Positions 1 through 64,000 of a DNA stretch of 64,000 nt are shown here, one piece after another (the first letter of the stretch is position 1; the number at the start of each line of letters is the position of its first letter). Source of the stretch: Raillietiella orientalis (lineage: Eukaryota); assembly GCA_036172245.1 (NCBI GenBank), contig JAYWIR010000024.1, positions 868,001 to 932,000 of the forward strand. Reading direction: 5' to 3'. The notes beneath the pieces were generated by a model. The model made no database searches, had not been told where the DNA came from, and was given only the letters and a program-made list of their open reading frames with translations. The position numbers and the translations under genes were made by a program.

Positions 1-3000
1 CTTCTTTCAGGTTTAGCATTCAAGAAAACAGCCGGCTTTGTGTTGGTCCGATGATGTCAACATGCTCATAACTCACGGAGTATGCCATTCCATTGTATGC
101 TGAGCGGACATGTGAACACCACTTTTTTGGTCCTCGGATTACCCGCATCCTCCTGTCTTCGATGAGTTCGAAAAGTATCCAGCCCTTTCCCGTGTTTTCC
201 TGGTAAAAGGCAATCCGTCTGTCGATTCTCGCCCTCCACTCGCGTCCCGGGGAATTCTGAGGCGTAAAGCGGCATCCCAGACCTCGTTTCTGTCGTTTAC
301 GTCAGCAATTAGCATTCCTGGCTTTCCAAATTTTCCTTTCGTTGATTCAAGAGTGTTCTGCTGTTTCGATGAGTTCGCCCGACTTCGTCTTAAGTAGAAA
401 GACAGAGTCCGTTGGGATGTGTTGGAAAATGTCTTTGGCATCGTTTGCGTTTCGCAAACAAGGAGAGAGAAAATAAACTTTTGATTCTGCAGATTCCACA
501 GAGATTCGATTCCCCTGAATCGGATTCGTTCATCTCAAGCGGTGGCTATTTCTGCTAGCTGCGTCACTGGGGAGTGAGAAGAAAAGACATCCGATATTAG
601 GTTAGGTCAACACCACGGCCAAGCAGACTTCACTGATGCTGGGAATCTGTCCGAATCAGGGTAATCCTGCCCCAGCGTCCTCGATGCCCAGAATTCTCTC
701 CCGAGTAGAGATGTTTGTTGGGGAAATCTCATGGAGGCGTCCAGCCTCCTCATCTGAAGTGTTGGAAGAAATTCTATCAAATATTGTTGGTTTCCGGTAA
801 CTTGAAAAGGTTAATGGTCCTCGTCACATCATGAATGCTAACGTATTCATGATTCTTTGGAAGACATTCAGAGTCTTTGAACTCCCAACCATCTTTTTCC
901 TATGTGGTCATCAGAATCAGTTCAGTTCATTTTTTTTATGTGGCTCAGTCAATTAGCAAATCTAGTTCAGCCCGTTTCTGGAAATCTAGGGAACTGAAGA
1001 AACGGATCACAGGGGAATTCGTCATTCTACTTTTACGAGTCACAAGACTAAAGGTTTTCCTACAAATATTCGAAAATCTCGGGTCTCAATTCGCTGCAGC
1101 GTACTCTTGGGTTCTGAACAGATTGCAGCATTCTGAGAGAACCATCTGCGGTTTGCTTAAAGACCGGATAAGTGAACAACTTTCCAAGGCGGTCACCGGC
1201 TTTTCGGACCTTCTGCTTGTCGGCCACAGCGTAAGAATCAGAGACAAAGGGAAAACGCAGCTTCAATAGGAAGCATCGCCACAGAATGGTTACGGAATGA
1301 AAAAAAAAAAAAAAATCCCGAGTTCTCGAAATGGATCCTATATGGATGGATCTCGAAATGGAATTGGACTCCAAGAAGCTCTCCATGGACGACGAGCTGC
1401 CCCTGGCAGACAGTTGGTTTCTTCTTTTGAACAGCGAGGGTGCTGGGAATGCTGCAGCTTCCGAGGCCCCCCGTGAAATGCAGTTCGAGTTGCAAGCGAG
1501 GTGTCTGGAAGCATCTCTGGAAACGAAAGCAACTTCACCATGAGGGAACAAGAAGAATTCTCAGCCAATGACGCCAATCAAGCAAGCCACTTGAGTTCGG
1601 ATGCTTACCAAAAGGAAAAACGGATTTTTCTCCTTCCTCGGAAACGAAGTTGTTTCCTTAATAGATACGCAATCATCACCGAGATATTTAGAGCACTCAT
1701 GCCTCATGTGTGGATAATTATGCTTAAAGATCGCACGAAAATGCTTTAGGACTTTGATAGACTGAAGCTGATTTTTCGTCCGTTGATTTGCAATCGAACT
1801 TTTCATTTTCCTCCCGTTGTTCTCTAATTGCGCTTCACTTCTTCTCCTGGGGATTTCAACGGCTATCCGGAACACTCTTCGCTGCTGACTTCAAGAAAGA
1901 AGGAATCCTCCAAACTATTCTCGCAAGTGTTTTTCGTGCTCATTTAAATTCAGTGGAGATGAGGCGCTTTCCGGAGTGTGGGCGCTTGGCATTCTGCTTC
2001 GGGAAAGCGCAAGCATTCCGTTTCGGGTCGTGCTGGAGTTCTGCAAACACGAGCCGTCCGGATGGCAAACACGGAGTGTCCCCCACGAGGAAATAGAAGG
2101 ACTTTTAGCAACTTCCGAAGCTAACAGAAAAAGAAAGAAAAAGCAGAGGGGATGCCATCCGTATCCCATGGACGCAGGTATTGAGATCGGGCAAATTTTC
2201 GCGTGCTAAGCGACGTTGGTGCAGAGGTGGTCTCGAACAGCACTTCCTCTAACGGACGAGACGCTGACTGATCCTCCGCAGACGCTTTCCGATCCTTCGA
2301 TCTTTTTTCCTTTTTTGTGGATTTTGTAGTTTGGTTCTTCCGCATGCTCGAGGCTTAACACAAAGAATAAACTGCTCGAATTTATTCTAAGGTTTTGGTC
2401 GCGAGAATTCGAACAACCCGTTTGTTTGCTTGTTTTTTTTTTTTTTTTTTCGAAACAAGGACGATGCCTTTATCGAGGATGCTGCTGTTCGATGGGCATA
2501 AACTGAAACTCGCACAATTTCTTCAGTATTTCGAAGGGGAACTCAAAGAAGAGGCCTTTTCCTCTCCTTAAATTTTTCAGGGTTCGCTCGCTTTTTTTTT
2601 TTCTTCTTTGTTCGTTTCCCCACCAGAAATGCACTGGAAAGCAAACTGCTGATGCAGCCATCTCCTCTCGCATCAAGCAAGACTGTCGAGTACGTTCATC
2701 TCCATTGCAGACTTGGAAGAGTTCGATTCCCTTCGGTGACCGAAATGACAAACCTCAAGTGAGCAAATCTTAGCTCCAATGGCAAACACCATAAGCTGGA
2801 GAGTGAACAGTAGGGCAGCATTGGGACTCTTTCAGGCGTTGGAAAGGGCCTGACTTCAATCAGCTCGATTTCAAGAACCACCTTGCACTGCTAGCCACAA
2901 AAGCAAACAGCATGCTCAGCATTGATTTTACGGTAGTTCTCAAAACTCGCAGAGAGCCTCCGTCACATTGAGAGCCTGCAAAGATCTTCCAGACGTTGAG

Positions 3001-3828
3001 GCGTTTCCTTCCCCAATCGTTAAATCATTAGAAGGCAGAGTCCGGTGGCGCGAAGAAACGGTCCCGAGCCTGAACTCACCCCTGCCACCAACTATCTGCC
3101 AGGGAAAAAATGTGCCACGGACATGCTGCTCGGCCTCAGTCATCCATGAGTTTCCCGCTTGCAGCCTGTCCTATTGCAGTCCTTGATCCACAACAAGGCT
3201 TCCACGCATATCCTGAATGATGACGTTGCGTTGCTTGAAAAGTTCTGCTTATGAGCCCAGAAGACTTTCACTGTGAATTCGTTTCTTTCCTTTCTTGTAT
3301 TTCATTACGACAAAAGTTACGTCATCCTCTCCCTGAGAGGATGGTGTGAACCTTGAGTCAATCCTCCTCCAACTTCCGGGTTTCATTGGTTCCGAGAGAC
3401 GGTAGTTAATTTCCCCCCTTTCTATCTTGGATTCCCATCCGACCTCACCTCAGGCTAGCCTATTTACGTATATTTGTTCCCATTACGGTGACTAGGCCGC
3501 GAGCCTTTCGTTCCAGTGTTTTCACGGGCGTTTGGTTGCGACTCACTCAGCTGATGCGATCTCAGTATCCGACTCTGTGGCATGGGTACGAAGTTCCTCT
3601 GCCTTGCTTCATTCCACCAGTTTCATCTACGCCAGAAATGATTCATGGACCAATGCGGCCAAGAAGTAGGAGCCGAGGTCATCTGATGTCGGCTTCTTTT
3701 CCTTTCCCATTGTGCATTCTCCTCCGAATGGAAGTTCATGGATTCATTCAAAATAAACAAAGCACACGCGACAGCAATCTTTGCATCATTTCATCCCCTA
3801 TGATTCTAGATCCAAAGGTCTGAAAATG

Positions 3829-4574
3829 CAGGTCGTTTAAGAAATCGCTCGTGTTTTCAAGGGAAGGAATCATCCCGGACGGGTAGCCATGGTTACTCGT
3901 GGTTGAAATGGATGACAAAGCCTCCGGAATTGCATTCACGTGACAGTTTTCCTAAGGTCTCCTAAGTAGAGTGACTCCAAATGTTGAGGTCCAGAGACCT
4001 AGGAAACTCAGTCATCGAGTAGAGGGGACTTGATTTTTTCTTTTTCTTTTTTCGTCTCAGAAAAAGGCTCCAAGCGAAGGAAGAAGAAGAATGCGAGAAT
4101 AGCACATGGCACGTTAAGCTGCCAATTTCCCTCCCGTTCCGGTTTCTGCAGAAGTGAGGAATTTTTGTTAACAGGTGGTAATCGGTAACTCAAAAGAGAG
4201 CGCTTCTTTGGAGACTTGACTATAGAACCATCAGAAAACCAATCTCTAAAGTTGATCCTGAGAATTGTCATCTGTGCAACAGAAAAAAAGAAAAAAAGAG
4301 GAGGAAAAAAGAGAAAAAGGAAAAGCAATACCTTCGATTAAAAAATTTGTGGCTGTTGCTCATGAGTTTCTAGAAAGAAAGATGATGTCCAATTAACAAA
4401 AATTCATCCATGACCAAAGAGTTTCCTATCCCCATCAGCAATATACAGTGATGCACTGCAAACACAGGTCGCTTAAGAAAATCGCTCGTGTTTCCATGGG
4501 AAGGAATCAGACAGGTGGACACGGTTACCCTTGGATGAAATGGGTGACAAAGCTCTGGAATTGCATTCAGAGTG
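3829..4574 (+). repeat. Diverged direct repeat, ~110-115 bp units at 3829-3943 and 4465-4574
   Basis: Both read CAGGTCG(T/C)TTAAGAAA..TCGCTCGTGTTT..GGGAAGGAATCA....GGTTAC....GAAATGG(A/G)TGACAAAGC....GGAATTGCATTCA..GTGA. Confidence 0.85.
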
Positions 4575-6036
4575 ATCGCACGAAATGCAATGGGATCAGT
4601 AGAGCATCCCAATTCGGTGTGAGTGTAAAGGAGATGAATTTCGCAGAAACAGAGAGATCAGAACAGTTCCACGAGAAAGCGATTCGTTTCTCCCCTCTTT
4701 TGTGCTTTTCAAGGAAACTCTTTTATAGGACTTTTAGAGAGTTTCGCAGTGGCACGTTCTGAGTCATGCTGTAAAAGATCCATGGATTGAAAATAACGAA
4801 GGATCCAGTTCGAATGAGGGAACCGTGCGAATCGAAATCTCCGGTTGATGCTGCTCGCAATAGTGTATTAGAAGACCGCCTTTTGAGGAACTGCTCGCAA
4901 GGGAAGGATATACGGGAGCAGAATCTAAGGGACACAGGGAAAGAGGCTCGCAGGAGGAGAAAAAAAAAATCTTTTGGTTCCAGTGAACAAGGGATCACCG
5001 TACCTAAGATACCCAGGAAAGCTAGCACTGCCGCTACAATCGTTCCACATTTCCGAGATCCCATCATCTTTCTCTCGAGGTTTGATCATTGTGCTGAGGC
5101 ACACACCATAATTCCCGACTACTGTGATCTACACTGAAGTTTCAAAGGCATGTGGACTTCGCGCTGTTCTCGAGGAGAGCCAATAAATTCTTTCGAGAAA
5201 ATGAGCAGGAAAGACAGCTGAGGCATGTACATCTCGGCTCAGAGGAACCAGTGAGATACCAAATCCTCTGTGTGGTGTGGGGTGATTATACGCTTCACGA
5301 AGCAAAAAACCATCACATAAATCCAAAGACTTAAGCGAGAAAAAGCTCTCAGAAGAGGAGACTGTTAACACGTATAATCACGCTTCGAGGGGATATCTTG
5401 AAGCAGGATGTGCCTTTCCTAGCAGCAGCTTTGGTATCAACATGTGGAGGGAAGAGGATATCTGTAGAAAACAAGCGTTGAGGAGCTTAGAGGTTTTTTT
5501 TTTTTTTTTTCTTCAGATGCCACATATCCAGTTTCTGAACATAGAGATCTGGGGCTTCTTGAAAACGAAGTCATTCAACTCGGCTATGGAAACACCTCGT
5601 TCACATCCTGCTGAATAATCATATCACGATTTTTCGTTTCGTTTGCATCCAGTCAGATCCGAATCGAATCATTTCGTGAAGACTCATTCATTGTAAAATA
5701 CGAGAGATTTTTCTTAACGGAAGCGAAATAAAGTCATCTTTTAGAATCTAAGAATTCTGTTCGTAGCAACGGACTGATCATGCGTGGATCAAACAAAGAG
5801 ACCGTGAAGATTTTTTGTTGAAAATGATGCTTGAAGCCACCTCCGGGATCCTGAAGTGGATTACATAGCTTATTGAACTCCATCCTAATTCGAAGACAAT
5901 TTATGCATTGACACAGAAGGAATTCTAAAAGGAATTCAATTGATATAATCTTGAAATTCTAAAGAGCTGTTGACGAAAGAGTGGCAAATGAGATCTCGTG
6001 CAAAGCGCAAGCTCTTCTTCCCCTCTGCACACATGA

Positions 6037-6620
6037 GGGACAGCATCAAAATTTAAAAGAGGAATCCTGAGCGGGTCCAGGCTCAAGCACTTCACGCGAA
6101 GACGGGAGGACGAAGACTGCCAAGCATGTGGAGACATCGATACAAGACTTCACATCTTGACGTGTCCCACATTGCTCCACGACTGGCTGATCCTGAAAAG
6201 GATCATTGGACTCACCACCAGCTCCACAATGGAGATCTTTGCCGGAATGTTTCAGGGAGATAGTAATGTTCCCTGTTACAATCCCATGGTGAGGACGACC
6301 ATTGCTCTCTTCATCACCGCCATACTTGTGCGGTGGTGGAAGATGAGGAAAGTCAGGAGAGCCGCACCCCCGATGGAGATCCTACAAGAACTCATCAAGA
6401 AGGGAATCGGCATCAGGAACTGTGGACGACTCCATGCCTGGACGTACCGATTCATCCTGAAGAGGATTGAGGACGACGCCCGGGACCGAACACCGAGGAA
6501 CTCACACTGAACGCAGAACTTACGACATCCCCAAGGACTTCCAAGTGAACAGTGGTAATATAGTGTGTGAATGTGATTGTAGTATGAATGTGTTTTAAAA
6601 TTGAAAATAAATTTACTCCA
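6037..6620 (+). mobile_element. 5'-truncated non-LTR retrotransposon 3' end: ORF2 C-terminal CCHC finger (zf-RVT-like) plus AT-rich tail
   Basis: Frame 6037-6510 is open and reads ...EDEDCQACGDIDTRLHILTCPTLLHDW... (CX2CX7HX3C). It is followed by an AT-rich 3' region with AATAAA near 6607. Confidence 0.8.
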
Positions 6621-6689
6621 CGCATATTGGGACCTGGGGAAAATCAAAATTTAAAAGTTAGCCCTAGTTCAAAATGTTGTGCAGACACA

Positions 6690-7060
6690 ACATTTTCAAG
6701 GGTTGTTTCTTCGAGACTGATCTCCCCTTGATGATGTGCAAGGTGTCCAGCGCTTTACTTTTGAAAGCTCCGATGGAGGCCTTCAACTTCTCCGTGGTTG
6801 AGCTCCTTCACCTTATCAGAGGGCATCGAAAGGTTATCGATCATTCTTCCTTGCAGCTCTGTTTCAATTTTGGGAAAATCACTTGCTACGGTTCTGCACT
6901 TTGATCTTAGCCAAAAGGCCGAGAAGCGAGTTCTGGTGGGACATGGAGTGTGCATGGTGCCACGGAAATGCCCTTTGAATTCAGCCCTTTGAATGGAGAC
7001 AACGGCAACATGAGAAGGGGAGTGTTGTCATGGTGCACAAACCATCAGTCCTTTTCCAAT
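6690..7060 (-). mobile_element. Degenerate mariner/Tc1 transposase C-terminal remnant
   Basis: Minus frames give WFVHHDNTP (cf. W.LHHDNAP), DFPKIETELQGR (cf. FPKLK..LKGR) and KRWTPCTSSRGD (cf. KRW..C....GDY), with frameshifts and stops. Confidence 0.65.
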
Positions 7061-7809
7061 GGCTTCATTTTAGCCACTTCAGTTCCTCCATCAAATCGGG
7101 AGCTGTTCATAGCAAAGGGTTCAGTGGACCTGTCACTATGTACATCTACGACGGATGGCTCCTTGAAACAAAGTCCCACAACCATCTGATCTCACCTTAG
7201 CATGCGCCCGACGCTTCCTACCATTCAATTTCAAGGGAAGCTGCATCTTTCTGCAACTTTCAAATCAGCTATGAGAAGCTCCTAGAGTGCTCCAAGGCGT
7301 CATCCCTCGGAGTTCGGGAAATGAGGGATGAGGAAATCCTGAAGAGGCTTCATAGAAGGAAGAGTTCCCTTCTGAACTCAAAGTGGGTTTCGTGGAAAAT
7401 CCACAATCATCAGAAGTGTGACATTTAGAATATGGCAGCGTCGTAAATGCCATTACGGCTCTCCTTCCGAGGAAAAGGAAAGAAGAAAAAAAAAGCCGGC
7501 AAGGAAAAGTACACAAAGCGTCTCTTCTTGAAGGGAGGTGACAGTTTCCATGTGAATTACAAACAGCCAAATGTGAACTCGCAAGGTTTTGGCTGTAGGC
7601 ATGTATGGGCGATCGCATGGACCTACTACGTCTTGGCCTGCATGCCATAAAAGGGGGAGAGGCCTTCAGCTTTCTTTGTTGCCTCCATCCAATTTACCAC
7701 TCTTACGAATCCTTTGGAGCCAAACTATAAGATGGTTTCATTTTCGGAGATGATTTTACTTCAAAGTTTCCAGCAAACAAAGCAAGAAAAAAATGAGTTG
7801 TGCAAGTTG

Positions 7810-8050
7810 GCGATTGAGCGCGCTGGCGTCCGTGTGGCTGCAGCCTCCGCGCGTGGCACCAAGTTCTGAGGGTTCGATCCCCACGTGGAGGATCAACTCC
7901 GAGAATGGGGGGTGGGTCGTGGGTTTTGAGTTCACCCTCTCCCCCCGCAGGATGATGCTGGTTGGCCTACAGGTGTCGGGTGAGGCACTGGTGGATGCCC
8001 GAAACCCCCGGATGCTTCCGTTTACTGGCCGGGATTCGAAGTCAGTCCTG
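7810..8050 (+). mobile_element. Repeat 5' head with tRNA-like B box (other copies near 31790 and 59190; partial minus copy near 14820)
   Basis: GGTTCGATCC at 7871-7880, then GAGGATCAA, CAGGATGATGCTGGTTGGCC, GGCACTGGTGG and CCGGGATTCGAAGT. These blocks recur in the same order at 59213-59377 and largely at 31825-31939 plus 32593-32652. Confidence 0.7.
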
Positions 8051-9893
8051 AACGCTGGATCCAGAAACTCCTGATCTTTTGAAGTCATTCCAAAAATCAG
8101 GGAGCACCGATTCCCTTCGTAGTCCTCCTCCGGTTGTGAAACTGGAACTACTTCAGCTCTCTTTTTATCCTTTACCGGCATCCACGCCTCGGTGTCAGCA
8201 TTGGCTGTTGGCTCCCTGGGACCTGGAGGTCTCAGAAATGATCGATTTCTGTGGGAGTTAAGAATTTTCCTGCTGCACCCTGATCAGATGAGACTCTGAT
8301 GCTGTCCTCGAAAATCCAGCGGAGAGGACAGCTGCTATACCTACCGGACTGACCACCCACTCGATGAAGGATCGATCATCTAGACCCTTTGCAGAAGGAT
8401 CATCTATCTTTTCTGCAAGAACCATAGGAAACCACAACAGTATCTCAGAGATCTGAGCTCTTCTTCTCCAGGCCCAAATCGCTGAACCCATATTTCGCAA
8501 CTGGACATCAGGAAGAGTAGGAGGGGATCGCTCCCAAGTATGTCTGATTTGAATCTGCAACTTTTGAGATCATCTTTTTTGAAGCGGGTTGTCCGAAAAG
8601 GAGCTTCAGATCACCAGCCGAAATGTGCACTCACCCGGATTGTGCCACGCTCACCATGATGTTTCAGTTCGTCTATATCACCTTCACAAACAGGTTTTAT
8701 TCTTTGTGGGAAGTTCTTCGAGCAAGGGAGGATCAAACGTGAAGTTGCAATCAAAAGAGGTCAACTTATTCAACTTATTGCAAACTCCTGATGAAGTGAA
8801 AGAGAAAAAGAGATGCAATGCTTTTCGCACTGGAAGCTGGACGATCCAGTGAGCCACTGTAACCTTGTTGTTGCATTGCGATCTTCCTCGTGCAAGGATG
8901 GGCGCAGGCCTGGGTAGAGAGGTGTGGTGCGCGTTGCATCGGCGCGTCGAGTAGAGCTTTTCTCTCCATCTGCTGGAAGGGGTCAAGGCTGCCGCACAAT
9001 GGAGAACCTGTCTCAAGGTGAAGAAAACTCTCCGAGGCTGCTTCGGCCTCATCAGTTGCCACCTCTCTGGCCACGTTTTGCTACAAGTGAGACAAGCAGT
9101 GGTGCAGAGGATGGAAGCGGATTGATACTCTTCCATCCTAAGTATCTTCCCTTTGATGATTGCCGTCTTTCCCGTGAGGTGGCTTCAGCTGGAGAATAAG
9201 GAAGGGCGATGGAACTACTGTTGCAAAACCTGGGACGACATATCAGTACCCCTATCATCCCCCTTGCCGCTTTCCACGCTTTCAATCACGCAAGTCAGAA
9301 ACTCCTAAAATCGCCACTTCACCTTGTCTGCTTATCTGAGCTCCTTCTGGTGCAACGCGCTGATAAGCAGCTCAATGCTCCAGGGGGGAGGCTCACTGTG
9401 TGCAGTCCCTGTCGCTGAGGAAGATAGATAGAATTTGTTAGGTTAACAGTGTCCCGACTCTACTCTACCAGGACTATAGTGTTGATGATGAATGCTCATA
9501 GGAAAATTATGATGCCCTGCCGAAGCCCTGTCTCTTCACTCGGACTTTCGCATCTTATGTGGACGCTGGGAACATGCTTCTGCTCCTGCTCACGTCCGTT
9601 GCGGCAACGTCTCTCGACATGCTCTTCCGGTTGATTTATCAGGAAGTGGGCTCGTGAGCGAACAGGAAGTTCACACGGTCCTCCCAATTGGAGCAGCAGG
9701 ACTGGATCTGCCTAGGGATTCACACAGAAGCTACTTTCGAGTGCCTTGGGGTGCTCAGGACGACTTCTGCACTGCAGTGTGGTCAGGTCGTCTTCAGAAG
9801 GCAAAGAGGTACTGGTTTCGTTCCTGAACGGCAAGTCAATCCTGCAAGAGGCGGCTCCAGGATGGAATACCTTTTGCCTCCTTTACATGGGGA

Positions 9894-10683
9894 CTTGAGA
9901 TCGACTGAACCATTCTCAAAGACTGTTCACATGGAACCCTCTTCCACATGAGACCTCTAGGATCTCACTGGAGTATTTGTTACTACTATCATGATCTGCG
10001 CCGAAGGCAGCTTCAGGACCTGAGGAACCTTCCATCCAGAAGGGAGGAATGCCTCCTTCCCTGCGGTTCGGTCGATTCAACTCTTGCGAAGCATCCATTT
10101 TCAGGATTACCTGCTTCGGCAGGTGAGTCGTTACTCACTCCTCAGCGGATCTCGGGTTCCATAACCACCGAGATGCTGTCCATGGCAACCAACACTTTTC
10201 ATGAGATCTGCTGAGTGTCGCCATCGGGCGCCGTAACCTTATGTTTGGTTCATCTCACGTTGCCAGCTCTGCTCACCAAAATAGGCCTACTGGTGATGCT
10301 GATGGATGCGACAGTCCGAGCTCCAGTGTCCAAGGGCGAGCCGGAGTTCTCACCCACTGAAAGCTTGAGAATAGGTAGAGGTCCTTTCGTCCCCAAGACC
10401 TCGAATCATGTGCTTTACCTGGTGAGACTACGTCCTCCTTCCACTTCGACGAGTGCTAGCCATCCCGAGGGAAACTTCAGAGGGAACCTGCTACTAGATG
10501 GTTCGACCAGTCTTTCTTCCCTACACTCAAATGTTGCGATGGAGTTTCACGTCCGGGGTCGCTGCGGACTGCATAGGAAGCTCTGGCTAAGGAAACTCTG
10601 GATTTCGATCTCAGGATGGAACCAGCGCTTCTTCTGGATTCGTCCTGGTCAGGCATAGTTTACCATCGTTCGAGTCCCAGCGT
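9894..10683 (-). pseudogene. Dispersed, degenerate 28S (LSU) rRNA fragment
   Basis: The plus strand matches the reverse complement of conserved LSU core blocks: GATCGACTGA..CTGTTCACATGGAACCC, GGAGTATTTG.TACTAC, CATCCATTTTCAGG..GCTTCGGCAGGTGAG, TTGAGAATAGG..CCCCAAGACCTC.AATCAT, GAGGGAAACTTC.GAGGGAACC.GCTACTAGATGGTTCGA and CAGGCATAGTT.ACCATC. It carries many substitutions and indels. Confidence 0.92.
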
Positions 10684-10699
10684 CCTCTTCTTATCCCTA

Positions 10700-12350
10700 A
10701 TTTTTCCTTGCTCCTTGTCTGCGAAGCGAATGAAATCCATGCAGGACTCTGCAAGGTCCAAGATATCTTTGAAAGACTTGGTAGACTTTGTACTAGGCGA
10801 ACAATGAGGAAGGTAAAGCTGTGGCTGCAAGGCTGAGAAATCAGCATTACTAATTCTCAGCCTCTTCAGATTCTCAGGGGCACAGCTGCAAGGGTCTTGC
10901 GTCCCTGTTTTGGTGCAGCCGCTGGAAGGACTCTAAGCTTCCCGCTTAGGAAGAGAACAGTAGAAAGAGAACCAGAAGACCTCCTACCGCTCGGCGAACT
11001 TTCGTGTGCTGCTTACAATCTCGGGAGGCTGGAACTTTTCGCGTCTCCAAGAGAAACTTTCGGAGACGAGAAAAGTGAACCATGCGTCTGAACTTGGACA
11101 CAGTACCTCCTAAGGAGGGCACAAGCGCAAGGACTACGGCACTGGACGAAAAACAAAGCTTCTGAGAGGCTCTCAGAACAATATTCCCCTTCCCTTCTTG
11201 TTTGGACAGCATTGTGCTTCTCCTCCGGAAGCAACAAACAAAGGCGCCCTTCCCGCACTGATCTCTCCCATCTCAAGAAGGGAGAAGGGAAGCTCCGTCC
11301 GAAGTGTGTCTAGTATGGATTGAAAGACTTCATCCCACATCATTTGCTGGACCGTAGCGCCCTCCATTTGCTTCGAAGCCTCATAGCAATTTTTACTTTG
11401 ACAACATACCCAAGGACCTTGTGCGCAGCCTCAAGTGGACTCTTGCCGGCCGCAGCAGACTGTCTTGTGCCACGTCTGAGACAAAATAAAAACAGTCGTT
11501 CTTTGCAATCAACTACTCCACCAGAGAACCAGGGACATTCCTCTCCTAGCCGTATTCATGCTGTCCAGAGTAGAAGGTGCCTTCCCTGAATCCAGATGTG
11601 ATGGGATGATGGGTAGTGATGATGGATATCTCCAGCAGCATCCCGCTTTGGAGACTGCTGTGAAGTTCCTGCAAAAGATCTCCATCCCTATTCCGAATCC
11701 ATTCGGTGCACCCAGAAACTCTAGGACGGCTAGCTGAAACACTAGAAGGAGGTTCTAGGGAAATCACAATTCATCAGGATGTTTGGTAGAGTACGATTAT
11801 CATGGAACTCTTTGAGACTGATCAGTGACGGGAAGTCGATTCATTCTGGTCTTTCTCTCCTTGTTCACTTATTTATGAAGCCTTCCTCAACAAACTTTCA
11901 TTTCATCCAAAGTCTGTCCAGTGTCCATGTTTTCTTTTGTATGTGACCAAATTCAGATTGACCTTTTGTTTCGATGCACTCTCTTGATTTCAAACAAATA
12001 ATCCGATACATCGAGAATGCAGATGAGAACTGAAGAAACTCAAGTATCGGACTTCGGCGGCAGCAACCGTCCTGTCCTCTCCGAGTTCCTTTTAGAGCAG
12101 AGAGACAGAGCACGGATGCGATGATTTCAGAGGTTTTCTCAAAGCCTATGTTCCCATGAAGCACCTTCGATACGACATCTGTCCTGCCCCTTTCCTTCGT
12201 CAGGTTTGGTGCCTCCTCCTCTAAGAACGAAACAGCAAATCTTCTCGATCACCAGATGGCCCTCCCGTAAAGTTGAGAGTTGTGGTGAGATTCCGGAGGC
12301 ACTGCGATACTGGGTCAACCCACCACAGGAGAGAAGCAAGCTTCAATTAT
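10700..12350 (-). mobile_element. Decayed L1/Tx1-like ORF2 reverse transcriptase remnant
   Basis: Ordered minus-strand motifs: RRGQDG (cf. PGPDG), LEFLGAPNGF, PITSGFREG (cf. SGVRQG), HKVLGY (cf. KYLG) and WDEVFQSIL...LPFSLL (post-RT). Confidence 0.6.
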
Positions 12351-13339
12351 CCTGTTCACTTTCAAAAAGTAGTTATCATCTTACCGCCACATAGGTGGCG
12401 TATTAGATGATCACAGATTTATTTTAACTAAAGAGGAATGCAATGAAACATAAAAGCAAGGGCTTCTCCGCAATCTTCGTGTCTTCCTGCTTTGAGAATA
12501 GAGCCACTTGTCGTGGTGAACCCAGAGCGTTTACTCCGTGGGCTGTCCTCTATCTTCCTGGTCACAGGAGTCGTCTATATTCACTGATCGTCTATCTTCC
12601 ACTTTCTATCTTCCTGGCTGGTTCATTGGGTTGGATAATGCCGTCTTATTGTTCTTGCTCTTGCAAGACATCCGCGTTATCTAGATGATGTCCCAGAAGG
12701 TGGGTCCAGTAGATGCCAGTGTATCGGACATATGATGCAACCATGAGCTGTCTCACCTTATCCGCACACCTACGTGAGACCGCTGATTCTCGAAAGGCTG
12801 CACCATTTCTTGGGTTTCAAGTCCCAAAAGGATCAAATCTCGTCATCTCGTCATCCGTTCCTCTCCTGCTCACGGTTTCCACAAAATCTTGAGGAGGATC
12901 TCTCATCGATCTTCACTTCACACGTCTTTGGTGGGATCCGGTTGTCGGCAGCATCCCTGCATCCCCTTTTTGAAGCTCGCCGCACTTATCTGCAAAGTGG
13001 GTGCCGGCGATCCAACTTGAAGATACCGTTCGCTTCGTACGCCACGGGAGCACAGCGAACGGAGGCCCCTCTGTCCAGTGTCCTAGGCCGAACGTTATCC
13101 GATGCCCTGTAAGGCAGATGGCTCCCTCGAGTGAGACGTTCAGAGGCGTTCTTCCACCAGAGCTACAGCAAATTGACCAATAGGAACGTTGCTAGTCAAG
13201 AGTTCTGAACAATTTTTAGAATGGTAAGAATCTCTACTGATTTAGATAAAACTTCTCACCTAAAGTAAAGATGGATGGAAACAGGCAGTTCCTGATGAGA
13301 GGGCAAGTCCAGCCAACGGAACCAATCCTGGTGCGGCAG

Positions 13340-14870
13340 CTGTGTGAGGCGCATTCTTGAAATCCTTCCGAAGTTTAGAAGCGCGTCAACTTGTGTGAGC
13401 TGGAGAGTGATCCCGCTCCCGTTAGAAACTTCCCAAACGCCTGGTATCGGTGACCTTCTCTACGAGCCGGATTTTGCTTACCGAAAGAGAATTCTCCATC
13501 TCTTCATTCAATTGGTAGAGCTACAGACCAGCGTCCTTTCGGGTGTCTCCTTCCCAATAGTGGCAGCTTGTGGGCTGGCCGCTCCAGACACCATGTACTT
13601 ACCCTGGAACGGGTATTTCCACTCAAAGTGGAACAGAAGACATCCCTTGCTCTCTTTCCATGTCAGCGTGTAGCATGGGATTTTCCACCACTCTTCCTCT
13701 GCGCCCCTATTCTCTCCGTCCACGATGCTTCCCAGTATTTGTCATGGCTCCTCTTCTCAAAGACCCCAGTAGTTATCGACTCATCCAGCATGAAAAGTGT
13801 TTATCGCTAAGCCTTTCTCCAGACAGATGAAGCAGAGACGCCGGAGACATCAGTCACATAAATTCCTCGAAACAATGGCGATGATGGCATGCAATGACAG
13901 TTCTTCTGCAAAGGTCTCATGGCTGCCCTTCTCGCAGCAGTGAGAGCTTTGCAAAACGCATTGACGCGTTCTTGCTGTTTTGTAGAGAGAAGGGAAGGGG
14001 GAGCATTAGCAAGGAAACGAACAGGACGGTGGATAATAGAAAAAATGCCAAGGCATTCATGATAATCAACACATCTTGTCACGATCACCGAAGGCGATGA
14101 TATTTGCATCACTATCACAGTCCCCAATCTTAGCAGGTGTTGATAGGGTCGTCGCATCAAGACACCGACAGCGAGAGGGAGATCTGGTTTGATGCAGGAG
14201 ATCTTCTCAATTAGAATCAGTCAAACGAAAGGGAATAAGTGAGAATTAAAGTGAATGAATGAATTTCGATGAGGAAATTGACTTCTTTCCAGAACGTTCC
14301 GCAACCAGAGCAATAGCAACCAGGAGTGAACAGCGGAGGGTCCAATAGGAACGTTGCTGGTAAAGAGTTCTGGATGTATCTTAAAATCCTTTCGTAGGAG
14401 AAAAAAAAAATGAGAAGAAAGAAAGTATTGGGACGATTCCCAACAGGAAGGTGAACTTAAAAGCCATCTTATTCAACCAGGAGGTCAAGGATGAACTCCT
14501 CAGCTGAGCCCTGTATGTTGTACCTCTTGTTTTCTTCCCAGCTGCATATGCATTTCATAGGTTTCCGTTTCCAGTCCAAGCCGATGACCGTATTTGAGTA
14601 GCTTCATGAAATCTCCCCGCTTCAGTAGGCGTTCTCGACAACTTCTCCATGGAACTAAATTGGTCGATGGAGATCTTCATTTCCATGGTCTTCCGGACCC
14701 CCTTGTAGGGCCTCTCATTCCAAGCCCTCCTACCGCTTGCTGGCTGCCGATGGCTCCCTCTCAACCATCGTGAGGAAGAGTAAGAAACTTTCGAGGAATG
14801 GAACTCCGCTTATGGGACTTCGGTTCCCGGAGGTGACCTCCCTGCTCACACCGTTTCATCCGCCCTACTT
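13340..14870 (-). mobile_element. Decayed LINE 5' region and ORF1 remnant
   Basis: Minus reading VEIPVPG.VHGVWSGQPTSCHY resembles the Tx1/L1 ORF1 'IP....V.Y.GQP..C' pre-knuckle motif. The head motif CCGGGAACCGAAGT lies on the minus strand at 14817-14830. Confidence 0.45.
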
Positions 14871-14949
14871 CCTGGTTCTGTTGCTAGGAAGTCGAAAGCT
14901 TTTCCCATCGGTCAGATGCCTTTTGTCTCGACTCGGAATCTCGGAAGAG

Positions 14950-17038
14950 GGAGACTGGTTCGGATGCGCTGCGGTCCGCAGCGGTGTCCGTCTCTCTATG
15001 GGAGTCCTCGCCAAGGCTGGTCGCGCAGTCTCCGTTGCGGACGGACTCCCGCAGCTCAAGAAAAGTGCTGCCTTCCATCAGTTCCCCTCTTCACCTCTTA
15101 TCTACGTCTCCCGCTCAACGAGAGCAGGGGCTTCTTCACGAGCTGACTCGATTCACGGGGTAAGGGAGGGTCCTCGCTACGATCCTGGAGCAGAAAGAGC
15201 CTCTATGCTCTCTCCCGCACCCTCCTCGGCACGAGCGGCCACGACCACCTGCCGAACGTTGCCGCCAGCGGACCCGCTCGACTGGGGCCAGTCACGCGCC
15301 TCGCAGCAAGGTCGGCCGGCACACGCGCTCTTCACCACCGCCTTTTCGGGCGCCGCAGCTCCCTTTCCCTTTCGAAAGAGACTCTTCGTGCCCGTCCTGC
15401 ACCTCCGCTTTGCCATCCGCCCGGACCTGAACCCTCGCCTGACGACCCAAGGAGAGGTGCTGGGAGTAGGCGCATTTTCCTCTCTGTGATCGTGGTGGCT
15501 GGATGGACGAGAAGGCCGCGGCAGGGAGCGGGAACGGTGGGCACGAGCGACACAACGCCGTGACACTGAGGAGAGGTCCCGTGACACAGAGACTGCACAC
15601 ACCACCAGCCACCAGCTTCACCCTTCCACGTACAACTGCGACGGGACTCCTTCGGTGGTGAGAACAGTTGAGTGTTGCTCCCGAAGAACTTGTGGTTCCA
15701 ACAAACTGCGTGAACGCATCAGTGTTCCCGCTTAGTTGGAGACAGGACGTGCTGCTCTTCCTGTACTGGGGATTCCATTGCAACGAGAGGTGGCACCGAT
15801 TTTCCTCAGAGGTTGTTCCCTCTAACTGTGCAGGGTGCGGGTCGACGGAGTCAATCCCGCCTCACCTGCTTCTAGACTGCGGTGCGCTCCAAGAACTGTG
15901 GAACTCCTGCACCAGGAGCACACCGCTCGAGATGTGCTGCCACGGTTCTTCGCATCGTGAGGACTCTCGACTGGGGTGGTGATATGACGTGTGCAGTCGC
16001 ACGTCGTCGCGACCACACCGCGCACGCAGGACAGCGCTGTGATTGCGGCTTCGGACGTCATGGCGTCCCGCAAGAGGAGGGGCCTCAAAGAGTCTCTGAG
16101 ATCGTCCACGGGGTGCGGAAGGGACGTGGAGAAACGTTCCCACAGTTCCCAGAGGGCGACATACTGCACTATGAGGTGGGGGAAAGTCTCCTTCTCTCCC
16201 CACCTGGCACAGTTAGGCGATGCGCTTCCCCTCGTCCAGTGGCGCCGTCGCGGATTGCACAGGAGATCTCAGTGCAGTATCAGCAGGGCCGATTGCTGCC
16301 ACTTGAGGGGAAGCAGCTTACTGTCCCTAAACACAAAGGGCACTTCCAACTCTTCGGGCTGAATGGAGAAGAGTTCGCCCCAACGTTCCAATCCTTTGGA
16401 GCGGTTCTTGGTGTTGTTGAGTCAGACAGCTGACGCGTTGTCCAGCCACCGATGGGCTTTCTGCGGGCCGAGATCTCTCAGGAACCTTCCCACTTCTCCG
16501 GTAGGCAGGTGACTGGCGCGGTGATTGCAACCAAGGGTTGTATCCGCGTCATCGTCGTGGCACGACATGTGCTGGAGAGCAACATGCAGCGAAGGGAGGC
16601 AGCCGTTTCCATCAGGGCGTCTGCAAGGTGGCCTCACCTGGAAGAAGAGACTCAGGCAGAGATCACTGGCATACAGCGCCGGTTGGTGGACCCTTAGGAA
16701 CGGCCGATTCCGGTGACCCTAATCTCTTGCCCCTCTTTATTTATTTATTTTCGTTCCGTATACCTTTTCACTCCGCGATTTTTCCGGTGTTTTTTTTGTT
16801 TTCATCTCGGTGCGGGTGAAGCGAATCCAAAGATCCTTGCTCCATCCCACCTAATTTAATTTATTTGTGTTGTTCCCTTGTCCCTTCCCCGTTCTGAATT
16901 GTCCATTATCCCAACGTGCGTGCGGGTGGACCCTCCCCCTTTTTTTTTTTGCTGTCGTCGGTTGGGAACCAGCGCGTACCCAACTGGTTTATTTTTTTTT
17001 TTTATAAAATGAACATCCCGGCGTCACTAGGTAACAAA
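14950..17038 (+). mobile_element. L1/Tx1-like LINE 3' part (host copy A), interrupted at ~15993-16510
   Basis: LLFLYWGFHCNERWHRF...CAGCGSTESIPPHLLLDCGALQELW (zinc finger). Reading resumes at 16512 as TGAVIATKGCIRV...ARWPHLEEE...VDP*, then a T-rich 3' UTR and terminal AATGAACATCCCGGCGTCACTAGG. Confidence 0.8.
15993..16510 (-). mobile_element. Antisense LINE ORF2 C-terminal fragment nested in host copy A
   Basis: Minus frame reads LLPLKWQQSALLILH*DLLCNPRRRHW...PNCARWGEKETFPHLIVQYVALWELW. It is homologous to 57455-57972 (23 mismatches in 300 nt by manual count over 16081-16380). Confidence 0.85.
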
Positions 17039-17970
17039 CTTCGCCCTTCCCTCTCTCCTACACGTTGCCCGCGTTTGAAAGATTCGGGATTTCCTTGCTT
17101 TTGATCCCTCTGCTGCTGTTCTGTTGCGGTACCTCTGGGAAAGTGAATGAAAGGGTGAAAGCTCCACGAAGAGGCCTCTCCCCTCCTACTCTTGAGTGCT
17201 TCTGAGACCCTCAAAAAGCCCCCAGGAGCGACTCTTCAGCCGGTTACATGCGCCTTCCGGTGAGTTTTTCCGGGACGCTCCCATACACCATACGACACCG
17301 GCGTATCCTGTCATGCAGGTTTCACCCAACCACCGCCGTCACCACCTCCTCCGGGGCTCCTAGGTTCCCCTGAATTTCTTCGATTTTTGATTCTTGATTT
17401 CCGGTGGAGGCTAAGACTCCCAAGAGGCTGTTGGATGGAGCTGCCGCCCCAAGCTTGCGGGAGCTTCTCCCAAACCGCGCCAACGACAGAGATGGTCCAC
17501 GCCGGCTTCGAGAGATCAGGCGGAAGCTCCCACTAATGGCGGAGACCTGGGAACGGGCAGCGCATGCAGTCTCTGATGGGCACGACCACTGTCGCGCACC
17601 GCCTCCCTCGAGCACTGACCACGGGCAGCCTTGAAGAACCCACCACGAAGCTGGTTGGCATCACTTGGGGTCCATTTTATCTGGGGAAGCAACCACATGG
17701 TGAGAATTTGCCTACTTTCCGTAGCCCAGTTTGCTGGGGCTCCGCTGCAAGGGGACTCCGTGCGGAGCAGGAACTCCATGACAAGAAAGCGGGAGGAGGC
17801 TGGATTAGCGCCGGAAACCGCATTCGCGTGGCTAAGTGTGACTCCGCATACTCGTTGAAGGAGGTGTCGCGTCCGCGCGTGCACTTCCTCGTCCGATCTC
17901 GCTGTCGTTTCCTCCTTGCCGGGAGGAGGACGCCTCACTTCGAACGAACATCTCTAAGCAGAGAAAAATA

Positions 17971-18235
17971 GACAAGTGGACAGCTACTAAACGAATGTTA
18001 GCAGCATCTGGAGGACAAGTAGATGGAGAAACAGATGGATCAGAGTATCAGTGGATAGAAAGAATAAGTGGATCAAAGTACAAGTGGATGGGAGGAGGAG
18101 GTGGATTAGAGTATCAGTGGGTGAGGAAAACAACTAGATAAGAGCACAAGCGGATGGAGAGTTCAACTGGATGGGGAGAACAAGTGGGTAAGAGTACAAG
18201 TGTATGGAGAGAACAAGTGAGGAGTACAAGTGGAC
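17971..18235 (+). repeat. Degenerate purine-rich minisatellite, ~16-17 bp unit ACAAGTGGAT(G/C/A)(G)AGAG(T/A)
   Basis: Recurrent ACAAGTGGA / ATCAGTGG / GAGTACAAGTG / GAGAACAAGTG motifs at ~16-17 bp spacing. Confidence 0.85.
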
Positions 18236-18704
18236 TCAACGGCAGAACGCGCTAATCATTTGAGGTCGCGAGCCCTTCCGCCCCAAGACAGACCGCGAGC
18301 AGAGGAGCAGCTCTCGTCCAGTCCTGGGCGCTGGATCCGGAACAGGCACGTTCTGGTTTTTCTCCATGCCGGCTGACCTGTGAAGTAGGAGAGGGGAAAG
18401 ACTCGGGTGGGGGCAACGGCAATTGGCCTACCAGGAACGAGTCCGGGAGTCTCTTTGGGGTGGGCAGAGGACCCATCGTGGGCGCGTAGTGGGCGTTCTG
18501 CCTTCTTCCCGTTCGGAGTCTTCCGAGGTTCCAGACGAGGCAACACCACGGCTGGGCGCAGACATGGTCGTAAGTGCTAGCTTGCCTCCGGCGACGGCAG
18601 CAGCCATCCAGTCCGAGGCGGAGTTCCCGGGAATGCCGTTTCGGTGCCTCGGGGCGTGGTCGCGCCGAATCCTGCGAGACCTCGAGTGATGTAGGCCATC
18701 TCCT

Positions 18705-18710
18705 CCGCCG

Positions 18711-18744
<34 letters not shown>
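18705..18744 (+). repeat. (CCG)n trinucleotide microsatellite
   Basis: About 13 CCG units with one TCG interruption. Confidence 0.95.
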
Positions 18745-19549
18745 TCCGTTCGCGAGGTCAGTTCGAGCCGCGCGCAGGTCGGAAGCAGAGCGTGCTGCCT
18801 CCTTGGTCCAGCACACGCCGCATCGTAGCGCCTCCTTCTCGCTTGCCCTTCCGTCCTTCCCCACTGCCATCGCTAGGCACCACGGGTTTCTTAATTCTTT
18901 TTTTTTCCTTTCCCTCTTCCCTGCTTTCGCCGACAACCCGGAAATCAGAGCTCATGCGCGTGCGCCGCGGGTCGACTGGCTTGCCTGAGGGTCGGCAGCT
19001 GAGGCGCACGTATGAATCCTGGGGAAAGGGACGTTTGGGTTGAGTGCCGGAAAGGGTCAGGGACGGGAGGATGTGGAAGCCCGGAGATGCGTGGAGCCAT
19101 CCTTTCTAGAGGAGACCCTTGCTGAGATCGCAGGGAGGGGAAGGAGAAGAGAAAAGGCACGAGTCACGAGACTGCAGGCGGATCGAAGTCTGCGAGGGAG
19201 CATCAGACGGAAGTCCGAGAGGCGCTCGGACCGAGACCTTGGGATGGGGGGAGAGGGCAGGGCAAAGAGAACCGAGGAGTGCTGAGTGGAGATGTCCCTG
19301 AGGAGGACGGAAAAGGAACGGGAGGACACGGATGGGGCAGAGAAGCCTCGGGCAAAGAGAGAAGGAAGGTCGGTACCGGCCGAGGCTCGCCATATCCAGG
19401 AGGATGAGAAAAAGAGCGAAGCCCTTGAGACGAAGCGGTCACGCGGGAGGATCGAGACGAGAAAAGATGGGGTGAAGACAAGAGAAGGGTGAAAGCTTTG
19501 AACGTCGAACGTGAGGTTTTGGTTGTCTTCGGGGTGACGACTCTCGTCC

Positions 19550-19900
19550 TCGGCTGTCCTCATCAATCTCCGGGAGATCATCCCTCCCCCCTCGCCCATC
19601 GAACACGACGCCCAGGGTTGCCAAGACCTTCCAGATCTGCGCGCTCCATCTCGTCCTACCCGTTCTCCTCCGGGAACGAGATACCGCGCCGGCGGGCCTC
19701 GAACACGTTCCCTGAGGTGCCTCAGGTTCGTGCCCAGATGCCAGCAGTCCGTGTTCGCTGACGTTACTCGAACCCTCAGGGACTCCTTTCCGAAGGAGCA
19801 GGGGATCGCTACACGAGTCCTCTGCACGAGTCCTCGGAGCGGTGGCAGATTCTGGAAAGAAGCAGCGGCCGGCAGCCTGCTTTGCTGGGACCCCGGTGAC
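19550..19900 (+). mobile_element. LINE ORF2 post-RT fragment
   Basis: SSYPFSSG (family PFSL motif) and TRVLCTSPRSGG (cf. LC.P...GGL). Confidence 0.35.
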
Positions 19901-22629
19901 ATTCTCCCTCCCGTCTCCCGTCCTCGTCCTCAGACCCTATGTCCCGCCCCGCTGCCATGGGAGCGAGGAGAAATGGGAAGAGGAGCCGCAGAGGAAGGAC
20001 GTGCTCTCTGTCTTGCCTTTCTTCAGAAGGGTGCCGGTTCTCTCCCCCCTGGTAGCTCGCATCTGGTGTTCCTGGTCGGGAAGTGAGAGACGCCACTGGG
20101 ATCCGAGAAGGAGGAAAGAACGGAAGGAGGGAGGGGAGGGCAGCTCGTGCGTTCTCGCGAGGGTTCGGCTGCCCCTCCTGGGAGCTCGTCCGTCGCGCAG
20201 CCGGTTGGCCGAGAGAGGCGGTCGCGATCGAGGTCAGGCGGTCGGCCCCGCTCGTCGCTGCCTTCCTGCGCATCTCCAGACCGACAGGATCCTCGGAAGA
20301 TGCGACGCGCGGAAGGTGACGTCTCCCGGGAGGCGGCGGAGGTGACACACGCGCGTGGGAATGTGGGTCGACGCCCTGCGCCAGCGCGCGCTTTCCGCGG
20401 GTCGAGGGAGGCGAGCCGCGGAGCATCACGGGAGGAGCGCACGCCCCATGTCTCTCCAGGAACAGAATTCCCGCTCCGGCGCCACCTTGGGGGAAGGAGC
20501 GAAGTGCAGCGGGGGAGAAGAGCCCAGTGCGGCCTCTCCCCTAGTCTTCCCCGTCGGGCGGAGAAGGAGAAGGTAAGTGGTGGTGAGAGGGTGGCGTGCA
20601 GACCGCGCAGCATAGGATGACCAGCCAGCCCGAGAAACGAGCGGTGGAGGCCCTTCCTCCTTCCGGTCTGCTGGCCCACCGAAAGCAAGGCGCTGCTTCT
20701 CGCCCTCTTCGTCTTCCGGGAGGAGCAGCAGCAGCGTGCGGTGTCGCGGGAAAGGGAGGCCTGCAGTCAGGAGCGGCCGCTGCTGTGATATCACTTCCTC
20801 CTCCCTTTTGACCGACCATCGTCCGCCGGCTCTTCGCGGAAGCGGAAGAAATGCCTGCGTCATGCGTGTGCACATCGCGGATGCAGGCGTCACTGGCGGC
20901 AAGGATACTCACGTGAGCACTGGCTCGCGCGACTCACCTACACACCGGACATGCGAGCAGGGCACACCCACCGCACTCAGAGACACACCGGACGTGTGAG
21001 CGGGCACGCCCAGAATCTGTGCTCTCCCTTGTCCAGCCGTCACCTCCTTCGGGAAACGTGACCTCGGCCCGCAACTGCAATGGGGCCTGCCGAATGCCCC
21101 TCTGCATTTGCGGCGGGACAGCTCTCCACCCGTCGCTCCTGTCTCCCGCGACCTTTCTTTGTTCTCCGGAGACACGGATCCTTGTGGTCCACGTGCCCCC
21201 TCGCACGTGCTCAGCGATCCGGTTCATCGGCGCCGTTGTTCCTGCCATCCGAGGCATGGGAAGGGAGGAGGTCGCCGCGAGGACAGCGCCGCGAGATTAC
21301 TCCTCCTCCTTCGGGAGCGTCTCCGGGTACCGGCTCCAAACATTCGTCCGGAGAGGGAGGAGAGAGACGGACGCCAGAGATACGAGTCCAGGAGAGACTT
21401 CTGCTCCCATCACCTTTGTCTTCTCCAGGTACCGAAGCCTTCACCTAGAAGGAGGCAACTCGTGCCCGTTGCCGCAAAGCTTCCAAGGATGAGGTCCGTT
21501 CTCGAGTCCCGGCATTTCGGAGACACCCCTCTGCTCGGCCCGGGGCTCGTACGCCGCCCACGGAAGTGTGGCCCGTCTGGTCAGCGGATGCCCCAATCCC
21601 CTCTTTCAGTCGCGGTGGACGGCCATGCTGACTCCCACGCAAGCCGGGACGCAGATCACAGACGAAGTGCGCACGGGGAGCGCGCGACACCTGCCCGTTG
21701 TGCGGCACGCGTCGCACGCGCCTGCATGCCCCGCGTAGTTGCCGGGGATCGGCTTCTCGGCTCGCCGCGAGCGAGCGTCCGTCTCTCTCTTCGGCTGCTG
21801 GCCTCGTGCCTCCGAGGCCAAGCGCTCCCTCTAGAACGAGTGCCGTCAGCTCCGGGAGGAAAGAAAGAGAACACCAGGAAAGATCGAGGTGTTTCCGTAA
21901 GGTGGAAAAAGGGAAGTTTCGGAGGACCACGCGGGGCAAAGTGGGATGGTCCCATCCCCTTGATAAGAGGGTGAGATGAAGAAAAGCAAGAAGTTTGTGG
22001 ACGCCGTCAGTCCGACGATGGAGCTCGAGTTCTCCAGAGGGCGAGTTCTTTTGCTTCCTTTGCTCCTGGAAAGGAAGGAAAAATCCGAAAAATCCTAGAT
22101 CTCGGCGGTGGCTGGGCGTCTGCAACGCTCTCGAGATTTTCGTCCCTGCCGCGTGAGGGCGACGTGTTCTCTTCCCACCCGTGGATTCCTTCTGCTCTGG
22201 ACAGCCTTGAGCCCCAAGGATCCAGGCTCCAGAAACTAGGAGAGATTCCTGAGGTCTGCTGGCAACTCAGGAGGCTTTCCAATATGACCACTAGGGAAGC
22301 GATCAGGAGCTGAAGAAAAATGTCAAACATCCCCCCCTTCCCTTCTTCCCGATTCCTTTGTCGAGGGTTCCAAAGGAAGGGAGCAGGAAAACGGAAGAGC
22401 TCGGGATTTTTCCTCGATGTCTTGTCTTCCCTCCTTCCTCTCTCCTCTGTCATCCCTTCGAGAGGAAGGGCGCAAACTCTGTGTCATCCTCCCTTTTCTT
22501 TCAGCTAGCAAGCGCGAAAGTAAACCGGCGTTTTCCGGCTGCTGGAGCTGCATCCGTGTCGCACCACATCCTTCCTCTGCAGAGAGCGTTTGGGGCAAAC
22601 ACGGGCAACGGGCCCCTGTAGAAGGAAAA

Positions 22630-22677
22630 CGCGCGCGCACGCGCGCACACACACACACACACACATACACACACACA
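22630..22677 (+). repeat. Alternating purine-pyrimidine (CG)/(CA)n microsatellite
   Basis: CGCGCGCGCACGCGCGCACACA...CATACACACACACA. Confidence 0.95.
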
Positions 22678-25299
22678 AAGAGCTCTCGCGCTAGTCGTCC
22701 TCTCAGACCCACATTTCCGTGGAAACGGTTCACGACTCCTTCGCGTGACCGCATTTGGAATGTTTACTGCAAAAGACACTGTTTTGCCGTCGGGTGCCCC
22801 GGTATCTGTGTTTTGGCGTCCGAGAACAAAGATGGGAAATGGAGAGGGAGGAGGAGGAGGAATTCCAACATTCCTTTTCTTCTTCTTCTTCTTCTACTTC
22901 CTTTCATTTTCTCGAGATTCGTTTCGCGAAAGAGGGAACCCACGGGACCCTCGATCACGTGCATTTTGTTTACGCAACGAGTTTGAAGTGCGGCGGCGGC
23001 CGTGGACTCCGAAGGAAGAATGCATCTGCGACATTGAGCGCGTGCGCGAGCTCGTGCCCGAAGATGAGCTGGAACCCGGGGGTGTCACTGCTAGCTGTAG
23101 GCCACCGCTCCAAGAACACGAAGAGCGAGAGGGGAGATGGCTGTGGGGAGGGATAGGGGGTACGAGAGGAAATCCGGAAATCCTGCATCTTCCAGTGAGA
23201 CGACAAGTACAGAGATCATGTCATCACCTATACATGGGAACAACGAAGGAACATCTTAAGCGAAGAAAGTGGATACAACGGCATGAAGACCACGAAGGTT
23301 CTGGAAAGAAGGACAGAGATAGAGAGGGAGATGCTCCCTTGTCCAAGAGGTCGATGAACTTGAAGATCCATCCATCTGATTTGAAACTGGGATCATCTCG
23401 TGGGAAAAGGACACGAACGGTGAATTAAGAGACTCTGTTTAGGTAGCCAACGCCTGCAAGCGACCTACCGCCCTTCTGAGCTCCAAAAGGAAGCAGGATC
23501 GAAGTTTTTTTCACCCCACGTTTTTCCCCCTCTTCCTGGATCCTATTCTGGTTTCCTTTCATTCTTCCGATCGCCTGCAATTCGCCGGTTTGGAGCTCCG
23601 TCGGGACGGCTAGTAGAGGTAGTCCGGTCTAACAACTTTCAGTCCGGTCCAATTTCCAGCTCGCAGCTCCAGCTGAGCCGAAAGAAATGACGCACGGTTG
23701 TCCTCCGAAGCCACGGACCGGAGAAGTGAGTGGCGATTTAGGCAGGGGTGGCATAACTACCTCCATCCGTCCCGATGCCGATGGCTCCTTTCCTTCTTGA
23801 GGAAGCATGTAATCTTTGTCGATAAGGATGACCGGCCATCTCCGAACCTGAAGTGAGACCACTTCTTTTCCTTCCCCGTTCTTTTCGACTGGCAGCTCCT
23901 TCCCTCCCTTTTCCCCGGTGCCATGCGATCCCATCGCTCGGACCGGCCGGCCGTCGAAGGAAAGCGTCCTGCCGGGAGGTAAGGGTGCGCTTCCACGCAT
24001 TTTCCTCTGATCTCCTATGGATTTCAAGATGGCGACCTCCACGACCCTGCGCGCCGCCGCGTTGGTGAGCTCCGTCGCGCACTATCTAGCTTCCGGGTGC
24101 TCTCGGAGTCCCGTCAGGAGGAAACACACACAAAAAAAAGGAGAAAATGCTGACGATGCTTCCGGGAAGCTCGCGAACTCATTCCTCTGATTGTGAAGGG
24201 TGACGATTCTGGCTCCCTCTCCGCCTCACTCAGTCGACCACTCCTCCCGCATTCTTTGCTCTTCTTCCCCCTGGTTCCGTGTTTTGAGATGCGAGGACCA
24301 GGAGACAGTTTTGGAGCTTTGCTCTTCGAACGGACCTCTCATCTCTTCCTGCTCGACCCGCGCGATAGTGGGCGTGTCCTCCATTTTCCTCGTGGCTGTC
24401 GGCCTACATAGTACGGCTTGCATACTTACTTTCCGAGGAGGATCCAGCCACGGTGCCCTCCGGAAGGTACGTTGATGGAAGGAAGTGATGCCCCGGTCCG
24501 GAGTGATTCAAGCCTCAACGCTTCCGGATATCCAGGAAAGCGGGACTCAGCCGTCGTCCTCCAGACAGAACGCCTTCCGTTTGCAGAGAACTTTAAGAGG
24601 GAGAGACGAATGAGAAAACGCGAGTCCAAGGGTGCAGGCAAATTCGAATGGCGGAGGCCTTCCTCGAGGAACGGGCAGCTCTCATTCGAAGGGAAAGTCC
24701 TTCGAATGCGACCTGAGGTGCAGCAGCGGAAAGGAGCTCCACATTCCCCCACCCCTTCAGAGAACTTTTGCGCGCTTCCCCCACGGAGATCCCCCGTAGA
24801 GAAGCTACAGATGGGAGCAGCTTCGGTTCGCGTTGCCTATGCGAATGAAGAGAGGTATTTCCGCTGTTCTTCCCTCCACGTCTCCATGCTCGAACGCCGT
24901 CTCGCCTTAAAGATCAATTGTTTTCGGTCCAATTTTTCTTTTATTTCCTTTCCTTTTCTTTCTTTTCTTCTTGTGGACTTGTCGAGAGCAAACTGCGTAA
25001 CCAAGCCACTGCTGGAACAGTGATTTCAACAGTATTGGATGGACGGGAAAAAGAGGGAGAGAAAAGAACGTCGGCACGGGGTTCTTTCTCGGGCCCCGAA
25101 TTCGAGATCTCCGGGAGCAAATTCACCGACCCATCTTGCCTGGTCGCTGAGGGACTCCAATCGGATGGAAAAAAACTTCGGTCGCCCGAAAGATTGTTAG
25201 GGGAGTTCGAATGATGAGATTCACTGCGCGTCTTGCAGGACTGCTACGTGTCTGGATCTGCTCTCTGCGCCTTGTGGACCTCGGAAAGTTTCATCTGAG

Positions 25300-26660
25300 A
25301 TCAGTCTGCTGCTATTTTGAATCCTTCCTGGTTTCTTTTGGGGGATTCTCTTTCTCAGAGGCACCTATAGGGTGCTTCCCAATTCAGGCTCACTGCCTCC
25401 TTCCCCTTCGTTTGAAGTTCAGGAGAGGGACCATCGGTCTGTACGGTCCTTCCACCGGGTGGATCTGACCTCGTTTAAGGTGCGACCTTCATAAGCAAAG
25501 CATTTTTATCCATTCGTTCTGTTCCGCCATGGAGTAACCTCGCGTGCCTCGGTCTCCATTGAACGATCGGTTTCCATCTTTCGAAACCTCCGCTCCCTGG
25601 TAGAAATCGCAAGGTCAGCTCTCCACTTCAATACGAATCCTATTGCTGTATCATCTCTTTCCGAGGTCGTGCCGTCGAGCTCTGTGAGGTTCTGCCCGGG
25701 GCACTTGTTGACAGTCTTCTCTAAGGTCTCTCCTGTGCTTCTCCTAAGCGATTGCCTGGCAGGTAGTCCAGGGTTTGAGCTTTCTCACTCTTCTTCAGGC
25801 TTCATTCCAAGAGAAGAATGAATTGACAATAATCTCTCATAATGGCAGCTCTGATTTCCGAGAAAAACCTCTTGGTTGAGGGTGGTTCCTTTGCGGCGGT
25901 AACGTTTCGCAATCGATCTCAAGAGCAGTTTCGAAACCCATGAACGCATCGCTAATTGGTTGCCAGAGATTACCGTAAACGCAGAAGGCGCTGCAGAGAA
26001 GGAATCGCTTTCTTTCTTCTGCAGAATCAGAACACGCAACCTGGAATGGCTATGCACTCTAAAAATTATGCCGATTACTTGCCCGCTGTACTTTCGTGCC
26101 AGCGTGGGTCGATGTGTGCGAATCGGGTTGGAAGTGCCGTGCTCGCTCTGGATAGCTCTTCTCACCATCTTCGACAGAAACCTTCCTCAGATGATGACCG
26201 TTCTGTTCGCCAACACGTCCGCCACATTGGAGCTTACTGAATAATACTGTGAAGGGACGAGAGACTGGCATTGACGTATTATTACATTTAAATTAGTCCT
26301 CAGGAAGGGAAAGCAAGCTATGCTCATGTTGATGAATCATAAAAGTACGGGACATTAAATATGCTTATGATACATTTCATAGTGAGAGCCAGAAACAGGA
26401 TGCCGTCGCTGACTGGCCGGGATCTGACGTGGACCTTCCGAGTTCCTCCCAGGAATCGAGGAGTCGGTTCCCTTCGGAATTCCCCTCCGGTTGTGAACAT
26501 GGAGCCGTCCTCCCCCTCGGAAAGGAGATGAGGGATCCCCCATCGTCTACCATGGAGCTGATGGATACCTCTCCAGAATGCAAGTGCCGCTGCTTCCTTC
26601 GGGGAGCGCCCTTCAGAGAAATTTGGAAGCATCTCTCCGGGATTCTCTTCAGAGGTGCTG
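25300..26660 (-). mobile_element. Gypsy-like LTR retrotransposon integrase remnants
   Basis: Minus readings AAALAFWRGI...RRWGIPHLLSEGEDGSMFTTGGEFR (cf. rve core G.P..I.SD.G..FTS.EF) near 26.5 kb and KGKEAVSLNWEAPYR (GPY/F module) near 25.38 kb. Confidence 0.5.
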
Positions 26661-27098
26661 ACACATCTTGTTATGGGACAAACATATTGTGCTCGTACAA
26701 TTCACGCCACTGTTGATATCCACTTAACACTAATGTAGCATCCCATAATATGCAAGACGTAAAACAATGTAGCTTCTTGTATGAGGCACTGTATTTAAGT
26801 CGGACGAATCAATTACAGTTAACGAATTTAGAAATCATGCAGTGAGTAGATGAGTTTTCCCTATGAAAACATGAAGGACGAGCCAGAATTAGCAAAAAGC
26901 TCACTCCAGGGGCTCCTTGCACTCGAGCTTGCCTGTCTCGACTCGAGAAGATCCTGCCTCCGCGTACCATTACGGGTAAAGTGCTTCCACCTTGTATGCC
27001 CGATCGTCAGAAAATAGGAGGACGAATGGCGGAGGACCCAAAGTCAGCCAGCTTCATCCGAAAGGTTTCATTTATTTCTGAGAACTAAATGTGATGTA

Positions 27099-28013
27099 CG
27101 AGGCGCATTTCAAAGGTAACTGCCGACCGGATATAAAGAAAGAACGAACAAGAGAGGAAAAAATGCATTGGCGGCTCTAAACACGTGCATCCCCGTGTCA
27201 TTTTTCTACGTAGTCACCATTTTTCCCCCAGCACTTTAGAAACCGTGGAACAAGATTTTTGAAATTCTCTGCATAAAATTACGTCGCCTGGGAGTCCAGC
27301 CAGTTCAGCGCTGCGGTTTTTAACTCCTCCTCACTTTCCTCGAATCATTGAACCACTTCTCGTGGTGCAGGAAGACGTCTTAGTCACTGGGCGCGAGGTC
27401 AGGACTGGAAGATGGGTGATCAAAAAGTTTCCATTTGAATTTCTGAATGGTCTGGAATGTGCGGGCAGCGCGTGTTGCCAAGGCGCTCGTTGTCGTGAAG
27501 GAGGAGAACAATTTCTGATCTCAGCATTCCACATCTTCAGTCCTGAATGACACGCCGCAGTGTGGAAAGTGTTTCACGGTAGACTTGCGAAGTGGTGGTC
27601 GTTCCAGGCTCCATAAAATCCACCAAAAGCACACCCTTTTGGTCCCGCACATTGCCGCCCACACATCCCAGACAATACAGAAATTCAAATGCGACCTTTC
27701 AATGCTGCCTGACCTCGCGCCCAGTGACTACCACGTCTTCCTTCCTGCACCTCAAGAGGTGGCTCAACGATCCGAGTAAAGTGAGGCGTTGAAAGCTGCA
27801 GTGCTCAACTGGCTGAAGTCCGAGGCGGCGGAATTTGTTGCAGAGGGTTTCAAAAAGCTTGTTCCACGGTATCTAAAGTGCTTGGGGAAAAATGGTGACT
27901 ACGTAGAAAAATGACACGGGGATGCACGTGTTTAGAGCCACCAATGCATTTTTGCCTCTCTTGTTCGTTCTTTCTTTCTATCCGATCGGTCTTTACTTTT
28001 GAAATGATCCCCG
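27099..28013. mobile_element. Non-autonomous mariner derivative made of two 3' ends in inverted orientation, flanked by TA
   Basis: TA at 27097-98 and 28014-15. Termini are CGAGGCGCATTTCAAAGGTAA and rc CGGGGATCATTTCAAAAGTAA. The minus arm encodes WDQKGVLLVDF...LLHDN...KFKWELFDHPSSSPDLAPSD. The plus arm encodes PDLAPSDYHVF..HLKRWL...FKKLVPRYLKCLGKNGDYVEK*. Confidence 0.93.
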
Positions 28014-28739
28014 TACCTACATTATGAATGCGCCTGCGCAAGTTCGTCTGCGCAGATTTAAAAAGCGATCGTCAGGCACTCGATAATAGGCACTCAGCAA
28101 TGGACCGGAACCTATCCGGTTTCCAGAAATGCCATCAGGAGGTCAAGTGACAGCTTGCCAGCTGTCAAGTGTCCAGAGGGACAACAGCGAAACACTTGCC
28201 TCCTTGAAGGATGTTTTTTGCAAGTGAGGATTCCGGGTATCCTCTTTGCTTGACGTCAGTAAAGGGTAATTCTGATGGCGCAGTATCGAATCGCATTCTA
28301 GGAATGGAGAAGATCATGAGGAAGGGCTACAGCATTCACAGAGAAGTGCCCGGACGTGAAATCAGACTTCTGGCTTGCATAAATGCCAGTGCTTAACAAC
28401 GAGCAGTAAAGGGCGGCAGAGTCATCGGTAAGTTCTTCAGTGAAAAGAGTAAGCACCAGAAGCAACAACACCTTTAGGATTCGAGGAGCCTAAGAATCCG
28501 GTTCTGAGGATGCACTACAGTGAAAGCTTTGAAAAGAGCACATCAGAAACGTGCATGTCAGCTTGTTGCTCCCGTTAATTTGTTCTGCATATCCACCTTC
28601 CGCTCTCTGCAGCACACTTTGGGAGAACTCCCTCTTGGCCTCATCTAGAGTCTTATAATTTTCTCCTGGAATTGAAAAAAAAAAAAAATCCATCTTGTTA
28701 AGTGGATGCTTACACTCTGAGGAGTCCTCCAGCACCAAG

Positions 28740-29140
28740 GCAGGTGTCTACGTGAAACGGACGGCAACTCTGTGAGGAGCTTCGCGCAAACAGCCGCAGT
28801 TCACGCCTTTCGAACGATGAGCCTCCTATGGCTGGTCCGGCCCTACTGAAAGAACGCTCCCAGGATACCCGGCTTGCAAGGGAGATCGTTCCGGGAACGG
28901 CAGTGGACCAGGTTTTGCTAGTCAGGTGGTGTTTTGGTGCAGTTTGCTGAGTTCCGACCAGGAAATTCTGAAAGCAGAATGTGGAGGCTAAGTCGAAAGC
29001 TGAAGTTCGTCAAGCGAGGAATTCCTGCAGGATTTCGGATCCGACGTTTGGCGCCCCTAAGGTACTTTGGGATTTTGTTTGGAAAAGGAGGCCTTCGCCA
29101 TGGCATTCATTTGGGATGGACTCGCTCTGATCAGGAGTGA
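28740..29140 (+). mobile_element. LINE RT fragment
   Basis: APLRYFGILF resembles the RT domain 7 (K/R)YLG motif; upstream motifs are weak. Confidence 0.35.
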
Positions 29141-30379
29141 GTAAATGCTGGAGTACATAACAAAGCGAGGAAGAATACTTTGTCGAGTAAGGGAAAGAAA
29201 TGCTTGATTTTTTTTTTTTTTAAAGCTTTGTCCAATTTTCTTTAAAAAAATTTGCTTTTTTTTTTTTTTTTTCAAAAAAAAAAAAACAGAAAACACAATC
29301 GCGGTTAGGCGGGAAAATCTCCTCTGAGCATCAGTGGAAGAGAATTAGGCGAAGGAGGCTACCATGACCAGAAGAGAGATGCTTTTTCGATTACTCCCTC
29401 GAAAGACAACAGGGGAAGTCCCGAACGGACGGTGCGCTCTTTTCGTCCAGCGGGGGATGCTGAACGAAGAGCATCCAGGAAACCGTTGCCACCGGCGTTT
29501 CCGCACCGTGACGCGGAACCAAACCACTCTCCTAATCTTCATTACTTGGGAGGACGACGGGGGCTGTTCGGATGCAGCACCTCAGAAGCGAACGGCGTCT
29601 TCCATCGCGAACGGAGGTCCTCCACGCACAAGAATCGAAAAAAAAAAGGATGCAAAAAAAAAAAAAAAAAAAGAGGAAAGGAAAAGAAAAGGGAGATAAA
29701 AATAAAAACCAGAGAAGGGGATAAATCACCTTAAGAATCAAGTAAATCGAATTACATGCTTCACGAGATCCGGAATTTAGAACCGCCTATCCGTGAGGGT
29801 GCTGTGGAATGACAGCAAATCTGATACCCTTCCAAAGGGTCGGTTAAACGAGGCCGAAAATGTAGCACCTGTGCTTCACCAGGACAAAGAGGTAAGGGGG
29901 ATCCCTCCTTAAAGACAGACAAGGCCGACCGGCATGATTGGCACCCAAAATAATCTACTACGAACCAGAGTGGATTCCTTTCTCCTCCTCCTCCTTCCTC
30001 CCTCCCTTCCAGATTGAACTTAAGGCTGCGGGATCGGCGCGACCCGTCGAACGCCATCGCCGAAGAGCAGCCCCCTACCTCCCCCCTTCTCCCTTGGTTG
30101 TTTTCTTTCCATCAGTCGGCTAAGAATCGGCAAGAAGTCTTCGTACACGGAAGCGGGTTCTTCATGGATTAATGCAAGAGAGAGAGAGAGAGACGTGGTC
30201 TCTACGAACGGGAAGCAGCAGGCAGCTACGCAGGCAGAGGAGAGGATCATTTCCGGTTGCATTCAACAACATCGGATCGAACACGATTCAGTCATCCAAG
30301 TGTATCGGATAGAAATTCCGTGTCGCTTTGAAGCGCTGCTCCGACCTCGTGTTCGTTTTCCCATGTCGTCTCACAGCGG

Positions 30380-30445
30380 AGTAGCTGCAGCGGAGATCGG
30401 AACGCGAGATCTCCAGGTGACGACGAGCGAGCTTCCTACGCAACA
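30380..30445 (-). mobile_element. Possible degenerate tRNA-derived SINE head
   Basis: Minus strand GTAGGAAGCTCGCTCGTCGTCACCTGGAGATCTCGCGTTCCGATCTCCGC resembles a tRNA anticodon/variable arm plus a degenerate B box. Confidence 0.3.
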
Positions 30446-30559
30446 GAATTTTTGATGAGCATCAAGGCGGTCAATTCATCCGTAGGTGGTGTCACCACGC
30501 GACCTCTCTCAATCCATTCGACTGATCAAAACAACCAATTATCGCGCCATTCTGCCGTG

Positions 30560-30940
30560 TTGCGGACATCCCATTTGTTTAATTTCGACCTCGGAGAACG
30601 GGGATCCGACAGTGTATTACTCATAAGGGAACCTTTACTAAGTATTATAAATAATGCTTCTGCTTGCGCTCCTCCCTATTATCCAATCAGAATCCTCGTT
30701 CTCCTCATTTCCTCAATAAATTAAAACCTTATTCCATTCGATCTTGGGTAATTACAACGAACTGAGACGATTCGCACGGATATTGAAGGCAAAAGTTGAG
30801 GACGGACATCCCTGATGTACATTCTCGGAAATTAAACTGAGCATCTGTACCACCGGGCCATTCCTGTCAAGATTAACCTCGTAGAAATTCGTCCCAACAG
30901 CCGTTCCGTACCGAACGAGATATGCAATTTGCACACCAGA
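30560..30940 (-). mobile_element. AT-rich LINE RT fragment
   Basis: NVHQGCPSSTFAFNI matches the RT motif GVRQGCPLSP.LFNI. Confidence 0.6.
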
Positions 30941-31059
30941 GACGGCTCCTAATCACTCCATCACAGAAACGTTTGGGGATCTTCGTGAGCGCTGGACCTT
31001 AAAAAAAAAATAAATGGATAAATAAATTACTTGCCTGATTTTCGTCTCAAATGAAGCGA

Positions 31060-31480
31060 CGGAAAAAAACCTAGCGGGAATAAGATGGGGAGAATTACGG
31101 CTGCAAATCATGATAGCTCGGTGGACGATCAACAAGACACAGATGATCGTTTGTGCAGAAGGTGGCGGAGTCCAGGGAGAAGTCTCCTTCTCCACAGAGG
31201 CGTCAACAAGTGGACTGCGATCAGGGAGAGGTATGGGGATCTGGTAGCACGGAGCTGGTGGCCTATTCGGGAAGGCATATAAAGCCGAAGATGGATCCGG
31301 CGCACCCCATTATAATTATTTTGGAAGTCCCCCTAATCCGGCGACTGCTCAGCAAGGGTGCTGGAAGAGTCAAGGCAGGAGGAGAGCAGCAAGTGCACGA
31401 GAGAGGTGTGTCCGGAAGTTCGATACTCCCAGAACACGGAAGTGGCGGGAGCGGAGGGGTCGCACTACCCGTAATGTGAG
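31060..31480 (-). mobile_element. LINE ORF1-like remnant
   Basis: Minus readings YNGVRRIHLRL...IGHQLR and a degenerate C..CGE knuckle, as in Tx1/L1 ORF1. Confidence 0.4.
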
Positions 31481-31939
31481 TACTCCTTCAGGGGGAACAC
31501 AGCCCCGTCACGGACGTGAATTGACGAGAACAGGCAGGCGGAGAAGGTGATGGAGGTTATCCTCCCTCTGTCTGTTCCTCCGCTTTTCAGCGTGGATGCA
31601 ATCATCAGGATGTGGTATCTTTTTTAAATCACTCTATCACTTTTAAATCAGTTTTCCCTCAGAAAAACTGGGGGCAAAGTGCAAAGCCCGTCAGGGGACG
31701 CACGCAGTGGCAAAGTGGATAAAGGATTTGCTCATCAAAGCTGCCAGGAGTAATAAGGATGCCCTATCAAAACAACAGTTTACGCTTGGCGGCCGTGGGA
31801 CTACGGTCTGCGCTCGCAGCGTTGCGTTCGAATCGTACTCGGGGGAGCAGCGACTCCGAGAAATGGGTGCGTCGTGGGTTTCGAGTCCCTCCTGGAAGGT
31901 GAGCCTGGTTGGCCTGTAGGCTTCGGGTGCGGCACTGGT

Positions 31940-32592
31940 TGACATCCGGTCACGCCGGAGCGCTTATTTATAAAATAAACATACATGTCTGTGGCAGGAC
32001 GTTTGATCCTGCGACGTTACTTAGGAATACGAGAAGGAACCCGCCGGCAACTGGCACGCAGGCCAGCGGGTTCACCTCGGCAGCACAAGGGAAGGGGAAA
32101 TAAACAAAAAGAAAAGAACAATAAAACAAAAAACATACAGTCCAAAAAATGAGAGGGGTTCGGGAAGGGATCACTGTGTGCTGGGGGCGCGGCAACTGGT
32201 TGACACACAAACAAAAAGAGAAAAACAAACCAAAAAAGATGCAGTCGAAAAAGATGAGGGGAGGGGGGAGGTTCGGGAAGGGATCACTGTGTGTTGGAGG
32301 GAGCCCGCTGCATCCTTGTAAGGATGCCGGCAAGTTCCTGTTTTATGGTTTTCAGATGGGGTCATCTTGACGCTTTCCTCTTGTAGAAGACAGCAAAATG
32401 GATGGCGTCCCTGTCGTTCTGGTCTCTGGCTTTGTTCCATGCGGCCACGATCCCGCGTAGGCAGCACAGTGCTGCTAGGGATGCGGCAGGCGAGAGGGCG
32501 TCGCTCAGGAAGAGGAGCTTTAAAACGTCTCTGGCTTTGCCGCCGGGGGTCCAAAGATCCGTGGCCAAGCGTCCCCAGAGGGTCTGGAGGGT
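31940..32592 (-). mobile_element. 5'-truncated antisense LINE 3' end with 9-bp TSD GGCACTGGT (31931-31939 / 32593-32601)
   Basis: Minus RDVLKLLFLSDALSPAASLAALCCLRGIVAA aligns with RDSLRSLFVRDAMTPAAATAALRCVSGVVAA (57.5 kb). The terminus is AATAAGCGCTCCGGCGTGACCGGATGTCA. The uninterrupted head is visible at 7984. Confidence 0.8.
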
Positions 32593-32629
32593 GGCACTGG
32601 TGGAAGCCGGAAACCGGATGCCCCCCATC

Positions 32630-33958
32630 AAGTAGCTTCCGGGATCGGAAGTGAGCCCTCCGAGGTCTTTCCAGCAGTCAAGGAGCTGGTTCTCTTCTCC
32701 CCTCCGGTTATGAAAATGGAGCCTCCTCTTCCCTTCCAAGTGAGAAGTACTCTCCATCCATTACCACGGAACTGGTTGATATCTTTCCAGAGTGTGAGAT
32801 GCGCGATGCTTCCTACGGGAAGCGACCCTTCAGAGAAAATTGGGAAGCGGCCCTTCGGGGGTCTCTTCAGAGAAGCAAACAAAAGACGATTCCTTTTTGC
32901 GCCCTCCCCTCCGGAGAACTTCCAGGTAAGGATCCATTCCGGGTTCCGTCGGAGAAGAAATGAGGAGTGACCTCCTCTGAGGTCCTTCCGGAGAGAATGA
33001 AAAAGAGGTTCCCTCCCGAGCGCAGGAGTCCGTTCTTCCTCCGGAGCCCTTCCTGGATTCATCAAGTGGTCCACTCCTGGGATGCTCTTTAACTGGAAGA
33101 GCCAACACGCACCCTCGGGTGACGTGGACACTGTTAAACATCTCCGCGAACTCTCCCTAAGGAGACCAACCGTTCTTCAGTACTCCTTGAGAACCAAAAA
33201 ATGGGACTGGAAGAAAAACAGAGAAACAGAAGAACCCCAAAAGGAGTTCCACCATCCTACGCCAATTGTCAAGATCTCCCCGTGAGACCGTTAAAAAAAA
33301 AAATAAAAGCAACAGTTTCTCAAGAAGTGCTTCAAAGCGGTTCCAGGGTGGTCGAGCGATTGCCATGGGTTTCGCAAGATGCTTTCGAGATGGTGGTCCT
33401 TAAATCGAGCACTCATAACTGGAAAGGAGGAGAGCGGAACCGTGGTGAATTTCGGAGCACCATACTGGCCGTCGCCTTCCCCTTTCGACGGCTTTCTGAC
33501 TGCTTGCGAAAAAGCCAGGCAACACAGGAAGAGCGCCATCTTCCAGTTGCCAGTTACCGACAGCTTGCTCTCCATTCCTTGTGCACACGAGTCTCGGCCT
33601 CGACACGGGCACTCGTCGTGAGACGATTCGGATCCTGGGATCCAAAAAACGATGCGGAGCTGTGAGAATTGAGAATCTGGAGGCGTAAAGCGAAACACAT
33701 CAGGAAGAAGTTGGTGTCTGCCAACATCTAGCTCTCTGCTCTCGTAGACTGAAGGAAGCTCTCGAGGACTACAGCCTCCATCGGTGGAGAAGGAAGATGA
33801 GAATTGTTTTTGCTACAAAGAGTGCGATGACTCCTGCTGTCAAACCAGTGGATGCACAACTAGTGAGGTGTTCCTATTCCTTTTTGAGCCGAGAAGACTC
33901 TTATGTCTCAAGAAGATCATGAAAGGGGAGATTCATGCCGCTATTGATGACTACCGCT
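32630..33958 (+). repeat. ~1.3 kb direct repeat, copy 1 (copy 2 at 59355-60679)
   Basis: ORF-track translations are essentially identical at offsets 26725/26721. The only indel I saw is an A11 vs A7 homopolymer. Confidence 0.97.
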
Positions 33959-34599
33959 ATGCCACTCCTGGAGAAGGGAATCAGAGACCCTCGTAGCAGC
34001 TGCAAGGAAGCCCAGAAAGAAAGGTGAAGATCGGGTTTCAATTTCTGAACCTGCACTAAAGGTACGATAAAGATTCATATGACCTACACCTGCACAATTT
34101 TTCGCCAATTTAAAGGCAGCAAGAGAAGACGATAGCCCCACTTACCAGAAAATCAGGGAGAGAACCTCTAGACACAGTGGAAACAACTAACTCAGCACAC
34201 ATAAGAATTTCTCAGGAGTAGGGTAAAAATCAAACTGGGATACGAATTTAGAATTATTTGCAACTTATGAAATCAAGAAGACATCACCAGTAGCTGAGGC
34301 TACCAAAGAATAGAGATTCTTATATCTTCTCCCTCATGCGTGACACTTTTCAAGGATTCCAAGTGATGGAATGTCCCCATTTTCTTGGGCTTCGTCATAC
34401 TGCCGTGACCTCAAAAACTGCAAACTTCAAGGATACTCGGAACCTGGTATTGTTGTTTCACTGCAACATCATCTTGAGGATGAGAGAACAGCATATCAAC
34501 AGACAAATGAGTCGTGAAGCCTTTCGTTGTTTTTCTGGTGCTCTTGAAACTTGAAACCCACTCCCTAAAAGTTCATATAAAGTTCATGTGTTGGAAAGC

Positions 34600-37400
34600 A
34601 CCATAGAAACGATGAACCCTGACACCATCCACTTCCAATCCGACTGTCACAGGATTTTTTTTTGTCTCTTCCTCAATGCCATTTCAGTGTGCTGAGGGTA
34701 CAAATGTTCAGAATACAAAGTCAGGTCGCAGCATTTTGGGAGTTCGTTGCGCCTATGGAAGTGCAAAACGAGATGAAGTTTTTCTAACATATCTCGTCCA
34801 TTAAGTTGCTGGGGTCATTGATTCTAGAAAACGCAGTTAACATTGAGGAGGACACTGTTTATCTATTTAGGAAAGAATAGAGGCGAGAACAGTAGGAACA
34901 GCTTCTCGTTCACATCTGTCTTTTACAAAAGAGGCCAACGGGGACTGTCGCTCATGACAGAGGATATTCTTCACTTTCTTTGCAATCTATATGACGTCTT
35001 CATCTCTTCCTGATCGGGCCGTGGTCCTTCAAAGAAGCTTTATCTTGCCAATGGCCCGCCTTATGCTTCCAGTGAGTGTCCTCGGGGCATCCCATGTTCG
35101 AGAAGATGCTCCCTTAGAGGAGAAATTAAGAGCCAATCTTTGTTCCTACAAGAGCGACTCACGATCCTTTAATGTCAAGCAGTGTTCGTTAGGATCATAT
35201 TTAGTCATTAGAACCTCCCTGGAACATCCAGATCTGCTCACAGCTTGGAATCTCTTGGAATCCCAGAATGGGTTGATTAGAAGCCATCCGCTTCTGGTTG
35301 GTGCAGAACGAACCTGCTTGTCCAAGGCACATCCTTCTTCCTTCAATTTCCATTCATTTTCCATTTCGTGTTTTTGTTTTGCTAGTGTTGGTCACGATCT
35401 AGCCGTCTCTCTGTTCGACGGATGCTGTCAAGAGTTACGGAAAACAAAACGCCACACATTGGCAAAGACGAATTCCATTCTTCAGGCAACCATTCCAGGA
35501 CCGTGAACCAACAGAGGGTCAAAATGCCCACGTGAGAACAGGGAAACCCTGACCGCTACCACGAGACTTATGAGGACATTTCTATGGGAGTCCAGTGAAA
35601 CATTCGTATCAGCGGGTATTCGATTTGATAAGCATTCCAGAAAATGCGATCTGCTTGGTCCCTCAGAGGGTTCTGTGGAGTCTGTGTAGATTCCGATGCT
35701 CATCGAAAGAATGCTCTCAGCTCCAGGGAGACCCAGGCTCCTGTATTCCCGCACGGCTCCACGAATTCCCAACCGTCCTCTCTAGTGCTTTCAAGAGAAG
35801 AAAGAGACCATCTCTTGTAGCGAGGCTATTAGAATTCACGAACCGTTTCCTGGGAAGCAAAACGCCAACGTTAGGGCGTAAAACGGAAAGGCGAAATCTA
35901 ATCTTCCTCTTCGCTTTTACACCTCAGATCTTATCCATTGAGGATAGCAGCGTGCCCTCTTCAATCAGTGAATCACTCCCGTGCTGTTGTTATAAACGAC
36001 ACTTAGCTAGGAGGTGACAACACCGCGCGGGGATGAATCATGGGCTGTACTTTATTCAGCAATCTGGAAGGGTGTGGATGCACATGTCCTCATGGGTAGG
36101 ATAATCCTGTCGAGGGCATCCCTGTGAGATGTTTGGGAGTGTAGGCTTATATGTGTCATGGCACCATGCTCAGGTGTATTATGCATACCCTTAAGAAACA
36201 TGAATAGAATGTGAAATGAACAAAAATTCATCTTTTTCCCCACCACGCTACAATTACAAGTAAATACCTGAGTATAATAGCATCTTGTAATATAATCAAT
36301 ACAAGCACACGATACAAGAAATCGTTTCAATAATCAGAGCTTTTATTGTGTTTCTAATCAAAGTTTCGATCCACGTTGCGTTGTGCACAGTGCAATGAAC
36401 ACCGACACAGTTGCCACCTAGTGTTTGAGAGGTTGCCAATCCTGAATTACTGGCTGACAGCCTTAAAAATGGGTCACTGGAAAGAAGTAACAGGACGCTA
36501 TCGGTCTGTGCCTGAATTAGGCTGTTGGTTTTCGGAGAAAGCCGCGGTCTGAACTGCAAAGCGTAGGGTCCCCCCATCCGCGCGAGGAACGGGGCGCCAA
36601 AATGGAGAACGGGAATTCCTGTTGATGAAGAAACCGCTTGAAGATGAGACAGACGGCGCCCCTACACAATTCCTTACGTTTTTCAGACTAGGACGGAAGG
36701 CTTCGAGATTGCTCCAGAGAGGAACTTCTCCCCGAGGATGGGGAGGGAAAGGCTGAGAGCCGAAGAGTTGCCGGTTGGTTTCCGAAGTTTCGCGAGCTCG
36801 GGACTGGAAGAAAAGGGAAAGGTGGAGAGACTTTTCAACGCTCTTCCTTGTGGTTCGACTCCACTGATCCTGGATTGCGGTCTCGGAGACGTCGGCCGCC
36901 AGAGAGAGAGCCACTGAGATTCCTGGTTCTGTGGGAACGGTGCGTGCCGAAGCCCCGAAACGACTTCGTGTCTGTCCGAAGGACTTCGAGTTTGCGAGCC
37001 ATTTCCTTGGGACGCACCACTGATTCCAGAGAACACAACTGGCACCCTTCAAGGTACTGTTCAGTGAAAATCTCAGCGTCCACAGAGACGGGGAAGGAGA
37101 AGGTATACTTGCCACTGGGTCTGTTTCCACCTCCACATTTCAAAAAGCGTCCTTTAAGTGCTGTTCATCGCTGGAGAAGCACAGAATGGTAATTTTTTTT
37201 TTTTTTTGGATGTTAAAGAGTGGGAATAGGACAGGCTCCAGTGCAAGGAGTTAGGAAGATTCCGGAAGTGGGACTCAGCTCCCTCCTCTACTCAGAACGC
37301 GTCTTTCGAAAGGATCTCCATTCCAAGATCTCTCTTCCAGTGGCATGGAGGGCTTGAGTGCTCCGCGTCAGGACGACAGTCTCAGCCTCCTGATGCTAGA
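34600..37400 (-). mobile_element. Decayed LINE ORF2 (endonuclease end through RT), interrupted by an AT-rich insert near 36.0-36.45 kb
   Basis: Ordered weak minus motifs: SGIFLT / FSSDEQH (APE end), GCALDKQV...WLLINPF (RT3), MGCP (QGCP) and RDEDVI (YADD position). Confidence 0.45.
35985..36282 (-). mobile_element. AT-rich, solo-LTR-like segment
   Basis: Imperfect inverted ends TGTTGTTATA...TATAATAGCA. The minus strand has a TATA-like motif (~36147) upstream of AATAAA (~36051-36056). No TSD was found. Confidence 0.3.
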
Positions 37401-37749
37401 GAGAATGGAGCTTCAGCTCCGGTTTCAAATGCTTACCCTTGTGACGAAGATATGGAGCACCACCTGGTGCGACCCTGCAAGGCCTCCTCGTAGAGCAAGC
37501 CACCGTCAGCATGTGACTTGAGTCCTTCCTTGCGCTCCGTCATTGTAACATCTCCCACTGCGGACTGCAGATTTGGAGGATGGCCACGTCCACCAAGAAG
37601 AACATCAGCTCGATCTCCTGCCACCCCGCGAACGGTAGTGCCTGGTTCCAGAAAACCGTTCGCACCTGGGAGAGAAACCAGGAGCGATGCCCGGAACAGG
37701 CACAACGTTTCCTGTACGGGTCCTAGGAACAGCTACCCGCTTCGAGAGA

Positions 37750-38720
37750 TCCTTCAAGATCCAGGGAAAAGTGCGTGGGCAGGAAGAACCTCCCTTGCCG
37801 CAGCTGTGCCCTAACTGGAGAAACACATGTGCAGCAGCCTTGCGGCTAAATGGAAATTTCGTGTTAAAATCTCCGCCAGGAGAGGAGAACTGGGAGAGTA
37901 GAGGACGATGGGACAACTTAAAGGCGCTGCGAACCAGAGAACCCTAATTCGAGGACTTTTGCGCTGGGGCGAGCTACTAGGTATTTAGGAGGGAGACCTG
38001 CAGTGGTTCCCAATGCTTTTGGACACACACACTTTTATTGAAGTGGCAGGAGTCGGCACTGATGCTGCTGTACTGGAGCTTCCCGTGCAACGCCTGCCAA
38101 TATCACTGGACACGGAGGTGTGTGGACCCAAGCTGTGCGGGGTGCGTGGGAGCGTGAATCCCTTCCACGTCTGCTTGTGGATTGTGTTGTTGCCCTCCAG
38201 CCCTTCTGAGAACTCTTTGCCTCGACCCTGAAATCCCTGGCGGCAACTCCAGGAACGCTCTGAAACCCCTCCTCGTTCGCGACGCCCTTCGGCCGGCAGC
38301 CTCGCTAGCAGCTCTCTGCTGAATACGAGGGATGGTAGCGACGCAGGAGGAGGACCGAGTGATAGGATTCCATTCACTTTGCAGTCCGCTTCATGAAGAT
38401 GGCAACACGACGGCCCCATCTGGAAACGTCATCCAGCAAGAGCTTACCGGATCCTCCAAAGGATGCAGAGGACCGCACCCAGCAGAACGTGATCTCTTCC
38501 CACACACCCCAAATTTGTTTGTTTATTTGTTTGTTTCTTTTTTTTTTCCTTTTTGTTTGCCCCTTCTCCCTTCTGATGCCGTGACGGACCTCATCAGTCT
38601 TTGTACCGGTAACACGGCAAGTTTGTTCTGAAAAGGACGTGGTTGGACCACCGGTCCAACCACAGAGATTATAAAGGTTTATTTTTGTATGAAATAAACG
38701 TCCCAGAGCACCCGGGTGAT
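37750..38720 (+). mobile_element. L1/Tx1-like LINE 3' end (zinc finger, 3' UTR, terminal motif)
   Basis: LKWQESALMLLYWSFPCNACQYHWTRRCVDPSCAGC..ESLPRLLVDC. The segment 38415-38500 is the reverse complement of the 57300-57380 segment. The terminus is AATAAACGTCCCAGAGCACCCGGG. Confidence 0.8.
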
Positions 38721-39849
38721 AATACAGGGGTCTTAACTTGTCTTCCTCCAAAGCTGTCTTCAAGGCAAAGTCCGAGAGACCCGAGAAACCGAAAAGGGGT
38801 GCGCAAGACCGGCGCCGGAAAAGGGGGTTCAGCTCTTGAGGTGCTGAAGAAGCAGCTTGGACCCCAGGGAGGACACGTCACCAGTCAATCACACCTCCAG
38901 GCCCAGGAGAAGCCGCGATTCGTTTTTTTGCTTGTAGTCCCTTTCTTCTCCCTCCTCCCCCCCCCCATTTTCCCCCAGAAGGATCGTCATCCCCTTCTTG
39001 CTCTGCCTTCCTACGTGGAGTGCGTGGAACTGTCTGTCACAAACACAGAGAGAGCTCTTGTCGCTCGAAACCATCTAAGAGGCAACCTTAATCATAAATA
39101 CCATCTTCTTCATTGTGGGAAGGATTTTCGTGACTCTCACGAGGCGCTCGACCGATCAATTGATCCATAAACATACAATTCGCGGGCTCCGCCAGGACCC
39201 AGATTGCTCTCGTGCGGATGAGATAAGCTGTCAAATAAAGAGCTACACCTGACACTTTTATCGTTTTCTCTTCGTGCAAATGTTTCCGTTTCCTCACCGT
39301 AATTGGTGTACCTGACTCCACGGCTGTGACCGCCTGCCGCAATTCTGCACGGATGCCTCTTTCCCGAGAAGTGGCCGGTAATTTGAAAGGAAAAACCCAT
39401 GGGTTGCTTCTTGTTCCAGACGTAAATAAGCAGAAGAACAAGAGCTCGTTTTCATTAGGTTCCCTCACAAGAGCACTCAAATGGTTCTCCGGAAGATTGC
39501 ATGCCCGAGACGGTTGTGGACCAGGACGGTGCACGTGTTGTACTGTTGAGGCAAGCGTCTCCCCCTCCCAGGAGACCGTGCTTCCACGACACTTCTTGGA
39601 GGCAGTGGCGATGAGGGTCGCCGCATCCCACACCGAGGAGGAAACTCCCGACTCGAACGACGACACCGAGGACAAGAGGATAGCACGAGTGAATTCCTCT
39701 CCTTCTCGCGACGCGGGAAAGAGATTCGGAAAGTAAGCAAAGCTCACGGTGGTGCTGAGTGGAATGGAAAGGAGGAGGAGGGAGGGAGAAATTACGACTA
39801 ATGAAGCGATTTATCTTTTTCTGAGCGGTCGTCTTGGTTGCCGAGACCC

Positions 39850-40400
39850 AACATCTCACTCCAAGAATCCTGCCCGTAAACCAGAGCGGCAGATGCATCT
39901 TGCGCCTACCGCTCACCCCATCCACGAGGAGATTTCGAGTTCTTCTTCGGGCGTTTTACCAGTCAGCAACCAGAAAGATCCTCCTCCTAGAAAGACAGCA
40001 GGAAAAGCAGGAGCTATTCCATCCACCTTCCAACGAGATGCTCGCTTCCGAAGACAAAACCCGGAGATGGTGCTACATTTTTCTCGATTCCGTGAACCAA
40101 GAACGATGGAATGCAAGTGTTGGCTGATGGCAGAAAAGTTCCGTGTGTCCGTGCTCGTGGGAGAAGAGCAGCCTTGCTGGTCTCACACATAACGCGGAGT
40201 GGTCAGGAGGGAACCAATGCTGTCGGGCCTTCGTCCATCCCGTCCTGCCTACATGCTCATCCTTCCCGATTGCCGGAAATCGTCAATACCGATCGTCACT
40301 CTACTCGTCCACGCACGACCCCTTTCCAACGCTCTCTCCATCCTTCGTCCGCCATTGTCTACCTGAGACCCTCGCCACGCGAGACTTTGAAGATGACTTT
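39850..40400 (+). mobile_element. LINE RT/post-RT fragment
   Basis: VLLRAFYQSATRKI (cf. L..F...SG.KIN) and RARGRRAALLVSHI (cf. LS..GR..L). Confidence 0.3.
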
Positions 40401-42654
40401 TGCTGGATTTACTTGAAACTCTTCACACCCTCTTGTCCAGCATTTTTCCTTTTCTTGCTTCCTCTTCATCTCTCTCCCTGTCTGTGAAGGTGCTACCTTC
40501 ATCAGAATTCACCGACGGCCAATCATATGGACCCACTGGCGACTCAAGCGATGAGCGCGGATAAATAGATGAATAGAAAAACTGGGCTGGCGGGAAGTCC
40601 TCCTCAGTTGAAGGGATCTCCCCCCACTGAGGGGAGAACTCCCTAAATTTTCGGCGTTGCACGTCACGTGAAGTCGATCTCCAACAACTTAAACACCATG
40701 TTCGAAGATTCCTGGCTGAGGTTTCTCTCTGGAATGCAATCTCTGGACCAATCATATAATCTTTCTAAATAGACGTCAATGAATACAAATAAGCGAAGTG
40801 GAATTGAAAACCCTCTAAAAATAAAAAATAAAAAAATAATTCACTGGAACATGACTTCGTAATTACAAACCATTCCCTGTGGGAACGGTTCCCAGTGTGT
40901 CTCCTGGGCTGCATCTGATGATTTGCACTCTGAAACACGTCATTCCTTGACGGCGTCACTCAAAGAGAGGCAGGCAAGAGAATGCCTCGTAAAAATTAAT
41001 GGCCGTCCAGAGGTGTTCTGACAGAACAGGCAGAGACAGCGAACGAACGTTGCGCTCCCGGTTCCGGTTTCCTGAAAAGAGAAGGCTGGTGGCACGCGGT
41101 AGTGGCACTTGTGAGAAGAATACAGAAAATGCTCCTGGATGAATTCATATCGACGATGGACGCAGCACGATTCGTAGCATCTCTATGGGATGCTCGCTCG
41201 CTCGCTCGCAGAACTCAGTGCACCAACCCGCCTTCTGCCGAGCAGTGTTTGCTGTTTCAGCTGTGTCAGGACGTCTCTCCATGACCAGGAGAGGGCAGAG
41301 TTCTTCAAGGGCACGGAAGTCCAGGACGCTCTCCTGCCACGTTGCTATGCAAGGCAGGATCGATTCTTTCCCAAGGAGACAACAGATTCGGAACCGGAAG
41401 ATACAGACAGCTGGCAAAACACTACTACGAACTTTGGTTAACACAGTCAGGCCGCGCTGCTGGGGGACCACTCGTCGAAGCCGGCGTTCTTGTATTTCTG
41501 GATTTTTCCTAATGGAGCATGGGGAAAGAAAGAGTCACGGTGCTGTCTAGAAAGCACCCTTTTCTTCGGCAGGCATCTTCGAGGCGCGAGAGAATGTGGG
41601 GAACGGAGCGTTATCTGACCCACGGCATGCTGAATGAGTCGAGGGGTGGAAAACTCGGGTCTGAATGCCTCCGCCAAGTGCTGATAAAACAAAAAAAAAA
41701 TCCTGGAGCTTATCCCGAGAGTTGTGAAACCTGAGGTGACCAGCAAGTTGGGGTCTGGTCCTTCGAGATTAGTCGCTGAAGAATCCAGACTCTGTTCCGT
41801 CTTCCACCAGAGATCGTTCGTGGTGAAAGTCTGAAACGAACAACTTAGAAGCGAGCATTCCCTAAAAATCCCCGTTTGTGTTCTTCTTCCTTAGAAAATT
41901 CGTAATCGGCTTGTTCAGCAGCCAGATTATGAATTCTACAGTTCTATAATTCGCACGGTCCAACCGGTAGTTCTGCAAATAGAGATAGCCGGAAGTCCAT
42001 TAAAAAGAAGTGCTAAAAAAAAAAAAAAAAAGGAACAACGGATCGAAAACGGGATTTCTGGAAGAGAGATAATTCGGTTTTCCTGCTTCTGATCTGTGGG
42101 AAGGAAAAAAGGTCCTTTCTTTTGATGCGAAACAGCCGGCAGTTCCGAGTTTCAATTACTGGGTCCCCCCCCTCCTCAAATCGCCGTAGCCAGGAAGAAT
42201 AAAAGTGAGAAGGCAGCATTCCGAAATCTTTTGTTTCGGGACGCCGGATGCTGGGCCACAGATGCGAAATTCATGCGCGCTTGCCAAGAAAAACGACTAT
42301 GTTTGATGCGCGAACACAGCATTTCGGCGACAGGCACTGATCTTGCGCTCAGCCCCCAGAAATATAGCCGAAGACCCGACTCGAAGTTGAATGGACTGGA
42401 TGGGGGAGGAGGGGGGGGGGGAAGCTCAAACGCGCGCGAATTCCCCATACGAGAGACACCCTCAATCTAGAATTAATTCCTTGTCTCCGGTAGCTCGGCG
42501 TGCTCGGCTGATACCGGTCTCGTTGAAGCGCGCGCTGCGATGCACGCTTTTCTGTCACGTTCGCGTGCCCGTACGCGTCTGTGCTCTTCGCACTCATGAG
42601 GCGTCTACCGTCTTGGTCATATTCATTTGAATTCATTCATTTGAATTTTCCAAA

Positions 42655-42792
42655 CAATAGTAGCAGAAGCAGTCACAGAAGAAAACATAGCAACAGCAAC
42701 AATGCATTAGTAATCATAGCAACGGCAACAATAGTAGCAGTTGGCACAGCAACAGCAACAATAGCAACAACATCGATAATTGCAACAAACAG
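42655..42792 (+). repeat. Degenerate (CAA/CAG/TAG) low-complexity microsatellite
   Basis: Repeated AGCAACAGCAACAATAG units. Confidence 0.85.
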
Positions 42793-44279
42793 CTGGTGAC
42801 GTTTCATGTTTACTTTGGAACTCGAAAGGAAGCAAAAAAAAAAACGCTTCTTCACGACGTCCGAGGGTCAGCACAGAGATTAAGTTTCTGAATGAACCTG
42901 GCTTAAAGCAAAACCAATTACCTCTTGTCGGGATACGTCATCTCGTTGTCGCGACCAATCCAGCTTGTCAAAAACGAGCATTGCCTGCAGATGGATTCTT
43001 GGATAGAGCATTAGGCAAAAGGAAAAAAAAAAGAAAAGAAAAGAAGGAAAACATCAAGATGAACAGATAGTGGACATCCCCTCTGTGGAATCCCGTGTTA
43101 AGGAAAAAACGATGAAGCAAGTAAGGAACCCATCGTCGCTGTTCGTAAAGAGGGAAAAGGTTATGAAAAATTTTTTTCTCGAGTGGTTCACTTAAGGTGA
43201 TCCGAAAAGAGACTCCTTATTTCGCTCAGACCACGGACGGGTGAGTCTGTCTGCCTACCTCGTCAGTGGATCCGAGCGAAGCTGAGGCAGGATTTCTCCC
43301 ACCTGTTTGCCCCCAAGGCAAAGGTTCTTCTCAGGCACCGCCGGATTATACAGAGACAGAAGAAGAAAGCGATGCAGAGTTCCGAATTTCTAGCATTTCA
43401 ACTGGAGGAGTTGGGAAGGGTGGCCGTCCGATCCGGCTGACGTTGACCGCAGATCCAAAACCTCTCCTCATGAGCTTTCTGATCATTTGGTCACGCGAAA
43501 CATAGAGTCTGTTTGCAAACTGCCTATGAGCCGTCTTGCCGCCCGGATGTCTCTGTGCAGGAAGCCAACTGGCCTCTTATTCCCGCCAGAGGGAGAAACT
43601 CCTGCCTGACGCATTTTATGGGGCAAAGACCATCTGAAACGACGGGGAATTCGAAACGGGAACGGGCAGCGTGGACTTGAAATATGTGCCCACTTTCGAG
43701 CTGGAGACCGCTTGCGCGACTGCCTCGCAGACTCAATGTGGTGAACAAGCTGAAAGGCCTCATTCGCCAGACCTCGGCGATCGTGAAACGAAAAGAGAAG
43801 GTGTCTCTTTGCGCGGACCGAATGCTGTCCTGCAACGGGGAAGAGCACGCTCTCGAGGATGGCTGCTGCTGTAGAGAGAGGAGCAGATCGGGAGCAAATA
43901 GATCCAGGGGTGCCATTTTGCGAAGAGAAGAGGAAAGGAAAAGAACAAGAGAAACGCAGTCGATACAGCTCGGAATATTTGCTTGCCCGAGGACGAGTTC
44001 CGTTCCGCAAAACGACCGGATCATTTGTGACGTCATCAAAAAATTGTTGGTGTCCTAGCTGGAGTCACATTTCCCGACCTGCACCAGAAGACATCTGGAA
44101 GCATTTTCAAGATGATGGAGAAGCATCCTCCTACGGATCGCCGATCATAAACTAAAAGTCAAATTAAAATGAACAGCCAAGGAGAAGATTCGGAGACGGA
44201 AAAGGTGAGCGACGATCTTTCAAGTCGACGTCTGCGGCACGCGCATGCATGTGCCCACGAGCTCGTGTGCAGTGACACG

Positions 44280-45540
44280 CACCTGTTTGCAAGATGCTCT
44301 GGTCTTCACATCCAGGAGCAGACACGGCCGGCCTCCTTGCCGGATGGAATGTTCCAGTTCCTGAAGAAGGGAAACTCCTTAGCTACGGCAACGCGAGATG
44401 CTCTTCGAGGAATTCCTTGGAATGTGGGTCCAGACGTTGCCGGATGCACATACACATACACGAGCTTGTAGATAAGCAACTGAAAATAATGCAATCCTCT
44501 GCATCCAGGTAGGCGCTTATGAGAACACGTGCATCCCATAAGATCACCTTTCTCCCCAACCTGGGTTCTTTTTCAAGACAAAACGGGGAGACCGAGACAG
44601 GATTGGGAGGGAAACATCAGCACGTGCTTGCATCTTCTGTAAATGTCTCCCGATAACGCTGCATCTCAGACTGTTGAGGGGGAAGGGTAGGAGTTGAGCC
44701 TCTGTCCCACGGTCAGCAGTCTCGAATCCAACGGACCAGAGATTACGTGCGTGTAGGAAGGGATGTGCTTTTCATGCCAGTGCCGCCTTCGCCGAGGCTC
44801 CATGCATCATCAGCATCAGCGAAGGTGGAGGGAGAGTAATGACTCTGTGGTGTCCCGGGAGGGAAAAGGGACTGAAAAGGGAAGGGGGAAAAGGAGAGAG
44901 AGGAGCATGAGGGAGGAATTCGAATGCGTTCGTCATGGCGACGACGCCAGCAGTCTCTGGAGCTTTGAAGAGTCGAGCTCAGGAAACAGTGATCGCTGGG
45001 AGCTTGGCGACCTCCGAGGATCCTCAGGATTTCTCACCGGTCCGTCCGAAGCGCGCCATCGAAGACACGAACGAGTTCTCGGTGAAAGTCACCTCGATCC
45101 CATCTCTCCTAGGCAACCGGTAGGAAAGAGGATTTCTGCACTCAAGATTGATGCTGGCGCGTCCCAATCATTCCTGGCCTCCGAGCACATTCTATGGGTC
45201 GCCAACCGACCGAACTTTCAGGCTAGCTTTAACCAGCCTAGCAAGACGGTAATGATGGAGTCATCCTGAGCGATGACTGCAGCTTCCACTCTTAAACAGG
45301 AGACGGAAAAGAAAGTGTCATCTCCTCCGCATCTCCTGAACGTTCCCGCACCCTGCCTCTCTGCATCGTGGAAATCGTGTCCGCTGGAGATCTTTTTAAG
45401 ACTTCTGAACATCCTGGACGTCACGAGATGCTTTGCTCTCTCTTACTTACCGAGGTTCGGGACTGCCTCCATCCCGTTCGATCTTCTCAACATCCTCCCA
45501 ACTATTTCTCCTCTGTTCCTTCATCCAGCTACTAGCTCGG
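44280..45540 (-). mobile_element. Decayed LINE RT and post-RT remnant
   Basis: Minus RVRERSGD (cf. GVRQGD), IAQDDS (YADD position), LLIYKLVY and QGGRPCLLLDVKTR (cf. GGL.L.D), in the expected order. Confidence 0.4.
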
Positions 45541-45732
45541 GATCGAGCTGACCCGCCGCGAGCTCGAGGTCTCTCTCCACTCTCTTCCTCGCTCCCGTGG
45601 AGACCGCAGCCAAGCGCCGGTACTGCGAGGCGCTGGGTGGTGTCGGGGTGGGAGAGAGACAGAGGGAAGAAGAAGGGGGAGGGAGGGGGGAAGATCGAAA
45701 CGTCTCGTGAGAGCTGCAAGAGACTACGCGTA

Positions 45733-48700
45733 GAGGGAGGCAATGGGGACGGCGGGTTGAGTGGGCGGGGAAAAGCGCGCTTCAGGCATTCAGTCGCTTC
45801 GAAAGCCCTCGGTCTTCCGCAGCCGGCTCATCCCCTGGTCTTTCTTCCTCCCTCCCTCCTTTTTCCCTCCCCCTCCCTCGACCCCCTCTCTTTTGGCCAG
45901 GATGCCGGGGAAGCATCGCGCATGGACTGCCCGTATCCTCGGGGCTGGGGAAGGAAAGGAGAAAGGGAACGCGAGCGCACCGAGGAGCCCTCTAATTAGG
46001 GAGAAGGGGACCGTGATCGTGCGCGCCCTCCCTCGTCGGGGAGAATGAGGAGGCACCAGCCGCGTACGAGCGTTCTGGCGCCATGGCTCAGATCGATAAC
46101 CTCCTTGCCCTTCGAGGGCCCGTCACCTGAGGCGAGCGCGCGTGCGCGTCTCTTGGAGAAACAGGAAGGAAGAAAGGGGACAAGGGGGTCGAGATCAGGT
46201 ACGCAGCCGCTGCGGGGTCCGGTCGCTCCCGTGATTAACCGATCGCCGTTCCGCCTGGGAAGGAACAGCAGGAAAAGGGGGGAGAAAGGGACTTGGTCGC
46301 CCTTCCCGGGGGACAGATACCCCTGGCGGAAACTCGCGCTTCCTCTCCCAACCGATAGCGCCGAGGGTCAACAAGAAGGAGGCGCGAACACCCAAGGGGT
46401 CTCCTCCTACCGTCAGCTGCTCCACCCCATCATCTCCTACCGGACCGCGGACTCCATCCTTCTCCGCCATGTATCTCTCTCCCTTCCTCTGCTCCCCTTC
46501 TCTTCGGATCCCTTCCCAAAGCCGCAAGTGGTGGTGGTGGGGAGAGAGGGGGATGAGCGAACGTAGCACTTTCGGAGACCAAGCGGACGACTCATTCAGA
46601 GGTCGACCTGAACGGAAGGGGGCGTCCTCCTCCTCTTCTCCCCTCTGACGGAACGGGAGTGGAGCGGCCGTCTCCCCTTGAGGGAGGGACGCGCTTCCCG
46701 ATAAGGGGAGGAACCCGGAAGGCGCGCGGGCGACGCTCCTCCTGCCGGTGGACGGCCGGTCGAAGAAGATGGTATCGGACGGTGGTGCTGCGGGGTCAAC
46801 GACAGCGGGGTCGGAGTGAGTGGAAGGGAGGGCCGGAAGATCGAGGCGTAGCCTCCCTCCCCGCCTTCGGTGCCTCCCGCTCGCCGCTCGAGGCAGTCGA
46901 GGACTGCGGGAGAAATTCGGCGGCTCATCCTAACGTCTCCTCCTCGGCCGCTCCTAACGCCTGCAGGACTACAGGTACAGGAATAAGCCTTTCGACATGC
47001 TGGACTTATCTCTGGTCTTCCTTGAGGACCTCTCTCTCGGATGGCGGTGCAGTTTCACCTCGGGATCTTGCAAAGAAGTAACGGCGTCGGAGATGTCTCT
47101 CCTGGCCGGCGTTTCGATTCGCGTTCCTGAAAGCGGAGCAGGAAAGGGACGCCTCAGGAAAAGCGGAGTCAGGCAAGGAACAGAAGAAGAAACAACGGGG
47201 GAAGAAACGGCTGGAGGAGGAGCCGGAGAGAGGATCGGAGCCAGTTCCCTCTCGCTTTCCATGCTCGCGATAGGTGGCTTTCCGACCATCCCGCACCCGC
47301 CTCTCTCCAGAGTGGTGCCGTCCATGCTTTCAGGTGCGTCCCTTCCCGCGCTTGACAGCCACGCTGCTCTCCCGCGCGAGGAAGGAAGGCGGAGAAAGGG
47401 GAAGAATGGGAGTAAAACCGATTATCCACGCATCGCCGCGCTTTCGAAAAGGACTGGTCCTCGCGTGCCCCACATACAAAGGTGCGGCACCCGTCGCTCA
47501 TCAATCGGCAGCTCCTTCAAAGGAGCGATTGCCTTCCTTCCCCCCTCTCTCTCTTCTCTCAGAGGGGAGAATGAGGGTGCTGATCCCCTTCAGAAGAGGT
47601 GGTCGGACGCATAGCGCTCAAGGAGGCTGCTGCACCTTGACGAAACCTCTGCCGGTGCTGCCTCCGTTGCTGGTGTGAACTACGTGTGATCAGGTCAGCC
47701 AACGCCGACTAGTTTGCTGCTTTTGCTCACACAATGAAGGTCCAGTGGAGGGAGGGAGAAGAGGAGTGCCATCCTTCGACTCGCTTTCATTCCCGAAGCT
47801 GGGAAAGCGCGTTGCCACGGAGTGCTCCTGGGTGCGTTCCTCGACCATGCGCAGTCCGCGCACTTGTCAGGGGATAATGGGAGAGGGGCTGAGGGGTGTG
47901 TGTTTATGGTGCACTCGTTCAGGACTCCACAACCGCGGGGAAGAATGACCCCGGAGGCAGGGAGAAGACAGTGCTCAAACCGCCTGCACCCTCCGGGAAG
48001 TTTGAACCGACTTGGGCGCACTCCGTGGCTGCTCGTGTTCTCCAAAAATGGAGCCATCCTTCTGGGGCGAGTAGCTTTGGGTGCCTTTTGTGCGTGTGTG
48101 TGTTTGGAAGGGGTAAGGTTCTCCTAGGAGAGAAGAGAGAGCAGCGGTTGTCCTGGAGACAGGACAAGCAGCAACCATAAGATCTGGAATGATCCTGGAC
48201 GTGGAAATTTTCGGTCGGATTTTCGGTCGGTTCTTTTCACCTTCCTCCTACCCCTCCTTTGGGTAGCACAGTTATCTCGGAGGAACAAGGAAATTCGATA
48301 ACATTCTGGATTCTCCAGGGATGAAGAACAGCTTCGGAAACGGGATTAAGAAATCCTCTGTTTCAGGCGCACTACACCCTCGTGTGTTGGCCGAACCCCA
48401 GAGGGAAGATTGACGAAAAGTCTGAAAGCCGAAGAAGCATCTGCACAGCATCACCTACAGATCGTGATTCTTGTTGGCATCCCAAGCAAAATTTTGACCT
48501 CTTGTGAGGACTCTAGGGTACATGAGCGTGCGCTGCCGAGGGAGGCAACAGGGGCGGCAGGTTGCGTGGGCGGGGAAAAGCGCACGCTTCAGGCGTTCAG
48601 CCGCTTCGAATGCCCTCAGCTCCTCGCAGCCGGCTCATCCCTTGGTCTCTCTCCCTCATCCCTTCCCCTCCGCCTCTTTCAACCTCCCCTTTTTTCTTCT

Positions 48701-48740
48701 CGGTCACTGCAAAAGCATCGCCCATGGCCTGCTCGTATCC
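45733..48740 (+). repeat. Diverged direct repeat, ~205 bp units at 45733-45938 and 48538-48740
   Basis: Shared GAGGGAGGCAA..GTGGGCGGGGAAAAGCGC..GCTTCAGGC.TTCAG.CGCTTCGAA.GCCCTC..CGCAGCCGGCTCATCCC.TGGTCT, then a pyrimidine tract, then AAGCATCGC.CATGG.CTGC.CGTATCC. Confidence 0.9.
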
Positions 48741-50482
48741 AGTGCTCATCCCGCTCCGCTTCAGAACCAGAATGGATCCCTGAGATTCACCTTTGTATTT
48801 GTTTCATGACAGGTGCTTCGGTGCACTTGTCGCCGCAGGCGTTTCCGAAGTGCCGGTTGCCAGGGTGCTCTGGTTGGCACAAGTTCCTTGGCCGGTCAGG
48901 AAGCGACTCCATCACCTCCGTATAACCCGTGAACGTTCCGAAGCGTCGCCGCTCAGCGTCTCCAAGGAAACATGAAACGTGAAGAGCGTTTCAGGCCTTT
49001 CAGGTATTGTTTTGGTAGCAGACAGGTAGACAGCGCATGAGCTTTTGACGCCATCGTCGTCCTTTCTACAGCGCACCCCACTACGAATTTTTCAGTTTAT
49101 TCTTTCTGTTTCCATATTTCCGACAGTATCATATATTTTTTTTTTTTTTTTTACCTCTTCATCCTTCACCAAAAAACACACAGAGAGTCCGAGCGCAAGG
49201 CCGAAATTCCGAATTCTCTTCATACAGCCACACCCACCACGTAGCCGTACTACATCGGTAGCATCACAGGAGAAGCGCTTTTTTTACAGCTTCCGGAAAT
49301 TTCACCAGAAATGAAAAGGGAGAGGGAGAAGCCAGGCACAAGATGTTTTAGTGAGTCTTCGGAGATGATGCATCACCTTGTTTGCCTTCCAGCTCCGGAT
49401 CTTTTATCCGGAAATCTCCTTTGTTTGCATTACGGACTGCTGATGAATGGACTTAGACTCCCGGAGATGGATGGAAGGAGGGGGGAGGAAGGTGCCGACG
49501 TGACAGCATGCTTCAGGAGACCAGAAGGAAGCCTTTCCATCCCCAAGCTAACGCAGCCGACGGGTTGCGGAGGACACTGCAAGGAGAGAGGGGGGAAGTC
49601 GGAGAGCGGGTCACGTGCGCGGAAACGAAAGGATGGACACCATCCTTGAGATGCAGAGTGATCGGAACCGAGTGCTGCTGGTACCTGCGTGCACACACAC
49701 ACGCGTGACCTTCCATGAGCCACCGCTCCACGGGGTCTTCCACCGGAAAGGGAACCGCGGTCTTTTCCGCACATATTTTAGAATGTGGTGAAAGAGGAGG
49801 AAGAGCCAACTGCGGGAGCGAATAACCGCGCTTGGAACCTCCCGCGATGAAACGCGACATCGAAAGCGAAGGCAACTTTTCTCGCCCCGGCGTTGCCAAG
49901 CAACAGTAATCACAGACCTGAAAAAAATCCTCCAGATGATCAAAGCAAAAGAGAGTGGCGGGATTCTTCTCCGCTCCGGAATCTCCGCCGATGGTCAGAG
50001 CCACACATGAATACCGGCGTCTTTGGCACGGCAACGATTCGCAGCAGCCAATCTCGCTAATGCTAAAACCACTCTCCATCTTCTTCCTTCTATGTAGACT
50101 GCATCAATTTTCCAATCTCGTAAAAGTTCCTAAGAGGAGTCTGATTGGCCGATTCGCATCACCGATTGAAAACTATCGCGAAAAGAAACTTTTTTTTTTT
50201 TTAAGTGCTGCGTCGGAAAGGCTGGGAACCACTGTGGCGCGAATCGGGATTTGAACGATTTTCAGGAAGCTTCCCAAAGGAAGAGAAGCCAGCCAAACGG
50301 GGGGTGTACGGCGCCACAGACCGCGTCCGGAGACGGCGCGCGCGCGCAGCATTTTCCAGCAATGGGAATTTCATCGCGCGCTGGCAGCAATTTCCCACCG
50401 TTGGAAAATGCCTTTGAGTTCGGACTGATCGGAGTGAAGGATTAGGCGGATGCAAATCGAGGCGCCACTTGAGTGGGGATCA

Positions 50483-50515
50483 GGCGGCGGCGGCGGCGGC
50501 GGCTGTGGTGGTGGT
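50483..50515 (+). repeat. (GGC)7 plus (GGT)n microsatellite in a CpG-rich island
   Basis: Read directly from the sequence. Confidence 0.95.
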
Positions 50516-51029
50516 CGCTGGGCGTTTGCCGCGGCGCGAGTGTTTTTCCGACCCGGAGGACGCTTCCTGTCGGATGGCACAGCCCCGGATTCGCGCGAAC
50601 GGAACGAGCGAGCGCGGACGACAGACCCGCGGCGTATCCCGCGGGTTCGGTGGGCGGGCGGGCGCCTCTCGCCATCCTCCGCGGCGAGGCGCCGCTATCT
50701 GCCACCCCCTTCCCACTTGGGAACGCGGCAGAACGCCTTCCTTTCGATTCCTCTCCCTTTCCTATTCGTGTCGCCTCGCCTGGAGATGGGCCACACTGCT
50801 CGTTTGCGTGAGGCAGACGCTCAAAATGAGATGAGCACTCCTGCGGAAGAGCGTGAGCGCTGCTGCTCGCTCTTCTCCCCGCTCGCATCAGCAATCGCGC
50901 TGGAATGAGAATGCTGCTGCCGCTCGAACCTCTCAGAGACCAGAGGGTCAAGAATGCTTCATTCTCCGATGGACGTAGCCTGCACGCGCGATGGGTTTCT
51001 GGTCCTGCTCTTAGATTTTCCTCTCCCTG

Positions 51030-51835
51030 TCTCTCTCTCTCCTCCCTCGTTTCTGGACTTTCTAATGGAGACTTCCACGATTAAGAGCTCGGCCGACAAT
51101 TCCAGCAGGATTGTGGCTTTTCGGCATCTTTGGATCCGGAACAAGTTCTTTCGTGAGTATCTTCAGGGTTTCCACGTTTGCCATCCGACGTCTGAGAAGC
51201 TTTCCTGGTATCCGGAAGATCATTCCAGCTTTTAGAAGTGGCGCTTCAGAACCACACGCTCGTGTCTTTGTGCCATCTTGAAGGAAGCTTCATGGGGAAA
51301 GCAGGGACGAGCGGTGGAGGAGGCATGCAAAGGGATCGAACGTTGAAGGTCAGTTCAATGGAAATGGAAACATCGCGGCTGACTGCCTGATGATAGCCAC
51401 CGGAGTCATCAGGGAGGCGGCGCGACCCGAATCTCCCTTTCCTTCTTCCTTGCCGTTCGCTGCCATTGCCTTCCGCGATGGTTTCCTGCTGGTTGCATCA
51501 TGCATTTGCCCGCGCGTTCTTGTCACTCCAAGCAGCCGCACGGCAAAGGGGAAAATCCTGCTCGAGTCCCTCAGAAGTAAAGGGGTCCGTGCTGATCGAG
51601 ATGGCAGGAAGCTTTGCTCGCCCTTTTCTGGAAGCGAAAGGAAAAAAGAACCGTTCTGCATCCCCTTCCTCCGTTCCCTTTTTTTTGGAAGCCGGCCTGC
51701 GGGCCGGTGGTCATCCCGGATGAACTTCTTTTTATGGCTTTTCTTGTTTTTTTCCTGGGGGTACATATCCCCTGAAACTTGTAGGTTGTTTTGTTTTTTT
51801 AACGAAATAAACGTTCCGGCGTGACCGGGTTAAAT
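51030..51835 (+). mobile_element. Decayed LINE 3' end with family terminal motif
   Basis: QDC..FRHLW and CHLE remnants; terminal AATAAACGTTCCGGCGTGACCGGGTTAAA at 51806-51834. Confidence 0.5.
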
Positions 51836-51849
51836 CCTCTTCCGCTCTC

Positions 51850-52240
51850 CGCTAAAGGAAATTTGCAGCTGGCAAATAAGCAGACCTGTGCGTGGTGCCA
51901 CGCCCTGTGTATCGACAGCAGCTCTTTGAGTGCGACTCCGCTCCTTCCAGAATCCTTGGCAGTGGCTCGACGAGCATACTGGCGTCCGGTTTTCTGGACA
52001 AACGGATGACCGACGACAAACACGGCTCGGTGATCCTGTCGCTTTCGGCTGCTGCGCCGTGCCTCTTCAGCAAAAGTTGATCCAGTTCGTTCATCTGCTT
52101 GGCGGGGGCAGAGGAGAAGATTCGGGAGCAAGTAGACCCAAAGTCCACTTTTTGCAGTGGAAGGGAAACCTCTCGAGCAGCAGGAGCACCCTGCGGAAGA
52201 ATTCCCGCCCTTTGTGTCGTTGAGATTGCAACTGGCCGCA
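51850..52240 (-). mobile_element. LINE ORF2 post-RT fragment
   Basis: LWVYLLPNLL, PAKQMNELDQLL and EPLPRILEG (cf. LP...GG) occur in order. Confidence 0.4.
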
Positions 52241-54929
52241 GGTAACAAGGAGAGAATTTTTTCTTTCTTTCTTTCTAGGCGCAGTTGGTAAGGAGATCAT
52301 GGTAAGGAGGAGCGCGGTTCCGGCTCCGTGCCACCTCGCACGGTCGCTGTGAGATTGACAGCAGAACAGCTGACGCCCCGCTGTGAAAGAAGTGAAGCGC
52401 TTTCGCATCCTCTGGGGTCCAGCCAGTAGACTTCGATTCACTTTGGCTTTCAGGTGTCGCCGGGTAACACCGAAATCTCTCGGGAAGAACCCTGACAGAG
52501 AACTTCTCCGAATCTCATTTCTTTCTTCTCGGTGGATGAAACCGTTGACTCCGACTTCGAAGATGAACCCGGATGCTTCTGTAGAACGAAACTGAGAGCA
52601 TCAGCGCGCGAACAAAAGCAGGGTTGCAGACGAAACACGCACAAAAAAAGGCGAGTACCAGATCGCGCGGGTTTGCTCAAAGAAGAGCTCAATGAACAGA
52701 GATCGTTGCTAAGGATGAGTATCTTGTAAAGGAAGGGTACTTTTCTTGAGATTCGCACGTGAGATTCGGAAGAGATCAAGGCGGCACGGAACAGGACTAA
52801 CAGCGCCCACACAGCAGTCCCGTGTCCACAGATGCACGGAAAGGCAAGCGAAGCTGCTTGATGCTTCCTTCCTGAAGCTCCCCAAAGAAAACGAACAAAA
52901 CGACGGTCGACTGGAGGCTGGCAGGTTCACGCTACCGGGATTGGGTTTCCCAACTCCACGGTGGAAGAAATCTCGCTCAGCAACAACAAAAGGGCAGGCT
53001 TTTCCTTGGAGACGCAAGTTCTGGGAGATGATTAAGAGGAGAATTAGTCTCTCCCAGGAGAGGTGGGAGCTGCCCGGCGAATGTAAGAATAAATTATGGA
53101 AGACAGATGGCACGCGAGTCGGCTTAAGATGTCTTCGAGGGAAATGGGGAAAATGCCGAAGAACCTTAAGAGGTTTCCCACATGGGAGGACGCTTCCTCT
53201 GCTTGCGAAGTTCACCGGATGCGGCGCTGCTGAGACAGCAAAGCCCGGCTTCGACTCCGTGGAGCTGGACCAGGAGACGTTTGCGCTCGTGGCTGGCAAC
53301 CATCCCTTCCTGGACCTCGCTCGACACGGTCACGCACATGTCTGCAGCAGTGGCAGGTTCAGCGTGTTCGACTTCGGACCCAAGGGCAACTGCATCATCA
53401 CAACCGTAGCGACGCCACGCCTTACGACCCCACCACTGCATGAACGACTGGCTCGCTGACCCAGAGGACGCTTACAGGATGAAGTCGTCCGGAGCTCGGG
53501 AGTCCGGTAACCTTGAAGACGATCTCGAGGGCCTCCTGAAACCGCGTAGGACTGTGGACTCGTAGCATTCGGCATCTCCTTACGGATGACCTGCTGCAGG
53601 TCGTGGAAGAGAACGCGGGGGTGGTTTCCTAAAGCGCTAGGCCCGCCGCCCGTCCCACGCCTCCGCCTTCCTCGCGTGCCCTCGCGGAAACGGGGCAGTG
53701 ATGGCTATTCCTGGGGAAAAACAGTGATGATCGGAAAGACCAGCCTCGCAGGGCAGACGGCAAGGACCTCAGCTGCTCTCCCTCAGGACGGGACTTTCCC
53801 GGAAAAATTCCACCGTCTCCTCCTGATATCCTTATTATTACCCATGTTACTATGATTATCACTGCTAAAAAATACATATATAAAAAAATATGATTTATGG
53901 AAGGGGTAGGACAGGATTTGTTCCGCAACGGAAAAAGCGGAAGCACCGAAACGCACGGGCGTCGGTCGCCTTTGTGTGCATAACGGGACCCTTCGCTTCG
54001 GGTGTTTCCCGCCGTGCTCTGCCCTTCCGCGCGCAGAGAGCGCCGCAGCGACACCGAGACAGACACGGCGGCTTCGCGATCGGTCCCGCTTCCGGAACGG
54101 GAGGAGGACGACGGAGCAAGCGAGCGCATTCGAGAACTTCCGGCGCATCCGCCCCCGCCGGAAGGAGGAAGGGGAGCGGGGCAGGGCTCTCTGCTGCGGA
54201 ACTCTCCAGAGCTCCTTCGTACATTGGGAGAGGGCGCTTACCCGATCGAAAGGAGTGGAGATCAGGCCGCTGCCGTCGATGGCGCGGCGGCGGCGGACAC
54301 GCGCTTTCTCGAGTTCGCCCTGCTGATCTGCCGTCATAAGGGCCAGGAGGGTGATTCCCCTCCCCCTCCCGAGGGGAGGGTCCGACCGCGGACACAAGCG
54401 CATCCACTCATCCTCTGTCCTGCGCAGGGGTATCGCTCTATGATTAATAAAATCCCTGATGTCTCGCGAGTGCTCTTCCATCTCATGTTTGACCGATTAG
54501 GGAGCATTACGACAGATTACAGGAAACAAGATGGACGCCGATGGACGCACATCATAAAGCACGGGCTGTTGCAGGAGACCGGAGGCCGTGCAAAAGAGTA
54601 CGAACACCATCCCGAAAATACGGATTCCGTGGAGGTGGATACGAGGACACGTGACTCCGAGCCCCAGAAGCGCTGGGGACTTCTCCTTCCCTTTAACCTG
54701 ACGCGGAGGACAAGTCCGCAGGGAAACGAAAGCAAAACTGTCCACCCACGATGATGCGGAGCACGCTTCCCTCCCTACCCTTCCTCCTATCTGTAGAGGG
54801 ACCAATCTCCTTGCTGGGGTTACGCGACAGGCAAAGGAGATCCCTCCTTTCCTGTTCCGAGCAGCAGACGAGGGAGGTGACTCTGGAGCTCCCAGCGCAC
54901 CTGTGACTACGCGGTAGAAGGTGCAGCCC

Positions 54930-55900
54930 TCCTTCCCTCTCCCTTCGCAGAAGAGCGGCTAGCGGGCGAGCATTAGGCGTCCACCCCGGGGGTGGTAAAC
55001 TAGCTCCATGAAACGCGATAGAGGAACCTCCTGAAGCGGGGAGTCGGACCCATCTGGACAACTGGTGAAAAAACCCCGAAGCAAACCGGCTCCGTGCTTC
55101 CTGGAAGGATCCCGGAGGGTTAACTTCCAATCCCGGCCTGTCAGCGGGGGCATCTGGTCTCCAAGGCGCACACGCATCCCACTGGTGTCGCACCTGTTGC
55201 CCATGAGCCAACCAGCTTCACCCTCCCTCGTCTGTCAGGCGAGCGTAAGGGAATCAGCGCTTGCGCACAGCGCAGCTCAGAAGCACACGTGAGTCACCCT
55301 GCCTGGGGGGCGGGCCATCCTGAGGCACTCCTCGTGGGCGGAGCTGCCCACGAGGAGACCTCTGGAAGCTCGAAGTGGCGGATGCGGGAAGTCAGGGCGA
55401 GCACGATCCCGTCTCCTTCATCTGGAACTTATTTCTCTCCCAAGTCCCCCGGGTTTGGCCGTATCCTTCTTCCGAGCCGTGCCACAGGCAAGGGCACTTT
55501 CATCCCCCGCTTCCCTCCCCCTTCCTTACCCTTCTCGCGCATTCCTCGACCTGTGTCCTCGTAAAAAGGGACGGCCAGCAGCCGCAGCTCAAATGTACCG
55601 GCTTCCGTCAGGAACGCCGATCAGAGTGAAAGGATGTTCCGGGCGCCTTCCAAGGCGGGCAGCATCCCAGCTGCTAATCGCAGGTTACTGCGAACTACGG
55701 AGCCATCAACCAAACGCAGGGATTTGCTGTTGCTCCCTAAGACAGCCGAGCGGGAAGGCAAATCGTGCATGCGCAATCCAACGGGACGTCCTTCGCATTC
55801 CGTCCGATCTCGTCAGGGACGGAGGGCATCCTGTAAGTTACTGGAAGGGAACATGGCGCCACGAGAGCCCGGAAAAGGGGGGACTGACTCCATGATTAGC
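54930..55900 (-). mobile_element. LINE ORF2 post-RT remnant
   Basis: HPFTLIG (family PFSL motif) and KGEGSGGMKVP (cf. EGGLG.P). Confidence 0.45.
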
Positions 55901-56229
55901 GAGGGACATCTCGTACATGAAAAGACGTCCTCCGGTCTCTGAAATCCGTCGCGGGTTGGTTCTGTAGAAGAGACTCCTTTGAGCTAAGGGATTTCAGGAG
56001 AGGGAACACTGGAAAAGTGGATTTCCGTCGAAAGGAAGAGCACCAAAGATTAATATCAACTGTCTGGAGTCAAAATGGGAAACAATGGAAACTAAAAGAG
56101 GGGAAGCAGCAAGCGAAGATTCTGGAAGAATGACGAGACAGTTTGGACAGCCCGCAACACCCAGGATTCGCCACTAATGAGAGTTCCCTGAAACGGGAAA
56201 CCAGAGAATTGAAAAGGATTCTTTGCTCC

Positions 56230-58795
56230 ATCGAAAATCGCGAAGGAGCTGCCTTCCTGGTTTCAGGCAGGAGAGCAGAGAGGGCGGCATTGGCTTAGAC
56301 GGGAAGCACCGATCCTTCCGAATTTCCTTCCGTGTTGTGCGGAAGGCAGCGGCCTTCAGAAGGACCTGCGGGAGCTTTTATCTCTCATCCGCATTTGAAA
56401 ATGGTCTTCTGCTCGCTCGGCTGACGCAAATTCCTCCGCGGCCATTTCTCTGGAGAATGGAGCAGAAAGGAGTCTTCGATGGAAGTAGCAGCACATCTAC
56501 GGCGCTCTCGTCGTTTGGTACCGATGGGAGCGAGCAAGATCGGAGAAGAGCTGGAATCGAAGGGCAGGAGTTCTGTGCTTTGTCATGACGAAGACCGACG
56601 GCCCTCGTTGCACTCTTCTCTTCTTGAGGACCGAGAGCACCTCTTTTCGAGGAAAGATCATTAAGGAAGGTAATCATGCCACGACGTTCAGATTCAGTAC
56701 CCGAAATAGTGACGCACCGAAAGGCAAAAGGACACTTAGCTTCTCTATATCCTCGATACTTTTTCAACCTCAGATTGTTTTCTTGGACCGGTCAGTCAGC
56801 AACTTTGCGGGATGTGCGTGGTCGACGAGCAGCACCCAAAGGCATCGAACCCGGTCCCGACCATTCCGCGTCCCAAGGAAGGTTCTGCTTTTTCTAGACT
56901 GGGGATTCCAGTGTAGTCAGTGCAGGCAACTTACCTCCCCGAAGTGTTTCAGATGCTTGGACTGTTGGACTGCAGTGCCCTGGAGGACATGTGGAGAAGA
57001 CTCGTTCCGGAGCTCCGTCGACTGCAGGCCGCCGCTTCGGACTTGTTGCGGCGCTTCTTCACTCAAGGCGGGCTGAAGACGGGCGCTGTGGTTTCACAGC
57101 CGGGTGCGCCGGGGAGTTTATTCTCTTACAGGAATTGATGGAGCCGATGGCCCACCAGTTCTAATTGTTACACTAGAAAGAAGGGGAAGCGGAGAGGTCC
57201 ATCACGTCCACGAAGGGGAAGGGGGGTGAAAGAAAAAGAGAAAATGAAAACAAACTATAGCAAGCAACAAAAAAAAAGAAAATTAGTTGGGTAGAAGGGA
57301 AGGGATCACATTTCGTGGTGGGTGAGGCCTCTGCATCCGTTGAAGGATGCCGGCGAGCTCCTCCTTCCCCCTTTCCAGATGGCACCATCTCAAAGCTGTG
57401 TGTAGGAAGCGGATGGCGTGCAGGGCAGCCCCCCCGTCGCTCCGACCTCTCTCGGAGTTGCACTTGGCTGCGACGACACCGCTCACGCAGCGCAGAGCTG
57501 CTGTTGCGGCTGCGGGCGTCATGGCATCTCGCACGAAGAGGGATCTCAAAGAGTCTCTGAGATCGTCCACGGGGTGCGGAAGTGGCGTGGAGAAACCTTC
57601 TCACAAGACCCGGAGGATGACGCACTGCACTAAGAGGTGGGGGAAAGTCTCCTTCTCTCCCCACCTGGCACAGTTAGGCGATGCGCTTCCCCTCGTCCAG
57701 TGGCGCCGTCGCGGATTGCACGGGAGATCTCAGTGCAGTATCAGCAACGCCGATTGCTGCCACTTGAGAGGAAGCAGCTTACTGTCCCTAAACACAAGGG
57801 GCACTTCCAACTCTTCGGGCCGAGTGGAGAAGAGTTCGCCTCAACGTTCCAATCCTTTGGAGACGGTTCTTGCTGTTGCCGTGACAACCAGCTGACTCGT
57901 AGTCCAGCCACCTATTGGCTTTCTGCGGGCCGAGATCTCGCAGGAAACCTCCCACTTCGCCGGTAGGCAGGTATTATGTACCTCGATAGAGGAGGACACC
58001 ACTGCAGCGAAGGGGACGGATGGCTGGTGGGTAGGGTGCCAACATAGTCATCTCACTACCACCGCCTCCAGTGTTCTTCCGCTGTTCTTCTGAAACTCTC
58101 GGCAGCGGGTAACTTCTGGAGGGGCCCGGGTGATCTGAGCCCATGTCTTCACTTTCTTCTGCCGCCATGCCGGAGTATTTGCAGGGCGGCAGCGAATCCA
58201 CGTGTTCGCTCTCACCAGAGCAGCGACACACTAGTGAGGGAAGCCGCAAGATGGGAGCCGGCGGTGGTGACACGCAAACAGGGTTGAGAGTCCTTCGCCA
58301 CCGACCCCCAGCCGGGAGAGCAAACATGCAGGGGCGCACCAATGGGTAATCCAGTTCTGTGCCACGAAGGCTAGTCGGGCGCTGTGGTCGCAACAAGATG
58401 CTACATCTGCTCCATGGTGGCAGTCCTCCATGTGTTGGAGTCTCATTTGCAATGAAAAGAGGCCACCAGCATGACAACTACCTTCACAAGAACGGCTGCA
58501 AGGTGGCCTCATCTGCCAAAAGAAGTCATTAGTAAGATCGCCACCATAAACGGCTGTTTCTAGAAAGTAAGGAACGAATAAAACCAAAGACGCCTGTCTA
58601 CTACGATTCCGTCTTTATCCTTTTATTCATTATTTGATGTGCCTTTCTCCGTTCCCTACTTTTTTTAGAAGCTGTCCTGCGTGCTAGTGGTATTCCCCAA
58701 TGAACTTTTTTTTTGGTCTTTCTTATATTTCTTTGGCCTCCCCTCTAACCTGAGGTTTATTTTTTAAATAAATGTTCCGGGGTCACGGGGTAAAA
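56230..58795 (+). mobile_element. L1/Tx1-like LINE 3' part (host copy B), interrupted at 57093-58375
   Basis: SREGGIGL, LLFLDWGFQC and LLDCSALEDMW...KTGAVV. Reading resumes as SGAVVATRCY...AARWPHLPKE. The terminus is AATAAATGTTCCGGGGTCACGGGG (58767-58790). Confidence 0.8.
57093..58375 (-). mobile_element. 5'-truncated antisense LINE insertion with 13-bp TSD CGGGCGCTGTGGT
   Basis: Perfect TSD at 57080-57092 and 58376-58388. The minus strand carries the zinc-finger region, ...LRWCHLERGKEELAGIL, the 3' UTR and terminus AATAAACTCCCCGGCGCACCCGGCTGTGAA. Confidence 0.9.
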
Positions 58796-59189
58796 ATCAA
58801 AGACATCGAACACGGAGAGATCAATGAAGTTTTTTGATGGTAGCAGAAGGAACTGACTTTTCCACGAGTTTCCTCGGTAACCAAGAGAGCAACTACCAGG
58901 CAAGCAAGAATGCAATACCGGCAAGTCTTGTTCATGAAGCGATGACGGAGCTGAAGGCTCGCAATTCGATTCCTGGAAGCACCTTTCTTGTGCCATCATC
59001 TCGCGATGGAGACATTCTCGTGCGCTTCTGGCATGAAAAATTCAGGGCAGAATGGTTAACGGCGGAAAACACTTAGCATCCCACAGCTTACGATAAGAAG
59101 CATTTTTTCCCATAGCCTTGTCCTTTCCTTTTTTTTTTTTTCTTCTCGTTTTAGGAAGACCTTTTTTTCTACTGCTGATAAAAAAAGTC

Positions 59190-60900
59190 CGCGCGCGCCA
59201 CGGAGCGCTGCGGGTTCGAATCCTCACTTAGAGGATCAATGTCGGGTTTCAAGGGTTTCGAATGCCCCTTCCTCTCAGGATGATACTGGTTGGCCGGGCA
59301 ACAGGTGAAGCACTGGTGGGCGCACGCGCGCAAATGGAGACCGGACACCCCGTTAAGTAGATTCCGGGATCGGAAGTGAGCCCTCCGAGGTCTTTCCAGC
59401 AGTCAAGGAGCTGGTTCTCTTCTCCCCTCCGGTTATGAAAATGGAGCCTCCTCTTCCCTTCCAAGTGAGAAGTACTCTCCATCCATTACCACGGAACTGG
59501 TTGATATCTTTCCAGAGTGTGAGATGCGCGATGCTTCCTACGGGAAGCGACCCTTCAGAGAAAATTGGGAAGCGGCCCTTCGGGGGTCTCTTCAGAGAAG
59601 CAAACAAAAGACGATTCCTTTTTGCGCCCTCCCCTCCGGAGAACTTCCAGGTAAGGATCCATTCCGGGTTCCGTCGGAGAAGAAATGAGGAGTGACCTCC
59701 TCTGAGGTCCTTCCGGAGAGAATGAAAAAGAGGTTCCCTCCCGAGCGCAGGAGTCCGTTCTTCCTCCGGAGCCCTTCCTGGATTCATCAAGTGGTCCACT
59801 CCTGGGATGCTCTTTAACTGGAAGAGCCAACACGCACCCTCGGGTGACGTGGACACTGTTAAACATCTCCGCGAACTCTCCCTAAGGAGACCAACCGTTC
59901 TTCAGTACTCCTTGAGAACCAAAAAATGGGACTGGAAGAAAAACAGAGAAACAGAAGAACCCCAAAAGGAGTTCCACCATCCTACGCCAATTGTCAAGAT
60001 CTCCCCGTGAGACCGTTAAAAAAATAAAAGCAACAGTTTCTCAAGAAGTGCTTCAAAGCGGTTCCAGGGTGGTCGAGCGATTGCCATGGGTTTCGCAAGA
60101 TGCTTTCGAGATGGTGGTCCTTAAATCGAGCACTCATAACTGGAAAGGAGGAGAGCGGAACCGTGGTGAATTTCGGAGCACCATACTGGCCGTCGCCTTC
60201 CCCTTTCGACGGCTTTCTGACTGCTTGCGAAAAAGCCAGGCAACACAGGAAGAGCGCCATCTTCCAGTTGCCAGTTACCGACAGCTTGCTCTCCATTCCT
60301 TGTGCACACGAGTCTCGGCCTCGACACGGGCACTCGTCGTGAGACGATTCGGATCCTGGGATCCAAAAAACGATGCGGAGCTGTGAGAATTGAGAATCTG
60401 GAGGCGTAAAGCGAAACACATCAGGAAGAAGTTGGTGTCTGCCAACATCTAGCTCTCTGCTCTCGTAGACTGAAGGAAGCTCTCGAGGACTACAGCCTCC
60501 ATCGGTGGAGAAGGAAGATGAGAATTGTTTTTGCTACAAAGAGTGCGATGACTCCTGCTGTCAAACCAGTGGATGCACAACTAGTGAGGTGTTCCTATTC
60601 CTTTTTGAGCCGAGAAGACTCTTATGTCTCAAGAAGATCACGAAAGAAGAGATTCATGCCACTATTGGAGACTACCGCTTCAATTAATAGGATTGCTCCC
60701 TATAACTTGAAGATTGATGCACCCTCCGACGGTGTGGTCAGTGCTAAAGATTTCCTCGATCACTCTCCTACTCTCCCTAAGGAAGCGAACGGTTCTTCAG
60801 CACCTAGCGAACCAAAAAAGAAAAAAAAAGATGGAAGGGAAACAGAGAAACAGGAGAACCCAGAAAGGAATCCCATCATTCTGAGACAACAGTAACGATC
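59190..60900 (+). mobile_element. Element with B-box head and ORF1-like body; contains copy 2 (59355-60679) of the 1.3 kb repeat
   Basis: GGTTCGAATCC at 59213-59223, then GAGGATCAA, CAGGATGATACTGGTTGGCC and GCACTGGTGG. The following sequence is near-identical to 32630-33919. Confidence 0.7.
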
Positions 60901-63900
60901 CCCTATTGAGTTCACCACTTGGTCCTTTGAAAAAAAGAAAAAAGGAAAATGGAGTAATCAGTAAGACAGGCAGCGGTAACTCCTCTCAGACTGAATACAA
61001 TAGTTCTTGAGGGAGTATAGAGGAAAGACGGCTCTCTAGAGAGAGACGGGACGCGGCTCTTTCCGTTGGAGCTCCCTGTGCCCGTCAGTGTCGCTTCCGA
61101 CGGAGCCGGCAAGATGAGCTTTTATCGGGAAGAGAGGGAAGATATCTTGAGACGCCACAGCTGGGTCCGGCGTGGAAGCAGGGAATTTCCGTCTGTCTAC
61201 TTGCCTAAGGGCTCGTGGTCCTCACTGTCCGTAGGCTGCCGAGGTCCCCAACTCCTGAGTCCCGTGCCAAGCCCACGCTCAGCACCGCTGCGCCGCTGCC
61301 TGATGGGAGAGCCGGTGTCGTTCACGAAGACGGAAGCGAAGGCGGAGAAGGAATGAGAACCCTTGTTCCGCGTCTCCCCGAGAGGTCAGCCGCCATGCTC
61401 TCGTGAACAGGGATGCACTCTCTTCGCTTCGCCCCCCCCCTTCCGCCTCCGATCCGCACGCATCAAGAGGCAATTCCTCTCTCGTCCGCGGACTGACTCC
61501 TCGGCTCTGCCGGCTCACGCCCGGAGCGATGGGGAGCGTCCGACTGCGCCCGCACAGACCGTCCGTTTTGGGAAGACGCGAGCGAGGGATCCGAGATGCG
61601 CGCCCGGACGATGGGCGAAGGGTGGCAGGCACTGCCGAGCAACGTTCTCGGGAAGTAGGCGGGGTGGAGGGCACCTCAAGTCGATGGAGACGTGAGGATC
61701 CTTTTCGCACTGGAAGACCCCTGCGGAACTTTTCGTAACGGGCGAATTTTGGGGTAGGCTAGAGGGCGTCATGGAGAGGCTCTCTAGTTGGTTTCGGTTC
61801 GTGCGATGTGGCTTCCATTGGAGACGGAGGAGGAGGAAGGGAGAGTGGAGGTGGCGCGCCGCCCGTTTGCGCGGAGAGCCTCGCTCTCCCCGGTTGGAGA
61901 GGGGAAACGCGAGCACGTGCTTCTTTCTCCTCTTCCCGATGCCATTCCTCAAGGACCACCGACGCGTCCGATCGGTCGTTCCCATGACTCACAACGGGGT
62001 CGCCCTCAGGAGACTGTGGCTGCGGCAAAAGGAGGAGCCATGGCTGCGGGCCGCAGTTCGCCGAAGACGAAACCCGCAAAAAGTGCCTGCCACCGGATGG
62101 TAGGCAGCATTCCTCATTCCCTTTCTTCCTCAGCATCCAGTTTCTTTCCTTCTCTTCTTTCTTCATTCCTCCTCCTTCTCCCCTCTTAAGATGGCGCCAA
62201 TGAAGACCGCTGCTGGGATTCAGCCGCTCAAGAAAGGAGGAGCTCGCAGTCTCCTCGTGTTTTTCTTCTATCGGCTGGCGTTCTCTCCGTTGTTCGTTTA
62301 CCTCCCTTCAAATTCCCCCTCCTCCTCCTTTTCCACTCCCTCCTCCCCCTTGCTTTTTATTTTTATTTTTTTTTTTCTTCTCCAGGAAGCTGCAAACGAG
62401 CATCCACGAACGTCGTGTCGGATCAGGACGTTTTTCCCACATCAGATGAGGTTCCGCCAGATGTAAATACGCTCCCGGCGAAACATAAAAGCCGCATCCG
62501 GCTTTGCACCCCGAGCCGTGCCAAGAGCCCGGCCGATCGAGAAAACTTGGTCCAGTGAGGGGGAAAGAGCCGAGAGACTCTGAGCAGCTCTCGGGTCTTC
62601 CTCGCGAGTTCCTCAGCGTCCTCATTCCACCCTTCCCTCTTCCCCCCCTCCCCTCTCCTTTTTCGATGGGAAAAGAGATGCTGCTGGCTCTCTGAGATGA
62701 AAGGGACCGGAGCGCTGATCTTGTCGGAAGAGGAACCTCGGCGGACGGCACAATGCAATGCAGAGAATCTTCCCCGAAGGAAGGGTGGGTCGGTCCCCTC
62801 TACCTCCTGCGGAGGACAGAAAGAGCCATCCGGTAGGAGAAAGGCAAGAGGGCGATAAACGTCCCCCACCCTTTTTTCCTCCTTCCGTCCGGCCCTCTAC
62901 GGCATCGCTTCGCTGTCTTTACCACCATCTCCCCAGAGGTCCTCCGCCTTTCTCGTTCGGCGAAGATTTCAAGAGGAGTCGTGACGGACCGTTTCGGTGA
63001 GCATTCTTCTTCTTCGAGGCGGCTATCAGAAGGCGACCCAATCGTCTGCTGCGAGGAGCGGAGGTCAGCAACTCGGGAAGAGAAGGAAGGAAGAGGAGAA
63101 ACAGCTACTTAGGTAGTCAGACTTCATTAAGAAGATAAATGGGCGCGCCTGCCCGGGAGTGTGCCTCCTCCTCGAGATCGTTTCCAAGGAGCTAAAAACT
63201 GTCAATCTCTTTCAGTGGGAGCGCCGTAATTAAAAGAGGATTGCCCGGCGCTGATTCGCATCTCCGAGAGTGTGATCTCTGAAGATTTCGTTCGTCCTTC
63301 GAAATCCGCAGCAACAACAAGACCTCGGGAGGCTGGGCGTGGGAGGCTGCGCCGCCTCTGATCCGCTTTGCTCTCCCCCCCTCCTCCTCCTTTGTGACTC
63401 TTCGTGTTTGCTCATTTGCTTTATTCTCGAGGGGGGACAATCTTCGGTCAAGATATACACGCGCGCAAGGTCAAGGAAGAAGGCAAATGGCCTGTTACTC
63501 TGATCAGTGGGTTCGCCCAGCAGAACCCGTGGGAAAGAATTAGGGATGGATAGCGAGTCCGGGATTCGTCATCCCATTGCTGAAGCTACGCCAGCACGCA
63601 GAGAGAGGTGCACTGCCGCTCACCTCCCCAAGTTCAGCCTCCCGGCCATTCGTCTGGTTGACGACGGCGACGCCGGAGCGTCGCCGGCTGCAGCATAACG
63701 GGAGCTGCGAGGCAGATCCAGTGCGGCAGCTAGGCGGGCGCTGGGCGACCACCAGCTGCCCGGGTTCCAGGCTCTGTGGGTCGATCACAGCCCGGGGGAG
63801 GAGGGGAGGCAGCGTCTGCAGCTTCCCTCAGGAGCCTCTCGAACTCGCCTCCTCAGTTTCGTTCGCTGCGAGGTGACGCGCGCGCGCCTTTTGCAAGAGG

Positions 63901-64000
63901 ATGGCCAAAGAAACGGCGCGAAGGATCCATGCTCACGTGGCCACTGTGCTGGCAGGGAAGGCGCACTCTCGCGGTGGTCTTCTCGGAGGCGGTATCTCCC

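Follow-up and report, generated by a model that had tools for sequence, protein, structure and literature searches.

Two diverged copies of one LINE family are interrupted in antisense, at the same nucleotide of their coding 3' end, by fragments of another LINE subfamily. Both copies lie in a 64,000-nucleotide stretch of Raillietiella orientalis DNA (contig JAYWIR010000024.1, positions 868,001 to 932,000), and this whole stretch is called the window below. We show that each fragment is nested in its host and that the two loci are independent of each other. With somewhat better than even confidence, we favor the explanation that fragments of one LINE subfamily entered, in two independent antisense events, a staggered break at one position shared by two diverged copies of another LINE family, each of which had been retrotransposed separately. 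The two cases, which are the only ones at hand, suggest that the insert family cuts a specific sequence inside the host family. We infer that the break was introduced by a putative endonuclease, encoded by the insert family or its autonomous partner, that is sequence-specific or has a strong site preference.

Structure of the nested insertions

The coordinates of the elements are given in Table 1. An earlier note on this DNA had described host B as split by a minus-strand LINE 3' fragment with a perfect 13-bp TSD, and this description held. The 13-mer occurs exactly twice in the window, namely as the two copies at the ends of insert B, and the chance of a perfect repeat at exactly these positions is about 2e-6, which argues for our preferred explanation. 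The 3' end of insert B (AATAAACTCCCCGGCGCACCCGG...TGTGAA) directly adjoins position 57093, and positions 5-1280 of this insert are colinear with copy C. Host B carries its own candidate TSD, for which about 0.009 matches of this quality are expected by chance in the region searched, and from this repeat together with the start of homology we estimate that the host starts at position 56851. When host A was used as nhmmer model, the left part of host B was matched at 56878-57085.

Host A is also interrupted by a minus-strand fragment and resumes at 16511, as stated before. Two other details of this locus had to be revised. The host had been assumed to extend from 14950, but its own candidate TSD and the start of homology place its beginning most likely near 15628. 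This candidate TSD is not significant alone (about 0.18 such matches expected) and is located where homology starts; with host B as nhmmer model, the left part of host A was matched at 15745-15981. Moreover, the insert had been considered to lack a TSD, but it is flanked by the repeat GACTGG(G/C)G(T/C)GGTGAT, in which 13 of 15 positions match. The chance of such a repeat is about 1e-4 when 49 offset pairs are allowed, and this finding also supports the preferred explanation. Compared with insert B, insert A (nhmmer score 415.9 bits) is about 363 bp shorter at the 3' end and 403 bp shorter at the 5' end. Since the LINE 3' end is expected in a normal TPRT product, its loss counts against our explanation.

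Table 1. Coordinates of the LINE elements and their flanking repeats in the window
Feature	Position	Strand	Remarks
Host A, own candidate TSD, left copy CTTCACCCTTCC	15616-15627	+	11/12 match with 17039-17050
Host A, left part	15628-15983	+	Zinc-knuckle motif CAGCGSTESIPPHLLLDC; translation
Insert A, left flanking repeat GACTGGGGTGGTGAT	15969-15983	+	13/15 match with 16511-16525
Insert A	15984-16510	-	527-bp internal fragment, same LINE subfamily as insert B
Insert A, right flanking repeat GACTGGCGCGGTGAT	16511-16525	+	Partner of 15969-15983
Host A, right part	16526-17038	+	ORF2 tail, 3' UTR, 3' terminus; nhmmer and MAFFT alignments
Copy D	31940-32588	-	Insert-family relative within tRNA-like repeat; nhmmer
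Copy C	37435-38722	+	Insert-family relative, ~56% identical in shared coding part; nhmmer 187.8 bits
Copy E	51640-51836 (5' limit approximate)	+	Host-family 3' UTR fragment, too short for target site
Host B, own TSD, left copy CAAAGGCATCGAAC	56837-56850	+	13/14 match with 58798-58811
Host B, left part	56851-57092	+	5'-truncated ORF2 end of LINE, up to codons TGAVV
Insert B, left TSD CGGGCGCTGTGGT	57080-57092	+	Exact 13-mer
Insert B	57093-58375	-	1283-bp 5'-truncated LINE 3' fragment, 3' terminus at 57093
Insert B, right TSD CGGGCGCTGTGGT	58376-58388	+	Exact 13-mer
Host B, right part	58389-58797	+	ORF2 tail, 3' UTR, 3' terminus; nhmmer match to host A
Host B, own TSD, right copy CAAAGACATCGAAC	58798-58811	+	Partner of 56837-56850

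Comparison of inserts and hosts

The two inserts share 88.8% identity over 517 bp (BLAST), and their global alignment comprises 465 matches, 62 mismatches, and 4 gap columns. The value of about 92% given in the earlier note applies to the core only and not to the complete alignments (about 88%). For the hosts, we obtained 67% identity of the left flanks (106 matches, 52 mismatches) and 64% identity of the right flanks (126 matches, 70 mismatches), with gaps uncounted in both cases. At the junction, the hosts align gapless and in register with 29/50 and 30/50 matching positions, which is close to the previously reported value of about 62%. Taken together, identity amounts to 88% between the inserts, to about 60-67% between the hosts, and to about 50% between host and insert family. 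The 5' ends of the inserts differ, as had been noted, and this is also the case for their 3' ends.

In a self-comparison of the window, the flanks outside the inserts showed no other similarity between the two loci, and the hosts differ from each other in their candidate TSDs as well as in the points of 5' truncation. Because of these separate TSDs, the different flanks, and a host identity of about 60-67%, a single duplicated composite is unlikely, and segmental duplication of a composite locus was rejected since nothing is common to the flanks. The previous claim of two independent antisense events at a fixed position in diverged hosts is borne out by the unshared flanks, the separate TSDs, and the different insert ends. 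In contrast, the idea of a young subfamily inserting into older relatives found no support. The insert repeats match at 13/13 (B) and 13/15 (A) positions and the host TSDs at 13/14 (B) and 11/12 (A); decay is similar in hosts and inserts and no age difference is measurable.

Insert identity is uneven and varies between 62% and 100% per 40 nt (chi-square p = 1e-5). Such a pattern is not predicted by simple neutral decay from one master, which is a point against the preferred explanation. Both inserts carry an in-frame TGA, and in both of them the zinc knuckle has a Cys-to-Trp change. The differences between them lack codon bias (23/18/22 by codon position), and the codon differences include 14 synonymous and 38 non-synonymous ones. 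The shared lesions and the neutral differences point to a common source that was already defective in this region. This source must have been mobilized in trans or copied in another way, which also weighs against our explanation.

The common junction and its candidate target sequence

In the gapless host alignment, the left repeats end at the same homologous bond (GTG GT^C and GTG AT^T), and the uninterrupted register across the junction indicates that both end at the same nucleotide. According to the earlier note, the insertion points were within about 2 nt of each other; the left ends are in fact identical and only the starts of the repeats differ by 2 nt. Although the insert ends differ, one and the same host site is duplicated on either side of each insert. 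Both copies of the insert subfamily in the window occupy this site and both host-family copies that span it are filled, which speaks for the preferred explanation. A 17-mer target with up to three mismatches was present at only 3 LINE sites in the window versus 0.15 expected, a count that was not attained in any of 100 shuffles, and this rarity also favors the preferred explanation. For the degenerate motif GGC(G/A)CTG(T)GGT, whose enrichment the earlier note had proposed to test, no enrichment was seen in the window (2 matches, the TSD copies themselves, versus 3.0 expected).

Several observations on related copies speak against the preferred explanation. The homologous sites of the insert family are empty in 4/4 copies in the window, and one of these empty sites is that of insert A itself, which matches the target at 14/17 positions. 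In copy C, the homologous site is uninterrupted and the element's own flank is non-LINE. Copies C and D reside at unrelated sites, and D shares only TGGT^ and a few G with the target. Copy D is flanked by a TSD of 14-15 bp, GGGTG(C)GGCACTGGT (31925-31939 and 32589-32601; about 14/15 match), and empty paralogous sites were found at 7955-8010 and 59296-59345. ARAGORN detected 0 tRNA genes in the window.

Inspection by eye of whether the target primer could pair with the 3' end of the LINE RNA revealed only a 6-nt palindrome (GCTGTG/CACAGC) at the B junction. None is present at the D junction, and insert A has no LINE 3' terminus for comparison. We treated the palindrome as chance.

LINE identity and coding content

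The copies have a common 3' terminus, variable 5' truncation, and flanking TSDs. The terminus motif AATAAA..CCGG..GG is present at 3 ends (insert B and two plus-strand LINE ends) versus 0.25 expected, and looser versions occur at the ends of host A, copy C, and copy D. In host B, the motif is located at 58767-58790; in copy E, which was matched at 51664-51835 with host B as nhmmer model, it is found at 51806-51829. The copies measure 1283, 527, ~651, ~867, 649, and ~190 bp.

The window contains 185 ORFs with a length of 110 aa or more, and Pfam searches of 148 of them identified no reverse transcriptase or endonuclease; none of the 37 ORFs left out overlaps the LINE elements described here. 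The Tx1 affinity considered in the earlier note therefore gains no support from the window. Since 5' truncation has left no copy longer than about 1.3 kb, a reverse transcriptase is not expected in them. The sole hit among the 148 ORFs was a sub-threshold match to HCV_capsid (E = 0.0073), which we treated as chance. The minus-strand read-through of insert B (X at stops) matched zf-RVT (PF13966) with E = 0.023 and 15.8 bits, below the cut-off of 27.5 bits. By eye, a zinc knuckle can be seen in host A (CAGC-x8-H-x4-C) and in the inserts (CARW-x8-H-x4-C). The 106-aa ORF of host A matched no Pfam family, and an HMMER search against 1.84 billion representatives yielded 7 hits with E up to 1e-3. These were treated as spurious since the 5 inspected hits were Cys-rich (SRCR-like by our own reading) or low-complexity repeat proteins. 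A search of longer proteins found no homologues of the 105-aa ORF2 tail and the 364-aa read-through. Exact-pattern scans for the invariant core of the inserts gave 0 loci in contigs from metagenomes and likewise 0 in those from prokaryote genomes; when metagenome contigs were scanned with protein guidance, 98 stretches matched the pattern and tblastn confirmed 0 of them.

Possible mechanism and alternative explanations

In the explanation we favor, the sense strand would be nicked at the same bond in both hosts, inside the valine/isoleucine codon of T-G-A-V-(V/I) (...GCTGTGGT^CGCAAC in B, ...GYGGTGAT^TGCAAC in A). On the opposite strand, the nick would lie 13 nt upstream in B and 15 nt upstream in A, giving rise to the flanking duplications. 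Insert B would represent a canonical product of target-primed reverse transcription with complete 3' terminus, 5' truncation, and perfect TSD. Insert A may be most simply described as an aberrant, internally initiated event or as a cDNA or DNA fragment that, after fill-in, became trapped in this same staggered break. A more far-reaching proposal, which we put forward only tentatively, is that a LINE lineage and its non-autonomous derivatives employ an endonuclease that recognizes a conserved coding motif close to the 3' end of ORF2 of another LINE family and insert antisense. The putative target in that reading is T-G-A-V-V/I-A-T, with the DNA sequence GGCGCTGTGGT^CGCAAC.

Alternatively, one ancestral composite, a host master with the antisense insert, might have diverged, with deletions and gene conversion of the core giving A and B. 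The mosaic of insert identity (95-100% in the core, 62-78% and thus near host level at the left edge) would suit such a history, and the stop codon and Cys-to-Trp change in both inserts together with their neutral differences fit descent from one dead copy. The similar decay of host and insert repeats is in line with it as well. However, insert A would require two deletions (363 bp and 403 bp), each ending no more than about 2 nt from the boundary between insert and duplication, and identity at the right junction of A falls at once from 90-100% (insert) to about 60% (host). If the insertion predated the host divergence of about 35%, the intact 13/13 TSD of insert B would have a probability of only 0.003-0.015. 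Considering also the different own TSDs and the lack of common flanks, we regard this scenario as unlikely. A template switch during host retrotransposition appears very unlikely. Here, the reverse transcriptase would have paused on the host RNA, copied an antisense template, and returned 13-15 nt back; the pause would occur at a structured RNA site, the template would come from the other family, and no site-specific endonuclease would be involved. LINE reverse transcriptases are known to switch templates (U6/L1 chimaeras, twin priming), TSD decay does not separate host and insert ages, and the missing LINE 3' end of insert A suits a copied internal fragment. On the other hand, insert B bears all the hallmarks of a regular nested TPRT event, the exact LINE 3' terminus being located at the duplication, and the inverted orientation needs a free antisense DNA template ending exactly at the LINE terminus. 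For two switches back to the same nucleotide in 60%-identical hosts, we know of no precedent.

Two unrelated insertions might also have hit the same place by coincidence, or by a loose nick preference (e.g. TGRT^) acting together with DNA that is fragile or open at this site. Our two events were picked from a scan of very many windows, and some chance coincidences are expected somewhere in so large a scan. The minus-strand insertions A, B, and D have in common only TG(G/A)T^ and scattered G positions. Of the 10-12 positions that are conserved between A and B, about 6-7 are shared by D (manual count), which is marginal, and the lack of enrichment of the degenerate motif points in the same direction. 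Nevertheless, host-family sequence makes up about 2.7% of the window (arithmetic from coordinates), and if insertion were uniform, a second host copy would be hit at exactly this bond and in this orientation with a probability on the order of 1e-5 per event. With the same insert subfamily involved in both events, we consider this reading quite unlikely. Twin priming and fold-back self-priming were rejected, since an identity of only about 50% between the antisense and sense parts indicates that they do not come from one RNA.

Significance and relation to known systems

Target-specific LINEs lend themselves as models of programmable, RNA-templated gene insertion and of the ways in which selfish elements avoid harm to their host. 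To our knowledge, the known targets are rRNA, snRNA, tRNA, and spliced-leader genes, microsatellites, telomeres, and one DNA transposon. A phrase search of the literature found no published LINE that targets a LINE, which is weak evidence since the phrases were narrow. If the more far-reaching proposal is true, a LINE whose dedicated target is the coding tail of a second LINE family would have found a new kind of safe haven, one of dead relatives, since 5' truncation leaves the 3' ends as the LINE sequence that is most abundant in a genome. It would predict self-propagating nests of inverted LINE fragments, and such nests could give rise to inverted repeats, to sources of small RNAs, or to rearrangements. 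The shared nick provides a short candidate recognition sequence, GACGGGCGCTGTGGT^CGCAAC; without a genome-wide site preference, the locus would amount to no more than two LINE fragments nested in others.

Double-strand breaks can capture fragments of retroelement cDNA or DNA, as reported from yeast HO-break studies. Such capture could explain insert A, an internal fragment without LINE termini flanked by a filled-in staggered cut. However, break capture alone leaves unexplained why the same bond was used as in B, and insert B resembles ordinary TPRT. L1 twin-priming inversions consist of an antisense LINE segment followed by a sense LINE 3' segment, both from one RNA, and the layout of our loci is similar. 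Here, in contrast, the antisense and sense segments are only about 50% identical, a sense host segment also precedes them, and a duplication flanks the insert. Trypanosome RHS (retrotransposon hot spot) genes are an insertion hot spot of ingi/RIME (PMC7563717). This LINE/SINE pair repeatedly interrupts a diverged multicopy family at one coding position, which parallels our finding; RHS, however, is a cellular gene family and not a retrotransposon, and our two cases are too few for statistics.

Target-specific APE-type non-LTR retrotransposons are found in the Tx1 and R1 clades and include Tx1L (DNA transposon), Keno (U2), Mutsu (5S), and Dewa (tRNA arrays). Unlike these elements, the candidate target described here is the coding 3' end of another LINE family, used in antisense orientation and in two cases, and the relatives C and D are located elsewhere. 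As with these elements, one nucleotide position of a multicopy sequence is hit and short TSDs are formed. For target-specific non-LTR elements, a precise 3' junction and a variable 5' junction have been reported (PMC4640811); the insertions described here resemble them in this respect, which speaks for the preferred explanation. They resemble Tx1L in particular, in that a mobile element serves as the target.

Antisense LINE fragments at one host position

In the window, two plus-strand LINE copies (hosts A and B) are each split by a minus-strand fragment of another LINE subfamily (inserts A and B), and we confirmed and sharpened the observation that both inserts occupy the same site. The perfect 13-bp target-site duplication (TSD) reported for insert B in the earlier note was borne out, since CGGGCGCTGTGGT, a 13-mer with just two exact occurrences in the window (57080-57092 and 58376-58388), directly flanks the insert. 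At 57093, insert B terminates with AATAAACTCCCCGGCGCACCCGG...TGTGAA. When the window was scanned for this LINE terminus motif, it was found at the insert B end and, on the plus strand, at two further LINE ends (51806 and 58767; 3 matches vs 0.25 expected; 1 of 100 shuffles gave 3). Positions 5-1280 of insert B are colinear with copy C, a relative of the insert family, at 37435-38719. Its single minus-strand frame (X at 6 stops) includes a CCHC-like knuckle (NCARWGEKETFPHLLVQC), and the Pfam zf-RVT match of this read-through was sub-threshold (E = 0.023, 15.8 bits vs a cut-off of 27.5). Pfam detected no RT or endonuclease domain in the 148 of 185 window ORFs (at least 110 aa) that were scanned; the other 37 are overlapping frames at ~18.6-23.4, 53.9-54.7 and 61.8-62.6 kb, none of which overlaps these elements. 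Since no catalytic domain was found, the LINE label is based on anatomy (common 3' terminus, variable 5' truncation, TSDs, zinc knuckle).

Insert A was previously thought to lack a TSD, but we found it flanked by GACTGGGGTGGTGAT (15969-15983) and GACTGGCGCGGTGAT (16511-16525), which match at 13/15 positions (chance ~1e-4, 49 offset pairs allowed for) and thus define its bounds. The two inserts are 88.8% identical across 517 bp (global alignment: 465 matches, 62 mismatches, 4 gap columns). Hosts A and B align without gaps across the junction, with 29/50 upstream and 30/50 downstream positions matching. In this register, the left repeats share their final nucleotide position (B, GTG GT^C; A, GTG AT^T; ^, nicked bond), which sharpens the earlier estimate of ~2 nt; the repeat starts are offset by 2 nt, with lengths of 13 bp (B) and 15 bp (A). 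At locus A, the left repeat is ~25 nt from, and inverted relative to, the homologous site within the insert itself (minus strand, 16006-16022; 14/17 match to the host B target), the two forming an imperfect, hairpin-prone inverted repeat (15969-16022) that might bear on the absent 3' part of insert A.

Both hosts carry candidate TSDs of their own, from which their limits were taken. For host B this is CAAAG(G/A)CATCGAAC at 56837-56850 and 58798-58811 (13/14 match, ~0.009 expected by chance). For host A, CTTC(A/G)CCCTTCC at 15616-15627 and 17039-17050 (11/12 match) is a candidate only, because ~0.18 such matches are expected by chance, though it is located where homology begins; with that homology start it replaces the former host A start at 14950. 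Identity is 61-67% between the hosts, ~50% between either host and the insert family, 85% between the inserts in their common coding part, 56% and 59% between the inserts and copies C and D, respectively, and 68% between C and D. By these pairwise values, hosts A and B are assigned to one LINE family, to which the short fragment E belongs as well, and the inserts, C and D to another.

Positions of the elements and of other features in the window
Feature	Position	Strand	Description
Host A	~15628-17038	+	~867 bp without insert
Host B	56851-58797	+	~651 bp minus insert
Insert A	15984-16510	-	527 bp, bounded by flanking repeat
Insert B	57093-58375	-	1283 bp between 13-mer copies; reads as LINE 3' fragment
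Copy C	37435-38722	+	insert-family relative
Copy D	31940-32588	-	insert-family relative
Fragment E	~51640-51836		host-family fragment
LSU rRNA fragment	9990-10741	-	isolated, partial, eukaryotic; Rfam RF02543, 265.7 bits, model positions 667-1453 of 3401
LINE-like piece	11197-11355	+	heavily decayed
Repeat heads	7860-8010; 31800-31939; 59190-59335		tRNA-like
1350-bp unit	32609-33958; 59336-60679		two copies, 98.7% identity
Inverted repeat	27088-27469; 27654-28023		~380 bp, 81.6% identity, spacer ~185 bp
GC-rich stretch	18000-23500		60-65% GC

Other features of the window

The LSU rRNA fragment does not lie within any rDNA unit, and the decayed LINE-like piece is ~450 bp away; the fragment is possibly a retro-fragment of rRNA or what remains of an rDNA-associated insertion. 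The three repeat heads have a pair of boxes resembling the tRNA T arm (GGTTCGAATC / GGTTCGATCCCC, GGGTTTCGAG), and their ends read ...CTGGTTGGCC..GGCACTGGTGGA; ARAGORN called no tRNA gene there, and they are probably tRNA-derived SINE heads. One of them hosts copy D. The tRNA-like sequences immediately left of the 1350-bp unit (31800-31939 and 59190-59335) are far more diverged than the unit; the jump in identity and the 5' end of copy D are ~10-20 bp apart. Possible identities for the unit are a young element, a conversion tract, or a composite SINE-like repeat whose body was homogenised recently. The GC-rich stretch, which may represent either an exon of low complexity or a CpG-rich island, carries long open frames that overlap on both strands, together with a tract of (CA)n type reading as HTHTHTH; the Pfam scan covered one of its ORFs of at least 110 aa (18255-18872), most others being among the 37.

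Independent insertions or one composite

In our view, the best reading, somewhat favored overall, is that of two independent events at a single, specifically cut site. There are two cases, of which insert A is atypical, and the scanned ORFs of the window include no endonuclease. A single ancestral composite of host and insert, later copied and diverged, is unlikely. It would require two deletions in insert A, both ending within ~2 nt of the insert/duplication boundary. It also conflicts with the perfect TSD of insert B despite ~35% host difference (chance of an intact TSD 0.003-0.015 if the insertion were older than the divergence), with the abrupt drop in identity at the right junction of A from 90-100% (insert) to ~60% (host), and with the unrelatedness of the two loci, which share no similarity beyond the elements in the window self-comparison.

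Insert B is a textbook nested product of target-primed reverse transcription (TPRT): the host sense strand ending in ...GCTGTGGT-3'OH primed cDNA synthesis exactly at the 3' end of the LINE, the opposite strand was cut 13 nt upstream, and the copy is 5'-truncated. Insert A is not a standard TPRT product, as it is without ~363 bp of the 3' end, conserved terminus included, and its boundary nevertheless coincides exactly with the duplication. It may have arisen by internal initiation, or a cDNA or DNA fragment may have been captured once the same staggered break had been filled in; by either route, what unites both events would be a single bond at which a staggered cut was made. Template switching while the hosts retrotransposed is conceivable for insert A but fits insert B poorly, and is quite improbable overall. 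Twin priming and fold-back were both ruled out, since antisense and sense segments share just ~50% identity.

The earlier note envisaged a young subfamily inserting into older relatives. TSD decay gives no such separation (hosts 13/14 and 11/12; inserts 13/13 and 13/15). Identity along the inserts is patchy (62-100% per 40 columns; chi-square 44.9, 12 df, p = 1e-5), and the changes between them follow a neutral pattern (23/18/22 across codon positions; of the codon differences, 14 are synonymous and 38 non-synonymous). An in-frame TGA (LILH*DL) and a Cys-to-Trp change in the knuckle are present in both inserts, so their common source was already defective here and can have moved only by mobilisation in trans or by being copied in some other way. 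Taken together, these data sit awkwardly with a simple 'young master' picture.

Target specificity and relation to known systems

Both window copies of the insert subfamily occupy the host site, and both host-family copies spanning it are filled. The 17-mer target (up to 3 mismatches) occurs at only 3 LINE sites in the window, in B, A and the homologous site of insert A (0.15 expected; 0/100 shuffles gave 3). Against strict specificity, copy C is located in non-LINE DNA. Copy D lies within a tRNA-like repeat, where its 14-15-bp TSD ends GGCACTGGT^, and empty paralogous sites are present at 7955-8010 and 59296-59345. A, B and D have in common TG(G/A)T^ and some G positions, a marginal likeness by manual count. 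Moreover, 4/4 homologous sites in insert-family copies are empty, and the proposed enrichment of a degenerate target motif did not appear within the window (2 matches, both TSD copies, vs 3.0 expected). The proposal of independent antisense insertions at a fixed site is partly supported: the two events are its best-supported part, and a dedicated LINE-on-LINE niche is a tentative and rather doubtful hypothesis.

Searches of metagenome and prokaryote contigs and of proteins found no relatives of these elements, and narrow phrase searches of the literature found no LINE targeting a LINE, which is weak evidence of novelty. If true, this would be a variant form of target-specific non-LTR retrotransposition, for which target classes are known from the literature; for such elements, PMC4640811 reports precise 3' and variable 5' junctions. 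The ingi/RIME hot spot in trypanosome RHS genes (PMC7563717) is an analogue of repeated insertion at one site.
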